Assembly: GCF_030013595.1 (NCBI RefSeq) | Contig: NZ_CP122768.1 | Source of the DNA: Escherichia coli | GTDB lineage: Bacteria; Pseudomonadota; Gammaproteobacteria; Enterobacterales; Enterobacteriaceae | Reading direction: 5' to 3' (one strand) | DNA length: 64,000 bases | Shown here: in pieces, positions 1 to 64,000 of the stretch | Layout: every line of letters starts with the position of its first letter | Position numbering within the stretch: position 1 is the first letter of the stretch | Translations under genes and position numbers: made by a program | The notes under the pieces: model-generated | The model's input: the letters and a program-made list of their open reading frames with translations, nothing else | Database searches by the model: none | What the model was told of the DNA's origin: nothing

Positions 1-958
1 TTCTCTGCGCATTAGTCGCGGGGAGATTTTCCTTGCTTTGCGCGATCTGAGCAGCAAACTGGTAGTGGAGGAGTTGCAGGAACTGGCGTTAAAAGATGAC
101 TCGCCATTGCTGGATCGTATCATTTCCCATATCGATCAGTTTTTTATCCGCCACCAGAAAAAACTTGAGCGTCTGACTTCGATTGCCATTACCTTGCCGG
201 GAATTATTGATACGGAAAATGGTATTGTACATCGCATGCCGTTCTACGAGGATGTAAAAGAGATGCCGCTCGGCGAGGCGCTGGAGCAGCATACCGGCGT
301 ACCGGTTTATATTCAGCATGATATCAGCGCATGGACGATGGCAGAGGCCTTGTTTGGTGCCTCACGCGGGGCGCGCGATGTGATTCAGGTGGTTATCGAT
401 CACAACGTGGGGGCGGGCGTCATTACCGATGGTCATCTGCTACACGCAGGCAGCAGTAGCCTCGTGGAAATAGGTCACACGCAGGTCGACCCGTATGGGA
501 AACGCTGTTATTGCGGGAATCACGGCTGCCTCGAAACCATCGCCAGTGTGGACAGTATTCTTGAGCTGGCACAGCTGCGTCTCAATCAATCCATGAGCTC
601 GATGTTACATGGACAGCCGTTAACCGTGGATTCATTGTGTCAGGCGGCATTGCGCGGCGATCTGCTGGCAAAAGACATCATTACCGGGGTGGGCGCGCAT
701 GTCGGGCGCATTCTTGCCATCATGGTGAATTTATTTAACCCACAAAAAATACTGATTGGCTCACCGTTAAGTAAAGCGGCAGATATCCTCTTCCCGGTCA
801 TCTCAGATAGCATCCGTCAGCAGGCCCTTCCTGCGTATAGTCAGCACATTAGCGTTGAGAGTACTCAGTTTTCTAACCAGGGCACGATGGCAGGCGCTGC
901 GCTGGTAAAAGACGCGATGTATAACGGTTCTTTGTTGATTCGTCTGTTGCAGGGTTAA
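1..958 (+). CDS. mlc: Mlc (DgsA) ROK-family glucose-responsive repressor, 5' end cut by window edge
   Basis: Frame of ORF 38..958 stays open to the window start. Translation matches my memory of E. coli Mlc, including the ROK zinc motif HTQVDPYGKRCYCGNHGCLE. Confidence 0.9.
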   Translation, partial: SLRISRGEIFLALRDLSSKLVVEELQELALKDDSPLLDRIISHIDQFFIRHQKKLERLTSIAITLPGIIDTENGIVHRMPFYEDVKEMPLGEALEQHTGVPVYIQHDISAWTMAEALFGASRGARDVIQVVIDHNVGAGVITDGHLLHAGSSSLVEIGHTQVDPYGKRCYCGNHGCLETIASVDSILELAQLRLNQSMSSMLHGQPLTVDSLCQAALRGDLLAKDIITGVGAHVGRILAIMVNLFNPQKILIGSPLSKAADILFPVISDSIRQQALPAYSQHISVESTQFSNQGTMAGAALVKDAMYNGSLLIRLLQG

Positions 959-1082
959 CATTTTTTAACTGTTCTACCAAAATTTGCGCTATCTCAATTT
1001 GGGCCAGGAAAGCATAACTTAGACTTTCAAGGTTAATTATTTTCCTGGTTTATATTTGTGAAGCATAACGGTGGAGTTAGTG

Positions 1083-1778
1083 ATGCTGAAGCGTTTCTTT
1101 ATTACCGGTACAGACACTTCTGTAGGGAAAACGGTGGTTTCCCGCGCATTGCTACAAGCGTTAGCCTCCCAGGGAAAAACGGTTGCGGGATATAAACCCG
1201 TAGCAAAGGGGAGCAAAGAGACACCCGAAGGGCTGCGTAATAAAGATGCCCTGGTGTTGCAGAGTGTTTCAACCATCGAACTGCCTTATGAAGCAGTTAA
1301 TCCTATCGCGTTAAGCGAAGAAGAAAGTAGCGTGGCGCACAGTTGCCCAATCAATTACACCCTCATTTCAAACGGCCTGGCAAACCTGACCGATAAAGTC
1401 GATCATGTCGTGGTAGAAGGGACTGGCGGCTGGCGCAGTCTGATGAATGATTTACGTCCGCTCTCTGAATGGGTGGTGCAGGAACAACTGCCGGTGTTGA
1501 TGGTTGTCGGTATTCAGGAAGGTTGCATTAATCATGCACTACTAACAGCTCAGGCGATTGCCAACGACGGGCTGCCGCTCATTGGCTGGGTGGCTAACCG
1601 AATCAATCCAGGACTTGCGCATTATGCGGAAATCATTGATGTGCTGGGTAAAAAACTTCCGGCACCGCTCATTGGTGAACTGCCTTATCTGCCGCGCGCC
1701 GAACAGCGTGAACTGGGGCAATACATCCGCCTAGCTATGCTGCGCAGTGTGCTGGCGGTAGATAGAGTCACGGTGTAA
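1083..1778 (+). CDS. ynfK: Dethiobiotin synthetase paralogue YnfK (BioD2)
   Basis: ATG at 1083 gives [17 protein letters not shown] (BioD-type P-loop). Synteny between mlc and clcB as in K-12. Confidence 0.9.
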
Positions 1779-2987
1779 CGTCCGCGAAATTACCGACGCA
1801 ATTACGCAGGCAATCAATAAACCGGGGAGTAGCTGATACTCCCCGGTCATTTCACATATCATCAACGTCGACATAATCGGCGCGTGCGTGGTCGCCGCCA
1901 ACAGTGTCGCCATTCCGGTTAATCCGAGTAAAAGCGTAATTTCTTCGCCATCAGGGAACCATAATCCCAGGCTACGACCATACAACATGCCAATGGCAAG
2001 ACCGATAAATAGCGTCGGTGTAAAGACACCACCGGGCGCGCCAGAACCACTACTCGCCAGCACGGCAAACAGTTTACAGAGGAAGATCCCGGCAATGATC
2101 ATTAACAGTGGCGGAGCGGTTAAAAAGGATTGTACGGTGCTATAGCCGTTGCCCCACACTGCAGGTGTGAACAGGGAAAGCAGACCCACGATCAACCCGC
2201 CCAGTGCCAGTTGCCAGGGCGGCGCAAGCTTGAGACTTACAAATTCACGATGACAGGCGTTCATCAACGTTAACAACAGTGGTCCGCACAGACCTGCCAG
2301 CACACCTGTACTGATAATCAGCGCATAGTCACGAGCCTGAACCGTCACTGAGAGTTGTACACTGTAGAGTAACGCGTCGCTATGATTAATCAGATTGCTA
2401 ACCAGCAACGCCACGACGGCGGAAATAATCACCGGGCCGAGAGAGGCCAACATCATAGTGCCAAACAGCACTTCGGCTATAAATAAACTGCCAGCAAGCG
2501 GGGCGCGATAGGCCGCAGCCATTCCCGCCGCAGCTCCACAGGCGATCCATAATTTCCACTCCTGGCGTGGCGTAAAACGTTGGGCAAAACAGGAGGCGGC
2601 AAGGGCAGCTAAAAGAATCATCGCACCTTCGCGACCAATTGCACTGCCGCTGGTTACTACCAGCAGAGAGGCAAGGGATTTAACCAGGCTTGCTGCGTAA
2701 TCAAACTGCCCATCGGTTTGCAACGCTTCCATGTAATCGGTCGGCGCATGAGGGCGTTGCTGGGTAAATTTCTGCCAGCCCATCAGCAACAAACCCGCCG
2801 CCAGTCCGCCGAGCGCCGGAGTTAGCAGCCGTCGCCAGGGGGAAAGATTTGTCGCTGCATTGACCAGACTGCCCGAGTCATTATTGAGGAACAACCACTC
2901 CAGTAGCAGCATCGCATGACGAAACCCGGCAACGGCAAAGGCCGCAAGAATACCGACGACTGTTGCGATAAGCAGACGGCGGAACAT
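1731..2987 (-). CDS. clcB: ClC-family voltage-gated chloride channel ClcB
   Basis: ORF 1731..3023. K-12-like start [11 protein letters not shown] at 2987. ClC motifs GSAIGREGA and GGVFTPTLF. Polytopic membrane protein. Confidence 0.9.
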
Positions 2988-3180
2988 AGTGCGCAGATCC
3001 GGATAGATGTGTAGATGATGCATGAGCAGAAATGGGCAATGAAATACGGGCGACTATTTTGCGGCAAAAGAAGCCAGACGCAAAAGCAGTGCGTGCTTTA
3101 AGAGATAAAAAACGTGACACTGTAACCTATTATTGCCGAATTGCGCCTAATCGACACCATCCGGCAATATTACGGTGATC

Positions 3181-3795
3181 CTATCGAAAGAGTGGTTTAA
3201 CCGCGACAGGAATTAACAGTTGTGATTGCCATTGCGCCAGCGTTAAGCGAGCCAGTTCACCCAGTGCACGGTAGAAAGGGTGTTCTGCTTTTTCGATAAA
3301 AACGTCAAGAAAACGTGTTGACCACGGAAAAAGGTGCCATGCCAGCAATTCTTCGCATTCTGTCTGGCGACCATTCTCCGCCAACCACGCAGCCATCAAC
3401 AGCAGTGAACCAAAATGATCTTCCGGTTCGTTTTGCTTCATTTCAAACTGAATGCCTTTCTCGCGCATCCACTGACGAAGTGCCAATGTTGAATCGCCAA
3501 ACAGCACAGATTCGCGATCCAGCCAGACCGACCCCCACGGCGGTGATGGCAGAGCCCACGGACCGACAAACAAACGCTGCCAGGCCTGGGCGCGAGTCTC
3601 TTCACTCTGTGCCTGAAAAGCCGTCACCAGCGGCGCTAATGACGCTTCTGGTAGAGGCCACTGAGTTTCCCAGCCGTCACGGGTGAGTACCGCAACCAGA
3701 GGTGCGGCTTCCGCACTCTCTGGAGCGTAATAAAACAGCGCGCCCAACACGCGCGCCGCGACAGAAAAATTATCTTGCTGTGAAAAATGGGTCAT
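3181..3795 (-). CDS. dmsD: Tat proofreading chaperone DmsD
   Basis: Start MTHFSQQDNFSV at 3795. Translation recognisable as DmsD (TorD family). Last gene of the ynfEFGH-dmsD operon. Confidence 0.9.
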   Translation of the reverse strand: MTHFSQQDNFSVAARVLGALFYYAPESAEAAPLVAVLTRDGWETQWPLPEASLAPLVTAFQAQSEETRAQAWQRLFVGPWALPSPPWGSVWLDRESVLFGDSTLALRQWMREKGIQFEMKQNEPEDHFGSLLLMAAWLAENGRQTECEELLAWHLFPWSTRFLDVFIEKAEHPFYRALGELARLTLAQWQSQLLIPVAVKPLFR

Positions 3796-3837
3796 TCCTA
3801 ACATCCTGAAATGTGCGGGTTGCCCCGCACCAATTTG

Positions 3838-4692
3838 TTAACCTGCAATAGCCATTCCTACCGTCATGTGCAGGCCATAAAAGAGCACACGCCCGATCAT
3901 CTCACCGCCAAGTATGAGGATTAGCCCCAGAACAAGTCCGGCAACGTGAGGTTCACGGCGACGAATGAGCGGACAAAGCCAGCATCCTAGACCTGCGCAT
4001 AACAATACCACACGCCAGACCTGTAAGGAGGCGTAATCTGGTACCAGTGCGCTGGCTTGTTGTACGGATGAGTGAATAGACGCCAGAGACAAACCTTGCA
4101 GCACAATCACCCCGGCACAAGCGATCAGCGCCAGAACGCTAATGATGGCAAAGGGTGTGGTATTAAATGTAATGCGGGCTGCCCGCAGAATTGCGGCAGC
4201 AAGTATTGGACCGCTCAACAATACTGTCAGGAAGAAAGCCAGCGTAGTGTAACCGTTATGCCAGGTTGGCACTGTGTCGATTTGATACACGCAGGTCATC
4301 ATCCAGACGAAAATGACGCCGAGCGCCATGCTGACAAGTAACCAGAGTTTCCCCAACGCTTGCGGCATTTTACCGATGATCGCCACCAGCCACCATAATC
4401 CGCCAACGGCAAAAAATATGGAACCGGCAGCAATCTCGTTACTCAGACCAGAAGCTCCGATTCGATTCAGCGAGTTAAACGCTCGCAGTGGCGATCCCAG
4501 GTGCATGACAGAGGCAATAAACCCGATGCCCATCAACAGCCAGAGGAAAAACATGCCACGGACAATACGCTGACGGTCTGCGTCATTATTGGCGGCGAAC
4601 CAGCCAATTCCGCTAACAATCAGCGCGCCTACTACGCATTGACCCAATACGGTAAAGATAACCAGTGGCCATTCATGCCATCCATTTCCCAT
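3838..4692 (-). CDS. ynfH: DmsC-type membrane anchor subunit YnfH
   Basis: Start MGNGWHEWPLV at 4692, immediately after the ynfG stop. 284 aa hydrophobic protein. Confidence 0.9.
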   Translation of the reverse strand: MGNGWHEWPLVIFTVLGQCVVGALIVSGIGWFAANNDADRQRIVRGMFFLWLLMGIGFIASVMHLGSPLRAFNSLNRIGASGLSNEIAAGSIFFAVGGLWWLVAIIGKMPQALGKLWLLVSMALGVIFVWMMTCVYQIDTVPTWHNGYTTLAFFLTVLLSGPILAAAILRAARITFNTTPFAIISVLALIACAGVIVLQGLSLASIHSSVQQASALVPDYASLQVWRVVLLCAGLGCWLCPLIRRREPHVAGLVLGLILILGGEMIGRVLFYGLHMTVGMAIAG

Positions 4693-4693
4693 T

Positions 4694-5290
4694 TTACACT
4701 TCCTCCGGATTAGCCAGATAACCAGTGGTATCGCCGGTCGGGCGGCTGTTGGCGTTAGGTTTGATAACGATATTGGGTTTTGTGAAATGCGCGCGCGGTA
4801 GTGGCGCGACGGCAGCCAGAGTGCCGTGCTTCTGGCGCAGCTCTTCAATTGGACCGAACTCAAGTGCACGCAGCGGGCAGGATTCGACACATATGGGTTG
4901 TTTCCCCTCGGCGACGCGCGAATAACAACCATCGCACTTCGTCATGTGTCCTTTTTCAGCATTGTACTGTGGCGCGCCGTACGGACAAGCCATGTGGCAG
5001 TAGCGGCAGCCGATACAAACATCTTCATCAACCACCACAAAGCCATCTTCACGCTTATGCATTGCGCCGCTGGGGCAGACTTTTGTACATGCGGGGTCAT
5101 CGCAATGGTTACAGGAGATGGAGAGATAATAAGCGAACACGTTCTGGTGCCAGACGCCGCCAGCATATTCATAAATACGGCGGAAACTGACTTCCGGGCC
5201 AAGATCTTTAAAATCTTTGCACGCCAGTTCGCAGGTTTTACAGCCAGTACAGCGGCTGGAATCGATAAAAAATCCATATTGTGTGGTCAT
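4694..5290 (-). CDS. ynfG: DmsB-type 4x[4Fe-4S] electron-transfer subunit YnfG (198 aa here)
   Basis: MTTQYGFFIDSSRCTGCKTCELACK plus further Cys clusters. Appears 7 codons shorter than the 205-aa K-12 protein as I remember it (see findings). Confidence 0.88.
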   Translation of the reverse strand: MTTQYGFFIDSSRCTGCKTCELACKDFKDLGPEVSFRRIYEYAGGVWHQNVFAYYLSISCNHCDDPACTKVCPSGAMHKREDGFVVVDEDVCIGCRYCHMACPYGAPQYNAEKGHMTKCDGCYSRVAEGKQPICVESCPLRALEFGPIEELRQKHGTLAAVAPLPRAHFTKPNIVIKPNANSRPTGDTTGYLANPEEV

Positions 5291-5300
5291 GGGCTACTCC

Positions 5301-7727
5301 TTAAACCTTTTCGATCTGGACAAGATTGCTGTGCGACGGGTTTCCCTTTGCCAGCGGTGAAGGGCGGTGAGAGGTCAGAATATTGATACTGCCGCCGTGA
5401 TCGACCCGGTCACCAAACATATCCGCTTTAAGCCACGCACCTTGCCCGATGGCGGTAACGCCAGGCAGAATACGCGGAGTCACTTTTGCGGCAATCAGCA
5501 TTTCTCCATTATTGTTAAATACCCGCACGGTATCGCCATGACGGATACCGCGTGCCTGAGCATCAATAGGGTTGATCCACACCTCTTGTGGGCAGGCCTG
5601 CTGTAACACATCAATATTGCCGTAGCTGGAGTGGGTACGCGCTTTGTAGTGGAAGCCCGTTAACTGCAGTGGATAGGTTTTCCGCAGGGGATCGTCCCAG
5701 CCATCAAAACCTGGGGTATACGCAGGAAGGGGATGAATAATTTCATCTTTTTTCAATTCCCAGGTATCCGCAATCGTCGCCAGTCGTTCAGAATAAATTT
5801 CGATTTTCCCCGAAGGTGTTTTCAACGGGTTTGCCTGTGGATCTTCACGGAATGCGCGGAAAGCGACGTAGTGTTCTTCCGGGCATTTTTTCTTAAAGAT
5901 CCCGGTCGTTTTCATCTCCTCGTAGTCGGGCATCTCAGGGTTACGTTCCTTCGTTTTCGCATGGAGATATTTGATCCATTCATGCTGACTGCGACCTTCA
6001 GTAAAGGTTTGATAAACGTCTGGTCCTAAGCGTTTGGCAACTTCACTCAGCATCCAGTAGATGGGTTTGCGTTCAAATTTTGCTGAGGTTGCGGGTTGGG
6101 CGAGGATCACATAGCCCATATTCCCGGCAGATTCGTGAGAGATAAGGTCTTCTTGCTCTGTTGGCATCAGGTCGGGCAACAGGATATCGCAATACTTAGC
6201 CGAGGCAGTCATGAAGTGGTCAATGCCAACAATCATCTCGCACTTGCTGTCATCCTGAAGCACCTCATGGGTGTGATTGATGTCGCCATGTTGATTGATC
6301 AATGTGTTACTGGCGTAGCACCATAAAAACTTGATGGGGACATCCAGTTTTTCTTTTCCACGAACACCATCACGGGTCGCGGTCATTTCCGTACCGTGGT
6401 CGATGGCATCTGTCCATGTAAAGACGGAAATCTGCGTTTTAACAGGATTCTCAAGCATCGGGAACCATTCTACCCCCAGATCCCAGCTACCTTCGCGTAC
6501 ACCTGAGTTGCCGCCGTTTATGCCGACGTTACCGGTGAGAACGGAAAGCATGGCAATAGCGCGGGACGTTTGTTCGCCGTTGGAGTGTCGTTGTGGCCCC
6601 CAACCCTGACAAATATAAGCAGGTTTTGCTGAACCGATCTCTCGTGCCAACTGGATAATTTTTTCTGCCGGGATGCTGGTGATTTTTGCTGCCCATTCCG
6701 GCGTTTTAGCTATGCCGTCAGGCCCTTCGCCCAGAATATAGGCTTTATAATGCGCGTTACGTGGTGCGTTGGCGGGCAGCGTTTTTTCATCGTAACCAAC
6801 ACAATATTTGTCGAGAAATGGCTGATCGACCATGTTTTCAGTAATCAGTACCCAGGCAATCGCACAGGCCAGTGCGCCATCGGTGCCTGGGCGAATTGGC
6901 AGCCATTCATCTTCACGCCCGGCAGCAGTGTCGTTATAACGTGGATCGATGACGATCATGCGTGCGTTTGAACGTTCTCGGGCTTGCTCGACGTAGTAAG
7001 TGACACCACCGCCGCTCATCCGGGTTTCTGCCGGGTTATTTCCGAACATAACGACCAGTTTCGTATTGGCTATATCATCCGGGCTGTTGCCATCATTGGC
7101 ACCGAACATATAACTCATTGCGGCACTGATTTGAGCGGTACTGTAGCTGCCATAGCGACTGAGAAAACCACCGCAAGAGTTCATCAGACGGTACGGGACG
7201 TTCGAGTTGGTGATGTTTCCGCCATCTACGCCTGTTCCGTACAGGACATGTACAGCCTCATTGCCGTAATCTTTAAGGATCCGCCGAAGATTATCACTGA
7301 TGGTATCCAGGGCTTCATCCCAACTTATCCGTTCAAATTTACCTTCACCGCGCTTGCCGACGCGCTTCATGGGATATTTCAACCTGTCAGGATGATTCAT
7401 CCGTCGGCGGATAGAGCGCCCGCGTAAACATGCCCGAACCTGATGATTACCGTAGACGTCGTCACCTGTCGTATCAGACTCCACCCAGTACACGGTGTCA
7501 TCTTTCACATGCAAACGTAACAGACAGCGGCTCCCGCAGTTAACGGTGCAGGAACTCCAGACCGCTTTCTCTTCTACCGGTGTCTCTGCCGCTCGGACCA
7601 TTTGGGAAAATGGCAGAGTGAAAGCACTGCTTGCCAGCGCAAGACTGCCAAGTGCGGAGGTTTTCATCAGACTTCTACGGCTGATTTCAGCCTTCATGAG
7701 CGCCTCTGTGGTATGGATTTTCATCAT
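5301..7727 (-). CDS. ynfF: Molybdopterin oxidoreductase catalytic subunit YnfF (DmsA paralogue, Tat-exported)
   Basis: 808-aa ORF. Twin-arginine signal SRRSLMKTSALGSLALA, N-terminal Cys cluster CTVNCGSRC, DmsA-like throughout. Confidence 0.92.
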   Translation of the reverse strand: MMKIHTTEALMKAEISRRSLMKTSALGSLALASSAFTLPFSQMVRAAETPVEEKAVWSSCTVNCGSRCLLRLHVKDDTVYWVESDTTGDDVYGNHQVRACLRGRSIRRRMNHPDRLKYPMKRVGKRGEGKFERISWDEALDTISDNLRRILKDYGNEAVHVLYGTGVDGGNITNSNVPYRLMNSCGGFLSRYGSYSTAQISAAMSYMFGANDGNSPDDIANTKLVVMFGNNPAETRMSGGGVTYYVEQARERSNARMIVIDPRYNDTAAGREDEWLPIRPGTDGALACAIAWVLITENMVDQPFLDKYCVGYDEKTLPANAPRNAHYKAYILGEGPDGIAKTPEWAAKITSIPAEKIIQLAREIGSAKPAYICQGWGPQRHSNGEQTSRAIAMLSVLTGNVGINGGNSGVREGSWDLGVEWFPMLENPVKTQISVFTWTDAIDHGTEMTATRDGVRGKEKLDVPIKFLWCYASNTLINQHGDINHTHEVLQDDSKCEMIVGIDHFMTASAKYCDILLPDLMPTEQEDLISHESAGNMGYVILAQPATSAKFERKPIYWMLSEVAKRLGPDVYQTFTEGRSQHEWIKYLHAKTKERNPEMPDYEEMKTTGIFKKKCPEEHYVAFRAFREDPQANPLKTPSGKIEIYSERLATIADTWELKKDEIIHPLPAYTPGFDGWDDPLRKTYPLQLTGFHYKARTHSSYGNIDVLQQACPQEVWINPIDAQARGIRHGDTVRVFNNNGEMLIAAKVTPRILPGVTAIGQGAWLKADMFGDRVDHGGSINILTSHRPSPLAKGNPSHSNLVQIEKV

Positions 7728-7784
7728 TACTCACTTATTGCTTTTCAAACAAAATGTCATGCCAGAATTTATGGTTGTAGTGGG

Positions 7785-8811
7785 TTATATTTTTTCGATC
7801 TCGACCAGATTAGTGTGCTGCGGGTTTCCCTTCGCCAGTGGTGAAGGGCGCAGAGTGGTTAGCGTATTCACACAGCCGCCATGGTCGATTTTATCGCCAG
7901 ACATATTGGCCTCGTGCCAGGCTCCCTGGCCCATAGCGCTAACCCCAGGGAGAATGCGTGGTGTTACTTTGGCTGGTAGCCGAACTTCGCCACGATGGTT
8001 AAACACCCGCACCATATCGCCGTTGGCAATCCCACGTTTCTGTGCATCTATAGGGTTGATCCACACCTCCTGACGGCAGGCTTCCTTCAGGACATCAATA
8101 TTGCCGTAGGTCGAGTGGGTACGGGATTTGTAATGGAAACCAAACAGTTGCAGTGGGAAGGTTCTACGTTCAGGGGAGTCCCAGCCTTCAAAGGTTGAGG
8201 CATAAACTGGCAGTGGGCTTATCACTTCATCTTTTTCCAGTTCCCAGGTACGGGCAATTTCCGCCAGCTTGCTGGAATAAATTTCAATCTTACCGGAAGG
8301 CGTTTTAAGTGGATTTGCCTCGGGGTCGTCACGAAATGCTTTGTAGGCGACAAAATGACCATTGGGATCTTTACGCTTATAGATACCCATTTTTTTCAGT
8401 TCGTCGTAAGACGGTAACGCCGGATCTTTGGCAAGCATTTTGGCGTACAGATGTTGTAACCATTGTTCCTGCGTGCGACCTTCTGTGAACTTTTGATAGA
8501 CGTCAGGTCCAAGACGTTTCGCGACTTCACTCAGGATCCAGTAAATCGGTTTGCGTTCGAATTTTTCGCTGGTGACTGGCTGAAGGAAAATGAGATATCC
8601 CATGTTACCTGCGTAGTCGTTAGGAATAATATCTTCCTGCTCAACGGTCATCAGGTCTGGCAGCAGAATGTCGGCATATTTTGCCGATGAGGTCATAAAG
8701 TTTTCGATGACCACAATCATTTCGCATTTCGATTCGTCCTGCAGAATTTCATGCGTTTTGTTGATGTCAGAATGCTGATTAACCAGGGTATTTCCCGCGT
8801 AGTTCCAGATG
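7785..8811 (-). pseudogene. ynfE: ynfE 3' fragment (codons after ...KFIWN), separated from its 5' part by the island
   Basis: The translation from NYAGNTLVNQHSDIN to the C-terminus EIEKI is YnfE-like. The N-terminal 49 aa of track ORF 7785..8951 are read-through into island DNA. Confidence 0.9.
8801..8811. repeat. Left copy of 11-bp direct repeat AGTTCCAGATG (att core / target duplication of the island)
   Basis: An identical 11-mer occurs at 18242..18252. Host ynfE sequence continues on the outer side of each copy. Confidence 0.85.
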
Positions 8812-8876
8812 GACTCCACTGTCAGACGGATGGACGGACTTGAAGTAGTTGACTCAACGCTACTTAAGGTCCTGAT

Positions 8877-10485
8877 ATGACTGACATTAACTATGATAAT
8901 ACTGTATATCCATCCAGCTCTTTCTCTGGGTCTCCCTATCTGTATGGGCAAGTCTACACCTCAAGTCCTGACACAAGGCTGACACAAATCAATCTACTCA
9001 GCGTAGCTAAGCCTCAGTTAGTCCGTAGAGCCAATGGTCGATATACTATCCGCTTCAGACTCAAGGGACAGACCACACCGTTTCTTTCAGTATCGACCCG
9101 AAGCACAGACAGGAGAGTAGCCACAATGCGTCAGAGAGAGCTTGCAGCCACAGCTAAGGCCTTCATGTTGGATAGGCCTGAAGTCTCACTACAGGAGCTT
9201 ACAGAGCATCTCCGGTCTATGGCTGAGCAGTTCCTGACAGACGCTAGTGACGATTACTGGAATGGACTTGAGGTCGCTACTTTGGTGGACGAGAAGTCCA
9301 ACCTGAAGGAGCTAGCCGCTACGCAAGCCTTGAGTCTGGACCAGCAGAAGGGCATAAGGTTAGCGCTTGAAGTCCTGACCGCAGCACAGCAGAGGGTAGA
9401 TACTGGTGATACGTCCAGTCTAATCAAGCTGATTGGTGGTGGCGTAAGCCAGCTTACTGATGGAGATGACAATAACCTTACTAATAACTCAACTATATGC
9501 GACTCTACGTTGATTCTGAGGAACGAGCAGGGGGTCAGCCCGCAAGTATTCACGAGAGAGCGCCAACCATCTGTAGTTTTTTCAAGCCTAGTGTCCTCAC
9601 TGCTGGCTGAGAAGGTCCAGACCCTGAAGTCCTCCAGCTACAAGGACCTGTCGTCCTCACTGAATACCGTCTCTCGGTTTCTGCCTGAAGATATGGACCT
9701 GATGTCCCGCTCTGAGTGGCTGGCAGTGAGGGACGCTATGCTGGCTGCTGAGGTGAGACCATCGACAATCAACAAGCTGCTGACCAAAGCGAAGATGTGT
9801 CTCGATTATGGCCTGATGAATGGGCAACTTGAGGGCCGCAACCCTATTGAACGGATGAAGCTGACCAAGGATACCGACTCCAAGCGCAGAGCGTTCACAG
9901 ACGAGGAGCTGGAGAGACTTCTGGTCCGTGTTGAGGCTGAGTATCAGTTCACACGACACACGGCTCACACGACCTCTGAGGCCCGTAGATGGGCGTCTCT
10001 GGTGTCTGTGGTCACTGGCGCGAGGTCTGCTGAGGTCTGCCACCTGACTAAACGTGACGTTGTAACCTTGGACAATGGACTGGTCTGTATCGACATCAAT
10101 GAAGATGGGGACGGGAAGTCTGTGAAGAACAAACATTCAGTCCGACTTGTGCCGTTAACCGATGGGGCCTGTGGTTTCAGCCTGAAGTCCTTCCTCAAAT
10201 GGGTAGACACTCAGCCTGCTGATGGTCCCCTCTTTGGTATGACTCCGAGTGCCTACTCTAGTTGGTTTAACTCTAGGGTCCTGACTGAGGCCCTAGGAGA
10301 CGCTGAGAACGTTTCTCCACAGTCTGAGACATTGGCTGGCGACCCGAATGAAAGAGCGTGGAGTCAATCTGGTGGACGCTCAAGGCATCTTAGGTCACAG
10401 CAGTCAGTCCATTACGTATGACCTGTACGGGAAAGGACACGCTGTTGGTAGGCTGGCTGAGGTGCTGAAGACAGCTTTACTTTAA
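8877..10485 (+). pseudogene. Tyrosine recombinase (integrase) interrupted by a frameshift; ~535 aa if repaired
   Basis: Frame 1 (8877..10421) carries VTGARSAEV (box I Arg) and KNKHSVRLVPL. The catalytic LHSLRHWLATRMKERGVNLVDAQGILGHSSQSITYDLYGKGH is in the +1 frame and ends at 10485. The shift must lie in 10297..10317, probably the TTT run at 10312-10314. Confidence 0.8.
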
Positions 10486-10581
10486 GTAGGAAGACCCAAG
10501 GTGGAGACCATATACGGCTTGATGGTTGAGACCTTGGGTCACTGAAGTCTGACTGAAGTTAGGGAGGGTGATAATAATCAT

Positions 10582-10604
10582 AATCCCTCCTGACTATAGG
10601 CCCA
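10582..10604 (+). promoter_or_regulatory. Phage single-subunit RNAP promoter look-alike AATCCCTCCTGACTATAGGCCCA
   Basis: A GACTATAGG core resembling the T7 CACTATAGG, directly after the hairpin GGAGGGTGAT..ATCATAATCCCTCC downstream of int. Confidence 0.35.
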
Positions 10605-10645
10605 CTGGTTCGCCTTCGGCTGTCCGACTCTAAGTCTGTCTGTGG

Positions 10646-10777
10646 TCTTATTTAAACTGGTTCCCTAACTCAGGTCCTCCAACTTGGTGTCTTATTTAAA
10701 CTGGTTCCCTAACTCAGGTCCTCCAACTTGGTGTCTTATTTAAACTGGTTCCCTAACTCAGGCCCCTCCAAATTTCG
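10646..10777. repeat. Three tandem 44-bp repeats (TCTTATTTAAACTGGTTCCCTAACTCAGGTCCTCCAACTTGGTG; third copy diverges at its 3' end)
   Basis: Units start at 10646, 10690 and 10734. The first two are identical by eye. Confidence 0.9.
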
Positions 10778-10795
10778 TTGTCTGTCAGCGACTTA

Positions 10796-10818
10796 AATAT
10801 CCCCTCACCTTAGAAGAG
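10796..10818 (+). promoter_or_regulatory. Phage-RNAP-type promoter look-alike ATATCCCCTCACCTTAGAAGAGT (type 1, copy 1)
   Basis: Shares ATAyCCCCTCACywTAG with 11426..11448. Predicted +1 at 10813, followed by GAAGAG as at the SP6 promoter start. Confidence 0.5.
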
Positions 10819-10832
10819 TTTAGGGTTCAGAC

Positions 10833-10855
10833 CCTTAACTATCACCTTAGGAGAG
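10833..10855 (+). promoter_or_regulatory. Phage-RNAP-type promoter look-alike CCTTAACTATCACCTTAGGAGAG (type 2, copy 1)
   Basis: Shares CCCTwAACTATCACywTAGGrGrGA with 11452..11474. Predicted +1 at 10850, 52 nt upstream of the ATG at 10902. Confidence 0.5.
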
Positions 10856-10901
10856 ACGGGCCGTCCTCCACCCAATCAAAACCTTAAGAGGAGGACCATA
10901 C

Positions 10902-11402
10902 ATGGCTATTAAAATTCAGTGCTACACCGAGTCCGACAATGCGGCTTTCTTCGGTGACGATTCCGACCTCCAGCACCAGCTACCAGCACCGACATATGAC
11001 GAACCTAAGGCCCGCACAGGTAAGCCTCCTGTGGTCATCGACAACCGGGCTGTCCGTGCGTGGCTGATTGAGACTGGGTGTCTCTCCTATACGCAGCTTG
11101 TTGAGGCGTACCCGTGGGCTGACGATGTGTTCACAGGACTCTCACGGGCTACCAGTGGCGCTGTCGGTGCTGGACTCCCGGTATCTAAGGCGTACCTGTT
11201 CTCTGCCTTATATGGCACCAACGACATCTTCTCCCGTAACACAGCCAAATCCTACGCTGACATCACTGGGCGTTCACCGTCTCCTCGCTACCTGCGCCAC
11301 GTCAATAGCGTGCTTCAGGCTACGGCTGTGAATCTGGCTAAGGTTCTGAAGGACCGAGGGGATTTCACATGGTGGGATTACAACGATCAGTGCCTGTCCT
11401 GA
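10902..11402 (+). CDS. Hypothetical 166-aa protein, first gene downstream of the tandem promoter-like pair
   Basis: ATG preceded by AAGAGGAGGA. No domain I can recognise. Confidence 0.6.
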   Translation: MAIKIQCYTESDNAAFFGDDSDLQHQLPAPTYDEPKARTGKPPVVIDNRAVRAWLIETGCLSYTQLVEAYPWADDVFTGLSRATSGAVGAGLPVSKAYLFSALYGTNDIFSRNTAKSYADITGRSPSPRYLRHVNSVLQATAVNLAKVLKDRGDFTWWDYNDQCLS

Positions 11403-11425
11403 GAGCCGCGCCAGCTCTGGGCTGG

Positions 11426-11448
11426 AATACCCCCTCACTATAGGGACA
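11426..11448 (+). promoter_or_regulatory. Phage-RNAP-type promoter look-alike AATACCCCCTCACTATAGGGACA (type 1, copy 2)
   Basis: By hand alignment, 18 of 23 positions equal the T3 consensus AATTAACCCTCACTAAAGGGAGA and 16 of 23 equal the T7 consensus TAATACGACTCACTATAGGGAGA. Confidence 0.6.
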
Positions 11449-11451
11449 CCC

Positions 11452-11474
11452 CCTAAACTATCACTATAGGGGGG
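11452..11474 (+). promoter_or_regulatory. Phage-RNAP-type promoter look-alike CCTAAACTATCACTATAGGGGGG (type 2, copy 2)
   Basis: CACTATAGGG core. Its +1 lies 26 bp downstream of that of the previous site, forming a tandem pair like 10796/10833. Confidence 0.55.
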
Positions 11475-11712
11475 ACCAACCTTGCCTCTGCTTCTGATGC
11501 GTCAGAACACGCGAGGTCCTCCCGACATTAAGTATTCTCCTAAGTAATCAAGGCCCGTGACCGCCTCTGACAGACCTCCTGTATCGACCTCCAGCTCGTT
11601 AGCGTTCTTTAGTCGTCTCGGTTAGTAGGTAACCGGCTCATTTAAACCGTCTGGTCTGTTTCCTCCGGCTCTACAAAAATAATGTCCATCATTTTTTAAT
11701 GGACACTATCGT

Positions 11713-12360
11713 ATGAAACACCGGACCTGGATCACTGAAGCTTTACGTCTTCACTTTGAAGAACATTTACCCCGGGTTGTGGCCGGGCGTCGCCTGGGTG
11801 TACCAAAATCAACAGTTTGTAGTATGTTCGTGCGCTTTCGGAGAGCTGGCCTTTCGTGGCCTTTGCCCGCAGGCATGTCGGAGCAGGAACTTGATGCCTG
11901 CCTTTACGGACAATTTTCCACGGTACCAGTCGTACGTCCTGAAAGCACCGTTATATCCGAAGCCCCCGTGGTAAAAAAACGTCCCCGGCGGCCCAACTTC
12001 CCTTATGAGTTTAAAATCGCCTTAGTGGAGCAGTCACTGCAGCCCGGAGCCTGTGTGGCGCAGATCGCCCGGGAAAACGGAATCAACGATAACCTGCTCT
12101 TCAACTGGCGCCATCAATACCGGAAAGGTGGCCTGCTGCCTTCCGGAAAAAATATGCCGGCACTGCTTCCCGTGACGTTAACGCCGGAGCCGGATAATAA
12201 AATCCCGGCCCCCGCACAGGAACCAGAGCAGATAAATACACCGTCCGACAGTCTGTGTTGTGAGCTGGTTCTGCCGGCCGGAACTCTCAGGCTTAAAGGT
12301 AAACTGACGCCGGCGTTATTACAGACACTTATCCGCGAAATAAAAGGGAGCAGCCACTGA
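11713..12360 (+). CDS. tnpA: IS66-family accessory protein TnpA (HTH)
   Basis: 215-aa ORF, first of three. Its stop overlaps the tnpB start (ATGA at 12357-12362). Confidence 0.8.
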   Translation: MKHRTWITEALRLHFEEHLPRVVAGRRLGVPKSTVCSMFVRFRRAGLSWPLPAGMSEQELDACLYGQFSTVPVVRPESTVISEAPVVKKRPRRPNFPYEFKIALVEQSLQPGACVAQIARENGINDNLLFNWRHQYRKGGLLPSGKNMPALLPVTLTPEPDNKIPAPAQEPEQINTPSDSLCCELVLPAGTLRLKGKLTPALLQTLIREIKGSSH

Positions 12361-12707
12361 TGATATCTCTCCCTGCAGGTTCGCGTATCTGGCTGGTTGC
12401 AGGTATCACCGATATGCGAAATGGCTTTAACGGCCTGGCATCAAAAGTTCAGAACGTCCTGAAGGATGACCCGTTCTCCGGACACCTGTTCATCTTCCGC
12501 GGACGCCGGGGTGACCAGATAAAAGTGTTGTGGGCTGACAGTGACGGACTGTGCCTCTTCACCAAACGCCTGGAGCGGGGCCGCTTCGTCTGGCCAGTCA
12601 CCCGTGACGGCAAGGTGCACCTTACTCCGGCTCAGTTATCCATGCTTCTTGAAGGTATCAACTGGAAGCACCCGAAACGAACGGAACGCGCTGGAATCCG
12701 CATATAA
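12360..12707 (+). CDS. tnpB: IS66-family TnpB (Orf2)
   Basis: 115 aa, MISLPAGSRIWLVAGITDMRNGFNGLA..., typical IS66 Orf2. Confidence 0.88.
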   Translation: MISLPAGSRIWLVAGITDMRNGFNGLASKVQNVLKDDPFSGHLFIFRGRRGDQIKVLWADSDGLCLFTKRLERGRFVWPVTRDGKVHLTPAQLSMLLEGINWKHPKRTERAGIRI

Positions 12708-12726
12708 CCCGTTGTAAAGTGAGGAT

Positions 12727-14298
12727 ATGGACACCTCACTTGCTCATGAGAACGCCCGCCTGCGGGCACTGTTGCAGACGCAACAGGACACCATCCGCCA
12801 GATGGCTGAATACAACCGCCTGCTCTCACAGCGGGTGGCGGCTTATGCTTCCGAAATCAACCGGCTGAAGGCGCTGGTTGCGAAACTGCAACGTATGCAG
12901 TTCGGTAAAAGCTCAGAAAAACTTCGTGCAAAAACCGAACGGCAGATACAGGAAGCACAGGAGCGAATCAGCGCACTTCAGGAAGAAATGGCGGAAACGC
13001 TGGGTGAGCAATATGACCCGGTACTGCCATCCGCCCTGCGCCAGTCTTCAGCCCGTAAACCGTTACCGGCCTCACTTCCCCGTGAAACCCGGGTTATCCG
13101 GCCGGAAGAGGAATGCTGTCCTGCCTGTGGTGGTGAACTCAGTTCTCTGGGATGTGATGTGTCAGAGCAACTGGAGCTTATCAGCAGCGCCTTTAAGGTT
13201 ATCGAAACACAACGTCCGAAACAGGCCTGTTGCCGGTGCGACCATATCGTACAGGCACCAGTACCTTCAAAACCCATTGCACGCAGTTATGCCGGAGCGG
13301 GGCTTCTGGCCCATGTTGTCACCGGGAAATATGCAGACCATCTGCCGTTATACCGCCAGTCAGAAATATACCGTCGTCAGGGAGTGGAGCTGAGCCGTGC
13401 CACACTGGGGCGCTGGACAGGTGCTGTTGCTGAACTGCTGGAGCCGCTGTATGACGTCCTGCGCCAGTATGTGCTGATGCCCGGTAAAGTCCATGCTGAT
13501 GATATCCCCGTCCCGGTCCAGGAGCCGGGCAGCGGTAAAACCCGGACAGCCCGGCTGTGGGTCTACGTCCGTGATGACCGTAACGCCGGTTCACAGATGC
13601 CCCCGGCGGTCTGGTTCGCGTACAGTCCGGACCGGAAAGGTATCCATCCACAAAATCACCTGGCCGGTTACAGCGGTGTGCTTCAGGCCGATGCTTACGG
13701 TGGTTACCGGGCGTTATACGAATCCGGCAGAATAACGGAAGCCGCGTGTATGGCTCATGCCCGGAGAAAAATCCACGATGTGCATGCAAGAGCGCCCACC
13801 TACATCACCACGGAAGCCCTGCAGCGTATCGGTGAACTGTATGCCATCGAGGCAGAGGTCCGGGGCTGTTCAGCAGAACAGCGTCTGGCGGCAAGAAAAG
13901 CCAGAGCCGCGCCACTGATGCAGTCACTGTATGACTGGATACAGCAACAGATGAAAACACTGTCGCGTCACTCAGATACGGCAAAAGCGTTCGCATACCT
14001 GCTGAAACAGTGGGATGCACTGAACGTGTACTGCAGTAATGGCTGGGTGGAAATCGACAACAACATCGCAGAGAACGCCTTACGGGGAGTGGCCGTAGGC
14101 CGGAAAAACTGGATGTTCGCGGGTTCCGACAGCGGTGGTGAACATGCGGCGGTGTTGTACTCGCTGATCGGCACATGCCGTCTGAACAATGTGGAGCCAG
14201 AAAAGTGGCTGCGTTACGTCATTGAACATATCCAGGACTGGCCGGCAAACCGGGTACGCGATCTGTTGCCCTGGAAAGTTGATCTGAGCTCTCAGTAA
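12727..14298 (+). CDS. tnpC: IS66-family DDE transposase TnpC
   Basis: 523 aa with N-terminal leucine-zipper-like region, CxxC zinc motif ([12 protein letters not shown]) and DDE core, typical of IS66 transposases. Confidence 0.9.
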
Positions 14299-14582
14299 AT
14301 ATCAATACGGTTCTGACGAGTCGCTTACGTTAGTAGCTCGTCTACTCACTACATTGGCTTAAGTCTATCACCGCTCACCATCTGGAGTCCTTACAGCTCG
14401 TCCTGACATGCGGTCTCACCTTATATGCACATGGAGAACATGGCCACTCCAGACCAACACTAATCAACATTAACCCTATTCACTTTCGTTAAGCATTTTT
14501 TGGTGGGTCCGTTTGGATGCATTGAATAGGTGCGGACTCCACGTGGAGACAGAAAGTGCTTTACTAAAGGAGCATCCTTTAT

Positions 14583-14972
14583 ATGACTATTAAATCCATC
14601 GTTATCAACGGTAAGACCATCCTGTCTACACCTAACGCCATCAATGAGGGTGTCTGGTTCGACATGCTTGAGGTCCATCAAGCTGCTGGCTTGCCTGCTA
14701 ACAAGACGTTCTCACAGTGGCGCAGCCGACAGTCTCGTGCATTAGAAGAGGCTGGAGAGGTGTCGTTTGACAGTGTACAGAAGACCCTGTGTGGCAGCTT
14801 TGTGGCAGTGCTGGCCTACCTTATGTGGGCGGACCTTACTCTCTGGCTGGCGGTGGTTCGTTACGTTGCGTCTGAGACTATCGGCGTCCTGCCTGACCGC
14901 TTCAAGTCTATCGACGGTGATAACCCCGAGTTAGAAATGTCAGAGGATAACAGCGAGTGGGAGGACTTCTAA
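14583..14972 (+). CDS. KilA-N-like domain protein (129 aa) with acidic C-terminal tail ending ...SEDNSEWEDF
   Basis: SD TAAAGGAG. The N-terminus is paralogous to the next ORF (both have GLPA[NS]K..S[QE]W). See finding on the tail. Confidence 0.6.
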   Translation: MTIKSIVINGKTILSTPNAINEGVWFDMLEVHQAAGLPANKTFSQWRSRQSRALEEAGEVSFDSVQKTLCGSFVAVLAYLMWADLTLWLAVVRYVASETIGVLPDRFKSIDGDNPELEMSEDNSEWEDF

Positions 14973-14973
14973 G

Positions 14974-15714
14974 ATGACCATGAGCCAGCTTGAAGCATTA
15001 CCTATCGTCATCGAGGGTCATTCATTCATCTGCAACGACCAGCGCATGTGGAACCTGAACGAGATTCACCGAGTGTTAGGTCTTCCAGCAAGCAAGATGC
15101 CGTCTGAGTGGAATAACAAGATTCGCACACAACTTGACCGCTCCGGAAATTTCCGGACCGTGAATGGTGACGGCGGTGGTACATGGGCGACCGAGGCTGG
15201 GACCGTGGCTTATGCTATGTGGGTCTCTACAGATTTCTACCTGATGGTCATCAATGCTTTCATCTTTATGCGTAACGACGCAATCGTCCGAGAGCGTGTA
15301 GCGGTCAAACAGGCTGACGAGGCTAACGCTAACCTCTCCATCGCAGCACCTAAGGCAGACATCTTTGACGGTCGTCTGACCAATGGTGGCTCTGTTCCGT
15401 GGAACTGGGCGTGTAAATCTTTGGGTCTTGCCCCGATGAAACTGAAAGAGGGCTTGAAGCGCTCCGGTAAGTTCGTCCAGAAGTGGAACCCTGACAGTTA
15501 CGCCGACGAGCTTCGACCTCAGGAGAAGGCGTTCAGTATTGGACTATTCGTCACTAAGTCAGTCATGGGTAAAGACACATGGCAGGTGACAGCTAAAGGC
15601 TACGCATGGATGCAGGGGAACGCCCAGAAGTGGAGAGAGCTAATAGCTGATGGTGACCGCTTAAAGGCTGCTGAGCGTCGAGCACAGAAGCGTCTTAACC
15701 GTGGAGGTAAGTAG
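14974..15714 (+). CDS. KilA-N N-terminal / ANT-like C-terminal (antirepressor-type) DNA-binding protein, 246 aa
   Basis: N-terminal pattern IEGHSF..MWNLNEIHRVLGLPASK..GGGTWATEAGTVAYAMWVS fits KilA-N. The C-terminal LGLAPMKLKEGLKRSGKF...QVTAKGYAWM fits the ANT C-terminal pattern as I remember it. Starts 1 nt after the previous stop. Confidence 0.6.
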   Translation: MTMSQLEALPIVIEGHSFICNDQRMWNLNEIHRVLGLPASKMPSEWNNKIRTQLDRSGNFRTVNGDGGGTWATEAGTVAYAMWVSTDFYLMVINAFIFMRNDAIVRERVAVKQADEANANLSIAAPKADIFDGRLTNGGSVPWNWACKSLGLAPMKLKEGLKRSGKFVQKWNPDSYADELRPQEKAFSIGLFVTKSVMGKDTWQVTAKGYAWMQGNAQKWRELIADGDRLKAAERRAQKRLNRGGK

Positions 15715-15716
15715 TC

Positions 15717-15941
15717 ATGGCTATGATTGACCCTCGTACACCTATCGGCAAAGCGACCCTTCGTTACCGTGGTCTGCCTACACGTCATCTGCTGTCCCTG
15801 CTGAGACTTGGAGTCGAAGACCCCGAACGCCCGTACTACAGTCGAGACGAGCTAATAGCTATGTTGGTGGACCGTGATTTAGACAATCAGTTACGCCGAG
15901 CCTTTGCGAAGTCTAGCGCAGCTAGGGAACTGGAGTCCTGA
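15717..15941 (+). CDS. Hypothetical 74-aa protein
   Basis: ATG 2 nt after the previous stop, SD GGAGGTAAG. No recognisable domain. Confidence 0.5.
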   Translation: MAMIDPRTPIGKATLRYRGLPTRHLLSLLRLGVEDPERPYYSRDELIAMLVDRDLDNQLRRAFAKSSAARELES

Positions 15942-16146
15942 ACCTTATGGGGCAGAAAAACCGCCGCATAAACCTATCGTCTGCTGACCGAAGTTTCGAC
16001 GCATTGAGCCAGACGGAAAAGTTTTCCTGCTGGTAAACCACCTTAATTTAAACACCTTTTGAGAATGACCGATGCGGGGAGACCCGTAGGCATAACTGTG
16101 TCTGCGATACCGATAGTTCTCACCTTCTCAATAGGAGTACTACCTT

Positions 16147-16638
16147 ATGTTATTCAACAACAACGACTGGAAACTATCAGTCACCGACATCAATCCCTAT
16201 GAAAATACTGTGAGTCTGGACGGTCAGTCCTATCCGCTGTCTCTGGCGATTAAGACCCTGATTCCGGGCTACCTGTCAGGCTTACCGTCCACCAGCCGCG
16301 AGGCGATGGAGTTACTGGAAGCTCTGGCTGAAGCTGGCGTGTCCATTGGCAACTTCTTCAGTAATGACCTGATGACCGCCTATGGTCGCCGCCAGCAGAA
16401 CAAGCGAGCCGAAGCTGAGCGTATTGCTAAAGAGCAGCGCATTCAGGCTGAGCGTATGCGTGAAGAGAACATGACTGATGCAGAGTGGCAGAAAGAGCTA
16501 CAGCGCCGTGAACAGGTCAAAGCTGAACGCCGGACCTATGGTGAGCACCTCCGCAGTGCTACCCATTCCGCTGGGCGCTCCCGTGCTTCTATGGTCGCTG
16601 ACATTGAGTCCACGGACAACTGGATGGACAGCCTCTAA
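16147..16638 (+). CDS. Scaffold-like coiled-coil protein (163 aa)
   Basis: SD AGGAG. The charged heptad-like stretch RRQQNKRAEAERIAKEQRIQAERMREENMTDAEWQKELQRREQVKAERR sits immediately upstream of the capsid-like gene. Function is inferred from position and composition only. Confidence 0.4.
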   Translation: MLFNNNDWKLSVTDINPYENTVSLDGQSYPLSLAIKTLIPGYLSGLPSTSREAMELLEALAEAGVSIGNFFSNDLMTAYGRRQQNKRAEAERIAKEQRIQAERMREENMTDAEWQKELQRREQVKAERRTYGEHLRSATHSAGRSRASMVADIESTDNWMDSL

Positions 16639-16713
16639 GACACAGACACACAAGTGGTCCTGACCTGATGTCGGGACCCACAGTATCCAAACTAATTTAG
16701 GAGATTGATTATT

Positions 16714-17700
16714 ATGACGATTAAAGACGCTTTCCAGTTCGGCATTGAGCCAGTACGTATCAGCGACACCGACAACATTCAGATTAACGAAGGTTTGCCA
16801 ACTAACGCAGACCCGCAGGTCTATGCCCTCCAGTTAGCTAAGACGGTTAAGGCTATGCTGAACGGTGTACTTAAAGACGCTCAAGAGAACATCCCGTTCC
16901 CTGTAGAAGTCCTGCCGACCCGCAATAGCCTGCCTACTCCAATCATTGCTCACACTCTGGCTGATCGCTCTGTGGTCGTTCCTGTCCGTGGTGGTAAGCG
17001 ACCTGAAGTCGTGACCGTTCCGTCTGGACAAGAAATCGTGGTCGAACCAATCGAGCAGGCTATTCTCATCTCTGAGCAGACCAAGCTCTGGGACGCCAAG
17101 TCATCCACCGGATTCACTCAGGGCACACTTCAGCAGGACGCTATGAACATCTGTGAGAATGTGGTCCGTACCATCAACGCTCGCATGGTCGACGTTCTGG
17201 AGTCCTCCAAACTGTTGAAGACCGTAGAGCTGCCAGTCCTGACTGGAAGCCTGACCACTAAGGCAGACGCTATCATGGACGCTCTGTTTGAGAACACCGA
17301 GTCCTCTTTCGGCTCTGAAGTGTCTGATTACGGCATCATCGCCCATGAGTCCCAACTGAAAGCGCTGTCCCGTCTGGCAGCTAAACAGGGCTTCTCTGGT
17401 GGAGACGCTATCGTGGATATGCTGGGTACCGACATCGCCTATTACAACGGTGAAGACAAGGGTGTATTCATGCTGGCTAAACGCTTCACGGCCCTGAGCT
17501 TCGGCTGCTTCCGTCACGACGGTGAGAATATTACGGTCGTCCTTTCACGTGATGGCGACTCTCAGTCCCACGACTTGGAAATCCTCGGTAAAGTGTTCGT
17601 TGTCGCTGAAGCTGCTACGACCATCAAGATGGGCACTGGCTCAGCTACTGCCGTCCTGCCTGTAGTCAAACGCCTGAAGTTCACCAAGACCGAAGCGTAA
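16714..17700 (+). CDS. Putative HK97-fold major capsid protein (328 aa)
   Basis: ATG at 16714 after TAGGAG. Size and the C-terminal pattern (GIIAHESQLKAL...MLGTDIAYYNGEDKGVFMLAKRFTALSF...ITVVLSRDGDSQSHDLEILGKVFVVAEAA) resemble HK97-type coat proteins. No obvious similarity to T7 gp10 by eye. Confidence 0.45.
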   Translation: MTIKDAFQFGIEPVRISDTDNIQINEGLPTNADPQVYALQLAKTVKAMLNGVLKDAQENIPFPVEVLPTRNSLPTPIIAHTLADRSVVVPVRGGKRPEVVTVPSGQEIVVEPIEQAILISEQTKLWDAKSSTGFTQGTLQQDAMNICENVVRTINARMVDVLESSKLLKTVELPVLTGSLTTKADAIMDALFENTESSFGSEVSDYGIIAHESQLKALSRLAAKQGFSGGDAIVDMLGTDIAYYNGEDKGVFMLAKRFTALSFGCFRHDGENITVVLSRDGDSQSHDLEILGKVFVVAEAATTIKMGTGSATAVLPVVKRLKFTKTEA

Positions 17701-17844
17701 GACCAATGGGTAAGAGGTAAGTCTGGACTGAATATCAGCAGGACTTCAGGTGGTGGCCTGTCACTGTGATTAACTAACTACGGTCTGGACCAATGGTCTG
17801 GGCCTTATTACTGGTATGGTAGTATACAGGCGAAGGAGGACCCA

Positions 17845-18000
17845 ATGTCTATGACTTCCGCAGACCTAAGGTCCCTCCTGACTCTGGTCTATAAACTCGT
17901 GTTCCTCTCTGTGGGTCTCTACATGGTTCTCTCTGGTCGACTCGGTGTGGATGTGTTCGACACTCTGTCTAAGGCTGTGGGTGGACTTCTAGGTCCTTAG
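17845..18000 (+). CDS. 51-aa hydrophobic peptide (one or two TM segments)
   Basis: Not in the ORF track (<60 aa). ATG at 17845 preceded by GAAGGAGGA. MSMTSADLRSLLTLVYKLVFLSVGLYMVLSGRLGVDVFDTLSKAVGGLLGP. Confidence 0.45.
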   Translation: MSMTSADLRSLLTLVYKLVFLSVGLYMVLSGRLGVDVFDTLSKAVGGLLGP

Positions 18001-18241
18001 GTTTGGACTCACAGTGGGACCGATGATTTCTGACAGAAAAATGTGAATGACCATCTAATACATTAAGCCAGCAGACTTCCCCCCATAGTCCCGCCTCAAG
18101 TCCAGACCGAGGCCACCGGGGGTCCTGACCAGCCGTCTAGACATCCCGTCTAATGACACAAGTCTGGCACAAAGCCTGACACAAAGTCCTTGACTCAATG
18201 CAGGACCTCAGGCCTACTAAGGGTCCGCTTCAAGTCCTTGA

Positions 18242-18252
18242 AGTTCCAGATG
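18242..18252. repeat. Right copy of 11-bp direct repeat AGTTCCAGATG
   Basis: Identical to 8801..8811. Confidence 0.85.
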
Positions 18253-19652
18253 AACTTAATGGGCACATCCAGTTTATCTTTGCCGCGGACGCCGTCGCGG
18301 ATTGCCGTCATTTGCGGGCCATGATCGATAGCATCCGTCCAGCTGAAGCAGGAGATTGACGTTTTGACCGGATTATCCAGCACCGGTAGGCGTTCTATGG
18401 TAATGGTATAGGTCGATTCACGCGCGCCACTATTCCCGCCGCTGATGCCGACATTGCCCGTCAAAATAGGCAACATAGCAATAGCGCGTGCGGTCAGCTC
18501 ACCGTTTGCCTGGCGTTGCGGCCCCCAGCCCTGGCAGATATAAGCGGGTTTTGCTGTGCCAATTTCACGCGCCAGTTTGATGATACGGTCCACCGGGATA
18601 CCGGTAATTTGCGAAGCCCACTGCGGCGTTTTCGCTGTTTTATCGTCACCTTCACCAAGAATATAGGCTTTATAGTGACCATTTTTTGGTGCATCTGCGG
18701 GTAAGGTTTTTTCGTCATAGCCGACGCAGTATTTATCAAGAAAAGGTTGATCAACGAGATTTTCGTTAATCAATACCCAGGCAATACCCGCAACCAGCGC
18801 GGCATCGGTGCCCGGGCGAATAGGAAGCCATTCGTCTTCACGACCGGCAGCCGTATCGGTATATCGCGGATCGATAACAATCATTTTTGCGTTCGATTTC
18901 TCGCGCGCTTTTTCAAGAAGATAAGTGATGCCACCACCGCTCATGCGGGTTTCTGCCGGGTTGTTACCAAACATCACGACCAGCTTGCTGTTTTCAATAT
19001 CCGTGGTGCTGTTGCCATCATTACTGCCGTAGGTGTAGGGCATGGCACAGGAAATTTGCGCGGTGCTGTAGGAGCCATACTGGTTGAGTGAGCCGCCGTA
19101 GCAGTTCATCAGGCGTTTGACCGCCGAGGCGGATGGCGAAGAGCGGGTCATATTGCCGCCAACAATCCCCGAAGAGTACTGAATATATACAGCCTCATTG
19201 TCATATTGTTCGACGGTTTTTTTCAGGCTACTGGCGATAGTATCCAGGGCTTCATCCCAGCTAATCCGTTCGAATTTGCCTTCGCCGCGTTTGCCCACGC
19301 GTTTCATTGGGTAATTCAAGCGGTCGGGATGATTAATACGCCGACGGATGGAGCGACCGCGCAAACAGGCGCGTACTTGATGATTGCCATACTCATCGCT
19401 GCCGGTGTTGTCAGTTTCCACCCAGGTCACTTCATTATCTTTAACATGCAGACGAAGTGCACAGCGGCTACCACAGTTGACGGAACAGGCACCCCAGACC
19501 ACTTTCTCGCTGGCCTGTTGTACTGCTGCCGCTGCACTGCGCAGGGTGAACGGTAAAGAAAAACCGCCTGCAGCCAGCGCCAGAGAACCTATCGCGGTAG
19601 ATTTAACGAGTGTTCTGCGGCTGATGCCCACCATTTGTTCATTTTTGGACAT
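18242..19652 (-). pseudogene. ynfE: ynfE 5' fragment (Tat signal through ...KLDVPIKFIWN)
   Basis: MSKNEQMVGISRRTLVKSTAIGSLALAAGG..., DmsA/YnfF paralogue. Track ORF 18195..19652 ends with 16 island-encoded residues. Confidence 0.9.
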
Positions 19653-19751
19653 AACTCACTCCCTGTTCTTTATCGTTATATAAAAGTTTATATATTGAAT
19701 ATTTAGCGCGCTAACAATAGAGGGAGTCTACCTATTTTGGGTTAAGAATTA

Positions 19752-19765
19752 TTAATCCATATCAA
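19752..19765. promoter_or_regulatory. Possible FNR box TTAATccatATCAA upstream of ynfE
   Basis: One mismatch to TTGAT-N4-ATCAA, ~100 bp upstream of the ynfE start. The ynfEFGH operon is known to be anaerobically induced. Confidence 0.3.
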
Positions 19766-19850
19766 TAGAAGGGTATGAGTAATAAAGTGGGATTATGTTG
19801 TATGTTCAAATCGCCGGATGTGTCGTATCCGGCGTGCTGTCGATAATGTG

Positions 19851-20159
19851 TTACTGCGGTTCGGCAGGCGCGCCATCCTGGGTAGACTGCGCGGGAGCAG
19901 AGACGTTACCGCTGGTGGTGCGGGTGTAGAGAATTTTATGCGTATCATTAGCGCAATGCCCGACGACCTGGGAATCAGGCTGATCAACCTGGTCATTGGG
20001 TACAATACTTAACGTGAAGCTGCTTTCGGGAACGCCATTATTGATAATGCGCTGTGATATATCGCTCTGTATGCGCTCACAGGATCCCGGCGCGGCGAGT
20101 ACCGCGGGTGAGGCGAGGGCGAGCAGAAGCGCGGCACAGCAGGTTGAGAGTTTCATCAT
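19851..20159 (-). CDS. ynfD: YnfD, small secreted protein (DUF1161)
   Basis: Start MMKLSTCCAALLLALASPAVLA (signal peptide) at 20159. Confidence 0.85.
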   Translation of the reverse strand: MMKLSTCCAALLLALASPAVLAAPGSCERIQSDISQRIINNGVPESSFTLSIVPNDQVDQPDSQVVGHCANDTHKILYTRTTSGNVSAPAQSTQDGAPAEPQ

Positions 20160-20263
20160 AAGCTCCTTACGCGAAGATAACTTCTTTAAGCATAGCATTT
20201 AACGTGTAAAGTACTGTATTTGCTACTATGATTGAGAATCATCTCTACTCTCTGGTGACTGTT

Positions 20264-20974
20264 GTGAAATACAAATTACTGCCATGCTTACTCGCGATAT
20301 TCCTCACAGGATGTGACCGCACAGAGGTAACACTTTCATTTACCCCTGAGATGGCCAGTTTCTCTAATGAATTCGATTTTGATCCGCTGCGTGGTCCGGT
20401 AAAAGATTTCACTCAGACATTAATGGATGAGCAAGGTGAAGTGACGAAACGTGTTTCTGGGACTTTGTCGGAAGAAGGCTGTTTTGATTCACTCGAATTA
20501 CTGGATCTGGAAAATAATACCGTGGTCGCTCTGGTACTGGACGCCAATTATTACCGTGATGCCGAGACGCTGGAGAAGAGAGTACGTTTACAGGGAAAAT
20601 GCCAGCTAGCAGAATTACCTTCTGCCGGGGTGAGTTGGGAAACCGATGATAATGGCTTCGTGATTAAAGCCAGCAGCAAACAGATGCAGATGGAATATCG
20701 CTATGATGATCAGGGGTATCCGCTGGGTAAAACCACGAAAAGTAACGACAAAACATTATCTGTCAGCGCCACGCCATCAACGGATCCGATCAAAAAATTA
20801 GATTACACAGCGGTTACTTTACTGAATAATCAACGGGTTGGTAATGTAAAACAGAGCTGTGAATATGACAGTCACGCCAATCCGGTGGACTGTCAGCTAA
20901 TCATTGTTGATGAAGGAGTAAAACCCGCCGTCGAACGGATTTACACCATCAAAAATACTATCGATTATTATTAA
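20264..20974 (+). CDS. ynfC: YnfC lipoprotein (UPF0257)
   Basis: GTG at 20264 gives (M)KYKLLPCLLAIFLTGC with lipobox LTGC. 236 aa as in K-12. Confidence 0.85.
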   Translation: MKYKLLPCLLAIFLTGCDRTEVTLSFTPEMASFSNEFDFDPLRGPVKDFTQTLMDEQGEVTKRVSGTLSEEGCFDSLELLDLENNTVVALVLDANYYRDAETLEKRVRLQGKCQLAELPSAGVSWETDDNGFVIKASSKQMQMEYRYDDQGYPLGKTTKSNDKTLSVSATPSTDPIKKLDYTAVTLLNNQRVGNVKQSCEYDSHANPVDCQLIIVDEGVKPAVERIYTIKNTIDYY

Positions 20975-20976
20975 TG

Positions 20977-21537
20977 CTATTGTGCGGTCGGCTTCAGGAG
21001 AGTCTGACCCGGTGTTTTGTGCTCTGCCAGATACTGATGCTGGAATATACACATGCGAATAGCATTACGATATTGACCATTAATAAAAAACTCATGCATC
21101 AATTCACCTTCAACCGTAAAGCCAAGCTTGCGGTAAATGTGAATCGCTTTTTCATTCTCTTTATCAACGATCAGATACAGCTTATAGAGATTGAGAACGG
21201 TGAAGCCATAGTCCATTGCTAATTTGGCGGCACGGGTTGCCAGACCTTTCCCTTGATACTCCGGGGAGATAATTATCTGAAATTCTGCGCGGCGATGAAC
21301 ATGGTTAATTTCCACCAGCTCCACCAGACCGGCTTTTTCGCCGTCACATTCCACCACAAAGCGCCGTTCGCTCTGATCGTGAATATGCTTATCGTACAGA
21401 TCAGAGAGTTCAACAAAGGCTTCGTAGGGTTCCTCAAACCAGTAACGCATCACACTGGCGTTATTGTCGAGTTGATGTACATAGCGTAAATCTTCACGCT
21501 CCAGCGGGCGTAGCTTAACACTGTGGGCGCTTGGCAT
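20977..21537 (-). CDS. speG: Spermidine N1-acetyltransferase SpeG
   Basis: 186 aa, [39 protein letters not shown]..., GNAT fold. Confidence 0.93.
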
Positions 21538-21571
21538 AACGTGTCCTTACATTCCTTAAATCAATAACAGG

Positions 21572-21913
21572 TTAGGGGGTAATAACGCGGCCAGTTCGAC
21601 GGTCCAGGCAGCGCAAAGTATTTGGCTCCCAGTAGGCATTGATGTTGGCGCTTTGCTCACATTTATCGCGGTTATCAAAAGCGGCGTCGGCTTTATCCCA
21701 CTCTTTTTCAGTGCGTTTATTCACTTTCTGGCGCAGATTGCGCGTGTCATTCCATTGCTCTTTTTCCATAGCGGCGTGCTGGCGGCTTTGTGCACTGTCG
21801 CCAGACTCAATCACCAGTTTGTTAGTTTCGGCATGAACAGTTGTGCTCAATGCCAGTGCGCAAGGCAGCAGAAAAGCGAGCAGGCCAATTCGTTTGCTGA
21901 GAGTAATTTTCAT
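21572..21913 (-). CDS. ynfB: YnfB (UPF0482), secreted small protein
   Basis: 113 aa with signal peptide [28 protein letters not shown]. Confidence 0.88.
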
Positions 21914-22047
21914 AATTCATTCCCTGTATGAATGATTAAAGGTGATTCTACACCATCCACTGCGAACGCAAAACGTACCAGGAGGATGTTTATATTGATG
22001 ATATTATGTCGTCCTATAACTATACATGATGTCAATAAGTGACAAAG

Positions 22048-22374
22048 ATGATTAAAACAACGTTACTATTTTTTGCTACTGCGCTGTGTGAAATTATTGG
22101 ATGCTTTCTGCCCTGGTTGTGGTTAAAACGAAACGCCAGTATCTGGCTGTTACTTCCGACGGGGATTTCTCTGGCACTGTTTGTCTGGTTGTTAACGTTG
22201 CATCCTGCGGCGAGTGGGCGTGTTTACGCGGCTTATGGTGGCGTTTATGTCTGCACGGCGTTGATGTGGCTGCGCGTTGTGGATGGCGTGAAACTGAGTC
22301 TTTATGACTGGACGGGGGCATTGATTGCGCTTTGCGGCATGTTGATCATTGTTGCGGGCTGGGGGCGCGCGTAA
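22048..22374 (+). CDS. ynfA: YnfA (UPF0060) small membrane protein
   Basis: ATG at 22048, [27 protein letters not shown], 108 aa. Confidence 0.88.
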
Positions 22375-22579
22375 GGACATAAATCCATTTTATCAATAAG
22401 ATACAAGGAAGTGTCAGCTGACAAAAGGTATTCTATTTCATCTTTTGTCAACCATTCACGGCGCAAATATACGCCTTTTTTTGTGATCACTCCGGCTTTT
22501 TTCGATCTTCATACTTGTATGGTAGTAGCTCAGTTGCGTAGATTTCATGCATCACGACAAGCGATGCAAGGAATCGAAC

Positions 22580-23794
22580 ATGAAGATCGTAAAGGCTGAA
22601 GTTTTTGTTACCTGTCCGGGGCGTAATTTCGTCACATTAAAAATCACCACTGAGGACGGTATTACGGGCCTTGGGGATGCCACCCTCAATGGACGTGAGC
22701 TTTCCGTGGCCTCTTATTTGCAGGATCACCTTTGTCCGCAGCTTATTGGTCGCGATGCGCACCGTATCGAAGATATCTGGCAGTTTTTCTATAAAGGTGC
22801 TTACTGGCGTCGCGGCCCGGTGACGATGTCGGCCATTTCAGCGGTTGATATGGCGCTGTGGGATATTAAAGCCAAAGCTGCCAACATGCCGCTTTACCAG
22901 TTACTAGGCGGCGCGTCTCGTGAAGGGGTGATGGTTTATTGCCATACCACCGGTCACAGTATTGATGAAGCTCTGGATGATTATGCTCGTCATCAGGAGC
23001 TGGGATTCAAAGCCATCCGCGTGCAGTGCGGAATCCCTGGTATGAAAACCACCTACGGCATGTCGAAAGGTAAAGGTCTGGCTTATGAACCCGCAACTAA
23101 AGGACAGTGGCCGGAAGAGCAGCTGTGGTCGACGGAGAAATACCTCGATTTCATGCCGAAATTGTTTGACGCGGTACGTAACAAGTTTGGTTTTAATGAA
23201 CATTTGCTGCATGACATGCACCATCGCTTAACGCCTATTGAAGCGGCGCGCTTTGGTAAAAGCATTGAAGATTATCGCATGTTCTGGATGGAAGACCCGA
23301 CGCCTGCGGAAAACCAGGAATGCTTCCGTCTCATTCGCCAACATACCGTCACACCCATCGCGGTGGGTGAAGTCTTCAACAGCATCTGGGACTGCAAGCA
23401 ACTGATTGAAGAGCAACTTATCGATTATATCCGCACTACGCTGACCCACGCGGGTGGTATTACCGGTATGCGCCGGATTGCCGATTTTGCTTCGCTGTAT
23501 CAGGTACGTACTGGCTCACACGGTCCTTCCGATTTGTCACCAGTCTGCATGGCTGCGGCGCTGCACTTTGATCTGTGGGTCCCCAATTTCGGTGTCCAGG
23601 AATACATGGGTTATTCCGAACAAATGCTCGAAGTCTTCCCGCACAACTGGACTTTCGATAACGGCTATATGCATCCGGGAGACAAACCGGGTCTTGGCAT
23701 CGAATTCGATGAAAAGCTGGCGGCGAAATATCCCTATGAACCTGCTTATCTGCCAGTCGCACGTCTGGAAGATGGCACGCTGTGGAACTGGTAA
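22580..23794 (+). CDS. rspA: Starvation-sensing protein RspA (enolase-superfamily dehydratase)
   Basis: ATG at 22580, [40 protein letters not shown], 404 aa. Confidence 0.92.
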
Positions 23795-23805
23795 GGAGTA
23801 AGATA

Positions 23806-24825
23806 ATGAAAAGCATTTTAATTGAAAAACCGAATCAACTGGCAATTATCGAACGCGAAATACCCATCCCGTCAGCGGGTGAAGTACGAGTAAAAGTGAA
23901 ACTTGCCGGAATTTGTGGTTCAGATAGCCATATTTATCGTGGGCATAATCCTTTTGCGAAATATCCGCGCGTCATTGGTCATGAATTCTTTGGCGTCATT
24001 GATGCAGTGGGTGAAGGCGTGGAAAGCGCCAGAGTCGGTGAACGCGTTGCTGTCGATCCGGTGGTCAGCTGTGGGCATTGCTATCCGTGCTCTATAGGTA
24101 AGCCGAACGTTTGTACGACACTGGCTGTATTAGGTGTGCACGCTGACGGTGGTTTCAGTGAATATGCCGTGGTGCCGGCAAAAAATGCGTGGAAAATTCC
24201 TGAAGCAGTGGCCGATCAATATGCGGTGATGATCGAACCTTTTACCATTGCGGCTAACGTTTCCGGTCATGGTCAACCGACTGAAAATGATACCGTTCTG
24301 GTTTACGGTGCCGGTCCAATCGGCCTGACGATCGTTCAGGTATTAAAAGGCGTCTATAACGTTAAAAATGTGATTGTTGCCGATCGCATTGATGAACGAC
24401 TGGAAAAAGCGAAAGAGAGCGGGGCAGACTGGGCGATTAATAACAGCCAGACACCGCTTGGCGAGATTTTCGCTGAAAAAGGCATAAAGCCGACATTAAT
24501 TATCGATGCGGCTTGTCATCCTTCTATCCTGAAAGAGGCTGTAACGCTGGCTTCTCCGGCGGCACGTATTGTATTGATGGGGTTCTCCAGTGAACCGTCT
24601 GAAGTGATTCAGCAAGGAATTACCGGAAAAGAACTCTCTATTTTTTCTTCACGCTTAAATGCAAATAAATTCCCGGTCGTTATCGACTGGTTAAGTAAAG
24701 GGTTAATTAAACCAGAAAAATTAATTACCCATATGTTTGATTTCCAGCATGTTGCTGATGCCATTAGTTTATTTGAACAGGATCAAAAACATTGCTGCAA
24801 AGTCTTACTCACTTTTTCTGAATAA
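23806..24825 (+). CDS. rspB: Starvation-sensing protein RspB (Zn-dependent dehydrogenase)
   Basis: ATG at 23806, MKSILIEKPNQL..GICGSDSHIY..GHEFFG, 339 aa. Confidence 0.92.
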   Translation: MKSILIEKPNQLAIIEREIPIPSAGEVRVKVKLAGICGSDSHIYRGHNPFAKYPRVIGHEFFGVIDAVGEGVESARVGERVAVDPVVSCGHCYPCSIGKPNVCTTLAVLGVHADGGFSEYAVVPAKNAWKIPEAVADQYAVMIEPFTIAANVSGHGQPTENDTVLVYGAGPIGLTIVQVLKGVYNVKNVIVADRIDERLEKAKESGADWAINNSQTPLGEIFAEKGIKPTLIIDAACHPSILKEAVTLASPAARIVLMGFSSEPSEVIQQGITGKELSIFSSRLNANKFPVVIDWLSKGLIKPEKLITHMFDFQHVADAISLFEQDQKHCCKVLLTFSE

Positions 24826-24882
24826 TACCAATAACGGCGAGTAAGTAGTACGCATCTTACCTCTTTTTTAGAGATAACCATT

Positions 24883-25011
24883 ATGACAATAGAAAAACAC
24901 GAAAGAAGCACTAAGGATTTGGTGAAAGCAGCAGTATCGGGATGGCTGGGCACAGCGCTTGAATTTATGGATTTCAAGAGTCATACGTGTCAACTATTTG
25001 ATAAATATTAA
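24883..25011 (+). pseudogene. ydfJ: ydfJ' N-terminal remnant of an MFS transporter truncated by prophage insertion
   Basis: MTIEKHERSTKDLVKAAVSGWLGTALEFMDF, then unrelated KSHTCQLFDKY-stop. The MFS E-F-x-D-F motif is cut at ~24976. Confidence 0.7.
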
Positions 25012-25831
25012 ATTAATTTTTCATTGCTTCGTTATGGGGCATGGTTGGGGCAAACTCGCTTAACTGTGTATTTAACAAAGCTACCTGTGCATTATTGTTT
25101 TCAGACATCCATTTTCCGTATACCTGAAATACCATTTGCGCATCTGCATGGCCCATCTGGTTTGCTATAAATGCCGGGTTAGCACCAGCTGTCAGCGACC
25201 AGCAGGCATAAGTATGTCTCGACTGATATGATTTTCGATGGCGGAGTCCGGCACGTTTTATCGCTGCGTCCCACATCTGCCTTATTGAGTCAACGGTAAA
25301 ATGGTCACCATAATTTTTTACTCTCGCTGACACTTCAGGTTGAAAAACAAAGGTGCATTTATGTTTTTCTGTTCTGCCATACTCTCTGAGGTGAACATCA
25401 ATGATATGCTCTTTGCTCAGTCTCGTTAATGTCATCTGACTCCGGAGAGCGTCGATTGCTGGCTTAATAAGATGAATGACCCGATTGGTTCCCGCCTGTG
25501 TTTTTGGTACCGTGAAACGGTCTTTTGCTAAATTTCTCCTGATCATCATTGTTCCATTTTTCAGATCTATGTCCTCCCATCCAAGTGCACACAGCTCACC
25601 AGGGCGAACGCCAGTATAAACAGAAACACACCATAAATTTTTGGCTTGCTGATTTCTGCACGCATCGATAAGACGGATGAATTCCTCCCGCGAAAGAGGA
25701 TCCGGAATGGTTCTTGATTCCTTTAATGGCGAGATCCCCTTAAACGGGTTATCTGCCAGGTAACCGTTATCAACACCAAACTGGAACACGGCGTTAAGAT
25801 TGTAAGCGACTCGTCAGAACCGTATTGATAT

Positions 25832-27403
25832 TTACTGAGAGCTCAGATCAACTTTCCAGGGCAACAGATCGCGTACCCGGTTTGCCGGCCAGTCCTGGAT
25901 ATGTTCAATGACGTAACGCAGCCACTTTTCTGGCTCCACATTGTTCAGACGGCATGTGCCGATCAGCGAGTACAACACCGCCGCATGTTCACCACCGCTG
26001 TCGGAACCCGCGAACATCCAGTTTTTCCGGCCTACGGCCACTCCCCGTAAGGCGTTCTCTGCGATGTTGTTGTCGATTTCCACCCAGCCATTACTGCAGT
26101 ACACGTTCAGTGCATCCCACTGTTTCAGCAGGTATGCGAACGCTTTTGCCGTATCTGAGTGACGCGACAGTGTTTTCATCTGTTGCTGTATCCAGTCATA
26201 CAGTGACTGCATCAGTGGCGCGGCTCTGGCTTTTCTTGCCGCCAGACGCTGTTCTGCTGAACAGCCCCGGACCTCTGCCTCGATGGCATACAGTTCACCG
26301 ATACGCTGCAGGGCTTCCGTGGTGATGTAGGTGGGCGCTCTTGCATGCACATCGTGGATTTTTCTCCGGGCATGAGCCATACACGCGGCTTCCGTTATTC
26401 TGCCGGATTCGTATAACGCCCGGTAACCACCGTAAGCATCGGCCTGAAGCACACCGCTGTAACCGGCCAGGTGATTTTGTGGATGGATACCTTTCCGGTC
26501 CGGACTGTACGCGAACCAGACCGCCGGGGGCATCTGTGAACCGGCGTTACGGTCATCACGGACGTAGACCCACAGCCGGGCTGTCCGGGTTTTACCGCTG
26601 CCCGGCTCCTGGACCGGGACGGGGATATCATCAGCATGGACTTTACCGGGCATCAGCACATACTGGCGCAGGACGTCATACAGCGGCTCCAGCAGTTCAG
26701 CAACAGCACCTGTCCAGCGCCCCAGTGTGGCACGGCTCAGCTCCACTCCCTGACGACGGTATATTTCTGACTGGCGGTATAACGGCAGATGGTCTGCATA
26801 TTTCCCGGTGACAACATGGGCCAGAAGCCCCGCTCCGGCATAACTGCGTGCAATGGGTTTTGAAGGTACTGGTGCCTGTACGATATGGTCGCACCGGCAA
26901 CAGGCCTGTTTCGGACGTTGTGTTTCGATAACCTTAAAGGCGCTGCTGATAAGCTCCAGTTGCTCTGACACATCACATCCCAGAGAACTGAGTTCACCAC
27001 CACAGGCAGGACAGCATTCCTCTTCCGGCCGGATAACCCGGGTTTCACGGGGAAGTGAGGCCGGTAACGGTTTACGGGCTGAAGACTGGCGCAGGGCGGA
27101 TGGCAGTACCGGGTCATATTGCTCACCCAGCGTTTCCGCCATTTCTTCCTGAAGTGCGCTGATTCGCTCCTGTGCTTCCTGTATCTGCCGTTCGGTTTTT
27201 GCACGAAGTTTTTCTGAGCTTTTACCGAACTGCATACGTTGCAGTTTCGCAACCAGCGCCTTCAGCCGGTTGATTTCGGAAGCATAAGCCGCCACCCGCT
27301 GTGAGAGCAGGCGGTTGTATTCAGCCATCTGGCGGATGGTGTCCTGTTGCGTCTGCAACAGTGCCCGCAGGCGGGCGTTCTCATGAGCAAGTGAGGTGTC
27401 CAT
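25832..27403 (-). CDS. tnpC: IS66-family DDE transposase TnpC (copy 2)
   Basis: 523 aa, identical to 12727..14298. Confidence 0.9.
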
Positions 27404-27422
27404 ATCCTCACTTTACAACGGG

Positions 27423-27770
27423 TTATATGCGGATTCCAGCGCGTTCCGTTCGTTTCGGGTGCTTCCAGTTGATACCTTCAAGAAGCATGGATAACTGAGC
27501 CGGAGTAAGGTGCACCTTGCCGTCACGGGTGACTGGCCAGACGAAGCGGCCCCGCTCCAGGCGTTTGGTGAAGAGGCACAGTCCGTCACTGTCAGCCCAC
27601 AACACTTTTATCTGGTCACCCCGGCGTCCGCGGAAGATGAACAGGTGTCCGGAGAACGGGTCATCCTTCAGGACGTTCTGAACTTTTGATGCCAGGCCGT
27701 TAAAGCCATTTCGCATATCGGTGATACCTGCAACCAGCCAGATACGCGAACCTGCAGGGAGAGATATCAT
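27423..27770 (-). CDS. tnpB: IS66-family TnpB (copy 2)
   Basis: 115 aa, identical to 12360..12707. Confidence 0.88.
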   Translation of the reverse strand: MISLPAGSRIWLVAGITDMRNGFNGLASKVQNVLKDDPFSGHLFIFRGRRGDQIKVLWADSDGLCLFTKRLERGRFVWPVTRDGKVHLTPAQLSMLLEGINWKHPKRTERAGIRI

Positions 27771-28417
27771 CAGTGGCTGCTCCCTTTTATTTCGCGGATA
27801 AGTGTCTGTAATAACGCCGGCGTCAGTTTACCTTTAAGCCTGAGAGTTCCGGCCGGCAGAACCAGCTCACAACACAGACTGTCGGACGGTGTATTTATCT
27901 GCTCTGGTTCCTGTGCGGGGGCCGGGATTTTATTATCCGGCTCCGGCGTTAACGTCACGGGAAGCAGTGCCGGCATATTTTTTCCGGAAGGCAGCAGGCC
28001 ACCTTTCCGGTATTGATGGCGCCAGTTGAAGAGCAGGTTATCGTTGATTCCGTTTTCCCGGGCGATCTGCGCCACACAGGCTCCGGGCTGCAGTGACTGC
28101 TCCACTAAGGCGATTTTAAACTCATAAGGGAAGTTGGGCCGCCGGGGACGTTTTTTTACCACGGGGGCTTCGGATATAACGGTGCTTTCAGGACGTACGA
28201 CTGGTACCGTGGAAAATTGTCCGTAAAGGCAGGCATCAAGTTCCTGCTCCGACATGCCTGCGGGCAAAGGCCACGAAAGGCCAGCTCTCCGAAAGCGCAC
28301 GAACATACTACAAACTGTTGATTTTGGTACACCCAGGCGACGCCCGGCCACAACCCGGGGTAAATGTTCTTCAAAGTGAAGACGTAAAGCTTCAGTGATC
28401 CAGGTCCGGTGTTTCAT
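27770..28417 (-). CDS. tnpA: IS66-family TnpA (copy 2)
   Basis: 215 aa, identical to 11713..12360. Confidence 0.8.
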   Translation of the reverse strand: MKHRTWITEALRLHFEEHLPRVVAGRRLGVPKSTVCSMFVRFRRAGLSWPLPAGMSEQELDACLYGQFSTVPVVRPESTVISEAPVVKKRPRRPNFPYEFKIALVEQSLQPGACVAQIARENGINDNLLFNWRHQYRKGGLLPSGKNMPALLPVTLTPEPDNKIPAPAQEPEQINTPSDSLCCELVLPAGTLRLKGKLTPALLQTLIREIKGSSH

Positions 28418-29035
28418 ACGATAGTGTCCATTAAAAAATGATGGACATTATTTTTGTAGAGCCGGAGGAAACAGACCAGACGGTTTAAATGAGCCGGTTA
28501 CTTAAGATTTGTCATGTAATTATTTACAGTTACAGCCGATCTACCTGGTTGTGTAACAATATAGTTACTTTTGGGGCTCTGGTATCCAGTCAGTAGCTCT
28601 TTACGAACCTCCAGTAATTTTTCTTTATTAATCGATGAGGCAAGATTTTTTTCACCGATTATGCTCAGGATATTTTTGATGACGGCACGGTATGTGTTGA
28701 GTGATGTTTTTGCGACTTCAGTTTCTTTCAGTGCCAGAAATTTTTCAGCCAGTTCTTTTATGGTTAAATCTTGTCGGGTCTCACCAAATTTTTCCAGATT
28801 GCGTGAGGAGGGAAACTGTTTTGCATAGTCGAAAACACCAGTTTTTATTGCGTAACAAACAGAGGCGCGTAGCTCACCTGCAACGCGCCTGTTTTTTGCT
28901 GTGTCAGGAACCCCCAGGTTTTCCCTGACTCTTACGCCTTTATAAACAAACCAGATACGTAATTTCCCTCCATGGTTTTCCACGCCTGTCGGATATTTCA
29001 TTTCAACTTCTCTCATTAGTTAGTGTGGCTTTTAG

Positions 29036-29287
29036 TCAAGTAAGATGACGTCTTGGTCTTGCTGATGCCTGGCGCTCAATCCAGCGATCAATTTCTTCCA
29101 GGTTGTAAAAGCATGGACTGTTATCCCATGGCATACCGTCATGAGCGACATGCTTATATTCCCTTCCTTCCATAAACGATTTTTCCCGGGCCTTTTTTAA
29201 CGTACCTTTTTTTATTCCTTTCAGCGCAATTAACTGCTCTTCGGATACCCATTTGCCGGGAGAGACAATCATGATTACTTCGCTCAT
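29036..29287 (-). CDS. Putative excisionase
   Basis: Small basic protein directly upstream of int on the same strand. The start could be the internal MIVSPGKW. Confidence 0.55.
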   Translation of the reverse strand: MSEVIMIVSPGKWVSEEQLIALKGIKKGTLKKAREKSFMEGREYKHVAHDGMPWDNSPCFYNLEEIDRWIERQASARPRRHLT

Positions 29288-29359
29288 CGATTTCTTTATC
29301 TCTTACATCAGACGAGCGCCGGTTGCAGAATACCAGTCACAACCGGCGACAGTTGAACA

Positions 29360-31831
29360 TTAAGAATCAGCCTGACTCGGGATCAGTTTTTGCCAGATAA
29401 CTGAAACGTATTTTGCTTGGTAACGGGCGTCATCAAGTGCATTATGGCGCTCACCTTCGAATGGAATAGCCGTTCTGGCATCGAAATCTATGGCTTTCCC
29501 CAGCTCAACGATTGTGCGTACATCGCGATCGTTGTAGTAACGCCACGGGCAGGGGATCCCCTGCCGTTCGTATGAACGGCGCAAAATCGTGTTGTCGAAG
29601 TTGGCTCCATTTCCCCAAACCTGAACAAAAAATTCACCGGAGTTTTCGTCGATAAATTCCCGCAATTGTAACAGTGCATCATCTAACGGGATTTCATCGG
29701 TCATAATGGCAGATTGTGCTTCGCGTGATTGCTTAAGCCACCATTTAATGGTGTCCCGATCAATGACTCCGCCAGCAGTTTCCAGATCGATAGTCTTACT
29801 AAATTCCGGTCCTATATCTCCGGTTTGCGGATCGAAAAATATTGCACCTATTGAGATGATCGGTGCATCAGGATTTTTTCCCATGGTTTCAAGGTCGATC
29901 ATTAGATGGTCACACGTCCTGCTGGTGGATGTGATTTTGTGATGACCGTTCACCTTAATTGAGTGATCTGCCGTCTCGCCAGTTTCATTATCGCTATTGT
30001 GATGCTGATTGCCGCCAGTGTTCTCCTTGTGTGGATGTTCAGCGCCTTCCATTTCCTCCGGATCATCTTCCTGAACTTCAACCTGATACTCTTCATCGAA
30101 TGTTTCTTGGTATGTTGCGTCGCCCATCACCGCGCCACAATCAGGGCAGTTGCCGCCGCCGGTCTGACCGCAGGCGGTGCAGACTTTTTCCACTTCCTGT
30201 TGCGCCACTGGTTCAGGCTGTTTCGTTTCTGGCTCGTTTTGTAACGCATTTGGGCTGTTTTGTTCCGCTTTTTGGTAGTTCCGTTCCGATTCATGCTGGT
30301 TCTGGTTCACAGAATCGCGGGTCTGGATCCCCTTAACCCATTTCGGATCATTCGGGTCACTAATCCCTTCAACAAATTCACCATGTGATGCAGCAAGCAA
30401 CTTATCGGCGTCAGGCTGGCTGATATTGGCTGCCTGCATAATTTTGTTTACTTCGTCAGCGGTAACTTTTATCGGCTCTGGTTGTTCTGAATCTTCAGCG
30501 GTATCTACATTTTGCGGTAAGCCCGTGTATGTGCCATTTTTTCGGGCAAAATATTCTTCTTTTGTGATTTCAGTGGCGCCAGCAGCCAGTGCCTTATCTA
30601 GACCAGAAAGTTTGTTTGCGCGACCGTATTTTTCTCCGTCCTTATCTGCGAAGAGGAAATAGAACGGCCCCTCACGCTCTACAGATGGTTCAGCTTCCGG
30701 CGCGGTTTCATTTTTTGGGATATCAGATACCTCAGTTTCCACTGCATCAGTTTGTGTTTCTGATGACTGGAGAACATCAACAGTGCCCAGGTCTGTTTCT
30801 TCATTCTCAAACACGCCCTTTGTCGTCAGGTATTCGCAGATATATTTGTTCAGTGCTACGGGATCTTTGTGAATGTCGATCGGACGCTCACGGACAAGGC
30901 CAAAAATAGTTTGGCGGTCGTAGCGAAGGGCATCAGGCTGTTTGCGCATTGATGCCGAGATACGCTTCCAGTCTTCGCGGTCGTTGTCGATAACTTCTTT
31001 TTTTGCCCAGCGATGGATGCTGCCGTCAATGTTTCCGGCATCCACATCACCAGGCCAGAGAGCGTAGGCCAGTTCGTCATCCAGTGTTTTCCATGTCTGC
31101 TTGTATTCGCGATGAATGGCAGCAATGACCGGGCTGATTTTTCCTGTTGAATTTTCAGTGTACTGTTGATTGGCTCTGGCGCGGGCGAGATCAACAACAG
31201 ACGTGTATTTTCCGGTTTCCTTGCGTTCACCTTCGCGACGTTTTTTCCAGATGCGCATCTCTGCCTGAATTTCGGGCCATTTAGCACCAGGAATACATTT
31301 ATGCTTAACCCACCCAATGGCGTGCAACTTAAGCTCCGGATACATGGCGTTAACTTCTGGCATTTTCATCAACGCTTCAACGATATGTCCGTCGAATGTT
31401 GCCATGTCTTCCTGCAACAATTCCTGTGCGCTAATAACCATATCAACGGTGATGTTTTCACATGTGTCGAACTTAACCATGACAGCGTTCTGTACTTCAG
31501 GGGCCAGCTTGTCAAAAGTGACGTTCATCGGATCGGATTCAGTCTCAACCGGGACAAAAGAAGCAGACTCCTCATCCCAGCGGTTTTCCTGCATATATTC
31601 AGCATCCCATGAATCGAGGGCAGGGCGGGGTATGCCAGGTTTATCCTCGCAGACAATAAATTTATAAGCGCAGTCCTGAGCAGCCGGATAATGTTCCAGG
31701 AACTGCCAGTGAAATTTTGCTCGAGCACGGCGTTCGTCGCCAGCTTCAATGGCTGTGGCTACAGCCACAGCGCCTTCTTCCCTTGTTGCCAGTTCGTCAG
31801 GAATAGCGGCGCAAATAAAGACTTTACTCAT
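29360..31831 (-). CDS. ydfE: Full-length YdfE-like protein with C-terminal DEDD-type 3'-5' exonuclease domain (823 aa)
   Basis: The N-terminus MSKVFICAAIPDELATREEG matches the K-12 Qin YdfE fragment. Zinc ribbon CTACGQTGGGNCPDCG. C-terminus MIDLETMG...GNGANFDNTIL...HNALDDARY is DnaQ-like. Confidence 0.75.
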   Translation of the reverse strand: MSKVFICAAIPDELATREEGAVAVATAIEAGDERRARAKFHWQFLEHYPAAQDCAYKFIVCEDKPGIPRPALDSWDAEYMQENRWDEESASFVPVETESDPMNVTFDKLAPEVQNAVMVKFDTCENITVDMVISAQELLQEDMATFDGHIVEALMKMPEVNAMYPELKLHAIGWVKHKCIPGAKWPEIQAEMRIWKKRREGERKETGKYTSVVDLARARANQQYTENSTGKISPVIAAIHREYKQTWKTLDDELAYALWPGDVDAGNIDGSIHRWAKKEVIDNDREDWKRISASMRKQPDALRYDRQTIFGLVRERPIDIHKDPVALNKYICEYLTTKGVFENEETDLGTVDVLQSSETQTDAVETEVSDIPKNETAPEAEPSVEREGPFYFLFADKDGEKYGRANKLSGLDKALAAGATEITKEEYFARKNGTYTGLPQNVDTAEDSEQPEPIKVTADEVNKIMQAANISQPDADKLLAASHGEFVEGISDPNDPKWVKGIQTRDSVNQNQHESERNYQKAEQNSPNALQNEPETKQPEPVAQQEVEKVCTACGQTGGGNCPDCGAVMGDATYQETFDEEYQVEVQEDDPEEMEGAEHPHKENTGGNQHHNSDNETGETADHSIKVNGHHKITSTSRTCDHLMIDLETMGKNPDAPIISIGAIFFDPQTGDIGPEFSKTIDLETAGGVIDRDTIKWWLKQSREAQSAIMTDEIPLDDALLQLREFIDENSGEFFVQVWGNGANFDNTILRRSYERQGIPCPWRYYNDRDVRTIVELGKAIDFDARTAIPFEGERHNALDDARYQAKYVSVIWQKLIPSQADS

Positions 31832-31924
31832 TTTGTTTTAACCTCATGACAGATTTAAGGATGAACAAATCCCTGCCATTGCTGGCATATAAGAATGAAA
31901 CCGGATATTTATTACGGAACTGTT

Positions 31925-32116
31925 TTAAAGACCTGCCGGGATTTCGATATTATCCTGGTGAATAACTTTATCGACCGGGTAACAGTTACCGGGAATTTTC
32001 TGTTCGGTTGCTGCAGTCATACACTCCTGCATTGTCCTGTGAACACTGTCTGCAATATCAACTGGCTCTCCGGAAACAAGAAAAACTGTCAGAACAAGCG
32101 CAAATGCTGAATTCAT
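31925..32116 (-). CDS. ydfD: YdfD (Qin lysis-associated small protein)
   Basis: MNSAFALVLTVFLVSGEPVDIA... 63 aa. Its ATG overlaps the dicB stop (ATGA). Confidence 0.8.
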   Translation of the reverse strand: MNSAFALVLTVFLVSGEPVDIADSVHRTMQECMTAATEQKIPGNCYPVDKVIHQDNIEIPAGL

Positions 32117-32301
32117 TGTGTACATCCTTTTGGCATCAGACGTAAACGAGCCAGCATTGAAACAATGCATATTTTATTTAATAGCTCCCGTTCTTGTTTT
32201 CTCTTGTTAATGGCATCTTCAGTAAATACAGGGTTACTGATAGTGACACCAATTTCAAAACAACCTTCAGACGTATTAACGTTTGGTAATAACGTTTTCA
32301 T
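32113..32301 (-). CDS. dicB: Cell-division inhibitor DicB
   Basis: MKTLLPNVNTSEGCFEIGVTISNPVFTEDAINKRKQERELLNKICIVSMLARLRLMPKGC.Q, 62 aa, essentially the K-12 sequence. Confidence 0.9.
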   Translation of the reverse strand: MKTLLPNVNTSEGCFEIGVTISNPVFTEDAINKRKQERELLNKICIVSMLARLRLMPKGCTQ

Positions 32302-32470
32302 TATCGCGTCCTCAACAATGAATTTTGTGATGCAGTGCCTGGTGCCTCCAGGTGACGTTAACCAGTTAACAATTAACGCCGGATACAGAGAATCCACCCA
32401 TAACACTGTTTTTGGTTTTAACTGTTCCGCGTGCGCTTAGCCGCATTCACCGCATCACAAAATTCACTTT

Positions 32471-32528
32471 AAAAACGGCGGCAGAGCAGTCACGGAGTAA
32501 AACTGATACCGCCAAACGTCACCAGAAA
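32471..32528 (-). ncRNA. dicF: DicF small RNA (ftsZ-targeting) with its terminator
   Basis: The minus strand reads TTTCTGGTGACGTTTGGCGGTATCAGTTTTACTCCGTGACTGCTCTGCCGCCGTTTTT. This matches the 53-nt K-12 DicF as I remember it, and lies just upstream of dicB. Confidence 0.85.
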
Positions 32529-32803
32529 ATTGATAACAGAGGGCGTTGCAGCGGGGTTGTCACTTAAGCGTATGGTCAACCTGACAACTCGGTGTCCTCA
32601 ACGGGGAAGGAATAACCCCGCCATACTTACCGCCGCGCCATTTCGCGGGTTGCCACAACCGGAAGCGCACGGTCGAATTAAATTTAACGACACCGTACAG
32701 TGAGACGAACTTCGCCGTGCGCTTTCGTGTTGTGTGCCTGCTTTTAACCACGTCAGGCGAGGTGGTATCCTTCTTATCCCGAATAACCAAGAAGGAAATC
32801 TAT

Positions 32804-33004
32804 ATGACTAAAGAAGAATTTGTCTCTTATATTTTTGATAAAAAGGTTGAAATGTATGCCGCTACTTACGGGTCCTGTAATCCTCTGAATAAACCAGAGG
32901 GGAAAGATGATTTCGACAAAATTTACCGCTTCTTGGAGGACCGCTATATCAAAAGGTTAGAGGACGCAGGGATCAAATCCCCAGTGAAGTCACCATTGTC
33001 CTGA
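32804..33004 (+). CDS. Hypothetical 66-aa protein, opposite strand to the dicB operon
   Basis: ATG at 32804 after GAAGGAAATCT. AT-rich, K/E/D-rich product MTKEEFVSYIFDKKVEMYAATYG.... Confidence 0.4.
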   Translation: MTKEEFVSYIFDKKVEMYAATYGSCNPLNKPEGKDDFDKIYRFLEDRYIKRLEDAGIKSPVKSPLS

Positions 33005-33350
33005 GAACTTGCAGGACGTCATGATCGTAACTTCCATCCAAACCGCGACGGCAAATTGCTTCTCGTATTACCGGAAGCAGTTCGCTGGAAATCTCGGTGC
33101 ATATTTCACCTGATAATACGCCTGGCTCAAGTGAGAATATTGGTGAACTTACGGTCTTGGTCTCGACAGTTTCAGAGTCAGTGCCAACATTATAAAGCTC
33201 AACGAAAGCGGTCTTGATTTTCCGGGCCAGATCTTTTGCTGGCTCGCTTGCAATATCTTTCCCGATTTCTCGCAGCACAGAATGCAATGTATGAGCTGCT
33301 GTTTTCTGTACATCAGACGGTAAATCTTTAAATTCCATCGTCAGCCTCAT
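32973..33350 (-). CDS. Hypothetical protein (121-125 aa) in the ydfB/ydfC position of the dicB operon
   Basis: Its start overlaps the ydfA stop (TGATGA). Alternative start MEFKDLPSDV. Confidence 0.5.
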   Translation of the reverse strand: MRLTMEFKDLPSDVQKTAAHTLHSVLREIGKDIASEPAKDLARKIKTAFVELYNVGTDSETVETKTVSSPIFSLEPGVLSGEICTEISSELLPVIREAICRRGLDGSYDHDVLQVLRTMVTSLGI

Positions 33351-33502
33351 CAGTCAGTGTTTCTGGCTAACCAGCAACGCGCGCCAGATTCGGTTTTAAA
33401 CGTTTTGCTTTTGGTATACGTCATCGCGGTGAACGTGCCGTCCTGGTTGGGGAACACGCCACATACCAGAGATTCGCTGTTGCCAAGATCGATAGTATCC
33501 AT
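33350..33502 (-). CDS. ydfA: YdfA (DUF1391)
   Basis: MDTIDLGNSESLVCGVFPNQDGTFTAMTYTKSKTFKTESGARCWLARNTD, 51 aa. Confidence 0.8.
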   Translation of the reverse strand: MDTIDLGNSESLVCGVFPNQDGTFTAMTYTKSKTFKTESGARCWLARNTD

Positions 33503-33670
33503 GCTGACCTCATTTCCCCTTAACGCCGGGGTAGCGGAACTGTTTGCTGAGAACACCGTGCGGTGTCTTGATGGAAAGTAATTTAGAATAACCTAACATA
33601 AGAGGCAAGTGTTTTTTGTTAGATTAGTCTAACAAAAAGAGTGGGCGCAACTAATCACTTGAAAAGAATG

Positions 33671-34078
33671 TTATTTTATTGATTTATTTTTACGCGCTTT
33701 AAGCATTTCTTCGAAGAGTTTGTTGAAGTTTTCTACTCTTGCGCGCATTTCAGACAGCAAGGCTTCCTGCTCGGAAGATGGAAGAGCATCGAATAATTCG
33801 ATCAATTCTTTGTGGTTGGGAGTTAGCTCTGTTTCCACATGAAGTTCTTGTGCCGGCACTGGTGCCTTGTCTTCGTCACCAAACATTAGCCATGTAGGTG
33901 AGCACTTCAGAGCATCCGCTAAAGCAAACAATCGTTTTCCGACTGGCTGGGTTTCGTCTCTTTCCCATTGTGAAATTGTGACGTGAGCAACCCCAGCGAG
34001 GCGCGCAGCTTCTCGTTGTGTTAAGCGTAATTCTTTTCGTCGCGCCAGAACTCGCTGGCCTAGGGTTCTTGTATCCAT
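33671..34078 (-). CDS. DicA-like XRE-family repressor (cI-type immunity repressor)
   Basis: HTH LTQREAARLAGVAHVTISQWERDETQPVGKRLFALADALKCSPTWLMFGDEDK and a C-terminus like DicA (EMRARVENFNKLFEEMLKARK). Divergent from the dicC-like gene. Confidence 0.8.
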   Translation of the reverse strand: MDTRTLGQRVLARRKELRLTQREAARLAGVAHVTISQWERDETQPVGKRLFALADALKCSPTWLMFGDEDKAPVPAQELHVETELTPNHKELIELFDALPSSEQEALLSEMRARVENFNKLFEEMLKARKNKSIK

Positions 34079-34158
34079 AGTTAGGTAATTCTAATTTTTC
34101 TTGACTTAGGTATCCCGCGCACAATAATGTTAGAAAAGTCTAACAATAGGAGGCTTTG

Positions 34159-34386
34159 ATGCTTAAAGCTGACGCAATTACTTTTTTTGGCAGCAAAACA
34201 AAGCTTGCCAATGCCGCAGGAGTGAGACTGGCAAGTGTTGCTGCTTGGGGGATACTGGTTCCTGAAGGTCGCGCGATGCGTCTACAGGAGGCATCTGGCG
34301 GGGAGCTTCAGTATGATCCCAAAGTTTATGACGAATATCGTAAGACGAAGCGGGCGGGGCGGTTGAACAATGAAAATCACTCCTGA
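34159..34386 (+). CDS. dicC: DicC-like Cro-type regulator
   Basis: MLKADAITFFGSKTKLANAAG...VPEGRAMRLQEASGGELQYDPKVYDEYRKTKRAGRLNNENHS. Confidence 0.8.
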   Translation: MLKADAITFFGSKTKLANAAGVRLASVAAWGILVPEGRAMRLQEASGGELQYDPKVYDEYRKTKRAGRLNNENHS

Positions 34387-34891
34387 ACAGGCTCGTGAGG
34401 CTCTGGATGCCTGGATATGTCGACCAGGAATGACACAGGAGCAGGCGACGATATTAATCACTGAAGCATTCTGGGCTTTGAAAGAGCGCCCGAACATCGA
34501 TGTTCAGCGTGTCACAGATGAAGGTGGCGCGGTTGATCAGCGAGCGCTTGGCGTTAATCGAGTGAAGATATTCGAACGCTGGAAGGCTATCGACACTAGG
34601 GATAAGCGTGAAAAGTTCACGGCGCTAGTGCCTGCAATTATGGAGGCTATCCGGATTAATGATTTCAGGTTGTATCGTGAAATTAGTGACGGAAAAAGCA
34701 TCACGTACATGATCGCCGGGTTAAACAAAGAATATGGCGATGTGGTGGAGTCCGGACTGCTTTTTGCTGATCCTGCCGTAGTGGATCGTGAAACTGACGA
34801 ACTTATAGAAAAAGCAATTGCTTTCAAACTTGCGTATCGACTGCAATACCAACAAAAAGCTGGATGGAATTATGAGCCTTCTTTTTGCTGA
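34370..34891 (+). CDS. Hypothetical protein in the cII position (173 aa)
   Basis: Overlaps the dicC end and the next gene's start. No domain recognised. Confidence 0.55.
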   Translation: MKITPEQAREALDAWICRPGMTQEQATILITEAFWALKERPNIDVQRVTDEGGAVDQRALGVNRVKIFERWKAIDTRDKREKFTALVPAIMEAIRINDFRLYREISDGKSITYMIAGLNKEYGDVVESGLLFADPAVVDRETDELIEKAIAFKLAYRLQYQQKAGWNYEPSFC

Positions 34892-35837
34892 ACGCCCACT
34901 GGTTATAAACACACAGCTTGCGATGAAGATTGGCTTAAATGAAGCCATTGTGTTGCAGCAGTTGCATTACTGGTTGAGAGATACCAATTCCGGCATGGAA
35001 TGTGATGGTGTTCGCTGGATTTACAACACAACGGAACAATGGCTGGAACAGTTCCCATTCTGGCCAGAGTCAACGTTAAAGCGCGCGTTTGCAAGTCTGA
35101 AAACGCTGGGGCTTTTGCGTTGTGAAAAGCTCAATAAATCAAAGCGCGATATGACCAATTTCTACACGATCAACTATGGGAGCGAGCTTTTAGATGGTGG
35201 CAAATTGAACGAATCCATCGGTTCAAAATGCGCCGCTCCATCAGGTCAAAATGACACGATGGAAGAGGTCAAAATGAAACGCTCCATTGGTTCAAAACGA
35301 CCCAATGTCATCGGGTCAAAATGGCCTGATGATCTTACAGAGAATACAACAGAGATTACTACAGAGAATAAAAACACTTTTCGTCCGGAAGCTTCGCAAC
35401 CGGACCCGCAGACCGCTGAACAGGATTTTTTAACCCGGAACCCCGACGCGGTTGTGTTTAGTGCGAAAAAACGCCAGTGGGGTAGCAGGGAGGATTTGGC
35501 GTGTGCGCAGTGGATTTGGGGGCGGATCGTGAACCTTTACGAACAGGCTGCCAGCGACGATGGAGAGATCATGCGACCAAAAGAGCCTAACTGGACAGCC
35601 TGGGCCAATGACGTGCGCACAATGCGGATGCTGGATGGCAGAAGCCACAGACAAATTTGCGAAATGTTTGGTCGGGTACAGCGAGATCCATTCTGGGTAA
35701 AAAACATCATGAGCCCGTCAAAACTCCGCGAAAAATGGGACGAACTGGTCATCCGCTTGGGACGTTCACCTGTACAGCGTTGTGTGAATCATATTTCTGA
35801 ACCGGATACAGAAATTCCGCCTGGTTTCAGGGGATAA
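34872..35837 (+). CDS. Replication initiator / replisome-organiser protein (O-like), contains the origin iterons
   Basis: ATG at 34872. N-terminal winged-helix pattern LNEAIVLQQLHYWL...WIYNTTEQWLEQFPFW. Internal SIGSK repeats are encoded by the DNA iterons. Confidence 0.7.
   Translation: MSLLFAERPLVINTQLAMKIGLNEAIVLQQLHYWLRDTNSGMECDGVRWIYNTTEQWLEQFPFWPESTLKRAFASLKTLGLLRCEKLNKSKRDMTNFYTINYGSELLDGGKLNESIGSKCAAPSGQNDTMEEVKMKRSIGSKRPNVIGSKWPDDLTENTTEITTENKNTFRPEASQPDPQTAEQDFLTRNPDAVVFSAKKRQWGSREDLACAQWIWGRIVNLYEQAASDDGEIMRPKEPNWTAWANDVRTMRMLDGRSHRQICEMFGRVQRDPFWVKNIMSPSKLREKWDELVIRLGRSPVQRCVNHISEPDTEIPPGFRG
35214..35323. repeat. Five iterons CCATyGGTyCAAAAyG (phage ori) inside the replication gene
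   Basis: GGT(T)CAAAA cores at 35220, 35244, 35267, 35289 and 35313 (~23-24 bp spacing). Followed by an AT-rich ACAGAGAwTA x3 stretch at 35335-35375. Confidence 0.75.
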
Positions 35838-35877
35838 GTGTTGATTTCAGGTCATGAGGTAATTTTAAGGAGGACTT

Positions 35878-36273
35878 GTGGCAAAAGTTTTTACACAGGA
35901 AGAGCGGGAAAAAATTAAAGAGCAGGTGGTCGAACTTGTGCGCCAGAGCGGTCGCGAGACATTACGACAGTTGGAAGCTAAAACAGGTGCGACAAGATAT
36001 CTGATGAGCATTCTTGCCAGAGAGCTGGTTGCCAGTGGTTATGTATACAACTCCGGCTACGGGTTATTCCCGTCTGAACAGGCACGAAAGGACTGGCAAA
36101 ATGCCCGCAAAAAACTCTCTAGGGCGAAGGTGAAGAAACCCGCTGTGGTTGATCCGGACCTTATCTGGTCACTACCTGATGGAGAAATACGTCGCTACGA
36201 CAGTCGTCTAAACATAATCTGTCGCGAGTGCCGGAAGAGCGAAGTTATGCAGCGCATATTGTCGTTTTATTAG
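35878..36273 (+). CDS. Hypothetical 131-aa protein downstream of the replication gene
   Basis: GTG start after AAGGAGGA. Basic protein with C-terminal CRECRK. Confidence 0.5.
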   Translation: MAKVFTQEEREKIKEQVVELVRQSGRETLRQLEAKTGATRYLMSILARELVASGYVYNSGYGLFPSEQARKDWQNARKKLSRAKVKKPAVVDPDLIWSLPDGEIRRYDSRLNIICRECRKSEVMQRILSFY

Positions 36274-36615
36274 GGAAATGTTCGGTATCTATTTAAGTGA
36301 CGAGATTAAAGTGCATTAGTTAAGATGTAAATTGACATTTTCATGGCATAGGGTAGAGGTAGCGTGGTTGTCTGCTTTGTGCCATGAACTGATGTCGCTT
36401 GTGTGCGTGGCAATTAGTGTATAACGGATATCATCAGACTCCAGCAGTAGCATTGCTTGAGCATACTAACATATGAAATCTTTAGTTAACGTAAGATAAA
36501 TTAGATTTAGTTTTTTTGAGTATGAGCTCATAAATAATCAAAAAAACTTGATACGCCATATGACTTTGATTTATTTTGGGAAAATATAAAGGTAATGTAA
36601 TGTAAAGAGGAAAAT

Positions 36616-38103
36616 GTGGACATTAGAGACTGGCTACCAGAATTTCAAGTTTCAGCAGAAACAGATCGGGACTTACAGACCTATTTTTTTAAGCTACCGG
36701 CGATAAAGGATATTATTGAAAGTAGGGCTTGGTTGGTTCTTGGAAGAAAAGGTACTGGTAAAACAGCCATTTATGAACACCTTAGAAGAGGAAAACCAGC
36801 CAATCTCAACGGGTTTTACTCAGTATGTCTAAATTTTAGTGACTATCCATGGCCAGCCCATCAACTTTACAAGGATGCAATGGCTGGAGAACTTTCCGCT
36901 TATCAAAAAAGTTGGATGTATCTTTTTTATATTAAGGCATTATCTAAACTTATTGAAATAAAAAATGATGCTGGAGAGACTTTAAACAAAGATCTAACGT
37001 GGGCACATAATTATATCAAAACTATCTTTGGTAGTCCCGACCCAACTCTTAGGGAGGTTTTGTTTTCAAAAATAACCAGATTAAAAACCATAAAAGGGCC
37101 CAGTGCTGGTCTTAATGAAGTATCATTGGACGCAGGTGAAATTTCGTTAGAGGAAGTTGCTGAGAATGCTCAGCTAAAGCAAAAGCTAAGAGCTAATGCT
37201 TTCACATTGCTTACGTATTTTGAAAAAATTTTTAAAGATAACATTGGTAATGAAAAAATAATTATCGCCCTTGACCAATTAGACGAAAACTGGCTAGAGG
37301 GGCAAATTGAAGAATATAGTAAGGTTTTAATAAATCTGCTAAATGTCTGTAGAAACATAGCATCTGATGAACGCCTCAATGATAAATTAAAAGTCATTCC
37401 CTTCCTACGAACGGATATTTATCATTCTTTGAAATTCAATGATAAAAACAAATTATTGCAAGATAGTGCTATCATAATCTCATGGAATGAAAATAATCTA
37501 AACGATATGTATTATGAGAGGATAAAGAAATACAAACCTAATGATCTCATATTAGATGACGAAAAGGACAGATCTGGGAAAGTATTTGAGGTTTCATTCG
37601 TTAGGCAGGGGACTCCTCCATTTAAATATATATGTCGCCGTTCTTTCTTTAGGCCTAGGGATATTATTGTCTACTTCAACAAAATTAGGGCATGTCATAA
37701 AAATAATGTCTCAGGTCTTTACACTTCCAATGAGCTTTATGAAGCTGACCGTGAAGCATCTATAAGTGTGTACAATGAGGTGATTGATGAATGGTCCAAC
37801 CAATTCCCTGAAATTGAGAACTTACTAACTGTTCTTCAAACTATCCAAGTAGAAACATTCGATTTTAATGATTTCTCCGAGAAGTGCCGTAATGAATTTG
37901 CAGGTATTTCTGATGGGGTGATACGTCAATATATCAACTTCCTGTTTGATAACTCACTTATCGGACAAAAAAAACAAGGTAGATGGGAATACGTAAGTAG
38001 TTTGCCTAACTTAAAAATTAATCTACAAAATGAGTTTAGGACACATCATGCTTTAAAATACAGGTTGCATTTAATAGAAAGCAGACCGAGCCAAAATATT
38101 TAG
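36616..38103 (+). CDS. P-loop NTPase, 495 aa, AT-rich moron (candidate defence / abortive-infection gene)
   Basis: GTG start after AGAGGA. Walker A LVLGRKGTGKTAIY, Walker B KIIIALDQLDE. Codon composition is much more AT-rich than its neighbours. Confidence 0.7.
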   Translation: MDIRDWLPEFQVSAETDRDLQTYFFKLPAIKDIIESRAWLVLGRKGTGKTAIYEHLRRGKPANLNGFYSVCLNFSDYPWPAHQLYKDAMAGELSAYQKSWMYLFYIKALSKLIEIKNDAGETLNKDLTWAHNYIKTIFGSPDPTLREVLFSKITRLKTIKGPSAGLNEVSLDAGEISLEEVAENAQLKQKLRANAFTLLTYFEKIFKDNIGNEKIIIALDQLDENWLEGQIEEYSKVLINLLNVCRNIASDERLNDKLKVIPFLRTDIYHSLKFNDKNKLLQDSAIIISWNENNLNDMYYERIKKYKPNDLILDDEKDRSGKVFEVSFVRQGTPPFKYICRRSFFRPRDIIVYFNKIRACHKNNVSGLYTSNELYEADREASISVYNEVIDEWSNQFPEIENLLTVLQTIQVETFDFNDFSEKCRNEFAGISDGVIRQYINFLFDNSLIGQKKQGRWEYVSSLPNLKINLQNEFRTHHALKYRLHLIESRPSQNI

Positions 38104-38451
38104 CTTACATCCATCTCCATTAAGAAATCTTGCTATTGTTCTTATGGATCGTCTTTCTGACTGATTTCATATTGGCGAGGTAAAGGTAGTTAAGTAGAAT
38201 GGCTGCGGGTGCTTGAGGCTATCTGCCTCGGGCATGAACACCAAAGGCAGATAGAGAAAAGCCCCAGTTAACATTACGCGTCCTGCAAGACGCTTAACAT
38301 TAATCTGAGGCCAATTTCATGCTAGACACATGTAGGTTAGCCTCTTACGTGCCGAAAGGCAAGGAGAAGCAGGCTAGTGTTAACACCAAGCTGTAATGTC
38401 CCCTTTGAACCATTCTAAAATGTCCCCAGACAATTCTCTGGGGGATTTTTC

Positions 38452-39792
38452 ATGATCAAAGAGACTGTTACGATGAGTCATAAGGAACTCCACCGACTTC
38501 AGATTATTCAGGAGTCAATTAATCGACATATTACTCAGGAACAAGCTGCGGCACGCATTGGCATTTCTATTCGGCAGGTTAAACGTCTGGTGCAACGGTA
38601 TAGAAATGAAGGGCCTTCTGGTCTGGTTTCCCACCGACGTGGAAAGCGTCCTAATAATTCCTTTTCTACTGAATTCAGAGCAACAGTAATTTCACTCCTC
38701 AAAGGCCGTTACGCTGATTTTGGACCTACGTTTGCGTGCGAAAAATTGCGCGAGATACACGGTTTATCTTTATCCGTTGAAACTCTCAGAAAGTGGATGA
38801 TAGAAGAGGGGTTATGGCGTGAACGCCGTCGTAAAATTGCCCGTATATATCAACGCCGCATGCGACGACCATCTTACGGTGAACTGATCCAGATTGATGG
38901 CTCACCTCATGACTGGTTTGAAAATCGAGGCCCCAGATGTACACTGATCGTTTTCATTGATGATGCCACCAGTGCGTTGATGGCGTTGCGTTTTGTGCCT
39001 GCTGAAACAACCCGGGCTTACATGGAAACCCTCCGGGGTTACCTTAATGATCATGGCGTACCGCTCGCTCTCTACTCTGATAGACACAGTATATTCAGGG
39101 TAAATAACCCAGAGCGGGAAGGTGAGCTGACCCAGTTCACTCGTGCGATAAAGACACTGGGCATCGAGCCAATCCATGCCAACAGCCCGCAGGCAAAAGG
39201 GCGGGTAGAGCGCGCCAATCAGACACTACAGGACAGGCTGGTCAAAGAAATGCGGCTTCAGAATATCAGTGATATTGAAACAGCAAATGCATGGTTGCCG
39301 ACCTTTATTGAAGCCTATAACAACCGGTTCGCTACGTCGCCTCGTACTACTGATAATGCTCATCTTGATGAGCACCATTCTGAAGAGGAACTGGGTTATA
39401 TCTTCAGCCTACAGGCGAAGCGCGTTCTGTCTAAAAATCTCACTTTCCAGTACAAAAGCAGTGCGTTTCAGGTACGCAGTGAGGGCCGGGGATATCGACT
39501 TAGGCATTCGGTTGTTACTGTATGCGAGAACTTTGACGGTGAAATTAACGTTCTGTATGACGGGAAAGCGCTGGGCTGGGAAAAGTATGTTGATGGCCCG
39601 GAGCCTATACCACTGGATGATGAAAAGAGTGTCCATGAACGAGTGGATAATGCCCGTATTGATTTACGCTCAAAATACTATGTTAAACCTAAAGCTGACC
39701 ATCCCTGGCTTACGCGCCGAACGCAAAGTCATCAGCAAGTTAAGCCCCCGAAGTTACCTAAAAAGAAGCCTGATCCCGATAAAAAAGATTGA
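38452..39792 (+). CDS. rve (DDE integrase-core) transposase with N-terminal HTH, ISNCY/IS1202-group-like
   Basis: HTH ITQEQAAARIGISIRQVKRLVQRYRNEG, then a core with LIQIDGSPHDWF...LYSDRHSIF...AKGRVERANQTLQDRL. The IS ends are not confidently defined. Confidence 0.75.
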   Translation: MIKETVTMSHKELHRLQIIQESINRHITQEQAAARIGISIRQVKRLVQRYRNEGPSGLVSHRRGKRPNNSFSTEFRATVISLLKGRYADFGPTFACEKLREIHGLSLSVETLRKWMIEEGLWRERRRKIARIYQRRMRRPSYGELIQIDGSPHDWFENRGPRCTLIVFIDDATSALMALRFVPAETTRAYMETLRGYLNDHGVPLALYSDRHSIFRVNNPEREGELTQFTRAIKTLGIEPIHANSPQAKGRVERANQTLQDRLVKEMRLQNISDIETANAWLPTFIEAYNNRFATSPRTTDNAHLDEHHSEEELGYIFSLQAKRVLSKNLTFQYKSSAFQVRSEGRGYRLRHSVVTVCENFDGEINVLYDGKALGWEKYVDGPEPIPLDDEKSVHERVDNARIDLRSKYYVKPKADHPWLTRRTQSHQQVKPPKLPKKKPDPDKKD

Positions 39793-40228
39793 AACCAAGA
39801 TCGATTCGGTTGAGTGCATATCCATTCATAGGGTAGATTCTTAAGTCGCGTTTCTGGTGTTCATTTTCGGGTGGTTTGTTACTTGTTTTACCGGGGATAT
39901 GCCAGAAACGCGCTGAGTCAGTCTGGGCGGTGCGCGTAATGAGGCGTTATGGTAAATAGCCTATGCTAATGTCCGCTAAGAGCAAGAAGCGGAAGTTGGC
40001 AGTTTTGTGGACTGTCCCCACAAAAGTGACTACAGAAATAGTTGCAATTCATAATTGATCATGGGTTGTCAGTTAAACTCGTGGCGATTTAAATAGACTA
40101 ATTGGGAGTGCGTCCATTACTTATATCTTGTAATGTTAACTATCAGAAATGATACAAAGATAATATGTCTTTAAAGAAAAGGCTGATGGCGAAAAGTGGC
40201 CCGATGAGGGCCACAATACGGCTGTCAC

Positions 40229-40561
40229 TTAGACGTAAATATCAATGGTGCCAGCGGTATTTGTATCGTCTTTTTTCTCTTCTTTTTTATCAGGCTGAAC
40301 TGTCGCGTCTTCATTCTTTTTCTCTGCCTGCTGCCTTAACAACTGCTCCAGTTGAGCCCAGAGGCTTTCAATTTGCTTCTGTACCAATGCAGCCATTTCT
40401 TTTTTCTGCTGTGTCGTCATCCCCTCTTCCGATGAGATTTTCCCAAGCTTTTCAGTCAGCACCTGAATTTGTCTTGTGATTTTGGCTATTTCTGATGTTC
40501 CTTCCGGGGCGGAGTTGTTTGAAATAACGGTTGAGGTATTTCCCTGAATTGTGACAGACAT
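40229..40561 (-). CDS. flxA: FlxA (Qin prophage protein)
   Basis: MSVTIQGNTSTVISNNSAPEGTSEIAKITRQIQVLTEKL..., 110 aa. Confidence 0.85.
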   Translation of the reverse strand: MSVTIQGNTSTVISNNSAPEGTSEIAKITRQIQVLTEKLGKISSEEGMTTQQKKEMAALVQKQIESLWAQLEQLLRQQAEKKNEDATVQPDKKEEKKDDTNTAGTIDIYV

Positions 40562-40763
40562 AGATTTCTCCTTTTAAAAAAGCACTATCGGCATGCACAA
40601 AAAAATCTTTAATCGTATTTCTTGTGTCATTAATTGTTTGATGTTCAGATTGTTTTCCTCGCGGGCTGGCGCGCCTCAGAAAGTAAAGCTTGTTGACAGG
40701 GGTAAACGTTCGGCAATAATTTTCTGCCGCATGCGGGTGTTGCATAAAACGTGTTACGTTCCT

Positions 40764-41069
40764 TTATCGACAGGTCAGGTCACCGCTCACCCGCCGACGA
40801 GAAAGCAACACTGACATGCTAAAGCAAAAAATAGATGAATAAGTTGAGTTGTGCATATGTAGCCTGACCGTCACAAAGTATATGGTGTCTGTACCAGTAA
40901 GATGATGGCCGGACTCTTTAAAAACGAGCTGACCTGCACAATACAGGATGGACTTAGCAATGGCTGCTCCTGGCAGAAAGCGGACAGTGATCACCGTTCT
41001 TACGACTACTTTCTGACTTCCTTCGTGACTTGCCCTAAGCATGTTGTAGTGCGATACTTGTAATGACAT
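40764..41069 (-). CDS. Hypothetical 101-aa ORF in the ydfV position
   Basis: Same size and position as K-12 ydfV between flxA and relB. I cannot verify the sequence from memory. Confidence 0.35.
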   Translation of the reverse strand: MSLQVSHYNMLRASHEGSQKVVVRTVITVRFLPGAAIAKSILYCAGQLVFKESGHHLTGTDTIYFVTVRLHMHNSTYSSIFCFSMSVLLSRRRVSGDLTCR

Positions 41070-41093
41070 TTGTAATTACAAGAGGTGTAAGAC

Positions 41094-41333
41094 ATGGGTA
41101 GCATTAACCTGCGTATTGACGATGAACTTAAAGCGCGTTCTTACGCCGCGCTTGAAAAAATGGGTGTAACTCCTTCTGAAGCGCTTCGTCTCATGCTCGA
41201 GTATATCGCTGACAATGAACGCTTGCCGTTCAAACAGACACTCCTGAGTGATGAAGATGCTGAACTTGTGGAGATAGTGAAAGAACGGCTTCGTAATCCT
41301 AAGCCAGTACGTGTGACGCTGGATGAACTCTGA
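41094..41333 (+). CDS. relB: RelB antitoxin
   Basis: MGSINLRIDDELKARSYAALEKMGVTPSEALRLMLEYIADNERLPFKQ..., 79 aa. Confidence 0.93.
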   Translation: MGSINLRIDDELKARSYAALEKMGVTPSEALRLMLEYIADNERLPFKQTLLSDEDAELVEIVKERLRNPKPVRVTLDEL

Positions 41334-41620
41334 TGGCGTATTTTCTGGATTTTGACGAGCGGGCACTAAAGGAATGGCGAAAGCTGGGCTCGACGGTACG
41401 TGAACAGTTGAAAAAGAAGCTGGTTGAAGTAATTGAGTCACCCCGGATTGAAGCAAACAAGCTCCGTGGTATGCCTGATTGTTACAAGATTAAGCTCCGG
41501 TCTTCAGGCTATCGCCTTGTATACCAGGTTATAGACGAGAAAGTTGTCGTTTTCGTGATTTCTGTTGGGAAAAGAGAACGCTCGGAAGTATATAGCGAGG
41601 CGGTCAAACGCATTCTCTGA
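41333..41620 (+). CDS. relE: RelE mRNA-interferase toxin
   Basis: MAYFLDFDERALKEWRKLGSTVREQLKKKL..., 95 aa. Start overlaps the relB stop. Confidence 0.93.
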   Translation: MAYFLDFDERALKEWRKLGSTVREQLKKKLVEVIESPRIEANKLRGMPDCYKIKLRSSGYRLVYQVIDEKVVVFVISVGKRERSEVYSEAVKRIL

Positions 41621-41691
41621 ACCAAAGCATGACATCTCTGTTTCGCACCGAAGGTGACACTTCTGCTTTGCGTTGACAGGAGAAGCAGGCT

Positions 41692-41847
41692 ATGAAGCAG
41701 CAAAAGGCGATGTTAATCGCCCTGATCGTCATCTGTTTAACCGTCATAGTGACGGCACTGGTAACGAGGAAAGACCTCTGCGAGGTACGAATCCGAACCG
41801 GCCAGACGGAGGTCGCTGTCTTCACAGCTTACGAACCTGAGGAGTAA
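41692..41847 (+). CDS. hokD: HokD (RelF) Hok-family membrane toxin
   Basis: Not in the track (<60 aa). MKQQKAMLIALIVICLTVIVTALVTRKDLCEVRIRTGQTEVAVFTAYEPEE, 51 aa. Confidence 0.88.
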   Translation: MKQQKAMLIALIVICLTVIVTALVTRKDLCEVRIRTGQTEVAVFTAYEPEE

Positions 41848-41915
41848 GAGACCCGGCGAGGGAGAAATCCCTCGCCACCTCTGATGTGTCAGGCATCCTC
41901 AACGCACCCGCACTT

Positions 41916-41945
41916 AACCCGCTTCGGCGGGTTTTTGTTTTTATT
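41916..41945 (+). terminator. Rho-independent terminator after relBE-hokD
   Basis: AACCCGC-TTCG-GCGGGTT followed by TTTTGTTTTTATTTT. Confidence 0.75.
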
Positions 41946-42063
41946 TTCAACGCGTTTGAAGTTCTGGACGGTGCCGGAATAGAATCAAAAATACTTAAGT
42001 AGCGCGCAGGGATAAGAGGGATGGTCCCTTAAAGGGGAGAGCTAATTATCCGGAAGGATTCTG

Positions 42064-42315
42064 ATGATGAACATCGAAGAACTGCGTAAAATTTTTTGTG
42101 AAGATGGCCTCTATGCTGTGTGCGTTGAAAATGGAAATCTTGTTAGTCATTACCGCATTATGTGTTTGCGAAAGAATGGGGCTGCGTTAATTAATTTTGT
42201 GGATGGTCGAGTGACAGACAGATTTATCTTGCGCGAAGGTGAGTTTGTCACTTCATTACAGGCACTGAAAGAGATCGGAATAAAAGCAGGCTTTTCAGCT
42301 TTTGCAGAAGAATAA
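42064..42315 (+). CDS. rem: Rem (Qin prophage protein)
   Basis: MMNIEELRKIFCEDGLYAVCVENGNLVSHYRIMCLRKNGAALINF..., 83 aa. Confidence 0.8.
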   Translation: MMNIEELRKIFCEDGLYAVCVENGNLVSHYRIMCLRKNGAALINFVDGRVTDRFILREGEFVTSLQALKEIGIKAGFSAFAEE

Positions 42316-42381
42316 ACTCATCTACAATCTTGCGCGGGGCTGAACTCCCGCTGAGTAACACCGTGCCACCGGAGAAAACCG

Positions 42382-42660
42382 ATGGCACGCAACGTAAAAT
42401 ATTACAATTCTGATAATTCGCCCGTTCTTGCCTGCACGCACGAGCGGTATTCTCACGCATTCAAGTCTGAATGGTTCCAACACCCTCCATGCACTGAAGA
42501 GCAGGCTGAATGGATAATTCAGTGTTACCGCAGGCGCGGATACGAGGTTAAGAAAGCCCTTAGTCTCGACTACCGTCACTGGATAATCTCAGTCAGATTG
42601 CCTTACTCCGAACGCCCACCACGTGCGTCCCGCACTTTCCAGCAACGGATCTGGAGGTAA
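42382..42660 (+). CDS. Hypothetical 92-aa protein
   Basis: The ORF ends right at the ydfU GTG start. No domain recognised. Confidence 0.45.
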   Translation: MARNVKYYNSDNSPVLACTHERYSHAFKSEWFQHPPCTEEQAEWIIQCYRRRGYEVKKALSLDYRHWIISVRLPYSERPPRASRTFQQRIWR

Positions 42661-42661
42661 C

Positions 42662-43711
42662 GTGCGGGTATTACTTAGACCTGTTCTGGTGCCTGAGCTT
42701 GGGCTGGTGGTCCTTAAGCCGGGCCGTGAATCCATACAGATATTTCATAATCCTCGAGTGCTGGTGGAACCGGAACCAAAAAGCATGCGTAATCTGCCAT
42801 CCGGAGTCGTTCCTGCCGTTGGCCAGCCGCTGGCGGAAGACAAAACATTGCTGCCGTTTTTTAGTAACGAACGGGTGATTCGTGCTGCTGGCGGCGTTGG
42901 CTCATTGTCTGACTGGCTATTACGTCATGTTACATCCTGCCAGTGGCCTAATGGCGATTACCATCACACTGAAACAGTCATTCACCGTTATGGTACCGGC
43001 GCAATGGTGTTGTGTTGGCACTGCGACAACCAACTGCGTGACCAGACATCGGAATCACTGGAGCTGCTTGCTCAACAAAATCTGACAGCATGGGTGATTG
43101 ACGTCATCCGTCACGCAATAAGCGGTACGCAGGAGCGGGAATTATCTTTGGCTGAATTATCCTGGTGGGCGGTCTGCAATCAGGTGGTGGATGCACTACC
43201 TGAGGCTGTATCGCGTCGTTCGCTGGGATTACCAGCGGAAAAAATCTGCTCGGTGTACCGCGAAAGCGACATCGTACCGGGAGAGCAGACCGCCACCAGC
43301 ATATTGAAACAACGCACAAAAAATCTTGCACCGTTGCCTTACGCCCACCAGCAACAAAAACTACCACAGGAAAAGACGGTGGTAAGCATCACCGTTGATC
43401 CAGAGTCTCCGGAATCTTTCATGAAGCTGCCTAAACGTCGCCGCTGGGTTAAGGAGAAATACACACGTTGGGTTAAGACACAGCCGTGTGCTTGCTGCGG
43501 TATGCCAGCCGACGATCCGCATCATCTGATTGGTCACGGGCAGGGCGGAATGGGAACAAAAGCACATGATCTCTTTGTGTTGCCTTTGTGCAGAAAGCAT
43601 CACAACGAGCTGCATACGGATACAGTGGCATTTGAAGAGAAGTATGGCTCCCAACTGGAGCTGATATTTCGTTTTATCGATCGCGCGCTGGCAATTGGCG
43701 TACTGGCGTAA
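42662..43711 (+). CDS. ydfU: YdfU (DUF968, HNH-like C-terminal Cys/His motif)
   Basis: GTG at 42662 after GGAGG. 349 aa as in K-12. C-terminus CACCGMPADDPHHL...LCRKHHNELH. Confidence 0.8.
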   Translation: MRVLLRPVLVPELGLVVLKPGRESIQIFHNPRVLVEPEPKSMRNLPSGVVPAVGQPLAEDKTLLPFFSNERVIRAAGGVGSLSDWLLRHVTSCQWPNGDYHHTETVIHRYGTGAMVLCWHCDNQLRDQTSESLELLAQQNLTAWVIDVIRHAISGTQERELSLAELSWWAVCNQVVDALPEAVSRRSLGLPAEKICSVYRESDIVPGEQTATSILKQRTKNLAPLPYAHQQQKLPQEKTVVSITVDPESPESFMKLPKRRRWVKEKYTRWVKTQPCACCGMPADDPHHLIGHGQGGMGTKAHDLFVLPLCRKHHNELHTDTVAFEEKYGSQLELIFRFIDRALAIGVLA

Positions 43712-43724
43712 GTGGAGAACGAGC

Positions 43725-44477
43725 ATGAACCTTGAAGCCTTACCAAAATATTACTCCCCAAAATCTCCAAAATTGAGCGATGACGCTCCAGCGACAGGCA
43801 CCGGTTGTTTAACAATTACGGATGTAATGGCAGCGCAGGGGATGGTGCAGTCGAAAGCACCACTTGGGTTGGCCTTATTTCTGGCAAAAGTTGGTGTTCA
43901 GGACCCTCAGTTTGCGATTGAAGGCCTGCTAAATTACGCGATGGCACTGGATAACCCGACATTGAACAAATTGAGTGAAGAAATCCGGTTACAGATTATT
44001 CCTTACCTCGTGAGTTTTGCCTTTGCTGATTACTCCAGGTCTGCGGCAAGTAAGGCTCGCTGTGAGCATTGTTCAGGTACGGGATTTTATAATGTATTGC
44101 GCGAAGTGGTGAAACACTACAGACGCGGGGAATCTGTAATCAAGGAAGAATGGGTGAAGGAACTATGTCAGCATTGCCATGGTAAGGGCGAAGCCAGCAC
44201 AGCGTGCAGAGGGTGTAAGGGTAAAGGGATTGTTCTGGATGAAAAAAGAACCCGGTTTCATGGCGTACCGGTATATAAGATTTGTGGGCGTTGTAATGGA
44301 AACCGGTTTAGTCGTTTACCGACCACGCTGGCACGACGTCATGTCCAGAAGCTGGTACCAGACCTGACCGATTATCAGTGGTATAAGGGGTATGCGGACG
44401 TCATTGGTAAACTGGTAACAAAGTGCTGGCAGGAAGAAGCATACGCGGAAGCGCAATTGAGGAAGGTGACGAGATAA
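43725..44477 (+). CDS. quuQ: Late-gene antiterminator Q (QuuQ)
   Basis: ATG at 43725, MNLEALPKYYSPKSPKLSDD..., zinc-finger CEHCSGTG..CQHCHGKG..CRGCKGKG, 250 aa. Confidence 0.85.
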   Translation: MNLEALPKYYSPKSPKLSDDAPATGTGCLTITDVMAAQGMVQSKAPLGLALFLAKVGVQDPQFAIEGLLNYAMALDNPTLNKLSEEIRLQIIPYLVSFAFADYSRSAASKARCEHCSGTGFYNVLREVVKHYRRGESVIKEEWVKELCQHCHGKGEASTACRGCKGKGIVLDEKRTRFHGVPVYKICGRCNGNRFSRLPTTLARRHVQKLVPDLTDYQWYKGYADVIGKLVTKCWQEEAYAEAQLRKVTR

Positions 44478-44583
44478 ATGATTTTTGCTGAAGATGGCGA
44501 CATGATGTTTGCATTTTTCAAAAAATATGGATAAAATTTTTTCAACGATGGGCTTTGTATACCCGACGTTAAGAAAAAGTAGA

Positions 44584-44613
44584 AAACCCGCTGATGAGCG
44601 GGTTTTGTGCTTT
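44584..44613 (+). terminator. Rho-independent terminator downstream of Q (tR'-like)
   Basis: AACCCGC-TGATGA-GCGGGTT followed by TTTGTGCTTT, ~110 bp after quuQ, where the lambdoid PR'/qut/tR' elements lie. Confidence 0.6.
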
Positions 44614-44898
44614 AAATGGGGCAATGGTAATGTTGAATCTCATCCCGGGACTCATGTCTGTTAACTTATTATTTAGCTGGTGACTTGGTTATTTGCCTGA
44701 TGTTTAAAATGTTTTCTTCCAGTACAATGTCCCTAAACACAATGAGTCTGCTTATTATATTATTAGCAGAGCTATTACGGCCAAAGTACAGCATAAGCTT
44801 TTAAAGCCAATCAACCAGTCATCAAGACAGACGGGGTTATTCATAAAAACTCTCCATGTGTGATCCGATGGGGCCTGAAATTAAAGCTTTAATATAGC

Positions 44899-45111
44899 TC
44901 ATGAAAGGTAAACATTGGCAGCTGAAGGGCCACGCAGACCATTTATCCGGCAAAATTCCACGCGTAATCCGGTGGTAATTTCTTCTGCATCGCGGAGATT
45001 GAGCGCTGAAACATGAAGCTGGACATCGATACGACCATCGGATGGGGTGATAAGACCCTTGCCGCTTTTGCCGTCAAAGGTTTTGACAATTCCTGTCATT
45101 TTACGGGACAA
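44899..45111 (-). CDS. cspF: Cold-shock-like protein CspF
   Basis: [44 protein letters not shown]..., 70 aa. Confidence 0.9.
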
Positions 45112-45411
45112 AAAAATTCCTTAATACTGATAACTTGGCGCACTATACACACGTTCCTGAAGAAAGCTATAGTTTTTTGATGGGGTTGAAGATGGCTGGA
45201 TGTCTAAAATAAACATTGCTTCATATGTTCAACTATGCGTTAATGATTGCGTCGGTTTGAAGAACAGACGATATACGAAGTAGTTTACTAAAGCAGTTCT
45301 CATTTCAGGTGTTATTCACTTATTCCTTCTTTGAGTCTCTCCAATTAAGTACGAAGTCGTTTCTGTTATGCAAACCATTTATGCCGAAAGGCTCAAGTTA
45401 AGGAATGTAGA

Positions 45412-45627
45412 ATGTCAAATAAAATGACTGGTTTAGTAAAATGGTTTAACGCTGATAAAGGTTTCGGCTTTATTTCTCCTGTTGATGGTAGTAAAGATGT
45501 GTTTGTGCATTTTTCTGCGATTCAGAATGATAATTATCGAACCTTATTTGAAGGTCAAAAGGTTACCTTCTCTATAGAGAGTGGTGCTAAAGGTCCTGCA
45601 GCAGCAAATGTCATCATTACTGATTAA
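45412..45627 (+). CDS. cspB: Cold-shock protein CspB
   Basis: [49 protein letters not shown]..., 71 aa. Confidence 0.92.
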
Positions 45628-45990
45628 AATTCATCGCTCGTCTGTATACGATAACGAAGAAGGCTGATGCCTGAGTAGAGATACGGACAGAGTAGTGAAT
45701 ATTGGATTTCTTTAATAAAAATTAAGGAGGTCCAATACATGAAACAATGGTCAGCATATTTGGCAAAATCTTAATCAGGAAAAGTATGCTAACCATTGTG
45801 GTGAAGTGCAGGTTTGCTGCATGAATAGTTTTACAGCAGAAGCTAACTGCTGGCATGGCAAAACAAAGTGCGTAAGTGGATGACTCCCACAAAAAGCACC
45901 ACAATCTCAAACCCGCTCAGGCGGGTTTTTTATTATCTGCTTTAAATATATTATTAAAATATAAAAAATACTTGTTACTAATAAAATCAA

Positions 45991-46161
45991 TCAGGCTACA
46001 GCTTTAAGATTTGTCTGGAATACTTTGTTGCAATGAGGGCAGATCAAAAGGGCACCTTTTTGTACTCTTGAAAAACTGTGTTCTGACTCTTGGGTGCAGT
46101 TTGGGCAGGAACATTTAACGAGATAATTACGGCGTGATTTTGAGTCTTTACGTTCTGACAT
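45991..46161 (-). CDS. ynfU: Small zinc-ribbon protein (YnfU-like, 56 aa)
   Basis: MSERKDSKSRRNYLVKCSCPNCTQESEHSFSRVQKGALLICPHCNKVFQTNLKAVA, start at 46161. Confidence 0.6.
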   Translation of the reverse strand: MSERKDSKSRRNYLVKCSCPNCTQESEHSFSRVQKGALLICPHCNKVFQTNLKAVA

Positions 46162-46380
46162 AGGCTTTTCCTGTATAAATGGCCGTATACAGTACACTAA
46201 ATATGAAAACATTTCTCGTATTATTATTTTATATATGACTTTCTTTCAAAATAATTACTCACATTTTTAATGTGTATGTTTCTTTAGCGCCGTTGAGAAC
46301 AGCGTGTGCTGTCAAAACTACCCCGTAGACTCCGATCTTTTCAAACATATTGCACCATCCGTGTACATCGGGGTGAGGAT

Positions 46381-46596
46381 ATGAAATCAATGGATAAGTT
46401 AACAACAGGTGTTGCCTATGGCACATCGGCGGGTAATGCTGGTTTCTGGGCATTGCAGTTACTCGATAAAGTAACTCCGTCACAGTGGGCTGCAATCGGT
46501 GTGCTGGGTAGCCTGGTTTTTGGCCTGCTGACGTATCTGACAAATCTTTATTTCAAGATTAAAGAAGACAGGCGTAAGGCTGCGAGAGGAGAATAA
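46381..46596 (+). CDS. essQ: Phage-21-type pinholin (S21-like) EssQ
   Basis: [71 protein letters not shown], 71 aa. Confidence 0.88.
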
Positions 46597-46600
46597 TCCA

Positions 46601-46907
46601 ATGACTCAAGGCTATGAACTGGTTGTGAAAGGAGTCCGTAATTTTGAGAATAAAGTTACGGTAACTGTAGCCTTACAGGACAAAGAACGCTTTGACGGTG
46701 AAATTTTTGGCCTGGATGTCGCCATGGACCGTGTTGAAGGAGCTACGCTGGAGTTTTATGAGGCAGCAGCCAGAATGAGCGTCCGGCAAGTCTTCCTGGA
46801 AGTAGCAGAAAAATTGTCAGAAAAGTTGAGTCTTATCTGCAGCATCAGTACTCCTTTAAGATTGAAAATCCTGCCAATAAGCACGAGCGTCCTCATCATA
46901 AATATCT

Positions 46908-46911
<4 letters not shown>
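46601..46911 (+). pseudogene. ydfR: ydfR with a 1-nt frameshift in an A-run
   Basis: MTQGYELVVKGVRNFENKV...AEKLSEK, then the frame changes at 46821-46824. The -1 nt-corrected frame reads VESYLQHQYSFKIENPANKHERPHHKYL and stops in ATGA overlap with the endolysin start. Confidence 0.65.
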
Positions 46912-47935
<1,024 letters not shown>

Positions 47936-48296
47936 GGTAATATTAAATCGGAACATTTACATCGCGGAATGTAAAATTTAAATAAAAAGGACTCTTCCAT
48001 GAGCCAAAATTCCTGAAATCTTAAGGGTAAGATAAAAGGTCTTAATCAGAATGACACGTTTTATTAATAAATAAAGCTATTCTTTCATTGCTGTGTTTTT
48101 CTTTACAAAAGTAATCCTTGCTATGGGTGGTTAATCATGCGTTAATGGTGTTCTGGTTTGTTACAAATTTATCTGAAGCAGTCATTGTTATAATTTTATT
48201 ATTTGTACCTCTTGAGATTTCCTTGTTGGTTTTTCTCTCTGATATTTTTTTCGGACCATTCTGCCCAAGGGCTAATTTCTTCAAAAGGTAATAATT

Positions 48297-48509
48297 ATGT
48301 CTAACAAAATGACTGGTTTAGTAAAATGGTTTAACCCTGAAAAAGGTTTTGGTTTCATCACGCCGAAAGATGGCAGCAAAGATGTGTTTGTCCATTTCTC
48401 AGCAATTCAGAGCAACGATTTCAAAACATTAACTGAGAATCAGGAAGTTGAATTTGGTATTGAGAACGGACCTAAAGGTCCTGCCGCTGTTCATGTAGTG
48501 GCGCTTTGA
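48297..48509 (+). CDS. cspI: Cold-shock protein CspI
   Basis: [70 protein letters not shown]. Confidence 0.92.
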
Positions 48510-48780
48510 GGTAGACAATATTACAAACCATATTCACTTTAGATGCCCGTGTTGTCATGGTTCCCAGTATAGAACATCATCTTTTGATGTTTCTGACATG
48601 AATCCTTTCGGGGCAAAATGTATCTTTTGTAAATCAATGATGATTACATTTGATAATATTTCACAATACTTAAATGCCAGCCGTCTGTCGTTGGATTTAA
48701 AAAAGTGAAAATGAAGGCTCCTTCGGGAGCTTTTTGGCTTGGTGTCTATTCGATGGATACTCACATACTACGGTAACATC

Positions 48781-49011
48781 ATGAAAAAAATCATAGTTTT
48801 TTTTAACTCTGAACCAGCAGTGGTAGTGCCAGCGATGACTGGAGTTAACACCATCATGCGTGAATATCCAAATGGCGAAAAAACACACCTTACTGTAATG
48901 GCCGCAGGGTTTCCATCTCTGACCGGAGATCATAAAGTCATTTATGTAGCCGCGGATCGACATGTTACTTCAGAAGAAATTCTGGAAGCAGCAATAAGGC
49001 TCTTGAGTTGA
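48781..49011 (+). CDS. ynfN: YnfN-family small protein (76 aa from ATG 48781; the K-12 YnfN equivalent is the last 51 aa)
   Basis: C-terminal MREYPNGEKTHLTVMAAGFPSLTGDHKVIYVAADRHVTSEEILEAAIRLLS. Confidence 0.7.
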   Translation: MKKIIVFFNSEPAVVVPAMTGVNTIMREYPNGEKTHLTVMAAGFPSLTGDHKVIYVAADRHVTSEEILEAAIRLLS

Positions 49012-49179
49012 TTTGATGCTATTGCATTGATAATTCAGGAAAATTCTCTTTGTCTGTTTGTGTAAAATTTAGACTATCGTATGTTGATTATTGCGATGTT
49101 TCATCTTATCTTTTACACGTTTGCACCATATAATCGACTTACTGTGTAACTGGAAAGTCATAACAGACTAAAAGAGGAA

Positions 49180-49356
49180 ATGATGAATATTGAAAACTTA
49201 AAAACAAAAGCAGAAGCAGATATTTCTGAATATATAACAAAAAAAATTATTGAACTTAAGAAAAAGACCGGGAAAGAAGTTACCAGTATTCAGTTTACCG
49301 CACGGGAAAAAATGACGGGTCTTGAAAGCTATGATGTCAAGATTAATTTAATCTGA
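49180..49356 (+). CDS. gnsB: Gns-family protein (GnsB-like)
   Basis: Not in the track. (M)MNIENLKTKAEADISEYITKKIIELKKKTGKEVTSIQFTAREKMTGLESYDVKINLI. Confidence 0.75.
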   Translation: MMNIENLKTKAEADISEYITKKIIELKKKTGKEVTSIQFTAREKMTGLESYDVKINLI

Positions 49357-49507
49357 TGTATTCAATAATAAAATTTATCCATAAACCTCGTTTTTACGGG
49401 GTTTTGTTATATTTGAATGGTTCCGAATATCTAAATCACAATTGTTGATGGTTTTTATTAAACCAATGCAGTCCGGCTCAGGAGTGAGAGAAGCCGGACG
49501 TTATGGT

Positions 49508-49918
49508 TTAGCGTGGTAAGATCTGTGTAGTTTTCTGGATGCTTTCAGTAAATAGTAATGAATTATCAAAGGTATAGTAATATCTTTTTTGTTCGTGGAT
49601 ATTTGTAACCCACCGAAAAACTCCTGCTTTAGCAAGGTTTCTTCTGTATTCCTGAAATGTGATCTCTCTGGATTTCAGCTTATTAGAGGTCGTTTCTATA
49701 AGATGCCTATCCTTTGAAAATTTGACAGACACAATGTTTTTTAGGCCCTTTAATAACACTGTATTATCATTTTTTAATACAATATGAACATTCTCTGTGG
49801 CTAAATAGTAAATGTAATGTGAGACATTGTGACGTTTTAGCTCAGAATAAAACCATTGATAGTTTAAATCGTTTCGAACTTTATCAAATATTTGTTTAAA
49901 AATGACTACCTGATCCAT
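49508..49918 (-). CDS. ydfO: YdfO (DUF1398)
   Basis: [58 protein letters not shown]..., 136 aa. Confidence 0.85.
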
Positions 49919-49975
49919 AGATAAACCTTCCATGTGATATGAGGGGGCGTAGTCTGCACGATTATCTAAATTGCT

Positions 49976-50209
49976 TCAATCTGGTCTGACCTGTTTTCTG
50001 AGCAATTCAGTAATGTCACTCTTTTCTTTGTTTGCTTCAGAAGAAACTCTTTTTTCTGAGCACAGTCTCCGGCGGCAGGCTTCAATGACCCAGGCTGAGA
50101 AATTCCCGGACCCTTTTTGCTCAAGAGCGATGTTAATTTGTTCAATCATTTGGTTAGGAAAGCGGATGTTGCGGGTTGTTGTTCTGCGGGTTCTGTTCTT
50201 CGTTGACAT
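49976..50209 (-). CDS. YlcI-like DUF3950 protein (lambda right-end orf)
   Basis: MSTKNRTRRTTTRNIRFPNQMIEQINIALEQKGSGNFSAWVIEACRRRL.... Confidence 0.75.
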   Translation of the reverse strand: MSTKNRTRRTTTRNIRFPNQMIEQINIALEQKGSGNFSAWVIEACRRRLCSEKRVSSEANKEKSDITELLRKQVRPD

Positions 50210-50408
50210 GAGGTTGTCCCGTATTCAGTGTCGCTGATTTGTATTGTCTGAAGTTGTTTTTACGTTAAGTTGATGCAGATCAATTAATACGATATCTGCG
50301 TCATAATTGATTATTTGACGTGGTTTGATGGCGTAGATGCACGTTGTGACATGCAGATGATAATTATTATCATTTTGCGGGTCCTTTCCGGCGATCCGAC
50401 AGGTTACG

Positions 50409-50420
50409 GGGCGGCGACCT
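50409..50420. other. cosN cohesive-end sequence GGGCGGCGACCT; cosB extends to ~50590
   Basis: The lambda cos region is recognisable: ACGGGGCGGCGACCTCGCGGGTTTTCGCTATTTATGAAAATTTTCCGGTTTAAGGCGTTTCCG.... Confidence 0.9.
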
Positions 50421-50597
50421 CGCGGGTTTTCGCTATTTATGAAAATTTTCCGGTTTAAGGCGTTTCCGTTCTTCTTCGTTGTAACTTAATGTTTTTATTT
50501 AAAATACCCCCTGAAAAGAAAGGAAACGACAGGTGCTGAAAACGAGCTTTTGGGCCTCTGTCGTTTCCTTTCTCTGTTTTTGGCCGTGGAATGAACA

Positions 50598-51117
50598 ATG
50601 GAAGTCAACAAAAAGCAGCTGGCTGACATTTTCGGTGCGAGTATCCGTACCATTCAGAACTGGCAGGAACAGGGAATGCCCGTTCTGCGAGGCGGTGGCA
50701 AGGGTAATGAGGTGCTTTATGACTCTGCCGCCGTCATAAAATGGTATGCCGAAAGGGATGCTGAAATTGAGAACGAAAAGCTGCGCCGGGAAGTTGAAGA
50801 ACTGCGGCTGGCCAGCGAGACAGATCTCCAGCCAGGGACTATTGAGTACGAACGCCATCGACTTACGCGTGCGCAGGCCGACGCACAGGAGCTGAAAAAT
50901 GCCAGAGACTCCGCTGAAGTGGTGGAAACCGCATTCTGTACTTTCGTGCTGTCGCGGATCGCAGGTGAAATTGCCAGTATTCTCGACGGGATCCCCCTGT
51001 CGGTGCAGCGGCGTTTTCCGGAACTGGAAAACCGACATGTTGATTTCCTGAAACGGGATATCATCAAAGCCATGAACAAAGCAGCCGCGCTGGATGAACT
51101 GATACCGGGGTTGCTGA

Positions 51118-51143
<26 letters not shown>
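50598..51143 (+). CDS. nu1: Terminase small subunit Nu1
   Basis: MEVNKKQLADIFGASIRTIQNWQEQGMPVLRGGGKGNEVLYDSAAVIKWYAERDAEIENEKLRRE, near-identical to lambda. Confidence 0.95.
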
Positions 51144-54824
<3,681 letters not shown>

Positions 54825-54844
<20 letters not shown>

Positions 54845-56144
54845 TCTCCCGCATATTGCCAGCATGGCCTTTAATGAGCCGCTGATGCTTGAACCCGCCT
54901 ATGCGCGGGTTTTCTTTTGTGCGCTTGCAGGCCAGCTTGGGATCAGCCGCCTGACGGATGCGGTGTCCGGCGACAGCCTGACTGCCCAGGAGGCACCCGC
55001 GACGCTGGCATTATCCGGTGATGATGACGGACCACGACAGGCCCGCAGTTATCAGGTCATGAACGGCATCGCCGTGCTGCCGGTGTCCGGCACGCTGGTC
55101 AGCCGGACGCGGGCGCTGCAGCCGTACTCGGGGATGACCGGTTACAACGGCATTATCGCCCGTCTGCAACAGGCTGCCAGCGACCCGATGGTGGACGGCA
55201 TTCTGCTCGATATGGACACACCGGGCGGAATGGTGGCGGGAGCATTTGACTGCGCTGACATCATCGCCCGTGTGCGTGACATAAAGCCGGTATGGGCGCT
55301 GGCCAACGACATGAACTGCAGTGCAGGTCAGCTGCTTGCCAGTGCCGCCTCCCGGCGTCTGGTCACGCAGACCGCACGGACAGGCTCCATCGGCGTCATG
55401 ATGGCTCACAGTAATTACGGCGCTGCGCTGGAGAAACAGGGCGTGGAAATCACGCTGATTTACAGCGGCAGCCATAAGGTGGATGGCAACCCCTACAGCC
55501 ATCTTCCGGATGACGTCCGGGAGACACTGCAGTCCCGGATGGATGCAACCCGCCGGATGTTTGCGCAGAAGGTGTCGGCATATACCGGCCTGTCCGTGCA
55601 GGCTGTGCTGGATACCGAGGCTGCAGTGTACAGCGGTCAGGAGGCCATTGATGCCGGACTGGCTGATGAACTTGTCAACAGCACCGATGCGATCACCGTT
55701 ATGCGTGATGCACTGGATGCACGTAAATCCCGTCTCTCAGGAGGGCGAATGACCAAAGAGACTCAATCAACAACTGTTTCAGCCACTGCTTCGCAGGCTG
55801 ACGTTACTGACGTGGTGCCAGCGACGGAGGGCGAAAACGCCAGCGCGGCGCAGCCGGACGTGAACGCGCAGATCACCGCTGCGGTTGCGGCAGAAAACAG
55901 CCGCATTATGGGGATCCTCAACTGTGTGGAGGCTCACGGACGCGAAGAACAGGCCCGCGTGCTGGCAGAAACCCCCGGTATGACCGTGGAAACGGCCCGC
56001 CGCATTCTGGCCGCAGCACCACAGAGTGCACAGGCGCGCAGTGACACTGCGCTGGATCGTCTGATGCAGGGGGCACCGGCACCGCTGGCTGCAGGTAACC
56101 CGGCATCTGATGCCGTTAACGATTTGCTGAACACACCAGTGTAA
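54825..56144 (+). CDS. C: Head maturation protease / scaffold gpC
   Basis: GTG at 54825 gives (M)TAELRNLPHIASMAFNEPLMLEPAYARVFF..., 439 aa as in lambda. Confidence 0.92.
55539..56144 (+). CDS. nu3: Scaffold protein Nu3 (nested in-frame within C)
   Basis: Internal ATG at 55539 gives 201 aa, matching the lambda Nu3 length and nested arrangement. Confidence 0.75.
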   Translation: MDATRRMFAQKVSAYTGLSVQAVLDTEAAVYSGQEAIDAGLADELVNSTDAITVMRDALDARKSRLSGGRMTKETQSTTVSATASQADVTDVVPATEGENASAAQPDVNAQITAAVAAENSRIMGILNCVEAHGREEQARVLAETPGMTVETARRILAAAPQSAQARSDTALDRLMQGAPAPLAAGNPASDAVNDLLNTPV

Positions 56145-56153
56145 GGGATGTTT

Positions 56154-56486
56154 ATGACGAGCAAAGAAACCTTTACCCATTACCAGCCGCTGGGCAACAG
56201 TGACCCGGCTCATACCGCAACCGCGCCCGGCGGATTGAGTGCGAAAGCGCCTGCAATGACCCCGCTGATGCTGGACACCTCCACCCGTAAGCTGGTTGCG
56301 TGGGATGGCACCACCGACGGTGCTGCCGTTGGCATTCTGGCGGTTGCTGCTGACCAGACCAGCACCACACTGATGTTCTACAAGTCCGGCACGTTCCGTT
56401 ATGAGGATGTGCTCTGGCCGGAGGCTGCCAGCGACGAGACGAAAAAACGGACCGCGTTTGCCGGAACGGCAATCAGCATCGTTTAA
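56154..56486 (+). CDS. D: Head decoration protein gpD
   Basis: [43 protein letters not shown]..., 110 aa. Confidence 0.93.
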
Positions 56487-56541
56487 CCTTACCCTTCATC
56501 ACTAAAGGCCGCCTGTGCGGCTTTTTTTATGGGATTTTTTT

Positions 56542-57567
56542 ATGTCGATGTACACAACCGCCCAGCTGCTGGCGGCAAATGAGAAGAAATTTAAGTTTGA
56601 TCCGCTGTTTCTGCGTCTCTTTTTCCGTGAGAGCTATCCCTTCACCACGGAGAAAGTCTATCTCTCACAAATTCCGGGACTGGTAAACATGGCGCTGTAC
56701 GTTTCGCCGATTGTTTCCGGTGAGGTTATCCGCTCCCGTGGCGGCTCCACCTCTGAATTTACACCGGGATATGTCAAGCCGAAGCATGAGGTGAATCCGC
56801 AGATGACCCTGCGTCGCCTGCCGGATGAAGATCCGCAGAATCTGGCGGACCCGGCTTACCGCCGCCGTCGCATCATCATGCAGAACATGCGAGACGAAGA
56901 GCTGGCCATTGCTCAGGTCGAAGAGATGCAGGCAGTTTCTGCTGTGCTTAAGGGCAAATACACCATGACCGGTGAAGCCTTCGATCCGGTTGAGGTGGAT
57001 ATGGGCCGCAGTGCGGCGAACAACATCACACAGTCCGGTGGTACGGAGTGGAGCAAGCGTGACAAGTCCACGTATGACCCGACCGACGATATCGAAGCCT
57101 ATGCGCTGAACGCCAGCGGAGTGGTGAATATCATCGTGTTTGATCCGAAAGGCTGGGCGCTGTTCCGTTCCTTCAAAGCCGTCAGGGAGAAGCTGGATAC
57201 CCGTCGCGGCTCTCATTCCGAGCTGGAGACAGCGGTAAAAGACCTGGGCGAAGCGGTGTCCTATAAGGGGATGTATGGCGATACGGCGATCGTCGTGTAT
57301 TCCGGACAGTACGTGGAAAACGACGTCAAAAAGAACTTCCTTCCGGACAACACGATGGTGCTGGGGAACACTCAGGCACGCGGTCTGCGCACCTATGGCT
57401 GCATTCAGGATGCGGACGCACAGCGCGAAGGTATTAACGCCTCTGCCCGCTACCCGAAAAACTGGGTGACCACCGGCGATCCGGCGCGTGAGTTCACCAT
57501 GATTCAGTCAGCACCGCTGATGCTGCTGGCTGACCCTGATGCGTTCGTGTCCGTACAACTGGCGTAA
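56542..57567 (+). CDS. E: Major capsid protein gpE
   Basis: MSMYTTAQLLAANEKKFKFDPLFLRLFFRESYPFTTEKVYLSQIPGLVNMALYVSPIVSGEVIRSRGG..., 341 aa. Confidence 0.95.
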   Translation: MSMYTTAQLLAANEKKFKFDPLFLRLFFRESYPFTTEKVYLSQIPGLVNMALYVSPIVSGEVIRSRGGSTSEFTPGYVKPKHEVNPQMTLRRLPDEDPQNLADPAYRRRRIIMQNMRDEELAIAQVEEMQAVSAVLKGKYTMTGEAFDPVEVDMGRSAANNITQSGGTEWSKRDKSTYDPTDDIEAYALNASGVVNIIVFDPKGWALFRSFKAVREKLDTRRGSHSELETAVKDLGEAVSYKGMYGDTAIVVYSGQYVENDVKKNFLPDNTMVLGNTQARGLRTYGCIQDADAQREGINASARYPKNWVTTGDPAREFTMIQSAPLMLLADPDAFVSVQLA

Positions 57568-57608
57568 TCATGGCCCTTCGGGGCCATTTTCTCTCTGTGG
57601 AGGAGTCC

Positions 57609-58004
57609 ATGACGAAAGATGAACTGATTGCCCGTCTTCAGGTGCTGGGTGAGCAACTGAACCGTGATGTCAGCCTGACGGGGACGAAAGAAGAACTGGT
57701 GCTCCGTGTGGCAGAGCTGGAAGAGGAGCTTGATGACACGGATGACGCTGCCGGTCAGGACACATCTGTCAGCCCGGAAAATGCGCTGACCGGACATGAA
57801 AATGAGGTGGTATCAGCGCAGCCGGATACCGTGACTGATACGGCTGATCTGGTCACGGTTGTGGCACTGGTGACGCTGCATACTGATGCACTTCACGCCA
57901 CGCGGGATGAGGCTGTGGCATTTGTGCTGCCGGGAACGGCGTTCCGTGTCTCTGCCGGTGTGTCAGCTGAAATGACAGAGCGCGGCCTGGCCAGAATGCA
58001 ATAA
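57609..58004 (+). CDS. fi: DNA-packaging accessory protein FI
   Basis: MTKDELIARLQVLGEQLNRDVSLTGTKEEL..., 132 aa. Confidence 0.9.
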   Translation: MTKDELIARLQVLGEQLNRDVSLTGTKEELVLRVAELEEELDDTDDAAGQDTSVSPENALTGHENEVVSAQPDTVTDTADLVTVVALVTLHTDALHATRDEAVAFVLPGTAFRVSAGVSAEMTERGLARMQ

Positions 58005-58015
58005 CGGGAGGCGCT

Positions 58016-58369
58016 GTGGCTGATTTCGATAACCTGTTCGATGCTGCCATTGCCCGCGCCGATGAAACGATACGCGGGTACATGGGAACGTCAGCCACCA
58101 TGACATCCGGTGAGCAGTCCGGTGCTGTGATACGTGGTGTTTTTGATGACCCTGAAAATATCAGCTATGCCGGACAGGGCGTGCGCGTTGAAGGCTCCAG
58201 CCCGTCCCTGTTTGTCCGGACTGATGATGTGCGGCAGCTGCGGCGCGGCGACACGCTGACCATCGGTGAGGAAAACTTCTGGATAGACCGGATTTCGCCG
58301 GATGATGGCGGAAGCTGTCATCTCTGGCTTGGGCGGGGCGTACCGCCTGCCGTTAACCGTCGCCGCTGA
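58016..58369 (+). CDS. fii: Head-tail connector FII
   Basis: (M)ADFDNLFDAAIARADETIRGYMGTSATMTSGEQSGAVIRGVFDDPENISY..., 117 aa. Confidence 0.92.
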   Translation: MADFDNLFDAAIARADETIRGYMGTSATMTSGEQSGAVIRGVFDDPENISYAGQGVRVEGSSPSLFVRTDDVRQLRRGDTLTIGEENFWIDRISPDDGGSCHLWLGRGVPPAVNRRR

Positions 58370-58380
58370 AAGGGGGATGT

Positions 58381-58959
58381 ATGGCCATAAAAGGTCTTGA
58401 GCAGGCCGTTGAAAACCTCAGCCGTATCAGCAGAACGGCGGTGCCCGGTGCCGCCGCAATGGCCATTAACCGCGTTGCTTCATCCGCGATATCGCAGTCG
58501 GCGTCACAGGTTGCCCGTGAGACAAAGGTACGCCGGAAACTGGTAAAGGAAAGGGCCAGGCTGAAAAGGGCCACGGTCAAAAATCCGCAGGCCAGAATCA
58601 GGGTTAACCGGGGGGATTTGCCCGTAATAAAGCTGGGTAACGCGCGGATTGTCCTGTCCCGACGCAGGCGTCGTAAAAAGGGGCAGCGTTCAGCCCTGAA
58701 AGGTGGCGGCAGCGTGCTTGTGGTGGGAAACCGTCGTATTCCCGGCGCGTTTATTCAGCAACTGAAAAATGGCCGCTGGCATGTCATGCAGCGTGTGGCC
58801 GGGAAAAATCGTTACCCCATTGATGTGGTGAAAATCCCGATGGCGGTGCCGCTGACCACGGCGTTTAAACAGAATATTGAGCGGATACGGCGTGAGCGTC
58901 TTCCGAAAGAGCTGGGCTATGCGCTGCAGCATCAACTGAGGATGGTAATAAAGCGATGA
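58381..58959 (+). CDS. Z: Tail completion protein gpZ
   Basis: 192 aa, MAIKGLEQAVENLSRISRTAVPGAAAMAINRVASSAISQSASQVARETKV.... Confidence 0.92.
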   Translation: MAIKGLEQAVENLSRISRTAVPGAAAMAINRVASSAISQSASQVARETKVRRKLVKERARLKRATVKNPQARIRVNRGDLPVIKLGNARIVLSRRRRRKKGQRSALKGGGSVLVVGNRRIPGAFIQQLKNGRWHVMQRVAGKNRYPIDVVKIPMAVPLTTAFKQNIERIRRERLPKELGYALQHQLRMVIKR

Positions 58960-59351
58960 AACATACTGAACTCCGAGCAGCCGTACTGGATGCACTGGAG
59001 AAGCATGACACCGGGGCGACGCTTTTTGATGGTCGCCCCGCTGTTTTTGATGAGGAAGATTTTCCGGCAATTGCCGTTTATCTCACCGGCGCTGAATACA
59101 CGGGCGAAGAGCTGGACAGCGATACCTGGCAGGCGGAGCTGCATATTGAAGTTTTCCTGCCTGCTCAGGTGCCGGATTCAGAGCTGGATGCGTGGATGGA
59201 GTCCCGGATTTATCCGGTGATGAGTGATATCCCGGCACTGTCAGATTTGATCACCAGTATGGTGACCAGCGGCTATGACTATCGGCGCGACGATGATGCG
59301 GGCCTGTGGAGTTCAGCCGATCTGACTTATGTCATTACCTATGAAATGTGA
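58956..59351 (+). CDS. U: Tail terminator gpU
   Basis: 131 aa, [54 protein letters not shown].... Confidence 0.92.
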
Positions 59352-59358
59352 GGACGCT

Positions 59359-60099
59359 ATGCCTGTACCAAATCCTGTAATGCCGGTGAAAGGGGCCGGG
59401 ACCACCCTGTGGGTTTATAAGGGGAGTGGTGACCCTTATGCGAATCCGCTTTCAGACGTTGACTGGTCGCGTCTGGCAAAAGTTAAAGACCTGACGCCCG
59501 GCGAACTGACCGCTGAGTCTTATGACGACAGCTATCTCGATGATGAAGATGCAGACTGGACTGCGACCGGGCAGGGGCAGAAATCTGCCGGAGATACCAG
59601 CTTCACGCTGGCGTGGATGCCCGGAGAGCAGGGGCAGCAGGCGCTGCTGGCGTGGTTTAATGAAGGCGATACCCGTGCCTATAAAATCCGCTTCCCGAAC
59701 GGCACGGTCGATGTGTTCCGTGGCTGGGTCAGCAGTATCGGTAAGGCGGTGACGGCGAAGGAAGTGATTACCCGCACGGTGAAGGTCACCAATGTGGGAC
59801 GTCCGTCGATGGCAGAAGATCGCAGCACGGTGACGGCGACAACCGGCATGACGGTGACACCCGCCAGTGCTTCCGTAGTGAAAGGGCAGAGCACCACGCT
59901 GACCGTGGCATTCCAGCCGGATGGCGCAACCGACAAGAGCTTCCGTGCGGTGTCTGCGGATAAAACAAAAGCCACCGTGTCGGTCAGTGGTATGACCATC
60001 ACCGTGAAAGGTGTTGCTGCAGGCAAGGTCAACATTCCGGTCGTATCCGGTAATGGTGAGTTTGCTGCGGTTGCAGAAATCAACGTCACCGCCAGTTAA
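59359..60099 (+). CDS. V: Major tail tube protein gpV
   Basis: ATG at 59359, [50 protein letters not shown]..., 246 aa with C-terminal Ig-like domain. Confidence 0.93.
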
Positions 60100-60114
60100 T
60101 CCGGAGAGTCAGCG

Positions 60115-60537
60115 ATGTTCCTGAAAACCGAATCATTTGAACATAACGGTGTGACCGTCACGCTTTCTGAACTGTCAGCCCTGCAGCGTATTGAGCATCT
60201 CGCCCTGATGAAACGGCAGGCAGAACAGGCGGAGTCAGACAGCAACCGGAAGTTTACTGTGGAAGACGCCATCAGAACCGGTGCTTTTGTGGTGGCGATG
60301 TCCCTGTGGCATAACCATCCGCAGAAGACAAAGCTGCCTTCCATGAATGAAGCCGTTAAACAGATTGAGCAGGAAGTGCTTACCACCTGGCCCACAGAGG
60401 CAATTTCTCATGCTGAAAACGTGGTGTACCGGCTGTCCGGTATGTATGAGTTTGTGGTGAATGATGCTCCTGAACAGGCAGAGGACGCCGGGCCTGCAGA
60501 GCCTGTTTCTGCGGGAAAGTGTTCGACGGTGAGCTGA
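60115..60537 (+). CDS. G: Tail assembly chaperone gpG
   Basis: 140 aa, MFLKTESFEHNGVTVTLSELSALQRIEHLALMKRQAEQAESDSNRKFTVEDAIRTGAF.... Confidence 0.92.
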   Translation: MFLKTESFEHNGVTVTLSELSALQRIEHLALMKRQAEQAESDSNRKFTVEDAIRTGAFVVAMSLWHNHPQKTKLPSMNEAVKQIEQEVLTTWPTEAISHAENVVYRLSGMYEFVVNDAPEQAEDAGPAEPVSAGKCSTVS

Positions 60538-60953
60538 GTTTTGCCCTGAAACTGGCGCGTGAGATGGGGCGACCCGACTGGCGCGCCATGCTTGCCGGGA
60601 TGTCATCCACGGAGTATGCCGACTGGCACCGCTTTTACAGTACCCATTATTTTCATGATGTTCTGCTGGATATGCACTTTTCCGGGCTGACGTACACCGT
60701 GCTCAGCCTGTTTTTCAGCGATCCGGAGATGCATCCGCTGGATTTCAGTCTGCTGAACCGGCGCGAGGCTGACGAAGAGCCTGAAGATGATGTGCTGATG
60801 CAGAAAGCGGCAGGGCTTGCCGGAGGCGTTCGTTTTGGCCCGGACGGGAATGAAGTTATCCCCGCTTCCCCGGATGTGGCGGACATGACGGAGGATGACG
60901 TAATGCTGATGACAGTATCAGAAGGGATCGCAGGAGGAGTCCGGTATGGCTGA
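60115..60953 (+). CDS. T: Tail assembly chaperone G-T fusion made by programmed -1 frameshift
   Basis: The T frame (track ORF 60519..60953) has no independent start context. The slippery heptamer lies at 60513-60519, as in lambda. Confidence 0.85.
60513..60519 (+). other. Programmed -1 ribosomal frameshift slippery site GGGAAAG (G/GT)
   Basis: The heptamer G GGA AAG is in the G frame near the G stop, identical to the known lambda site. Confidence 0.85.
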
Positions 60954-63525
60954 ACCGGTAGGCGATCTGGTCGTTGATTTAAGTCTGGATGCGGCCAGAT
61001 TTGACGAGCAGATGGCCAGAGTCAGGCGTCATTTTTCCGGTACGGAAATTGATGCGAAAAAAACAGCGGCAGTCGTTGAACAGTCGCTGAGCCGACAGGC
61101 GCTGGCTGCACAGAAAGCGGGGATTTCCGTCGGGCAGTATAAAGCCGCCATGCGTATGCTGCCTGCACAGTTCACCGACGTGGCCACGCAGCTTGCAGGC
61201 GGGCAAAGCCCGTGGCTGATCCTGCTGCAACAGGGTGGTCAGGTTAAGGACTCCTTCGGCGGGATGATCCCCATGTTCAGGGGGCTTGCCGGTGCGATCA
61301 CCCTGCCGATGGTGGGGGCCACCTCGCTGGCGGTGGCGACCGGTGCGCTGGCGTATGCCTGGTATCAGGGCAACTCAACCCTGTCCGATTTCAACAAAAC
61401 GCTGGTCCTTTCCGGCAATCAGGCGGGACTGACGGCAGATCGTATGCTGGTCCTGTCCAGAGCCGGGCAGGCGGCAGGGCTGACGTTTAACCAGACCAGC
61501 GAGTCACTGACGGCGCTGGTGAATGCCGGTGTGCGTGGTGGTGAGCAGTTTGAGGCGATCAGCCAGAGTGTGGCGCGTTTCTCCTCTGCATCCGGCGTGG
61601 AGGTGGACAAGGTCGCTGAAGCCTTCGGGAAGCTGACCACAGACCCGACGTCGGGACTGACAGCGATGGCACGTCAGTTCCATAACGTGACGGCGGAGCA
61701 GATTGCGTATGTTGCTCAGTTGCAGCGTTCCGGAGATGAAGCCGGGGCATTGCAGGCGGCGAACGAGGCCGCAACGAAAGGGTTTGATGACCAGACCCGC
61801 CGCCTGAAAGAGAACATGGGCACGCTGGAGACCTGGGCAGACAGGACAGCACGGGCATTCAAATCCATGTGGGATTCGGTGCTGGATATTGGTCGCCCGG
61901 ACACTGCCCAGGGAATGCTGGAGAAAGCAGAAAAGGCTTTTGATGAGGCGGACAAAAAATGGCAGTGGTATCAGAGCCGGAGCCACCGGCGCGGTAAAAC
62001 CTCAGCATTTCTTGCCAATCTCCGGGGAGCATGGGAGGACAGAGCGAATGCGCAACTTGGGCTTTCAGCCGCCACGTTGCAGGCCGATCTTGAAAAGGCC
62101 AGAGAGATGGCAGCAAAGGACTGGGCCGAGTCTGAGGCATCACGGCTGAAATATACCGAAGAGGCGCAGAAGGCTTACGAACGCCTGCAGACGCCGCTGG
62201 AGAAATATACCGCCCGTCAGGAAGAACTGAACAAGGCACTGAAGGACGGGAAAATTCTGCAGGCAGATTACAACACGCTGATGGCGGCGGCGAAAAAGGA
62301 CTATGAAGCGACGCTGAAAAAGCCGAAACAGTCCGGCGTGAAGGTGTCTGCGGGCGATCGTCAGGAAGACAGTGCTCATGCTGCCCTGCTGACGCTTCAG
62401 GCAGAACTCCGGACGCTGGAGAAGCATGCCGGAGCAAATGAGAAAATCAGCCAGCAGCGCCGGGATTTGTGGAAGGCGGAGAGTCAGTTCGCGGTACTGG
62501 AGGAGGCGGCGCAACGTCGCCAGCTGTCTGCACAGGAGAAATCCCTGCTGGCGCATAAAGATGAGACGCTGGAGTACAAACGCCAGCTGGCTGCACTTGG
62601 CGACAAGGTTACGTATCAGGAGCGCCTGAACGCGCTGGCGCAGCAGGCGGATAAATTCGCACAGCAGCAACGGGCAAAACGGGCCGCTATTGATGCGAAA
62701 AGCCGGGGGCTGACTGACCGGCAGGCAGAACGGGAAGCCACGGAACAGCGCCTGAAGGAACAGTATGGCGATAATCCTCTGGCGCTGAATAACGTCATGT
62801 CAGAGCAGAAAAAGACCTGGGCGGCTGAAGACCTGCTTCGCGGGAACTGGATGGCAGGCCTCAGGTCCGGCTGGAGCGAGTGGAAAGAGAGTGCCACGGA
62901 CAGTATGTCGCAGGTTAAAAGTGCAGCCACGCAGACCTTTGATGGTATTGCGCAGAATATGGCGGCGATGCTGACCGGCAGTGAACAGAACTGGCGCAGC
63001 TTCACCCGCTCCGTGCTGTCCATGATGACAGAAATTCTGCTTAAGCAGGCAATGGTGGGGATTGTCGGGAGTATCGGCAGCGCTATTGGCGGGGCTGTTG
63101 GTGGCGGCGCATCCGCGTCAGGCGGTACAGCCATTCAGGCCGCTGCGGCGAAATTCCATTTTGCAACCGGAGGATTTACGGGAACCGGCGGCAAATATGA
63201 GCCAGCGGGGATTGTTCACCGTGGTGAATTTGTCTTCACAAAGGAGGCAACCAGCCGGATTGGCGTGGGGAATCTCTACCGGCTGATGCGCGGCTATGCC
63301 ACCGGTGGTTATGTCGGTACACCGGGCAGTCTGGCTGACAGCCGGTCGCAGGCGTCCGGGACGTTTGAGCAGAATAACCATGTGGTGATTAACAACGACG
63401 GCACGAACGGGCAGATAGGTCCGGCTGCTCTGAAGGCGGTGTATGACATGGCCCGCAAGGGTGCCCGTGATGAAATTCAGACACAGATGCGTGATGGTGG
63501 ACTGTTCTCCGGAGGTGGACGATGA
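60946..63525 (+). CDS. H: Tape measure protein gpH
   Basis: 859 aa, MAEPVGDLVVDLSLDAARFDEQMARVRRHFSGTE.... The central segment differs from lambda H as I remember it. Confidence 0.93.
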   Translation: MAEPVGDLVVDLSLDAARFDEQMARVRRHFSGTEIDAKKTAAVVEQSLSRQALAAQKAGISVGQYKAAMRMLPAQFTDVATQLAGGQSPWLILLQQGGQVKDSFGGMIPMFRGLAGAITLPMVGATSLAVATGALAYAWYQGNSTLSDFNKTLVLSGNQAGLTADRMLVLSRAGQAAGLTFNQTSESLTALVNAGVRGGEQFEAISQSVARFSSASGVEVDKVAEAFGKLTTDPTSGLTAMARQFHNVTAEQIAYVAQLQRSGDEAGALQAANEAATKGFDDQTRRLKENMGTLETWADRTARAFKSMWDSVLDIGRPDTAQGMLEKAEKAFDEADKKWQWYQSRSHRRGKTSAFLANLRGAWEDRANAQLGLSAATLQADLEKAREMAAKDWAESEASRLKYTEEAQKAYERLQTPLEKYTARQEELNKALKDGKILQADYNTLMAAAKKDYEATLKKPKQSGVKVSAGDRQEDSAHAALLTLQAELRTLEKHAGANEKISQQRRDLWKAESQFAVLEEAAQRRQLSAQEKSLLAHKDETLEYKRQLAALGDKVTYQERLNALAQQADKFAQQQRAKRAAIDAKSRGLTDRQAEREATEQRLKEQYGDNPLALNNVMSEQKKTWAAEDLLRGNWMAGLRSGWSEWKESATDSMSQVKSAATQTFDGIAQNMAAMLTGSEQNWRSFTRSVLSMMTEILLKQAMVGIVGSIGSAIGGAVGGGASASGGTAIQAAAAKFHFATGGFTGTGGKYEPAGIVHRGEFVFTKEATSRIGVGNLYRLMRGYATGGYVGTPGSLADSRSQASGTFEQNNHVVINNDGTNGQIGPAALKAVYDMARKGARDEIQTQMRDGGLFSGGGR

Positions 63526-63851
63526 AAACCTTCCGCTGGAAAGTGAAACCCGGTATGGATGTGGCTTCGGCCCCTTCTGTAAGAAAGGTGCGCTTTGGTG
63601 ATGGCTATTCCCAGCGAGCGCCTGCCGGGCTGAATGCCAACCTGAAAACGTACAGCGTGACGCTTTCTGTCCCCCGTGAGGAGGCCACGGTACTGGAGTC
63701 GTTTCTGGAAGAGCACGGGGGCTGGAAAGCCTTTCTGTGGACGCCGCCTTATGAGTGGCGGCAGATAAAGGTGACCTGCGCAAAATGGTCGTCGCGGGTC
63801 AGTATGCTGCGTGTTGAGTTCAGCGCAGAGTTTGAACAGGTGGTGAACTGA
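63522..63851 (+). CDS. M: Minor tail protein gpM
   Basis: 109 aa, MKTFRWKVKPGMDVASAPSVRKVRFGDGYSQRAPAGLNANLKTYSVTLSV.... Confidence 0.92.
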   Translation: MKTFRWKVKPGMDVASAPSVRKVRFGDGYSQRAPAGLNANLKTYSVTLSVPREEATVLESFLEEHGGWKAFLWTPPYEWRQIKVTCAKWSSRVSMLRVEFSAEFEQVVN

Positions 63852-64000
63852 TGCAGGATATCCGGCAGGAAACACTGAATGAATGCACCCGTGCGGAGCA
63901 GTCGGCCAGCGTGGTGCTCTGGGAAATCGACCTGACAGAGGTCGGTGGAGAACGTTATTTTTTCTGTAATGAGCAGAACGAAAAAGGTGAGCCGGTCACC
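63851..64000 (+). CDS. L: Minor tail protein gpL, 3' end beyond window
   Basis: ATG at 63851 overlaps the M stop. MQDIRQETLNECTRAEQSASVVLWEIDLTEVGGERYFFCNEQNEKGEPVT. Confidence 0.9.
   Translation, partial: MQDIRQETLNECTRAEQSASVVLWEIDLTEVGGERYFFCNEQNEKGEPVT

Follow-up and report, generated by a model that had tools for sequence, protein, structure and literature searches.

The cf-PICIs comprise about 15 kb and 11 core components, among them a regulator (AlpA/MerR), a primase-replicase, a portal, a head-tail adaptor and connector, a protease, TerS, TerL and HNH (PMC10085698). Of the cf-PICI components, as present for instance in EcCI2, the island that splits the ynfE gene of Escherichia coli NZ_CP122768.1 contains only an integrase and a capsid-fold gene. 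To our knowledge, the helpers of cf-PICIs are temperate phages, and we know of no activation via helper-polymerase promoters in that system. The PICMI elements of the Vibrionaceae resemble the island as integrative elements of about 6 kb with a virulent helper, presumed in the case of the island, and a minimal gene set; in both, another gene, which is iolg in PICMI and RAZR in the island branch at tRNA-Gly, overlaps int at its end by a few bases, and a defence gene is carried as cargo (PMC10803314). PICMI carries int, AlpA and primase genes next to fis but no capsid gene, and it is packaged into capsids of the helper in concatemeric form (PMC10803314). The island family differs by the absence of AlpA and primase genes, by integration in ynfE or tRNA-Gly and by the presence of a capsid-fold protein and of phage-polymerase promoters.

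If the island is a satellite, it resembles the PLEs of Vibrio cholerae, which parasitize the virulent phage ICP1, in the strictly virulent helper, the combination of parasitism with defence of the host population and the transcriptional silence until infection. PLEs are about 18 kb in size and encode their own replication initiator, a nuclease and a capsid-remodelling scaffold, with no capsid protein, and their helper uses the host RNA polymerase. No sequence relation between PLE and the island was found (no overlap in PHROG or Pfam families). The Ccm protein of SaPIbov5 is a satellite-encoded HK97-fold size-redirection protein and a sequence homologue of the capsid protein of its helper, whereas the island protein orf331 shows no profile-level similarity to gp10 of the presumed helpers; SaPIs additionally possess Stl, pri-rep and terS or cos packaging functions. 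The gene set of the island fits no described satellite family; an earlier note made from the sequence of this locus had seen no match to the P4-like, PICI, cfPICI, PLE or PICMI families.

In T7, the replication of promoter-bearing DNA starts at origins primed by the polymerase; the primary origin consists of the tandem promoters phi1.1A/phi1.1B, which are present in the T7 annotation. In the laboratory, plasmids that contain the region of the right end and the concatemer junction enter transducing particles. Phage promoters in tandem and a hairpin of the phage right end are likewise present in the island. The T7 transduction plasmids are, however, engineered and carry T7's own junction, whereas the island is a natural element in which no terminal-repeat-like or junction-like sequence was detected. 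The target gene was known before, since the TIGER catalogue lists ynfE among the genes for which an integrative element controls the integrity (PMC7192596); that catalogue is confined to integration mapping and does not cover gene content, phage-type promoters or helper.

The island in ynfE and the defects of this copy

The window analyzed here, a stretch of 64,000 nucleotides, contains the 11-bp direct repeat AGTTCCAGATG exactly twice (0.02 copies expected), flanking an insert of about 9.45 kb (Table 1). Deletion of the interior together with one copy from the sequence restores an unbroken ynfE gene of 808 codons, as proposed earlier; in relatives, the 3' part is annotated as a partial reductase. 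Among 5,426 complete E. coli genomes, the rebuilt junction is intact in 5,113, with some junctions 100% identical and annotated as ynfE, and the island family was detected in 309 as well as in many other Enterobacterales. The AGTTCCAGATG core also borders island-length metagenome contigs. The 12-bp repeats near attR, related to the TGACACAA repeats near attL, have counterparts close to the right end of L221, a distant island.

The insertion in ynfE is a disabled copy of an integrative island family of about 6.7 kb of the Enterobacterales, and it is doubly defective. A 2-bp deletion at about 10318, located as a gap in the alignment to the intact 528-aa integrase of a relative (L002), cuts off the catalytic-Tyr motif LGHSSQSITYDLY, which is left in a second frame. 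The IS66 insertion, annotated as ISCro1-like/ISCro1 family in L003 and missing from most relatives, separates the promoters from the late genes and is flanked by the 8-bp target duplication GTTAGTAG (11621-11628 and 14329-14336); without it the island measures 6,744 bp. Both defects and the native size agree with the earlier note, as does the location of every island ORF on the plus strand, with strong Shine-Dalgarno sequences.

Table 1. Features of the ynfE island and its borders (window positions)
Feature	Position	Strand	Basis
Split ynfE, 3' part (selenate/DMSO-type reductase A subunit)	7785..8811	-	ORF list; joined to 18242-19652 gives 808 codons
attL core, direct repeat AGTTCCAGATG	8801..8811	.	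one of two exact copies in window
Tyrosine integrase, inactivated (frames 8877-10421 and 10348-10485)	8877..10485	+	phrog_1 integrase, E 6e-24
TGACACAA repeats by attL, likely integrase arm-type sites	8969..8988	+	read in sequence
Hairpin GGAGGGTGATAATAATCATAATCCCTCC then TGACTATAGG, cis element common to helper phages	10563..10600	+	sequence identity
Tandem repeat, 44 bp x 2.9 copies	10645..10771	+	TRF, 97% matches
First tandem promoter-like pair	10795..10855	+	degenerate type-A-like 10795 (~8 bits) and type-B 10832 (23.1 bits; TCACCTTAGG variant)
orf166, variable cargo gene between two promoter pairs	10902..11402	+	ORF
Second tandem promoter pair	11425..11474	+	type A GAATACCCCCTCACTATAGGGACA (27.2 bits) and type B CCCTAAACTATCACTATAGGGGGG (28.2 bits), in this order with 26 bp spacing
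IS66-family insertion (tnpA, tnpB, transposase), 2,700 bp	11629..14328	+	ORFs; ends read from sequence
orf129, weak paralogue of the KilA-N domain in the adjacent Ant-type protein	14583..14972	+	28% identity
Ant-type DNA-binding protein, 246 aa (KilA-N N-terminus, ANT/KilAC C-terminus)	14974..15714	+	Pfam, PHROG
orf74, conserved core gene	15717..15941	+	in all variants, 58-100% identity
orf163, conserved core gene directly upstream of capsid gene, candidate scaffold/assembly factor	16147..16638	+	
orf331, predicted HK97-fold capsid-type protein	16705..17700	+	structure prediction and fold search
Stem-loop 3' of capsid gene, possible terminator or processing site	17782..17804	+	terminator-like scan: 10 pairs, 6 G-C
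orf51, small hydrophobic peptide	17845..18000	+	ORF; 92-98% identity in ynfE-type islands
TGACACAAAGCC 12-bp repeats x 2.8 by attR, likely integrase arm-type sites	18154..18186	+	TRF
attR core, direct repeat AGTTCCAGATG	18242..18252	.	other exact copy in window
Split ynfE, 5' part	18242..19652	-	ORF list and 808-codon rejoin

Promoters and a hairpin shared with Kayfunavirus phages

The five look-alikes of phage promoters listed in the earlier note are all present, but only three are strong when scored with position weight matrices (PWMs) deduced from real phage promoters (10832, 23 bits; 11425, 27 bits; 11451, 28 bits); the sites at 10795 and 10581 reach 8-10 bits. The type-A matrix was derived from promoters of phage GW1 and the type-B matrix from promoters of vB_EcoP_F and SFPH2, in which the TCACCTTAGG variant of the first pair is a real promoter variant too. 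The second pair is kept in relatives. The type-B 16-mer AACTATCACTATAGGG is found in about 25 viral contigs (39-40 kb), in each of them at several places on one strand; these contigs represent Kayfunavirus, likewise the genus of the phages GW1, Dev2 and SH4 that match the type-A string. Two promoter classes are evident from the whole-genome promoter sets of the phages, with matches to K1F / vB_EcoP_F / SFPH2 and to GW1 / Dev2 / SH4, respectively. With the Kayfunavirus matrices the island sites score 22-36 bits (29-38 for the phages' own promoters), and with the T7 matrix -13 to +12 bits, compared with 25-40 for real T7 promoters. The island promoters are near-exact copies of T7-family phage promoters of the Kayfunavirus (K1F-like) type; the suggested T7/T3-type wiring is accordingly supported with respect to a T7-family single-subunit RNA polymerase, but the matching phages are Kayfunavirus and not T7. 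The polymerase of T3 might read the type-A sites, since these have the same bases at -12 to -10.

Across 76 loci of the family, all 148 sites of at least 20 bits are located inside islands, on the strand of the capsid gene and 1.9-5.9 kb upstream of it, and none was detected in 481 kb of true flanks. Fifty islands were classified by promoter type: 27 contain type B only, 20 both types, one type A only and two none. They include 23 tandem pairs, 22 of them in the order A then B and mostly spaced by 26-28 bp, and promoter position, strand and tandem layout are kept across divergent islands. In island L219, with a capsid protein of 41% identity, a perfect match (23/23) to the late promoter of Citrobacter phage CR8 was found, and exact matches of 19-25 nt between islands and phage promoters occur as well. 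These data, along with the capsid fold described below, bear out the earlier idea of wiring to a single-subunit RNA polymerase. They also make it scarcely credible that the island is an unrelated integrative element with an encapsulin-like nanocompartment and with promoter-like strings that arose by chance or serve the host polymerase: coincidence is excluded by the exact matches, the strict layout in 50 islands and the empty flanks, sigma-70-like sites are not commoner in the island than in shuffled sequence, and a gp7.3 homologue and the helper hairpin link the element to T7-like phages.

The hairpin matches vB_EcoP_F at 27/28 positions and other Kayfunavirus contigs at 26/26. Each phage genome has one copy, located between a phiOR-like promoter and gene 19.5 at the right end, and each ynfE-type island likewise has one; the fold energies of the hairpin are unexceptional. 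The 44-bp repeats noticed earlier were recovered by TRF. Island L001 contains a different array (83 bp x 2.5) in their place.

Gene content and conservation of the island family

The 76 loci, distributed over several genera, have the same size of 6-7 kb and the same gene order, with no trace of RNAP, DNAP, portal, terminase or tail genes. Searches of the ynfE island, including Pfam and PHROG, substantiated the reported absence of RNAP, DNAP/primase, terminase, portal, tail and lysis genes, and no conjugation, mobilisation or replication genes were found in the islands. The family uses two integration modules, ynfE and tRNA-Gly(CCC); some genomes harbour multiple copies, and the island shows presence/absence polymorphism.

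For orf166, only close homologues and no Pfam, PHROG or PADLOC match were found, and its segment is swapped for another module in L001 and L002. The Ant-type protein matches KilA-N (E 1.7e-5) and ANT (E 2e-4) in Pfam and anti-repressor and regulator families in PHROG; in other variants Rha+ANT proteins take its place, and in the distant L221 a KilA-N protein does. The two KilA-N paralogues assumed before are thus upheld for the 246-aa protein, the assignment of orf129, which has no Pfam match, coming solely from the identity to its neighbour (E 3e-6). No family match was obtained for orf74 (searches including Pfam and PHROG; dN/dS 0.17-0.53) or for orf51 (Pfam, PHROG, PADLOC). Several variants contain a 79-aa ORF about 40% identical to Kayfunavirus gp7.3 (hhalign 98.8%).

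The HK97-like capsid candidate of the earlier note is supported by an AlphaFold2 model of orf331 (pLDDT 85.9) with exclusively HK97-fold neighbours; by its predicted structure, orf331 is an HK97-fold capsid-type protein. A tblastn search of 50,697 phage genomes gave no match to it. The adjacent orf163 is kept even beside capsid homologues of 24-41% identity and has a profile match to the uncharacterised PDB entry 5eur (E 2e-12), with no profile-level similarity to helper gp9. Since neither protein is related to gp10 or gp9 at the sequence level, an interaction with helper parts would be speculative. The dN/dS values of 0.09-0.40 over orf331 and orf163 (0.22-0.40 for orf163), together with the uniform size and gene order across genera, indicate that the core genes are under purifying selection and that the family is not decaying.

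A temperate, integrase-bearing T7-like prophage that lost its polymerases, portal, terminase and tail and kept some promoters and the capsid gene would explain the T7-type promoters, the capsid-fold gene, the gp7.3 homologue and the right-end hairpin as features of a T7-like genome, and the ynfE copy is visibly decayed. Such an origin is very unlikely in view of the uniformity of the 76 loci, the purifying selection, the missing profile-level similarity of orf331 and orf163 to gp10 and gp9 of T7-like phages, the negative tblastn search with orf331 and the promoter pairs, which join two polymerase specificities that no single phage needs.

Satellite or phage-triggered defence island

The ynfE island is most likely a previously undescribed phage satellite that is active only upon infection by a matching phage, and the family probably lives as a molecular parasite on virulent phages of the T7 family, mainly Kayfunavirus (K1F-like). 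From the features described above we infer promoter use by the phage polymerase, excision, replication, capsid formation, packaging and transfer. In an uninfected cell, the integrase would be expressed alone, perhaps with the adjacent cargo gene, and the downstream genes would be silent behind promoters that the host RNA polymerase should not use. Upon infection, the single-subunit polymerase of the phage would recognise the tandem promoters, one for each specificity class of Kayfunavirus, so that either kind of helper would work, and would transcribe the genes of the Ant-type protein, orf74, orf163 and the capsid-fold protein and, in some variants, of a gp7.3-like virion protein. This transcription may prime replication by the helper replisome, as at the T7 primary origin. 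The capsid-fold protein might combine with portal and tail parts of the helper to give small capsids, or co-assemble with and redirect the helper capsid, and the hairpin may be a packaging or processing signal.

Several observations count against a satellite. In the island, neither a sequence resembling the terminal repeats of the helper nor a gene for Xis/AlpA, a replication protein, a terminase subunit or a portal was found. The DNA that follows the promoter pairs shows no obvious AT-richness, in contrast to the primary origin of T7. T7-like phages quickly degrade the host DNA, which an integrated element would have to escape. IS elements disrupt many island copies, including this one, and expression could thus be costly rather than useful. 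Excised or circular forms were sought in assemblies and none was found: the island-length contigs are assembly bubbles that end inside ynfE without terminal overlap, other small contigs are chromosomal fragments, and IMG/VR matches derive from isolate genomes.

A possible but less favoured explanation is a defence island that is triggered by phage and spread by other means, its phage-polymerase promoters serving only as an infection sensor and its HK97-fold decoy, Ant-type protein, gp7.3 mimic and membrane peptide poisoning capsid or tail assembly of the helper or killing the cell. The promoters would indeed tie expression to infection, the gp7.3 homologue could be a dominant-negative inhibitor of tail assembly, and neither packaging and replication genes nor excised forms were found. 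Moreover, one branch (tRNA-Gly) carries PD-T7-4/RAZR (E 1e-102), a known anti-T7 system, an RNase that acts by abortive infection and is switched on by the T7/T3 portal (PMC13017515), and another branch an HNH endonuclease. No core protein, however, matches any PADLOC defence model, and the integrase with arm-type sites, the two targets, the spread over genera and the several copies per genome point to frequent horizontal movement despite the lack of conjugative or mobilisation functions. Nor is it obvious what the helper right-end hairpin would do in a system of pure toxins or decoys. Satellites often interfere with their helpers, and the defence explanation therefore overlaps with the satellite reading, under which cargo next to int, such as RAZR, would protect the host from the same group of phages. 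The conserved ORF of about 160 aa ahead of the capsid gene, under strong purifying selection, corresponds to the classic capsid-assembly arrangement and likewise speaks against a pure defence island.

Integration at ynfE and distribution of the island family

The 11-mer AGTTCCAGATG occurs in two exact copies in the 64-kb window, where 0.02 copies would be expected, and when one copy is removed together with the interior, the minus-strand fragments of ynfE join to give a reading frame of exactly 808 codons. The rebuilt junction of 319 bp is intact in 5,113 of the 5,426 complete E. coli genomes and is annotated as ynfE, some of these copies being 100% identical; since it is uninterrupted in these genomes, the empty site represents the norm and the state of the window an insertion. 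These data establish the island bounded by a direct repeat and splitting ynfE that the earlier note had deduced from the sequence, and its descriptions of a tandem repeat and of island genes located on one strand behind strong ribosome-binding sites proved correct as well. The paralogous gene ynfF, located directly downstream, is intact and specifies 808 aa, so that the loss of ynfE by insertion may be buffered.

Without the IS66-family element, the island has a native length of 6,744 bp. Compared with a relative whose 528-aa integrase is intact, the integrase gene of the window copy has lost 2 bp at about position 10318, so that the motif with the catalytic tyrosine, LGHSSQSITYDLY, is read in a different frame. 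The IS66 insertion and the integrase deletion thus disable the window copy in two ways and make it a dead example of a family that is itself live. A string within int, ATCTGTAGTTTTTT, is similar to the class II pause and termination signal of T7 (ATCTGTT followed by a run of T) without matching it; the string is kept in the related locus L002, but it is located in coding sequence.

An IS-free version of the island is located in ynfE of many E. coli genomes; strain PO06101 (NZ_CM129865), for instance, has a copy that lacks the IS and encodes an intact 528-aa integrase. The orf163-orf331 module, comprising two adjoining late genes, is present in 309 of the 5,426 complete E. coli genomes (about 6%), in every case on the chromosome, where one or two copies of 76-100% identity occur at several different places. 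Relatives of the island were found in Shigella, Leclercia, Buttiauxella, Citrobacter and Enterobacter, and members of the orf163 family extend the range to Salmonella, Yersinia, Photorhabdus, Serratia, Hafnia and Kluyvera. In islands with another type of integrase (28% identical), the same late genes are located beside tRNA-Gly(CCC); both types occur in one Shigella genome, and one Citrobacter genome contains three copies of the capsid gene. Homologues of the capsid protein with 41% and 32% identity are likewise encoded in small integrase islands, in which an ORF of about 160 aa precedes the capsid gene.

The common layout of the family starts with int and a single cargo gene that varies between islands; then come two tandem promoter pairs with small ORFs between them, the gene of an Ant-type protein (either KilA-N+ANT or Rha+ANT), orf74, orf163, the capsid-type gene orf331, optional ORFs of 79 aa and 52 aa, and orf51. 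In comparison with most E. coli copies, the window segment containing the repeats and the cargo gene orf166 is a module swap. The tandem arrays of the window and of the related island L001 occupy the same place between int and the cargo gene and differ from each other, although the two islands are otherwise 98-99% identical; the arrays move with the swapped cargo module. IS elements (IS66/ISCro1, IS100 and ISEc12) break many copies between the integrase or the promoters and the late genes, including, in addition to those listed in the table, the matches H2, H4, H5 and H20-24, and in L006 an insertion lies within int itself. Such frequent disruption may be due to a target preference, or expression of the late genes may be selected against.

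In the tRNA-Gly(CCC) branch, the cargo gene shares 8 nt with the end of int and matches PD-T7-4 over its full length (E 1e-102). PD-T7-4, now renamed RAZR, is an abortive-infection RNase with the T7/T3 portal as activator (PMC13017515), and its discoverers remarked that it 'often overlaps an integrase gene' (PMC9519451). The overlap in the island is exactly the published arrangement, and the island family is thus the mobile element behind this remark. The cargo slot of another variant is filled by an HNH endonuclease gene. With respect to the PADLOC defence models, no match was obtained with the core island proteins, the only hit being the PD-T7-4 cargo of the tRNA-Gly branch.

Coordinates of features in the window and in related loci and phage genomes
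Feature	Locus	Position	Remarks
att core	window	8801-8811; 18242-18252	AGTTCCAGATG
Predicted attP junction			…GTCCTTGAAGTTCCAGATGGACTCCACTG…
IS66-family element	window	11629-14328	2,700 bp; annotated ISCro1 in a relative; breaks the island
IS66 target duplication	window	11621-11628; 14329-14336	8 bp, GTTAGTAG
Further IS-broken copies	L003; L219	4750-7365; 5009-7321
ynfF	window	5301-7727
String within int	window	9569-9590	ATCTGTAGTTTTTT
Hairpin	window	10563-10590	GGAGGGTGATAATAATCATAATCCCTCC
Studiervirinae hairpin	T7 (L223)	~39325-39352
Studiervirinae hairpin	T3 (L225)	~2540-2565
Studiervirinae hairpin	CR8 (L235)	~38975-39005
Studiervirinae hairpin	Kayfunavirus L156	6965-6992
Tandem array	window	10645-10771	44 bp x 2.9
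Tandem array	L001	4902-5101	83 bp x 2.5
Swapped module	window	10686-11450	repeats and orf166
orf163	window	16147-16638
PD-T7-4/RAZR cargo	L014; L011; L008	6833-7492; 6725-7384; 6786-7442
Promoter site	window	11425	class A, 27.2 bits
Promoter site	window	11451	class B, 28.2 bits
Promoter site	window	10832	class B, 23.1 bits
Promoter look-alikes	window	10795; 10581	weak
Class A promoter	phage GW1		(A/C)TTAAACCCTCACTATAGG
Class B promoter	phages vB_EcoP_F, SFPH2		(A/C)CTAAACTATCACTATAGG
Segments of note	L219	4370-4430; 7441-7575
Segments of note	L221	7750-7810; 11465-11490; 12015-12060

Phage-type promoters and a hairpin common to islands and phages

Five look-alikes of phage polymerase promoters had been listed for the window in the earlier note. 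All of them are present, and the matrix scores separate three strong sites from two weak ones. In a scan of the whole window, matches to the core motif CTCACTATAGG at two mismatches were not enriched (11 found, 10 expected), and those with at most one mismatch were all located inside the island; the promoter signal is visible only at this stringency or with full-length matrices. The 16-mer AACTATCACTATAGGG identified about 25 contigs of 39-40 kb in IMG/VR, with several matches each on a single strand, and these contigs represent Kayfunavirus, K1F-like coliphages. The other promoter flavour, CCCTCACTATAGGG, matches the Cronobacter phages GW1 and Dev2 and the Citrobacter phages SH4 and SH5, which likewise belong to Kayfunavirus.

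Whole-genome listing of promoters revealed two specificity classes within Kayfunavirus. Matrices were built from the class A and class B phage sets, and a T7 matrix from 17 annotated promoters. The island sites scored 22-36 bits with the Kayfunavirus A or B matrix, within or near the range of the phages' own promoters (29-38 bits), and -13 to +12 bits with the T7 matrix, by which T7's own promoters reached 25-40 bits. The sites have the T7-type form of 23 nt (-17 to +6), with the core at -8 to +1 and the specificity bases at -12 to -9, and they match the phage sets. A scan of 76 loci at a cut-off of at least 20 bits, which covered 430 kb within islands and 481 kb of flanking sequence, yielded 148 sites, all 148 of them within islands, on the strand of the capsid gene and 1.9-5.9 kb upstream of it, and none in the 481 kb of true flanks. 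When each site was assigned to the better matrix, 27 of 50 islands contained class B only, 20 contained both classes, one contained class A only and two contained none. In 22 of the 23 tandem pairs, the class A site precedes the class B site, mostly with a spacing of 26-28 bp. This pattern of strand, position, pairing and absence from the flanks is beyond chance and thus rules out coincidence.

The ynfE-type copies of E. coli mostly have class B promoters, the class of coliphages and Shigella phages, and the copies of Citrobacter, Leclercia and Buttiauxella have A+B pairs. With one promoter per specificity class, an island would answer either kind of Kayfunavirus, and the distribution over hosts is in line with this idea. 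The divergent island L219 (capsid 41% identical, located at a ynfE-like site) contains a 23/23 copy of the late promoter AAGGAAGGTACACTATAGGGAGA of CR8, a Citrobacter phage of the genus Caroctavirus. A promoter-like site of another kind, TTAATGAGACCCACACTATAGAGACCA, precedes this CR8-type promoter by 33 nt. The distant island L221 (capsid 32% identical), made up of int, a KilA-N protein gene, a 155-aa ORF and the capsid gene, displays yet another promoter-like class with TAAACCCCGACTATAGAGAG sites; a search with this type (AACCCCGACTATAGAG) yielded scattered single matches only and identified no helper.

The islands copy promoters of T7-family phages, and separate lineages are tuned to separate phages. 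Judging from the sequences, expression is very probably driven by the polymerase of a T7-family phage. The suggestion of a T7/T3-type helper therefore stands with regard to the promoters, which are those of phages with a single-subunit RNA polymerase; the candidate helpers are Kayfunavirus and related Studiervirinae rather than T7 itself. Environmental viral contigs of 6.4-6.8 kb in IMG/VR, such as L122 (IMGVR_UViG_3300006565_000265, 6760 bp), L135 and L148, bear up to three same-strand CCCCTCACTATAGGGACAG sites. These small contigs were rejected as island relatives, as no island homologues are encoded on them, and they may be pieces of other T7-like phages or another small element.

Moreover, the hairpin GGAGGGTGATAATAATCATAATCCCTCC of the window is identical to that of vB_EcoP_F at 27 of 28 positions and to those of other Kayfunavirus contigs at 26 of 26. 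It occurs once per Kayfunavirus genome, always between gene 19.5 and the phiOR-equivalent promoter, which is located downstream of the large terminase gene. Each ynfE-type island contains one copy, always directly 3' of int, and a helper-type hairpin (GAGGGTGATTGTAATCA…CCCTCA) was also detected near the right end of L221. An analogous GGTGAT…ATCACC hairpin is located at the equivalent place in T7, T3 and CR8. This type of stem is kept across Studiervirinae, downstream of phiOR and just upstream of gene 19.5, and carries no annotation in the reference records of T7 and T3. Since the folding z-scores (-1.2 to -1.4) are unremarkable, the case for the hairpin rests on identity and position and not on energy. 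A short-word blastn comparison of the island with three helper genomes revealed only the promoters and the hairpin in common, and no segment resembling the helper terminal repeats. An 18-mer common to phages and L014, an island with RAZR cargo, was judged to be likely due to chance.

Predicted products of the late genes

The orf331 gene product produced no tblastn match among 50,697 phage genomes, and sequence-profile searches of PDB, Pfam and PHROGs returned nothing for its family. Distant relatives were recovered by an exhaustive HMMER search, and the resulting alignment of 40 sequences was needed for structure prediction (pLDDT 85.9, pTM 0.80), as 12 close sequences had proved too few for a usable model (pLDDT 47). 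Foldseek comparison of the model with the PDB yielded 207 matches at E<=1e-3; the structural neighbours are all HK97-fold capsid proteins or encapsulins, and the matches in BFVD are capsid proteins. The model comprises the N-arm, E-loop hairpin, spine helix/P-domain and A-domain of the HK97 topology, so that the HK97-like capsid candidate of the earlier note is borne out by structure prediction and fold search. According to the model, orf331 encodes an HK97-fold capsid-type protein, which may have an encapsulin-like or decoy role. A coincidental encapsulin operon is a poorly supported explanation. One distant homologue of orf331 contains an Ig-like Big_2 domain, and such domains are common in virion proteins.

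Profile-profile comparison of orf74, orf163, orf331, orf51 and orf52 with all 47 protein families of vB_EcoP_F provided a gp7.3-like ORF as the sole match, and no sequence relation was detectable between orf331 and helper gp10 or between orf163 and helper gp9. The gp7.3-like ORF of 79 aa, located 3' of the capsid gene in several variants and absent from the window copy, is about 40% identical to Kayfunavirus gp7.3 over its full length (hhalign 98.8%); gp7.3 is noted in the T7 record as a virion protein required for tail assembly and adsorption. The orf163 protein belongs to a DUF6971-like family with PDB 5eur as a distant relative (profile E 2e-12), a solved but uncharacterised structure that could aid functional assignment, and its matches to T7 gp14 were non-significant. 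On account of position and a charged helical C-terminus only, orf163 is regarded as a candidate scaffold.

Pfam and PHROG scans of the ORFs of the window and the variants identified integrase and Ant-type proteins only. As expected from the earlier note, these scans disclosed no RNA polymerase, DNA polymerase or primase/replicase, terminase, portal, tail or lysis genes, and AlpA/Xis was not detected either. The core island genes are under purifying selection, with dN/dS values of 0.09-0.19 for orf331, 0.22-0.40 for orf163 and 0.17-0.53 for orf74, and a decayed T7-like prophage is a poorly supported explanation.

Possible mode of action and relation to described satellites

As is generally the case for satellites, a full set of virion and replication genes is absent and helper-specific functions or signals are present, in this family the promoters, the gp7.3 homologue, the hairpin and the capsid-fold gene. 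The evidence is most simply explained if the island is a satellite of virulent T7-family phages, with late genes that the helper's own RNA polymerase would switch on. The main rival is a defence island without transduction, in which the promoters would be an infection sensor only and the capsid-fold protein a decoy; it accounts for most of the same evidence and is compatible with the satellite reading. On balance, a true helper-transduced satellite is moderately favoured.

The primary replication origin of T7 consists of the tandem phage promoters phi1.1A and phi1.1B, which are annotated in the T7 record. By analogy, the tandem pairs of the island might also serve as helper-dependent replication origins, which would account for the missing replication genes. 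Together with its partner, the capsid-fold protein might form small heads or, like Ccm in a known system, redirect the head size of the helper, and the gp7.3 homologue might play a role at the tail-attachment step. The activation, origin, capsid and tail-attachment steps are what we infer for the satellite reading. The complete scheme has about an even chance of being correct: a satellite that senses its helper through copied promoters in tandem for two specificities, with lineages tuned to Kayfunavirus or Caroctavirus, that depends on the helper polymerase for transcription and origin firing, builds or remodels capsids with its own HK97-fold protein and one partner, and is the natural vehicle of RAZR.

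The defining gene sets of the described satellite families (PMC10085698, PMC10803314) were compared with the island, and those of all five families failed to fit, in agreement with the mismatch perceived initially. The P4-like core set of the SatelliteFinder model includes int, AlpA, primase (alpha), psu, delta, sid and epsilon-type functions, of which the island shares int only; AlpA, primase, Psu and Sid were not found. PICIs are defined by int, a regulator (AlpA/Stl/MerR), a primase-replicase and capsid-morphogenesis genes and/or terS (PMC10085698); again only int is shared, and those regulators, pri-rep and terS occur in no variant. The island resembles cf-PICIs in having its own HK97-type major capsid gene, but with 6.7 kb and about eight genes it provides only int and the capsid gene of their 11 core components, 9-11 of which are needed; portal, head-tail adaptor/connector, protease, TerS, TerL, HNH, regulator and primase were not detected. 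PICMIs of Vibrionaceae have four mandatory genes encoding integrase, AlpA, primase (DUF3987/DUF5906) and an adjacent fis (PMC10803314). The island is similar to them in being minimal, in its proposed virulent helper and in an int-overlapping gene, but it has the integrase only, uses the ynfE or tRNA-Gly(CCC) site and resides in Enterobacterales. The V. cholerae element PLE, with RepA, NixI, TcaP and the helper ICP1, differs in host and helper groups, and no Pfam or PHROG families related to it were found in the island.

No virulent phages have been studied better than the T7-like ones, which are also leading candidates for therapy against E. coli K1, Shigella, Citrobacter and Cronobacter, and RAZR is well studied. 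Integration at ynfE has already been catalogued by TIGER (PMC7192596). The element itself is described neither in that catalogue nor in the RAZR work. A full-text search of the literature, beyond which the wider literature may differ, retrieved no satellite or other dedicated parasite of T7-like or Kayfunavirus phages and no promoter mimicry as a trigger, and the element is regarded as a new family, either of phage satellites or of defence islands, whose activation follows a new logic. If the proposed scheme is true, mimicked promoters of the virus's own RNA polymerase would be a new route of virus detection for a mobile element, and stacked promoters of differing specificity a simple means of widening the helper range. 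With about eight genes, the island would be the most minimal capsid-encoding satellite known and would define a new lineage of capsid proteins with a partner protein; furthermore, the genomic home of RAZR/PD-T7-4 would be explained, and the cargo slot (orf166; genes of 122, 139 and 148 aa; the HNH gene) could be mined for anti-T7 defences. Since about 6% of complete E. coli genomes have the module, the outcome of therapy with K1F-like phages and gene-transfer side effects may be affected.

No excised, circular or particle-derived island copies were found in the assemblies searched. Homologues of orf331 on Logan/ENA contigs of about 6.4-7.8 kb were considered as excised forms and turned out to be chromosomal fragments, and about 14 metagenome contigs of island length, considered as circles, have both ends about 45 bp inside ynfE and show no overlap between these ends, which identifies them as assembly bubbles arising from presence/absence polymorphism. 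In L162, L164, L170, L174, L180, L182 and L183, the contig breaks are located about 45 bp outside both att cores; these breaks beside the att cores indicate that individual gut or food samples contain island-bearing and island-free cells side by side.

What the first reader, a model, noticed from the sequence alone, without database searches (positions are those of the whole stretch)
10582..11474. Two tandem pairs of T7/T3/SP6-like promoter sequences in an element that encodes no phage RNA polymerase
Seen: type-1 sites ATATCCCCTCACCTTAGAAGAGT (10796) and AATACCCCCTCACTATAGGGACA (11426) share ATAyCCCCTCACywTAG. Type-2 sites CCTTAACTATCACCTTAGGAGAG (10833) and CCTAAACTATCACTATAGGGGGG (11452) share CCCTwAACTATCACywTAGGrGrGA. 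Each type-1 site is followed 26-37 bp later by a type-2 site, all on the coding strand. A fifth weaker site (GACTATAGG) is at 10582. Degenerate TCACCTT motifs recur at ~14425 and ~16121, upstream of later genes. By my hand alignment the 11426 site equals the T3 consensus at 18 of 23 positions, and CACTATAGGGA is the T7 core. The first pair sits 52 nt upstream of the strongly SD-led ORF at 10902. Established: such 23-bp promoters are read only by cognate phage single-subunit RNAPs. Inference: island expression is wired to a helper phage RNAP whose specificity determinants (-8 to -12: CCCCT / CTATC) differ from T7, T3 and SP6, which would point to a specific unknown helper.
Basis: partly seen in the sequence, partly recalled or inferred. 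Interest (0 to 1): 0.85.

Follow-up and report, generated by a model that had tools for sequence, protein, structure and literature searches.

The report
T7-like phage promoters on satellite island
A small integrated element in the E. coli ynfE gene carries promoters that match those of K1F-like (T7-family) lytic phages, together with its own capsid gene and a copy of the phage's DNA-packaging junction, so it looks like an undescribed parasite ("satellite") of these phages.

Summary
The four main sites exist exactly as described. They are far from chance: in the 64-kb window only three sites score >=20 bits against phage-promoter matrices.

The helper is not unknown. The type-2 sites are the promoter consensus of K1F/EcoDS1-type Kayfunavirus, including the phage's own CACCTTAGG variant. 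The type-1 sites belong to a second Kayfunavirus class (GW1/Ro103C3lw), whose RNA polymerase differs at the T7 N748/R756 specificity positions. The order type-1 then type-2, 25-37 nt apart, recurs in 30 tandem pairs in 21 of 75 related loci, which come from at least six enterobacterial genera.

The carrier is a ~6.7-kb integrase island in ynfE. It encodes no phage polymerase, replisome, portal or terminase. It does encode an HK97-fold capsid protein. It also carries both halves of the phage concatemer junction on either side of attP.

Best reading: a satellite of virulent T7-like phages, switched on by the helper's own polymerase, with tandem promoters that accept two helper classes.

This copy is damaged by an integrase frameshift and an IS66-family insertion. 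The "fifth" site and the degenerate motifs are not supported. Nothing here is experimentally tested, and I found no published description.

The parts
8801..8811 (.). attL copy of the 11-bp att core AGTTCCAGATG. The island interrupts ynfE.
   Evidence: The same 11-mer occurs at 18242-18252. The ynfE halves lie at 7785-~8810 and ~18253-19652.
8877..10485 (+). Tyrosine integrase gene, a pseudogene in this copy. A 2-nt deletion near 10314 puts the catalytic C-terminus (HSLRHW...ITYDLY) out of frame.
   Evidence: PHROG 1 integrase, E 6e-24. Alignment to the intact 535-aa gene in L001.
8930..8945 (+). GTCTCCCTATCTGTAT. It copies the right boundary of the phage terminal repeat plus the ATCTGT pause/termination motif of the concatemer junction.
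   Evidence: The phage repeat ends GAGTCTCT|ATCTGTAT. The motif is unique in the window, with 0 expected. It is conserved in all island lineages, including those with a different integrase.
10562..10598 (+). Hairpin GGGAGGG-TGATAATAATCATAAT-CCCTCC plus flank. It is shared with Kayfunavirus, where it sits between promoter phiOR and gene 19.5.
   Evidence: 32/32 identity to phiYIO1-1 40046-40077 on the minus strand. 22/24 identity to EcoDS1 38634-38657 on the plus strand. Fold -7.3 kcal/mol, z -2.5. Matrix scores -38 and -41 bits.
10645..10776 (+). Three tandem 44-bp repeats. Function unknown.
   Evidence: Copy number is 1-6 in sister islands.
10796..10818 (+). Pair 1, upstream member: a weak or degenerate GW1-class site with the CACCTTAG core. 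Inferred +1 at 10813.
   Evidence: 8.0 bits only. Its position 37 nt upstream of the K1F-class site recurs in 5 sister loci.
10833..10855 (+). Pair 1, downstream member: a K1F/EcoDS1-class promoter of the CACCTTAGG variant. Inferred +1 at 10850, 52 nt before the ATG at 10902.
   Evidence: 24.9 bits. AACTATCACCTTAGG is identical to the promoter before phage gene 4 (EcoDS1 11111-11125, phiYIO1-1 10202-10216).
10902..11402 (+). 166-aa ORF with a strong ribosome-binding site. Restricted to this island family. Function unknown.
   Evidence: No Pfam, PHROG or PADLOC hit. The only homologues lie in related islands.
11426..11448 (+). Pair 2, upstream member: a GW1/Ro103C3lw-class promoter (CCCTCACTATAGGGAC), with C instead of A at -12/-13. 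Inferred +1 at 11443.
   Evidence: 26.5 bits. 16/16 identity to GW1 36004-36019 and Ro103C3lw 25463-25478.
11452..11474 (+). Pair 2, downstream member: a consensus K1F/EcoDS1-class promoter. Inferred +1 at 11469.
   Evidence: 30.3 bits. 19/19 identity to several promoters of EcoDS1 and phiYIO1-1. 218 phage records match, and the matches are annotated 'promoter' in EcoDS1, CR44b and PE3-1.
11469..11628 (+). Conserved transcribed leader with a 5' stem-loop. It is cut by the IS and continues at 14329.
   Evidence: Alignment and compensatory pairs. Boundary.
11629..14328 (+). IS66-family insertion of 2700 bp with an 8-bp target duplication. It is not part of the element.
   Evidence: Absent from L001. 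An identical inverted copy lies at 25802-28501.
14583..15941 (+). Variable accessory module: a 129-aa ORF, a 246-aa KilA-N/ANT-like ORF and a 74-aa ORF.
   Evidence: Pfam KilA-N 1.7e-5 and PHROG anti-repressor families. Other genes occupy this position in L001.
16147..16638 (+). Conserved 163-aa ORF with a charged, helical middle, directly upstream of the capsid gene. Possibly a scaffolding protein; this is inferred from position only.
   Evidence: Conserved next to the capsid gene in all loci. No similarity to phage gp9.
16705..17700 (+). HK97-fold major-capsid-like protein of 331 aa.
17782..17804 (+). Terminator-like stem-loop followed by TTATT, downstream of the capsid gene.
17845..18000 (+). 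Small hydrophobic 51-aa ORF. It occupies the same position as gene 19.5 before the phage terminal repeat.
18019..18123 (+). Copy of the left half of the phage concatemer junction: the last ~33 nt of the unique right end plus the first ~70 nt of the terminal repeat (CGATGA..TG..AAAA.T.TGA..CCATCTAATAC..CCCCCATAG.CC..AGTCCAGACC).
   Evidence: Collinear alignment with four Kayfunavirus genomes. 69-77 identities over about 97 positions, z 7.6-20.9 against shuffles.
18242..18252 (.). attR copy of the att core.

Best explanation
The sites are promoters for the single-subunit RNA polymerases of Kayfunavirus (K1F-like, T7-family) lytic phages. They belong to a ~6.7-kb integrative element in ynfE that behaves like a phage satellite.

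Proposed mechanism:
1. A helper phage infects the cell and makes its gene 1 polymerase.
2. That polymerase finds the island's promoters in the chromosome. Pair 1 uses the weak CACCTTAG cores and drives the 166-aa ORF. Pair 2 has consensus cores and drives the leader, the accessory genes, a possible scaffold and an HK97-fold capsid protein.
3. Each pair places a GW1-class (CCCT) promoter 25-37 nt upstream of a K1F-class (CTAT) promoter, so either of two helper polymerase specificities can switch the element on.
4. The element also carries both halves of the helper's concatemer junction. The left-cut half lies at its right end and the repeat-end/ATCTGT pause half lies at its left end. They flank attP and become contiguous only after excision or in tandem copies.
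5. The helper terminase could then cut and package the element, possibly into small shells built from the island's own capsid protein.

Shown here: the sequence identity of the promoters, the junction halves and the hairpin to phage signals; their conservation; the capsid fold; and the absence of polymerase, replisome, portal and terminase genes.

Inferred: transcription by the helper polymerase, excision, replication, packaging and transfer.

The copy in this window is probably disabled, by an integrase frameshift and an IS in the leader.
For: Promoter identity. Type-2 sites equal the EcoDS1, phiYIO1-1 and K1F promoters, including the gene 4 variant. Type-1 sites match the GW1/Ro103C3lw class.

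Two polymerase classes. The specificity loop reads TRLNLMFLGSFNLQPT in one and TRLDLMFLGTFRLQPT in the other.

Specificity of the match. These are the only sites >=20 bits in the 64-kb window.

Family conservation.
- Across 75 related loci, 138 strict core sites lie on the capsid strand and 2 on the other.
- 30 tandem pairs were found in 21 loci. Every one ends in a K1F-class site. The upstream partner is a canonical GW1-class site (CCCT block) in 23 pairs and a related variant block (..CCT or CACT) in 7.
- Start-to-start spacing is 25-29 nt in 24 pairs and 36-37 nt in 6.

Co-variation with other helpers. A distant island (capsid 42% identical) carries the exact phi10 promoter of Citrobacter phage CR8, of the genus Caroctavirus.

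Packaging signals. The left half of the junction gives z 7.6-20.9. The repeat-end/pause motif is conserved in every lineage. A hairpin is shared with the phage region downstream of phiOR.

Capsid.

Dependence on a helper. No phage polymerase, replisome, portal or terminase gene is present. Sigma-70-like promoters are not enriched in the island (4 found, 5.9 expected).

Link to T7-family phages. Sister islands carry the anti-T7 defence gene PD-T7-4.
Against: There are no experimental data of any kind.

I found no excised, circular or virion-derived copy. The IMG/VR hits are prophage-style calls from isolate genomes. The 6.2-6.9-kb metagenome contigs that align to the reference island are integrated copies with short chromosomal flanks.

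The 10796 site is at chance level by score. The 11426 site has C at -12/-13, which no sampled phage promoter has, and no phage in IMG/VR repeats ACCCCCTCACTATAGGG.

The junction halves would enclose about 325 nt, including attP, against 178-191 nt of phage terminal repeat. In one lineage the pause motif lies ~500 nt inside the integrase gene.

The 163-aa 'scaffold' has no detectable homology to anything. How the integrase is expressed, and how the element replicates, is unknown.

The top structural matches include encapsulins, so a non-virion shell is not excluded.
Confidence: 0.65

Rival explanations
1. A phage-triggered defence island that does not transfer. The promoters act only as infection sensors, so that toxic or interfering genes are made once a T7-like polymerase appears. 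The capsid-like protein poisons or misdirects helper head assembly.
For: Sister islands carry PD-T7-4, a gene selected for protection against T7. The variable module holds a KilA-N/ANT-like protein. The HK97 fold is also that of SaPIbov5 Ccm, a capsid-size redirecting protein. No packaged form was found.
Against: It does not explain why both halves of the helper's concatemer junction are conserved around attP in every lineage. PD-T7-4 lies upstream of the phage promoters and so is not under their control. Interference and transfer usually coexist in known satellites, so this is more a subset of the main reading than an alternative to it.
Confidence: 0.22
2. The promoters serve mainly as T7-type replication origins, where transcription primes DNA synthesis, or they deliver polymerase to the pause site. 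Gene expression is secondary.
For: From my own knowledge of T7 biology, not checked in a paper here: the primary T7 origin is a tandem promoter pair (phi1.1A/1.1B), and T7 polymerase pausing at the concatemer-junction ATCTGTT signal is needed for concatemer processing. The island has tandem promoters, a long conserved untranslated leader and an ATCTGTAT motif downstream on the same strand in the circular form.
Against: Both pairs sit directly upstream of ORFs with strong ribosome-binding sites, and pair 2 precedes the structural genes. No AT-rich origin-like tract follows the promoters. The two roles are not exclusive.
Confidence: 0.1
3. A decayed remnant of an integrated T7-like phage, or promoters acquired by chance recombination and now without function.
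For: There are short exact matches to phage DNA. This copy is visibly decaying.
Against: No coding similarity to Kayfunavirus exists anywhere in the window. The same compact gene order, with intact ORFs, occurs in E. coli, Shigella, Citrobacter, Leclercia, Buttiauxella and Enterobacter. The promoters are conserved in position, strand and order while the flanks diverge.
Confidence: 0.03
4. A cloning-vector artefact or a chance match.
For: CACTATAGGGA is also the T7 promoter core used in vectors.
Against: The -17 to -8 blocks are not those of T7, T3 or SP6. The region is chromosomal in 142 of 5426 complete E. coli genomes. The matrix scores are far above the shuffles.
Confidence: 0.01

Closest known systems
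Capsid-forming PICIs (cf-PICIs, e.g. EcCI2)
   Different: As I recall the literature, cf-PICIs are larger, encode a full head and packaging module (portal, protease, connectors, terminase) and use temperate siphovirus helpers. This island is ~6.7 kb and has only a capsid gene plus one possible scaffold gene. It lacks a terminase and a portal. It appears to borrow a virulent podovirus's polymerase and packaging junction.
P4 with P2
   Same: A small integrative satellite whose late genes are switched on by the helper's transcription machinery, and which yields small capsids.
   Different: P4 responds to helper activator proteins acting on host polymerase, replicates with its own primase and uses the helper's capsid protein. 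Here the input would be the helper's own RNA polymerase reading copied promoters. No replication gene is found, and the capsid protein is the island's own.
PLE (Vibrio/ICP1) and PICMI: satellites of virulent phages
   Same: Small chromosomal islands that respond to infection by a lytic phage.
   Different: The host, helper family and gene content all differ. No PLE or PICMI paper retrieved here mentions a T7-like helper or phage-polymerase promoters. This island carries a capsid gene, which PICMIs are described as lacking (abstract).
Virophages (Sputnik, mavirus) and their giant-virus helpers
   Same: From my own knowledge: the parasite's genes carry the helper's late promoter motif, so the helper's transcription apparatus expresses them.
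   Different: That is a eukaryotic system with unrelated proteins. There is no tandem arrangement of promoters with two specificities.
Laboratory T7 transducing plasmids (Chung and Hinkle 1990, from memory; not retrievable here)
   Same: A T7 promoter/origin plus the T7 concatemer junction is enough for a plasmid to be packaged by T7. The island carries natural counterparts of both signal types.
   Different: The island is natural, chromosomal and integrase-borne. Its junction is split across attP, and it carries a capsid gene of its own.
Annotated Kayfunavirus promoters (EcoDS1, K1F, CR44b, PE3-1)
   Same: The type-2 sites are identical over 19-20 nt, including the CACCTTAGG variant found before gene 4.
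   Different: They are located in a bacterial chromosome, on an element that has no polymerase gene.

Membership tests
Promoters of K1F/EcoDS1-class Kayfunavirus RNA polymerase | 23-bp match to the consensus CCTAAACTATCACTATAGGGA, including the -12 to -8 block ACTAT | tested here: met
   11452 scores 30.3 bits and 10833 scores 24.9 bits. The phage's own sites score 30.9-37.2 bits. 19/19 identities to several phage promoters. The equivalent site in L001 equals the phi10 promoter at 35.6 bits.
Promoters of K1F/EcoDS1-class Kayfunavirus RNA polymerase | Intergenic, on the coding strand, upstream of a gene with a ribosome-binding site | tested here: met
   138 of 140 strict sites in 75 loci lie on the capsid strand.
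Promoters of K1F/EcoDS1-class Kayfunavirus RNA polymerase | Initiation by the cognate polymerase | not testable with these tools
   This needs in vitro run-off transcription, or 5'-end mapping after infection.
Promoters of GW1/Ro103C3lw-class Kayfunavirus RNA polymerase | Match to ATTAAACCCTCACTATAGGGA, including the -11 to -8 block CCCT | tested here: inconclusive
   11426 scores 26.5 bits against 28.8-37.1 bits for phage sites. It is identical from -11 to +5 but has C at -12/-13. 10796 scores only 8.0 bits. Sister islands carry exact matches of 31.8-33.9 bits.
T7, T3 or SP6 promoters proper | The family's own -12 to -8 specificity block | tested here: not met
   The blocks are ACTAT and CCCCT. 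T7 has CGACT and SP6 has GTGAC (from memory). The type-1 block shares CCCT with T3.
Phage satellite (general sense) | Integrase and att sites; small size; no full set of phage genes | tested here: met
   Integrase. 11-bp att core. ~6.7 kb without the IS. No polymerase, replisome, portal or terminase gene. The integrase is frameshifted in this copy.
Phage satellite (general sense) | Carries the helper's packaging signal | tested here: met
   Both halves of the concatemer junction are present at sequence level. Their function is untested.
Phage satellite (general sense) | Induced, packaged and transferred by a helper | not testable with these tools
   Searches for free or virion-borne copies found none. 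That is not decisive.
cf-PICI | Own capsid plus portal, protease or scaffold, head-tail connectors and terminase | tested here: not met
   Only the capsid fold was found. The other ORFs have no Pfam or PHROG structural hits.
P4-like satellites / classical PICIs | Hallmark genes (primase/replicase, psu/sid/delta, or a repressor-AlpA-terS set) | tested here: not met
   No such families were hit in Pfam or PHROGs.
HK97-fold major capsid proteins | The HK97 fold: spine helix, A and P domains, E-loop | tested here: met
Remnant of a T7-like prophage | Coding homology to T7-like phage genes | tested here: not met

The most novel reading that the evidence does not exclude
This is the first satellite family of virulent T7-like phages in enterobacteria. 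It is a minimal ~6.7-kb element that is silent until a helper's single-subunit RNA polymerase reads copied helper promoters. It hedges across helpers by stacking promoters of different polymerase specificities in tandem: the K1F class plus the GW1 class here, and the CR8 class in a distant relative. It builds its own small HK97-fold shell. It assembles a functional helper packaging junction only when excision joins its two ends.
Probability: 0.5. Interest if true: 0.9.

Novelty: new variant of a known kind. Interest (0 to 1): 0.82.

Why it matters
T7-family phages are the textbook strictly lytic phages and are workhorses of phage therapy. K1F-like phages are used against E. coli K1. No satellite that exploits them turned up in the literature I could search.

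If the reading is right, it would show four things:
- A satellite can be regulated simply by copying the helper's polymerase promoters.
- Stacking promoters of different specificities widens the range of usable helpers.
- A packaging site can be kept inactive in the chromosome by splitting it across attP.
- A capsid gene and one partner gene may be enough to steal the rest of a podovirus virion.

It also gives a genomic context for the orphan defence gene PD-T7-4. It predicts helper-satellite pairs directly from sequence (promoter class matched to polymerase specificity loop), and these are testable with available phages and strains. For therapy, about 2.6% of complete E. coli genomes (142 of 5426) carry a match to this promoter region. 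Such elements could lower phage yield or spread genes in K1F-type lysates.

Tried and rejected
- Exact search of IMG/VR for the window's type-1 variant, ACCCCCTCACTATAGGG. It gave two unrelated single hits. One was a 6760-bp contig that looked promising by size but is an AT-rich phage fragment. No phage was found that uses this exact block.
- Many metagenome contigs of 6.2-6.9 kb carry the capsid gene and looked like free satellite genomes. None has a terminal overlap, and those that align to the reference island extend a few tens of bases into ynfE on both sides. They are integrated copies at assembly breakpoints.
- The IMG/VR hits to the capsid gene are prophage-style calls from isolate genomes, not viromes.
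- The first AlphaFold model, from 14 close sequences, was poor (pLDDT 48). Its Foldseek hits already pointed to HK97 shells, but I relied only on the second model, built after a deep profile search.
- Sequence-level tests of the capsid gene found nothing: against phage gp10, PDB sequences, Pfam and PHROGs.
- The 163-aa ORF was compared with phage scaffold gp9 after short nucleotide matches inside gene 9. There is no protein similarity.
- Rfam found nothing credible in the island.
- The 166-aa ORF has homologues only within the family.
- Literature searches for a T7-like or Kayfunavirus satellite found no description. The classic T7 packaging papers are not in the library, so statements about pacB, hairpin ends and polymerase pausing rest on my memory.
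- The promoters of the L086 island (AAACCCCGACTATAGAGAG) matched no phage in the collection.
Full report
OBSERVATION

- 10796 AATATCCCCTCACCTTAGAAGAG
- 10833 CCTTAACTATCACCTTAGGAGAG
- 11426 AATACCCCCTCACTATAGGGACA
- 11452 CCTAAACTATCACTATAGGGGGG

The start-to-start spacings are 37 and 26 nt. With T7 numbering, the +1 of the 10833 site is 10850, which is 52 nt before the ATG at 10902. That ATG follows AAGAGGAGGA.

To judge chance, I built two position weight matrices, each from 22 promoters of four phage genomes (see below), and scanned the whole window on both strands. Only 10833 (24.9 bits), 11452 (30.3 bits) and 11426 (26.5 bits) exceed 10 bits. Shuffled windows give 1-5 hits at >=8 bits.

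The 10796 site scores 8.0 bits and is not significant alone. The 'fifth site' at 10582 scores about -40 bits. The motifs near 14425 and 16121 stay below 8 bits.

WHOSE PROMOTERS THEY ARE

A search of the second pair against 50,697 phage records hit 218 genomes, nearly all 38-41-kb T7-like phages of the genus Kayfunavirus (K1F, EcoDS1, CR44b, PE3-1, phiYIO1-1 and others). Each had 4-6 matching places, and several records annotate the match as 'promoter'.

The eleven annotated phage-polymerase promoters of EcoDS1 share CCTAAACTATCACTATAGGGA. The promoter before gene 4 reads CCTAAACTATCACCTTAGGGATG.

Type-1 sites matched a smaller set of phages. Two of them, Ro103C3lw (host E. coli O103) and GW1, are also Kayfunavirus, but all their promoters read ..TTAAACCCTCACTATAGG...

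The polymerases of the two groups are 88% identical and differ inside the specificity loop:
- EcoDS1/phiYIO1-1: TRLNLMFLGSFNLQPT
- Ro103C3lw/GW1: TRLDLMFLGTFRLQPT

The differences fall at the positions that align with T7 N748 and R756. From the T7/T3 literature, as I remember it, these are the residues that read positions -11 to -8, and D at the first position is the T3 state. The genus therefore holds two polymerase specificities, and each island pair contains one promoter of each.

The window's 11426 site has C at -12/-13, where sampled phages have other bases. No phage in IMG/VR reuses that exact variant. Sister islands carry perfect GW1-class sites.

THE ELEMENT

Comparison with E. coli PSJ-12 shows a ~6.7-kb island inserted in ynfE: an integrase and five hypothetical genes. 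A match to the promoter region occurs in 142 of 5426 complete E. coli genomes, always on the chromosome.

In the window the island runs from an 11-bp att core at 8801-8811 to its repeat at 18242-18252. It has two lesions:
- a 2700-bp IS66-family element at 11629-14328, about 160 nt downstream of pair 2, with an identical copy at 25802-28501;
- a 2-nt deletion that frameshifts the integrase before its catalytic C-terminus.

The island has no detectable homologue of Kayfunavirus polymerase, primase-helicase, DNA polymerase, portal, scaffold, capsid or terminase. Sigma-70-like promoters are not enriched in it.

A conserved 163-aa ORF always precedes this gene. Its role as a scaffold is a guess from position only.

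OTHER BORROWED HELPER SIGNALS

1. Left half of the junction. The non-coding block at 18019-18123 is collinear with the Kayfunavirus concatemer junction, meaning the last ~33 nt of the unique right end followed by the first ~70 nt of the terminal repeat. Shared blocks are CGATGAGTTTTG, AAAA.T.TGAG, CCATCT.A.A, CCCCATAG.CC and AGTCCAGACCAAAGG, at the same spacing. Identities are 69-77 over about 97 positions, with z 7.6-20.9 against shuffles.

2. Right half of the junction. At 8930-8945, inside the 5' end of the integrase gene, lies GTCTCCCTATCTGTAT. The phage terminal repeat ends GAGTCTCT|ATCTGTAT, which EcoDS1 annotates as the 'concatemeric junction'. The 16-mer is unique in the window. It is conserved in all lineages, including those whose integrase is different and where the motif lies ~500 nt into the gene.

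   In the integrated state the two halves sit at opposite ends of the island. After excision they would flank attP, about 325 nt apart.

3. Hairpin. The hairpin at 10562-10598 is 32/32 identical to phiYIO1-1 DNA between promoter phiOR and gene 19.5. Its loop is flipped relative to that phage, and it is 22/24 identical to EcoDS1 in the other orientation.

From memory: T7 plasmids that carry a T7 promoter/origin plus the concatemer junction are packaged by T7, and polymerase pausing at the junction's ATCTGTT signal is required for concatemer processing. I could not retrieve these papers.

FAMILY-WIDE TEST

I collected 75 related loci from genomes and metagenomes, covering E. coli, Shigella, Citrobacter, Leclercia, Buttiauxella and Enterobacter.

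Strict T7-group cores occur 138 times on the capsid strand and twice on the other.

Islands that include the region have two promoter positions. Each always carries a K1F-class site, or a close variant of one. Often a second-class site sits upstream of it. I found 30 tandem pairs in 21 loci: 23 with a canonical GW1-class upstream partner and 7 with a variant block. Spacing is 25-29 nt in 24 pairs and 36-37 nt in 6. The order is never reversed.

Distant relatives keep the architecture but change the promoters:
- L084 (capsid 42% identical, also inserted in ynfE) carries TTAAGGAAGGTACACTATAGGGAGAGACAC. This is identical to the phi10 promoter of Citrobacter phage CR8 (Caroctavirus), which has eleven such sites. 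A different core lies 33 nt upstream.
- L086 (33% identical) carries AAACCCCGACTATAGAGAG-type sites that match no phage in the collection.

This co-variation of promoter class with putative helper is the strongest argument that the sites are functional inputs.

Some sister islands carry PD-T7-4, a gene recovered in a selection for resistance to T7. Its authors noted only that it 'often overlaps an integrase gene' (PMC9519451).

MECHANISM AND RIVALS

The best-supported account is a satellite. The helper's polymerase transcribes the island. Pair 1, with weak CACCTTAG cores, would drive an early product. Pair 2, with consensus cores, would drive the leader, the accessory genes, the possible scaffold and the capsid gene. 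Transcription would then run on through the junction. After excision, the helper terminase would package the island.

The main rival is a pure defence island in which the promoters are only infection sensors. That fits PD-T7-4 and the Ccm-like fold, but it does not explain the conserved junction halves. The two readings overlap, as they do in other satellites. A phage remnant, an artefact and chance are excluded by the data cited above.

Nothing has been shown experimentally. I found no free or packaged copy.

NOVELTY

I searched 8 million papers and preprints for satellites of T7-like, Kayfunavirus or Studiervirinae phages, and for islands carrying phage-polymerase promoters. No description turned up. 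Subscription-only literature is not covered.

I rate this a new variant of a known kind (phage satellites). The new features are the helper family, regulation by copied polymerase promoters stacked for two specificities, a packaging junction split across attP, and a minimal head module of a capsid gene plus one partner gene.

The window's own copy is a decayed member of the family.

Noticed in passing
window 25013-29016 (- strand) and 25802-28501: A lambdoid prophage integrase is split by the second, identical copy of the IS66-family element: the arm-binding domain lies at 28498-29016 and the catalytic part at 25013-25789. The same IS has therefore disabled two mobile elements in this 64-kb stretch.
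   Followed up: partly
window ~29000-64000: Lambda-like prophage with terminase gpA (51118-53043), a lambda-family portal (53243-54844), a tape measure protein (60946-63525) and an 823-aa protein with an Rv2179c-like 3'-5' exonuclease domain (29360-31831).
   Followed up: no
window 10645-10776: Three tandem 44-bp repeats lie between the hairpin and promoter pair 1. Copy number varies from 1 to 6 among sister islands, and the repeats are absent from the lineage with the other integrase. Function unknown. They may correspond to the short repeat arrays that follow the terminal repeat in T7-like phages.
   Followed up: partly
window 11469-11628 and 14329-14582: A long conserved untranslated leader lies downstream of pair 2. 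It has a 5' stem-loop (about 11483-11520) that keeps its pairing through compensatory changes across islands. The IS is inserted inside this leader.
   Followed up: partly
L016 5833-6492 (also L010, L013): The anti-T7 defence gene PD-T7-4 (E 1e-102) sits directly after, and overlaps, the integrase gene in sister islands, upstream of the phage-type promoters. This gives the orphan defence gene a mobile-element context.
   Followed up: partly
L003 38634-38657 versus L004 40046-40077: The hairpin between phiOR and gene 19.5 has its loop inverted between two closely related Kayfunavirus genomes. This suggests inversion within the palindrome. Its role in the phage is unknown to me.
   Followed up: no
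L084 3009-5321: The distant CR8-type island in ynfE also carries an IS66-family insertion next to its promoters, and promoter-bearing sequence is duplicated on both sides of the IS.
   Followed up: no
L026-L028 (e.g. L027 2450): A further upstream-partner promoter type, AATAAGCACTCACTATAGGGGAC, has a -12 to -8 block (GCACT) closer to T7's CGACT. It may be a third helper specificity in this family.
   Followed up: no
window 17845-18000: A small hydrophobic 51-aa ORF with a strong ribosome-binding site lies just before the junction copy. It mirrors the position of gene 19.5 before the phage terminal repeat. A different short hydrophobic ORF occupies the same place in the other lineage.
   Followed up: no

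Follow-up and report, generated by a model that had tools for sequence, protein, structure and literature searches.

A non-coding gap behind two phage-type promoters in an Escherichia coli island is probably an RNA leader split by IS66

What does a long stretch without genes do when it opens with two promoters of a bacteriophage type? The question is raised by positions 11403-14582 of the window, the 64,000-nt stretch of Escherichia coli DNA analysed here (NZ_CP122768.1), which are non-coding apart from an insertion sequence (IS); with this element removed and its flanks joined, a gap of 472 bp remains, hereafter the leader. A first-pass annotation had claimed that no open reading frame (ORF) lies between the stop codon at 11402 and the ATG at 14583, the IS aside, and both the claim and its coordinates hold. 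Specifically, among 22 diverse homologues, 24 of the 27 distinct indels change the length by a number not divisible by 3, the variable sites have no 3-nt periodicity (46/51/48), and the longest stop-free stretches vary in frame and position. A conserved ORF in homologous islands was looked for in these 22 sequences and not found, the indels being frame-breaking, and none of the inspected RefSeq copies has an annotated gene in the leader region. Additionally, neither a sigma-70-like promoter nor a terminator was found in the IS-free leader.

The insertion sequence, an ISCro1-like element of the IS66 family, occupies 11629-14328 (+), as defined by its ORFs, identical-protein annotation, target-site duplication, inverted repeats and a second copy. 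Its tnpA (11713-12360), tnpB (12360-12707) and transposase (12727-14298) genes all lie on the + strand, and identical proteins in the related genome NZ_AP042706 are annotated as IS66 TnpA, TnpB and ISCro1-family transposase. The ends of the element are imperfect inverted repeats, GTAACCGGCTCAT and GTAAGCGACTCGT, and an 8-bp target-site duplication, GTTAGTAG, flanks it at 11621-11628 on the left and 14329-14336 on the right. The tnpA-tnpB-transposase order, terminal inverted repeats starting with GTAA and an 8-bp target duplication are those of the IS66 family. A second copy, 100% identical and with its own duplication, TTAAGATT, lies at 25802-28501 (-), and IS-free alleles of the leader occur in many E. 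coli genomes. The segment GTTAGTAG...CACTAC is an indel-variable apical stretch that is absent from many homologues. The insertion is recent and splits the middle RNA domain, described below, at this variable, indel-tolerant apex; as the first-pass annotation had stated, the element sits between the promoters and the downstream genes.

The two promoters had likewise been called a tandem pair, and they appear to be genuine, matching promoters of Kayfunavirus-like phages of two specificity groups. The first, located by a regex scan at 11427-11448 (+), is of the GW1/Dev2/SH4 type (ATACCCCCTCACTATAGGGACA, ...ACCCCCTCACTATAGGGACA), and its core, ACCCTCACTATAGGGA, is found 2-3 times per ~39.7-kb phage genome, including those of Cronobacter phage GW1 and its relatives. 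The specificity of this first promoter differs among islands, which have CCCTCAC, GCACTCAC, ACCCACAC or ACACCTCAC. The second promoter, at 11453-11475 (+), is of the K1F (Kayfunavirus) type (CTAAACTATCACTATAGGGGGGA), with a predicted +1 at the first G following TATA. It is identical to several K1F promoters at 19 of 19 positions, a 19-nt identity that extends to Salmonella Kayfunavirus ST38, and it matches the promoter ahead of the ST38 capsid gene at 26 of 27 positions. The two sites are the only occurrences of the 11-mer YCACTATAGGG in the 64-kb window, a count that is not significant by itself (30/100 shuffles); the significance of the promoters derives from the full-length matches and the homologous islands. 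In 14 of those islands, such promoters are found on the + strand only and in intergenic gaps only, and the pair studied here is on the same strand as all island genes. The other (first) promoter pair of the island adjoins a 44-bp x 2.9 tandem repeat at 10645-10771.

Smaller elements of the gap were also examined. The CCTCC repeats described in the first-pass annotation are present, in part as a lineage-specific 13-nt duplication, GACCTCCTGTATC, and in part as the 5' side of helices. The degenerate promoter-like pieces reported after the IS exist as well, but none of them is a promoter: AAGTCTATCACC keeps positions -12 to -5 of a K1F-type promoter, is missing TATAGG and abuts the 3' strand of helix H4, and ATTAACCCTATTCACTTTCG includes strand a of the pseudoknot.

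Two close, same-direction phage promoters heading a non-coding stretch recall the T7 primary origin (phi1.1A/phi1.1B), and phage-polymerase promoters do lie at the upstream edge of the leader, as they would in a T7-type origin. An origin at this site would have transcripts from the tandem promoters prime the helper's DNA polymerase, with the RNA-to-DNA transition and helicase-primase loading on the leader DNA, and the island would be wholly helper-reliant. In line with such reliance, no replication-protein family match was found among the scanned island ORFs. T7 itself replicates, packages and transduces plasmids with a T7 origin, a pac site and the terminal repeat, according to PMC13236587 (citing Chung & Hinkle 1990), and the island has counterparts of the pac site and terminal repeat elsewhere. 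The composition of the leader, however, differs from that of T7, which has 78% AT over ~70 nt downstream of phi1.1B, whereas the leader has 49.8% AT overall, 40-57% per 40-nt window directly past the promoters, and GC-rich helices from 16 nt past +1. The AT-rich stretch on which the proposal of an origin had drawn does not stand out, its 40-nt windows reaching 57% AT at most, and a T7-like AT-rich block right after the promoters (~60 bp, >75% AT) is absent, the first 250 nt having 35-60% AT per 40-nt window. Nor is there similarity between the leader and the origin regions of T7 and K1F (z 0.3-0.4). Primase pentamers (GGGTC/TGGTC/GTGTC, both strands) number 4 in the 472 nt versus an island average of 6.2, a count that does not discriminate because just 1 is found in the T7 origin segment. 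Additionally, the conservation pattern is that of base-paired RNA, the sequence being constrained as a folded single strand, and the other promoter pair, beside its tandem repeat, is at least equally origin-like. A T7-type origin in the leader is, in our judgement, unlikely. An origin role of the promoters would nonetheless be compatible with a leader role of the sequence behind them, and it is possible that the promoters themselves are used to prime helper-dependent replication.

Packaging, the other role that had been suggested for the gap, would require the leader to be a pac region seen by the helper terminase, perhaps with a paused polymerase, as at the T7 concatemer junction. Transcription from the phage promoters would cross the region, and IS-free homologues have a 10-mer, CTCTGAGTCT, that equals the final bases of the K1F terminal repeat (GTCTCTGAGTCTC / TATCTGTATCAGACC), together with a second motif, GCCTCTGTCAGACC, similar to ATCTGTATCAGACC. 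However, a 10-mer match is expected many times by chance, and the window copy has CTCTGCTTCT where the homologues have CTCTGAGTCT. Aligned with the ends of K1F, ST38, T7 and T3, the leader gives nothing significant, the best local alignment with a phage end reaching z = 3.1, and the class II pause signal ATCTGTT is absent from the whole IS-free island, the leader having only CCATCTGG. On the other hand, Smith-Waterman alignment identified a mimic of the Kayfunavirus concatemer junction, consisting of the flank preceding the terminal repeat and the 5' part of the repeat, at 18004-18178 (+). It gives z = 11.4 and 13.8 against K1F and ST38, no shuffle reaching the observed score (0/500; 100 shuffles in a repeat), and the equivalent region of 9 other island variants gives z 4-18, so that the mimic is conserved in 10 variants. 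This homologue is much stronger and longer than anything in the leader and is present in every variant examined; by its sequence, it is likely the packaging site of the island, 3.5 kb downstream of the leader. Because of the lack of phage-end similarity, the absence of ATCTGTT and the junction mimic at 18004-18178, packaging through the leader finds no support, and we regard it as very improbable. Compared with T7 phagemids, as PMC13236587 presents them, the island as a whole likewise combines phage promoters with a junction/terminal-repeat homologue, but the counterpart of the junction signal is the mimic at 18004-18178 and the leader is without such homology. For annotation, the gap should not be labelled an origin or a pac site.

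The island in the window belongs to a group of islands of ~6.6 kb. Of 5426 complete E. coli genomes, 166 (about 3%) have such islands, which also occur in four other genera. Six such copies equal one ~39.7-kb Kayfunavirus genome in length. Across the 166 E. coli genomes the leader is 66-97% identical, and further copies occur in Shigella, Leclercia, Citrobacter, a Buttiauxella MAG and 45 metagenome contigs. The islands have an integrase and att sites, use three integration sites and, despite their phage promoters, are without any RNA polymerase gene. Downstream of the leader, at 16711-17700 (+), AlphaFold2 and Foldseek identify a gene for an HK97-fold major capsid protein: the model has a pLDDT of 82.7 and a pTM of 0.77, every one of the top 50 Foldseek matches (E from 2.5e-9) is the shell of a phage capsid or of an encapsulin, and remote homologues bear C-terminal Ig domains. 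The helper-dependent element implied by the first-pass annotation is thus matched by the hallmarks of one, namely integrase and att sites, promoters without a polymerase gene, the HK97-fold capsid gene and the terminal-repeat mimic. With its integrase and att sites, apparent helper dependence and apparently helper-derived packaging signal, as in phage satellites, the island is likely a satellite of Kayfunavirus-type T7-like phages. In metagenomes, contigs of 6.6-6.9 kb stop at the att sites and lack terminal repeats, so that they do not speak for a free form; the two related matches in IMG/VR (L020, L022) are on contigs of 16-73 kb, none of them island-sized.

The ~400 nt past the promoters are conserved, in a mosaic fashion, with compensatory changes in five helices. 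The 5'-proximal helix H1, an interrupted hairpin at 11483-11513 (+) with the core TCTGA-TGCG-TCAGA at 11493-11506, has 10 pairs that are 100% paired in 22 sequences; two of these pairs switch (UA<->CG and CG<->UA), a third form, CCUGA/UCAGG, is seen, and the helix is kept in short-leader islands too. At 11522-11533 (+), an alignment of 40 sequences has a near-invariant block, CCGACATTAAGT, followed by the anti-Shine-Dalgarno-like TCTCC. RNAalifold and pair counts define a long-range middle domain on the + strand, with 5' strands of H2 at 11559-11564, H3 at 11591-11594 and H4 at 11598-11604, and 3' strands of H4 at 14372-14378, H3 at 14382-14385 and H2 at 14410-14415 (span 14372-14415). Pairs changed on both sides number 5 of 7 in H4, 2 of 4 in H3 and 1 of 6 in H2 (CG<->AU in 7 sequences). 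In the window copy, the 3' strands of H2-H4 are now 2.7 kb from their 5' partners. The middle domain is missing entirely from four islands (L009, L024, L025 and L061) and is therefore not essential.

The 3' module of the leader is an H-type pseudoknot of ~90 nt at 14475-14561 (+), delimited by covariance-model hits. Strand a (14475-14482) pairs with strand a' (14523-14530), which lies within the loop of a stem composed of b (14491-14500 / 14552-14561) and c/d (14503-14511 / 14533-14542), all on the + strand. The covariance model hits 23 loci with E values of 7e-34 to 5e-26 and has no hit in K1F and ST38. Helix a occurs in three compensatory forms, CCUAUUCA/UGAAUAGG, CCAAUUCA/UGAAUUGG and CCAUUCA/UGAAUGG, and both base swaps and paired 1-nt deletions leave the pseudoknot helix intact. 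The same topology is found in a second, unrelated-looking sequence family tied to a different cargo gene, and the type of 3' module tracks the type of cargo, as expected for a cis-acting 5' UTR. The pseudoknot ends 5 nt ahead of the ribosome-binding site of the first cargo gene, a variable one; the start region of this gene (14566-14585, +) consists of the Shine-Dalgarno sequence AAAGGAG at 14566-14572 and the ATG at 14583; this gene encodes 129 aa, and a KilA-N/ANT-domain gene is next.

Taken over 27 pairs of the five helices in 22 sequences, 95.3% of cells are paired, compared with 88.0 +/- 0.6 in shuffles, and 10 of the 27 pairs are changed on both sides, compared with 5.6 +/- 1.4, neither value being reached in 500 shuffles (0/500 each); the covariation score is 0.249 versus 0.116, and slid controls are 27-35% paired, the covariation statistics overstating the number of independent events because the helices were derived from the same sequences and much of the variation lies in recombined blocks. 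The whole leader also folds with better energy than its shuffles (z = -2.26). Rfam 15, at gathering thresholds, matched only the flanking tRNA in three islands, and the IS-free leader has no Rfam match even at E <= 5. Pairing alone does not explain the near-invariant blocks GCCTCTG (twice), CCGACATTAAGT, AGTCTATC and CTGACATGCGGTC, which could be protein- or DNA-level sites. These blocks also bear on the view that the leader is a functionless, decaying spacer of phage-derived scraps, conserved through recent common ancestry. Such a spacer would agree with the mosaic structure, the many indels, the half-promoter relics (AAGTCTATCAC) and the tolerated IS insertion, but invariant blocks persist, in five genera and at three integration sites, beside neighbours of 66-75% identity, and compensatory changes run through five helices and the pseudoknot; the likelihood of this view is slight in the extreme.

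The frame-breaking indels, the compensatory changes in five helices and the pseudoknot just before the ribosome-binding site together argue that the leader acts at the RNA level. On the coding strand, a promoter precedes it and a ribosome-binding site follows it; it has no ORF of its own and holds a structure supported by compensatory changes, as a structured mRNA leader would. We propose that, in a small helper-dependent island, it is probably the promoter-proximal, non-coding 5' RNA leader of the late operon. On infection, a phage RNA polymerase would initiate at one of the two adjacent consensus (class III-type) promoters, each of which suits a different polymerase specificity group. The ~400-nt leader would then be transcribed and fold, from 5' to 3', into the H1 hairpin, the long-range H2-H4 domain with its variable apex and the ~90-nt pseudoknot. 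The folded leader would most likely protect and/or process the transcript and set translation of the cargo gene, and the same transcript would run on into the conserved downstream genes, ORF163 and that of the capsid protein. In the window copy, the IS66 insertion, by parting the halves of H2-H4 and placing three transposase genes inside the leader, may well alter these steps.

The anti-Shine-Dalgarno-like run also admits a different role, in which the leader or a processed piece of it is a trans-acting interference RNA that pairs with helper mRNAs, for example at the start of scaffold gene 9, and so favours the island's own HK97-fold capsid protein. The near-invariant CCGACAUUAAGU...UCUCC and the K1F gene 9 start region are complementary at 18 of 19 positions with one gap, and with each of the three leader variants tested, gene 9 comes out first (-24 to -27 kcal/mol) of 43 K1F translation starts. 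For two of the three variants, however, other K1F windows genome-wide equal or exceed this pairing, ST38 gene 9 ranks 1st, 3rd and 2nd, and BLAST E values are only 0.06-0.24 even against two phage genomes. Any anti-Shine-Dalgarno-like run pairs with any strong ribosome-binding site, and we hold this role to be improbable. A wider form of the leader reading, advanced tentatively and as somewhat doubtful, is a new class of helper-polymerase-made regulatory RNA: the promoter pair would sense two Kayfunavirus polymerase lineages, and the conserved domains, including the Rfam-unknown pseudoknot, would time capsid translation, act in trans on helper assembly genes or prime island replication. If this is true, the island, with its capsid gene and terminal-repeat mimic, would be the first satellite of T7-like virulent coliphages to be described, as far as we could find, with an RNA switch central to it.

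A blank region is thereby resolved into testable parts: two promoters that can be assigned to two living groups of phages, a leader with covarying pairs and a new pseudoknot, and a nearby capsid gene and terminal-repeat mimic. Should these parts be activated by helper infection, a widespread satellite of strictly virulent T7-like phages would exist in E. coli and its relatives. Such a satellite would matter for horizontal transfer and for the use of K1F-type phages in therapy, and it would provide natural, orthogonal control elements that respond to a polymerase. For annotation, the window copy is to be recorded as disrupted by a recent IS66 insertion.

Islands of enterobacteria bearing tandem T7-like promoters were reportedly described by Chen & Schneider in 2006. 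They are said to be small, integrase-bearing elements of E. coli, Shigella and relatives, with clusters of two or three T7-like promoters, no polymerase gene and no structural proteins recognised, and the window island fits this description. No functional follow-up was found in the searchable literature, the citing papers adding nothing functional. As far as we could find, the fold of the capsid protein, the mimic of the terminal repeat, the placing of the promoters in K1F and GW1 specificity groups and the leader RNA structure are apparently undescribed so far.

Leaders and RNase III hairpins of the T7 group (the phi10 leader; R0.3 annotated in T3) are likewise structured RNA between a phage promoter and a ribosome-binding site. 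In its predicted fold, the b/c/d stem of the island resembles the RNase III sites of this group, being an irregular hairpin of ~19 bp with internal loops just upstream of the Shine-Dalgarno sequence. However, the island leader, at ~400 nt, far exceeds them in length, contains a pseudoknot as well as a long-range domain, and shares no sequence similarity with the phage leaders. Among satellites, PICMIs are packaged as concatemers, according to the abstract of PMC10803314. Like PICMIs, P4 and the capsid-forming PICIs, the island is small, integrase-bearing, gene-poor and apparently dependent on a virulent helper. It differs from them in having one HK97-fold capsid protein and no terminase or portal, and in its apparent control through helper-polymerase promoters rather than a repressor/antirepressor switch.

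The island in the window, approximately 6.6 kb in length, is inserted in the E. coli chromosomal gene ynfE, the two halves of which lie on either side of it, and all of its genes are on the + strand. These encode an integrase (8877-10421), a 166-aa ORF (10902-11402), a 129-aa ORF (14583-14972), a KilA-N/ANT-domain protein (14974-15714), a 163-aa ORF (ORF163, 16147-16638) and a 329-aa ORF (16711-17700). The gap between the 166-aa and 129-aa ORFs (11403-14582) had been described in the first-pass annotation as non-coding and read as a possible T7-type replication origin or packaging region. The best explanation for this gap is a new covarying RNA leader, belonging to a family of islands that is known but has not been studied experimentally. 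Islands of the same kind were reportedly described by Chen and Schneider in 2006, and literature searches for a T7-like satellite yielded only that paper.

The leader is interrupted by an IS66-family element at exactly 11629-14328, which carries GTAA-type inverted repeats and is flanked by an 8-bp duplication (GTTAGTAG). A second IS66-family copy, with its own 8-bp duplication (TTAAGATT), is located on the - strand at 25802-28501; because the two copies are 100% identical, the insertion in the leader is recent. Without the IS the gap is 472 bp long, and this uninterrupted version is present in many genomes. The leader is present, with identities of 66-97%, in 166 of 5426 complete E. coli genomes, and also in Shigella, Leclercia, Citrobacter, a Buttiauxella MAG and 45 metagenome contigs, with leader-bearing islands occupying at least three integration sites. 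Its architecture consists of invariant blocks interspersed with swapped or deleted modules. The first-pass annotation had named a conserved ORF in homologous islands as a refuting outcome. None of the copies inspected carries a gene annotation in the gap; in 22 diverse sequences, 24 of 27 indels have lengths not divisible by three, and variable sites lack codon periodicity, so this test does not refute the non-coding reading. The earlier observation is confirmed. A conserved small ORF, for example one encoding an MRQ... peptide from the loop of the 5' hairpin H1, was rejected on the same indel lengths and on a frame that varies between variants. Neither host (sigma-70-like) promoters nor terminators were found in the leader.

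The gap carries a promoter pair whose sequences identify its members as real phage promoters of two kinds. In particular, the second promoter, CTAAACTATCACTATAGGG (11453-11475), has exact counterparts among coliphage K1F promoters and matches at 26 of 27 positions the one that precedes the capsid gene in Salmonella Kayfunavirus ST38. The first, ...CCCCCTCACTATAGGGA (11427-11448), has the core ACCCTCACTATAGGGA, which recurs in phages of approximately 39.7 kb, for example Cronobacter phage GW1, a relative of Dev2, SH4/SH5 and SFP21B. Across 14 homologous islands, such promoters are found on the + strand only and are restricted to two intergenic gaps; the second pair member is K1F-type in every case, and the first differs at specificity positions. 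The first promoter pair (window ~10800-10850) is a CACCTTAGG variant, and both K1F and ST38 have CACCTTAGG before the primase-helicase gene; the second pair, that of the leader, is therefore the consensus, late-type one. The island seems to have two transcription units, one of middle type and the other of late type. When the IS-free leader and the non-coding segments of two other islands were compared by BLAST with 50,697 phage records, the promoters were the sole matches. Just 5' of the first pair, at 10645-10771, lies an iteron-like tandem repeat (44 bp x 2.9, 97% matches), and additional overlapping matches at this repeat in some metagenome copies (e.g. locus L028) may mean more repeat copies. 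Islands at tRNA-Gly and other sites (homologous locus L008, 4470-4990; also L009, L011, L012, L013 and L015) carry between their promoter pairs, where the window copy has the 166-aa ORF, a conserved non-coding segment of ~550 nt that is probably another polymerase-driven RNA.

RNAalifold together with explicit pair counts predicts four elements: the 5' hairpin H1, a long-range helix H2 around approximately 140 nt and, within H2, helices H3 and H4, which close a variable apex. With helices derived from the same 22 sequences as were tested, 95.3% of cells are paired compared with 88.0 ± 0.6% after shuffling (0/500 at the observed level), and sliding the partners by 1-3 columns leaves 27-35% of cells paired. 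Pairs altered on both sides number 10 of 27 compared with 5.6 ± 1.4 after shuffling (0/500; 22 sequences), a covariation count that recombination blocks inflate. Three versions of H4 occur, with mutually compensating changes. Additionally, the last ~90 nt are predicted to form a stem (helices b, c and d), and pairing of its loop with the 5' flank (helix a) makes this a pseudoknot, helix a being maintained as CCUAUUCA/UGAAUAGG, CCAAUUCA/UGAAUUGG or CCAUUCA/UGAAUGG. The same pseudoknot topology is found in a second sequence family that is linked to a different cargo gene, and the 3' end of the pseudoknot lies 5 nt before the Shine-Dalgarno sequence. This pattern of compensation indicates that the leader is constrained as a folded strand. 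A search of Rfam with the leader gave no family at gathering thresholds and none at E ≤ 5, and a covariance model of the 3' module detected no copy in K1F or ST38.

The IS66 element sits at the indel-tolerant apex of the middle RNA domain and pushes its 5' helix strands (11559-11604) apart from their 3' partners (14372-14415). Host terminators are usually read through by T7-type polymerases, and the effect of the IS is therefore perhaps partial, such that expression may be weakened rather than abolished. The nearly invariant CCGACATTAAGT...TCTCC at 11522-11545, read as its reverse complement, resembles the translation start of K1F scaffold gene 9, ribosome-binding site included (18/19, one gap). 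Antisense pairing of the leader with gene 9 of a helper, the presumed infecting phage, was nevertheless rejected: the match is suggestively the best among K1F translation starts, yet it is no outlier genome-wide.

Of the proposed T7-type origin, the pair of phage promoters stands. The T7 origin has 78% AT across ~70 nt after phi1.1B, whereas the leader has 49.8% AT and begins with GC-rich helices; primase pentamers are not enriched in it, though the T7 origin segment itself has only 1, and in short-word BLAST and Smith-Waterman comparisons it shows no significant similarity to the ends or origins of K1F, ST38, T7 or T3 (z ≤ 3.1). The origin reading is unsupported in its defining feature, and the leader promoters may additionally prime replication. 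As a packaging region the span is rejected, given this lack of phage-end similarity, the absence of ATCTGTT from the island, and a phage-end mimic elsewhere in it. A match of CTCTGAGTCT to the K1F terminal-repeat boundary was discarded as a mere 10-mer that is missing from the window copy.

The mimic, at 18004-18178 just inside attR, aligns to the Kayfunavirus concatemer junction, comprising the flank before the terminal repeat and the 5' part of the repeat (z = 11-14). The equivalent region of nine other island variants scores z 4-18, and the mimic is conserved in 10 of 10 variants tested. It includes ACCA followed directly by TCTAATACA, at the place where the phages read ACA followed by TCTCACAGT, the left genome end. 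This segment, 3.5 kb downstream of the leader, looks like the packaging element of the island. A 28-nt hairpin, GGAGGGTGATAATAATCATAATCCCTCC (10563-10590), matches at 27/28 positions a hairpin that ST38 carries ~110 nt downstream of phiOR, and at 22/24 positions K1F 38985-39008. Placed like gene 19.5 of T7-group phages, a small ORF (17846-18001) that has a strong ribosome-binding site and encodes a hydrophobic peptide of ~51 aa separates the capsid gene from the mimic. In two homologous loci, the inter-promoter segment (L007, 4640-4990; L006, 4710-5010) is similar to the region of short repeats that directly follows the left terminal repeat in K1F and T7 (z 6.4-7.7 and 4.0-4.7, respectively), tandem GACTCTAAGTAAGACTGAAGTTAA units included. 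Island-length metagenome contigs stop at the att sites and carry no terminal repeats, giving no sign of a free or packaged form; small IMG/VR contigs with CCCTCACTATAGGGA (L116, L120 and L128), considered as such forms, are unrelated. The IS-free island is 6.6-6.9 kb long (window ~8860-18190 minus the IS), and six copies (~39.6-41 kb) approximate the Kayfunavirus genome size (K1F, 39,704 bp), which may be a coincidence or a concatemer-packaging constraint.

The model of the 329-aa ORF adopts an HK97 fold (pLDDT 82.7), and its top 50 fold matches are all capsid or encapsulin shells; a shallow alignment had given an unusable model (pLDDT 40), and the fold was resolved by a deep alignment followed by fold search. 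This predicted structure identifies the protein as an HK97-fold major capsid protein. At the sequence level, nothing in Pfam, PHROGs or PDB matches it, nor does helper capsid protein gp10, and profile comparison with Kayfunavirus gp10 gave nothing. Its gene is the most conserved of the island, with 95-100% identity among five aligned E. coli copies and 69-95% among database clusters, and the neighbouring ORF163 could encode its scaffold. The slot right after the leader (window 14583-15941 and homologues) holds the 129-aa ORF with the KilA-N protein, an AP2-domain protein, a Rha-like regulator, or hypotheticals of 171 and 166 aa, and the leader 5' domain and capsid module around it are conserved between islands. 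Compared across islands, the slot is a variable-cargo hotspot.

We propose that a helper polymerase of either specificity would initiate at the promoter pair to produce the structured leader, which would stabilise, process and/or gate translation of the variable cargo gene, and that the transcript would run on through ORF163 and the capsid gene further downstream. T7 replicates, packages and transduces plasmids bearing an origin, a pac site and a terminal repeat (PMC13236587), and by analogy the island looks like a natural counterpart of such plasmids.

What the first reader, a model, noticed from the sequence alone, without database searches (positions are those of the whole stretch)
14583..14972. 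KilA-N-like protein ending in an acidic tail with C-terminal Phe, reminiscent of the T7 gp2.5 / gp4 polymerase-docking tails
Seen: the 129-aa product ends ...IDGDNPELEMSEDNSEWEDF. This is a run of acidic residues with an aromatic Trp a few residues before a terminal Asp-Phe. Established (from memory): T7 SSB gp2.5 and helicase-primase gp4 both end in acidic tails with a C-terminal Phe (gp4 ends roughly ...TDWSNDTDF). These tails dock onto basic patches of T7 DNA polymerase/thioredoxin, and the terminal Phe is essential. Inference: the island protein could mimic these tails, either to recruit the helper replisome to island DNA (via its KilA-N DNA-binding domain) or to compete with and interfere with helper replication.
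Basis: inference. Interest (0 to 1): 0.5.

Follow-up and report, generated by a model that had tools for sequence, protein, structure and literature searches.

The report
Satellite protein copying helper helicase tail
A small DNA-binding-type protein, encoded on an E. coli island that appears wired to respond to T7-family (K1F-like) phages, ends in a floppy acidic tail closely resembling the tail that the phage helicase uses to hold its DNA polymerase, so it may hijack or jam the phage's replication machinery; this is untested.

Summary
ORF 14583..14972 (+) encodes 129 aa ending ...DGDNPELEMSEDNSEWEDF. Residues 1-100 form a KilA-N/APSES-type fold and residues 104-129 are predicted disordered.

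The interpretation gains unexpected contextual support. The ~6.5 kb island, inserted in ynfE, carries perfect 25-nt copies of the phage-RNA-polymerase promoters of Kayfunavirus (K1F-like, T7 family). It also has a segment resembling the K1F terminal repeat. Its helper or trigger is therefore very probably a K1F-like phage.

Kayfunavirus gp4 tails (...EEDSGSWENNDF, ...SSSWEDPDPDF) resemble the island tail more closely than T7's does. Their DNA polymerases keep the basic patches that bind such tails in T7.

Caveats:
- Binding is untested.
- The gene is accessory, present in about 40 of about 314 island-bearing E. coli genomes.
- The family is tiny, and the only remote short homologue lacks the tail.
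- Codons W-E-D double as the Shine-Dalgarno sequence (GGGAGGA) of the downstream gene.
- This copy of the island is degraded by an integrase frameshift and an IS66 insertion.

Best reading (p~0.45): a gp4-tail mimic that docks on helper gp5/thioredoxin.

The parts
14583..14972 (+). ORF of the 129-aa protein (stop included).
   Evidence: Purifying selection on the domain (pN/pS 0.04-0.11). Present in 40 of 5426 complete E. coli genomes.
14567..14572 (+). Shine-Dalgarno AAGGAG of the 129-aa gene, 10 nt before the ATG.
   Evidence: In islands that lack this gene, the same leader and SD serve the KilA-N/ANT gene directly.
14583..14873 (+). KilA-N/APSES-like folded domain (aa 1-97). Net charge about 0.
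14874..14969 (+). Acidic, predicted-disordered C-terminal tail (aa 98-129) ending SEWEDF-COOH.
   Evidence: 11 D/E versus 2 K/R; pLDDT below 50 from aa 104; similar to Kayfunavirus gp4 tails.
14959..14965 (+). GGGAGGA inside codons W126-E127-D128: the Shine-Dalgarno of the downstream KilA-N/ANT gene (ATG at 14974, 8-nt spacer, stop TAA-g-ATG).
   Evidence: This DNA is retained upstream of the KilA-N/ANT gene even where the 129-aa gene has been replaced (L002).
14974..15714 (+). Paralogous KilA-N + KilAC/ANT protein (246 aa), translationally coupled. A core island gene.
   Evidence: Pfam PF04383 and PF03374. Closest phage relative is P1 KilA, 27.5% identity.
11426..11448 (+). T7-family phage-RNAP promoter-like site AATACCCCCTCACTATAGGGACA (+1 at 11443).
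11452..11474 (+). Kayfunavirus-type phage-RNAP promoter CCTAAACTATCACTATAGGGGGG (+1 at 11469). It is the operon promoter in IS-free islands, about 390 nt upstream of the 129-aa gene.
   Evidence: Island consensus is a 25-nt perfect match to K1F/EcoDS1/CR44b promoters. K1F has 9 copies.
10833..10855 (+). Third promoter-like site CTTAACTATCACCTTAGGAGAGA, upstream of the 166-aa variable ORF (10902..11402).
   Evidence: K1F has the same TCACCTTAGG variant at 10864.
11629..14328 (.). IS66-family insertion (2700 bp, 8-bp target duplication GTTAGTAG) separating the promoters from the operon in this copy.
18078..18114 (+). Element resembling the K1F direct terminal repeat (positions 23-61); candidate packaging signal at the island's right end.
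   Evidence: Local alignment score 36-44 against 18+/-2 for shuffles (max 28), in five island variants including Rouxiella.
10563..10590 (+). Inverted-repeat element GGAGGGTGATAATAATCATAATCCCTCC, resembling K1F 38976-39003 (between the rightmost K1F promoter copy, 38848, and the right terminal repeat).
   Evidence: score 39 against 20+/-2 for shuffles, max 28.
8877..10485 (+). Island integrase, frameshifted here by a 2-nt deletion at about 10313, just before the HSLRH motif.
15717..17700 (+). Remaining core island genes: 74 aa, 163 aa (coiled-coil rich) and 331 aa. Function unknown.

Best explanation
The 129-aa protein is an accessory gene of a small integrative island in ynfE. The island is built to be switched on by T7-family phages of the genus Kayfunavirus (K1F-like).

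In intact islands the gene is the first cistron behind a phage-RNA-polymerase promoter identical to the K1F gene-10-type promoter. It would therefore be made in quantity only after infection.

Its N-terminal 100 residues form a KilA-N/APSES DNA-binding-type fold. Its last ~26 residues are a disordered acidic tail ending Ser-Glu-Trp-Glu-Asp-Phe-COOH. This imitates the C-terminal tail of the helper's primase-helicase gp4 (...SGSWENNDF, ...SSSWEDPDPDF) and, more loosely, that of its SSB gp2.5 (...GGDYDF).

I infer that the tail docks on the same sites those tails use on the helper DNA polymerase-thioredoxin complex: the front basic patch and the basic loops of the thioredoxin-binding domain.

My preferred version is that the folded domain sits on island DNA and the tail holds helper polymerase there. 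That would favour replication of an island that has no replication genes of its own. The nearly equal alternative is that the protein is a soluble decoy. It would compete with gp4 and gp2.5 for the polymerase and so damp helper replication.

Shown here: the sequence, the fold, the disorder, the promoter identity, the tail similarity and the conservation of the receptor patches. Inferred: expression from the phage promoter, binding, and the biological outcome.
For: Tail and ORF. Fold and disorder.

Helper identity:
- 25-nt perfect matches to promoters of K1F, EcoDS1 and CR44b, which occur 7-9 times per ~39-40 kb phage genome.
- Nine copies in K1F, including CTAAACTATCACTATAGGGAGA just upstream of gene 10.
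- 1-3 copies per island, all on the gene strand and intergenic, conserved even in the diverged Rouxiella island.
- No excess of sigma-70-like promoters in the operon.
- Terminal-repeat-like and right-end-like elements.

Tail similarity: K1F/HC12 gp4 ...SSGEEDSGSWENNDF, EcoDS1 gp4 ...STDSSSWEDPDPDF, island ...EMSEDNSEWEDF.

Specificity: in Kayfunavirus genomes only gp4 passes the acidic-tail-plus-terminal-Phe test, and in the window only this ORF does. Of 48 annotated K1F proteins only gp2.5, gp4 and the non-acidic gp4.3 end in Phe.

Receptor conserved: HC12 and ST66 gp5 keep KWKRRW and the FKKPKNK/HPRTGK loops.

Role of such tails in T7, from the literature: they recruit and load gp5/trx via the front basic patch K587/K589/R590/R591. 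They mediate polymerase exchange via the thioredoxin-binding-domain patch. The gp2.5 tail competes with gp4 (PMC12339929; bioRxiv 10.64898/2026.05.20.726333).

Independent natural example of the same ending: a 415-aa DnaB-like helicase of marine phages ends ...ELPDYEWEDF. It sits beside a primase, a protein ending ...DDDDELF and a family-A DNA polymerase.

Within the clade, substitutions in the tail conserve charge. In the most diverged homologue the Phe codon changed synonymously, TTC to TTT.

The same tail also occurs on a different KilA-N N-domain (P0010).
Against: - No binding or structural test was possible.
- The gene is absent from most islands of the family: about 40 of about 314 E. 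coli genomes have it. An HNH gene or an unrelated 165-aa ORF replaces it elsewhere. The island's basic cycle therefore does not need it.
- A search of 1.84 billion representatives finds essentially one cluster. The only remote short homologue (P0053, 34% identity) ends ...NREVEA with no such tail.
- The acidic run is not length-conserved: P0003 has ...DGADAWEDF.
- TGG-GAG-GAC (W-E-D) is the GGGAGGA ribosome-binding site of the next gene. GGAGGAC is the island's habitual strong SD. The last 45 nt persist as upstream DNA where the gene has been replaced. Conservation of WED therefore need not reflect protein function.
- The folded domain has net charge about 0, which is weak for a DNA binder.
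- Trp sits 4 residues from the end, against 6-10 in gp4 tails.
Confidence: 0.45

Rival explanations
1. The tail has no partner of its own. The acidic stretch is a tolerated disordered linker or remnant. The last residues are dictated by the overlapping translation-initiation region of the KilA-N/ANT gene (SD GGGAGGA in W-E-D, TAA-g-ATG coupling). The protein's function lies only in its KilA-N-like domain, for example as a short paralogue that modulates or competes with the full-length KilA-N/ANT regulator.
For: - The SD lies inside the W-E-D codons with an optimal 8-nt spacer.
- The same 45 nt are kept as non-coding upstream DNA in L002-type islands.
- GGAGGAC is the SD of other island genes, and islands without the gene use the leader SD directly.
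- In L057 the 116-aa paralogue's ending ...AGGASYDF is likewise an SD plus the overlapping ATG of the next gene.
- The tail evolves faster than the domain (pN/pS 0.3-0.5 against 0.04-0.11).
- The remote homologue lacks the tail.
Against: - The SD explains at most W-E-D. It does not explain the terminal Phe (synonymous TTC to TTT change in L009).
- It does not explain the 20-residue acidic run with charge-conserving substitutions.
- It does not explain the specific S-x-W-E-D..F resemblance to the gp4 tail of exactly the phage genus whose promoters the island carries.
- Such endings are rare: 1 of 185 ORFs.
Confidence: 0.2
2. The tail is an intramolecular or paralogue-directed DNA mimic. It folds back on a DNA-binding surface and gates DNA binding. 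That surface could be its own KilA-N-like domain, the KilA-N/ANT paralogue, or the ssDNA cleft of the helper's gp2.5. The gp2.5 tail does this in T7.
For: - The architecture (DNA-binding fold plus disordered acidic tail with aromatic residues) parallels gp2.5 and bacterial SSB.
- The literature describes regulation of gp2.5 DNA binding by its own tail (PMC10359462, listed).
- Paralogous KilA-N proteins are encoded next door and are translationally coupled.
Against: - The protein's own domain is not basic (net charge 0).
- AF2 does not dock the tail on the domain; it stays at low confidence.
- This reading does not explain the specific likeness to gp4 tails.
Confidence: 0.2
3. The tail mimics the C-terminal tip of host SSB (...DDDIPF). 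It would draw host SSB-interacting proteins to the island, or titrate them away from the phage.
For: An acidic tail with a free C-terminal Phe is also the hallmark of bacterial SSB (established knowledge, from memory). The ending is rare in the window.
Against: - The ending E-D-F lacks the Ile-Pro that precedes Phe in SSB tips.
- The island's other signals all point to a T7-family phage, which brings its own replisome.
- Similarity to Kayfunavirus gp4 is much closer.
Confidence: 0.07

Closest known systems
C-terminal tail of T7-family primase-helicase gp4 (T7 ...ESTDWSNDTDF; K1F ...EEDSGSWENNDF; EcoDS1 ...SSSWEDPDPDF)
   Same: Disordered, acidic, with a Trp a few residues before a terminal Asp-Phe-COOH. 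Shares S-x-W-E-[DN]...D-F with Kayfunavirus gp4. The receptor patches are conserved in Kayfunavirus gp5.
   Different: Carried by a 129-aa KilA-N-like protein rather than a hexameric helicase. The Trp-to-Phe spacing is shorter (4 against 6-10). Binding is not shown. It is encoded by a chromosomal island, not by the phage.
C-terminal tail of T7-family SSB gp2.5 (T7 ...EEADEDGDF; K1F ...GGDYDF)
   Same: Acidic tail on a DNA-binding protein with an essential terminal Phe. It binds gp5/trx and competes with gp4 (literature; sequences).
   Different: gp2.5 is an OB-fold ssDNA binder and dimer. The island protein has a KilA-N/APSES-type fold and no sequence relation to gp2.5.
Bacterial SSB C-terminal tip (...DDDIPF)
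   Same: Acidic tail with a terminal Phe, used as a protein-docking peptide.
   Different: The consensus Ile-Pro-Phe is absent. The context points to a phage replisome, not a host one.
PLE satellites of Vibrio cholerae, which depend on the ICP1 replication machinery
   Same: A satellite of a virulent phage that depends on the helper's DNA replication machinery (abstract of 10.1101/2024.04.22.590561; bioRxiv 639039).
   Different: PLEs are about 18 kb and, from memory, encode their own initiator. No tail mimicry and no use of helper RNAP promoters was found in the abstracts seen here (the papers were not read in full).
PICMI minimalist satellites of virulent vibriophages (PMC10803314)
   Same: Integrase-bearing satellites of about 6 kb that hijack virulent phages, lack capsid-remodelling genes and carry variable defence cargo.
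   Different: PICMIs encode three core proteins needed for excision and replication (AlpA is a key regulator) and sit next to fis. No phage-RNAP promoters or terminal-repeat mimic were found in the passages read.
Phage P1 KilA and KilA-N/ANT antirepressor-type proteins
   Same: The neighbouring core gene is 27.5% identical to P1 KilA. The 129-aa protein shares its N-domain fold.
   Different: The 129-aa protein lacks the KilAC/ANT C-domain and has the acidic tail instead.

Membership tests
KilA-N domain (Pfam PF04383) | Match to the Pfam KilA-N model above the gathering score. | tested here: not met
   No Pfam hit at E<=0.1 for the 129-aa protein. The neighbouring gene scores 25.1 bits against a cut-off of 23.8.
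KilA-N domain (Pfam PF04383) | Demonstrable homology to bona fide KilA-N domains. | tested here: met
   BLASTP E=5e-9 to the neighbour's KilA-N domain. A profile of the family retrieves many PF04383-annotated proteins.
KilA-N domain (Pfam PF04383) | Alpha/beta fold shared with the fungal APSES DNA-binding domains. | tested here: met
T7-type polymerase-docking acidic tails (gp4, gp2.5) | C-terminal, flexible, strongly acidic segment. | tested here: met
   aa 98-129: 11 D/E and 2 K/R; pLDDT below 50 from aa 104.
T7-type polymerase-docking acidic tails (gp4, gp2.5) | Aromatic C-terminal residue (Phe) preceded by Asp. | tested here: met
   Ends E-D-F. T7 and Kayfunavirus gp4 and gp2.5 all end D-F.
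T7-type polymerase-docking acidic tails (gp4, gp2.5) | Carried by a replisome protein (helicase-primase or SSB). | tested here: not met
   The carrier has a KilA-N/APSES-type fold with no helicase, primase or OB domain.
T7-type polymerase-docking acidic tails (gp4, gp2.5) | Physical binding to the basic patches of gp5/thioredoxin, dependent on the terminal Phe. | not testable with these tools
   No complex prediction or experiment is available. Only the receptor patches could be checked, and they are conserved in Kayfunavirus gp5.
T7-type polymerase-docking acidic tails (gp4, gp2.5) | Tail conserved among homologues. | tested here: inconclusive
   Kept in all close homologues, with WEDF invariant and the acidic run varying in length. 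The remote homologue P0053 lacks it. WED overlaps an SD.
Bacterial SSB C-terminal tip | Consensus D-D-D-I-P-F with Pro before the terminal Phe. | tested here: not met
   The sequence ends S-E-W-E-D-F.
Phage satellite (helper-dependent integrative island) | Integrase and a specific attachment site. | tested here: met
   Tyrosine integrase. The island splits ynfE in many E. coli genomes. It is listed as a ynfE-inactivating element by TIGER (PMC7192596). The integrase is frameshifted in this window.
Phage satellite (helper-dependent integrative island) | Helper-specific activation. | tested here: inconclusive
   Sequence level only: perfect Kayfunavirus RNAP promoters in front of island genes. 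Transcription was not measured.
Phage satellite (helper-dependent integrative island) | Packaging into helper particles and transfer. | not testable with these tools
   Only a terminal-repeat-like element (z about 8-12 against shuffles) and a right-end-like inverted repeat were found. No capsid, portal or terminase homologue was recognised.

The most novel reading that the evidence does not exclude
The ynfE island family would be the first described natural satellite of T7-family virulent coliphages (Kayfunavirus). On this reading it is transcribed by the helper's own RNA polymerase from copied phage promoters and packaged through a copied terminal-repeat signal. In a subset of islands it is also equipped with a KilA-N-fold protein whose C-terminal peptide imitates the helper helicase tail, to capture the helper DNA polymerase. 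That would be short-linear-motif mimicry of a replisome contact by a satellite.
Probability: 0.3. Interest if true: 0.85.

Novelty: new variant of a known kind. Interest (0 to 1): 0.66.

Why it matters
Acidic tails ending in Phe are the contacts that hold the T7 replisome together. A mobile element that copies such a tail would be a new way for a parasite of a parasite to seize or sabotage a viral replisome. It would be directly testable in the best-understood replication system there is.

The context found here gives the idea a concrete, genetically tractable helper (K1F-like phages). That context is K1F-type phage-polymerase promoters and a terminal-repeat-like element on a 6.5 kb island present in about 6% of complete E. 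coli genomes. It also suggests that T7-family phages, widely used in therapy and biotechnology, have unrecognised satellites or sensors in their hosts.

Tried and rejected
- Pfam, PHROGs, PADLOC and NCBIfam scans of the 129-aa protein and its neighbours: nothing for the 129-aa protein, and only KilA-N/ANT and integrase for the neighbours.
- tblastn of the 129-aa and 331-aa proteins against 50,697 phage records: no significant hit.
- PDB sequence searches: nothing.
- AlphaFold2 of the 331-aa core protein: pLDDT 48, unusable, so my guess that the 163-aa and 331-aa pair is a scaffold and capsid stays untested.
- The full 23-nt T7 consensus promoter with up to 3 mismatches: no hit. The signal appeared only with the conserved core and turned out to be the K1F-type promoter, not the T7 type.
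- A second promoter flavour (..ACCCTCACTATAGGGA) has no perfect match in any phage group, so I make no claim of dual specificity.
- Island-sized contigs as evidence of circular excised forms: L008 equals the island but has no terminal overlap, and another 'small' contig simply ran into flanking genes. This is not evidence.
- Recurrent ...DF/...DY endings among wider KilA-N relatives: partly explained by shared DNA or overlapping start sites and not conserved among orthologues, so treated as suggestive only.
- Literature searches for a T7- or K1F-family satellite, or for this island's function: nothing beyond its listing as a ynfE-targeting integrative element.

Full report
**1. Observation**

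The ORF is exactly as described. It spans 14583..14972 (+), starts at ATG with AAGGAG 10 nt upstream, and encodes 129 aa ending ...SIDGDNPELEMSEDNSEWEDF.

The label 'KilA-N-like' holds, though not through Pfam:
- The protein has no hit in Pfam, PHROGs, PADLOC or NCBIfam.
- Residues 6-92 align with the KilA-N domain of the adjacent 246-aa KilA-N/ANT protein (BLASTP E=5e-9, 28% identity).
- A family profile retrieves many PF04383 proteins.

Residues 104-129 have pLDDT below 50, so they are predicted disordered. Residues 98-129 contain 11 D/E and 2 K/R. The folded domain has net charge about 0.

The ending is rare. With the test 'terminal Phe, at least 5 D/E and no K/R in the last 12 residues', it is the only one of 185 ORFs in the window. 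Only gp4 passes in each of three Kayfunavirus genomes.

**2. The gene is real but narrow and accessory**

Between alleles the domain shows pN/pS of 0.04-0.11, so the gene is under purifying selection. The tail shows about 0.3-0.5 on few substitutions, all charge-conserving (E/D, N to D, L/M to V).

The family is tiny:
- The indexed search of 5.8 billion proteins found 13 hits at E<=0.001, all at least 68% identical except two chimeric fragments that mainly match the neighbouring KilA-N/ANT gene. Sources that name an organism give Escherichia or Citrobacter.
- The exhaustive search of 1.84 billion cluster representatives found the same cluster, plus P0003 and two remote relatives.
- P0003, the most diverged member (pS 0.56), has a shortened tail ...SIDGADAWEDF. 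Its Phe codon changed synonymously.
- The remote 118-aa relative P0053 ends ...NREVEA, with no such tail.

In complete E. coli genomes the gene occurs in 40 of 5426. About 314 genomes carry an island of this family.

At the same position other islands carry an unrelated 165-aa ORF (L002). Others have no gene there at all, with an HNH or DUF4145 gene nearer the integrase (L005, L007). The protein is therefore cargo, not part of the island's core.

**3. What the island is**

The element is about 6.5 kb and splits ynfE. TIGER already listed it as a ynfE-inactivating integrative element (PMC7192596).

Core genes are an integrase, a KilA-N/ANT protein (closest phage relative P1 KilA, 27.5% identity), a 55-74-aa protein, a coiled-coil-rich 160-169-aa protein and a 328-358-aa protein with no recognisable relatives. 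No replication, capsid or terminase gene was recognised.

The decisive clue came from a promoter scan. The T7 promoter core found two tandem sites at 11426-11448 and 11452-11474.

Across eight island variants, including a diverged island at a different site in Rouxiella, there are 1-3 copies of cTAAACTATCACTATAGGGAGAcc. All lie on the gene strand and in intergenic DNA.

This 25-mer matches perfectly sequences present 7-9 times per genome in K1F, EcoDS1, CR44b and other Kayfunavirus phages. In EcoDS1 and CR44b they are annotated as promoters. K1F has nine copies, one identical through +6 just upstream of gene 10. The operon shows no excess of sigma-70-type promoters.

Two further elements resemble the K1F genome ends:
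- The island's right end contains a ~38-nt element aligning to positions 23-61 of the K1F terminal repeat. Scores are 36-44 against 18+/-2 for shuffles, in all five variants tested.
- An inverted repeat downstream of the integrase resembles K1F 38976-39003, near the right genome end.

Plasmids with a T7 origin plus the concatemer junction are known to be replicated and packaged by T7 (Chung & Hinkle 1990, cited in PMC13172314). The island looks like a natural version of that design.

I conclude that the island's helper, or at least its trigger, is a K1F-like T7-family phage. Whether the island is packaged is not shown. I found no description of such a satellite in the library.

**4. Bearing on the tail**

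In IS-free islands the 129-aa gene is the first cistron, about 390 nt behind the main phage promoter.

Kayfunavirus gp4 tails are ...SSGEEDSGSWENNDF (K1F, HC12)...GGEEDSGSWENNDF (ST66) and ...STDSSSWEDPDPDF (EcoDS1). Their gp2.5 tails end ...SGGDYDF. The island tail is ...EMSEDNSEWEDF. The shared pattern, S-x-W-E-[DN]...D-F-COOH after an acidic run, is closer than the match to T7.

Kayfunavirus DNA polymerases are 56-57% identical to T7 gp5. They keep the front basic patch KWKRRW exactly, and the basic loops of the thioredoxin-binding domain.

In T7 those patches bind the gp4 and gp2.5 tails. The binding serves to recruit and load the polymerase and to exchange polymerases, and the two tails compete (PMC12339929; bioRxiv 10.64898/2026.05.20.726333).

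There is an independent natural precedent for the very ending EWEDF-COOH. A scan of viral contigs found it at the end of a 415-aa DnaB-like helicase family of marine phages. That helicase is encoded next to a primase, a protein ending ...DDDDELF and a family-A polymerase.

**5. The main confound**

The codons TGG GAG GAC (W-E-D) contain GGGAGGA, placed 8 nt before the ATG of the KilA-N/ANT gene, with TAA-g-ATG coupling. GGAGGAC is the SD of other island genes.

Islands lacking the 129-aa gene use the leader's AAAGGAG for the KilA-N/ANT gene directly.

In L002-type islands the 129-aa gene has been replaced, yet its last 45 nt persist upstream of the KilA-N/ANT gene. They form an 11-codon mini-ORF, MSEDNSEWEDF.

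The invariance of WED can therefore be explained at the DNA level. The SD does not account for the terminal Phe, the long acidic run, or the resemblance to the tail of the very phage genus whose promoters the island copies.

**6. Mechanism**

Most likely (p about 0.45), the tail is a mimic of the helper gp4 (and gp2.5) tail and docks on gp5/thioredoxin.

I slightly prefer a tethering role:
- Every natural carrier of such a tail is a DNA-bound protein.
- The folded domain is a DNA-binding-type fold under strong constraint.
- The island has no replication genes.

A decoy or interference role is nearly as likely:
- The gene is dispensable cargo.
- The domain is not basic.
- Satellites commonly carry interference genes in variable slots.

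The rivals are a tail with no partner whose end is shaped by the RBS (0.2), an autoinhibitory or DNA-mimic tail acting on KilA-N paralogues or on gp2.5 (0.2), and a host SSB-tip mimic (0.07).

**7. State of this copy**

The integrase is frameshifted by a 2-nt deletion at about 10313, just before the HSLRH motif. A 2.7-kb IS66-family element (11629-14328, target duplication GTTAGTAG) separates the promoters from the operon. This copy is probably immobile and may be poorly induced. The 129-aa ORF itself is intact and differs from the common allele by one residue (L/V).

**8. Verdict**

Its premises (a T7-family helper, a tail resembling the helper's, receptor patches present) are now backed by sequence evidence. 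Binding and its consequence remain inference, and the RBS overlap and the accessory status are real cautions.

Novelty: a new variant of a known kind, namely a T7-type docking tail on a satellite-encoded KilA-N-fold protein. The surrounding island may be the more important discovery.

Noticed in passing
window 10833-10855, 11426-11448, 11452-11474; L001 8402-8424 and 8831-8853; L002 5113-5135; L007 7494-7516 and 8133-8155: The ynfE island family carries same-strand, intergenic copies of the Kayfunavirus (K1F-type) phage-RNA-polymerase promoter cTAAACTATCACTATAGGGAGA. This is a 25-nt perfect match to K1F, EcoDS1 and CR44b. It implies that island genes are transcribed by the RNA polymerase of an infecting T7-family phage.
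   Followed up: yes
window 18078-18114 (also L001, L002, L005 and L007 right ends): An element resembling positions 23-61 of the K1F direct terminal repeat lies at the island's right end (alignment score 36-44 against 18+/-2 for shuffles). It is a candidate packaging or concatemer-junction mimic and suggests the island is a packaged satellite.
   Followed up: partly
window 10563-10590: The inverted repeat GGAGGGTGATAATAATCATAATCCCTCC resembles K1F 38976-39003, which lies between the rightmost K1F promoter copy (38848) and the right terminal repeat.
   Followed up: partly
window 10645-10771; L001 8211-8372: Tandem repeats lie between the integrase and the first phage promoter: 44 bp x 2.9 here and 83 bp x 2 in L001, with different sequences. 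They could be iterons, arm-type sites or binding sites for the KilA-N proteins.
   Followed up: no
window 8877-10485: The island integrase is a pseudogene in this genome. A 2-nt deletion at about 10313 shifts the frame just before the HSLRH motif.
   Followed up: yes
window 11629-14328 and 25802-28501: There are two 100% identical, inverted copies of a 2700-bp IS66-family element. One is inserted in the island leader (target duplication GTTAGTAG). The other lies just beyond rspB. They bracket about 11.5 kb, which could invert.
   Followed up: partly
L002 5505-6047 (five E. coli genomes): The 129-aa gene is replaced by an unrelated 165-aa ORF, but the last 45 nt of the tail-coding DNA remain. 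They form an 11-codon mini-ORF, MSEDNSEWEDF, with a GAGG 5 nt upstream, directly before the KilA-N/ANT gene.
   Followed up: partly
L057 7610-8841, L058 6581-7812: This island variant has three KilA-N paralogues in a row: the 129-aa protein (...SEWEDF), a 116-aa protein ending ...AGGASYDF and a 166-aa protein. The last codons of the 116-aa gene are the SD plus the overlapping ATG of the next gene. P0010 is a chimera of the third paralogue's N-domain with the acidic tail.
   Followed up: partly
L012 6895-11899 and about 20 other IMG/VR contigs: A marine phage family has a 415-aa DnaB-like helicase ending ...ELPDYEWEDF. It is followed by a primase, a 226-aa protein ending ...DDDDELF and a family-A DNA polymerase. 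These are acidic, Phe-ended tails on the helicase and on a neighbouring 226-aa protein of unknown family (possibly the SSB), well outside the coliphages.
   Followed up: partly
window 16147-16638 and 16705-17700: The core island genes of 163 aa (coiled-coil rich) and 331 aa are restricted to Enterobacterales. They have no phage or PDB relatives, and AF2 gives pLDDT 48. A scaffold and capsid-like pair is conceivable but unsupported.
   Followed up: partly
window 17845-18000: A 51-aa hydrophobic ORF with a strong SD (GAAGGAGGAC) lies between a terminator-like hairpin and the terminal-repeat-like element.
   Followed up: no
L007 5168-11581, L008: A related island in Rouxiella sits at a different chromosomal site. 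It has the same core genes, the same K1F-type promoters and the terminal-repeat-like element. Its 190-aa KilA-N protein ends ...IYVYDF.
   Followed up: partly
window about 28500-64000: A prophage-like region follows rspB. In other E. coli genomes this position holds an integrase, an excisionase and a 3'-5' exonuclease gene. I did not examine it.
   Followed up: no
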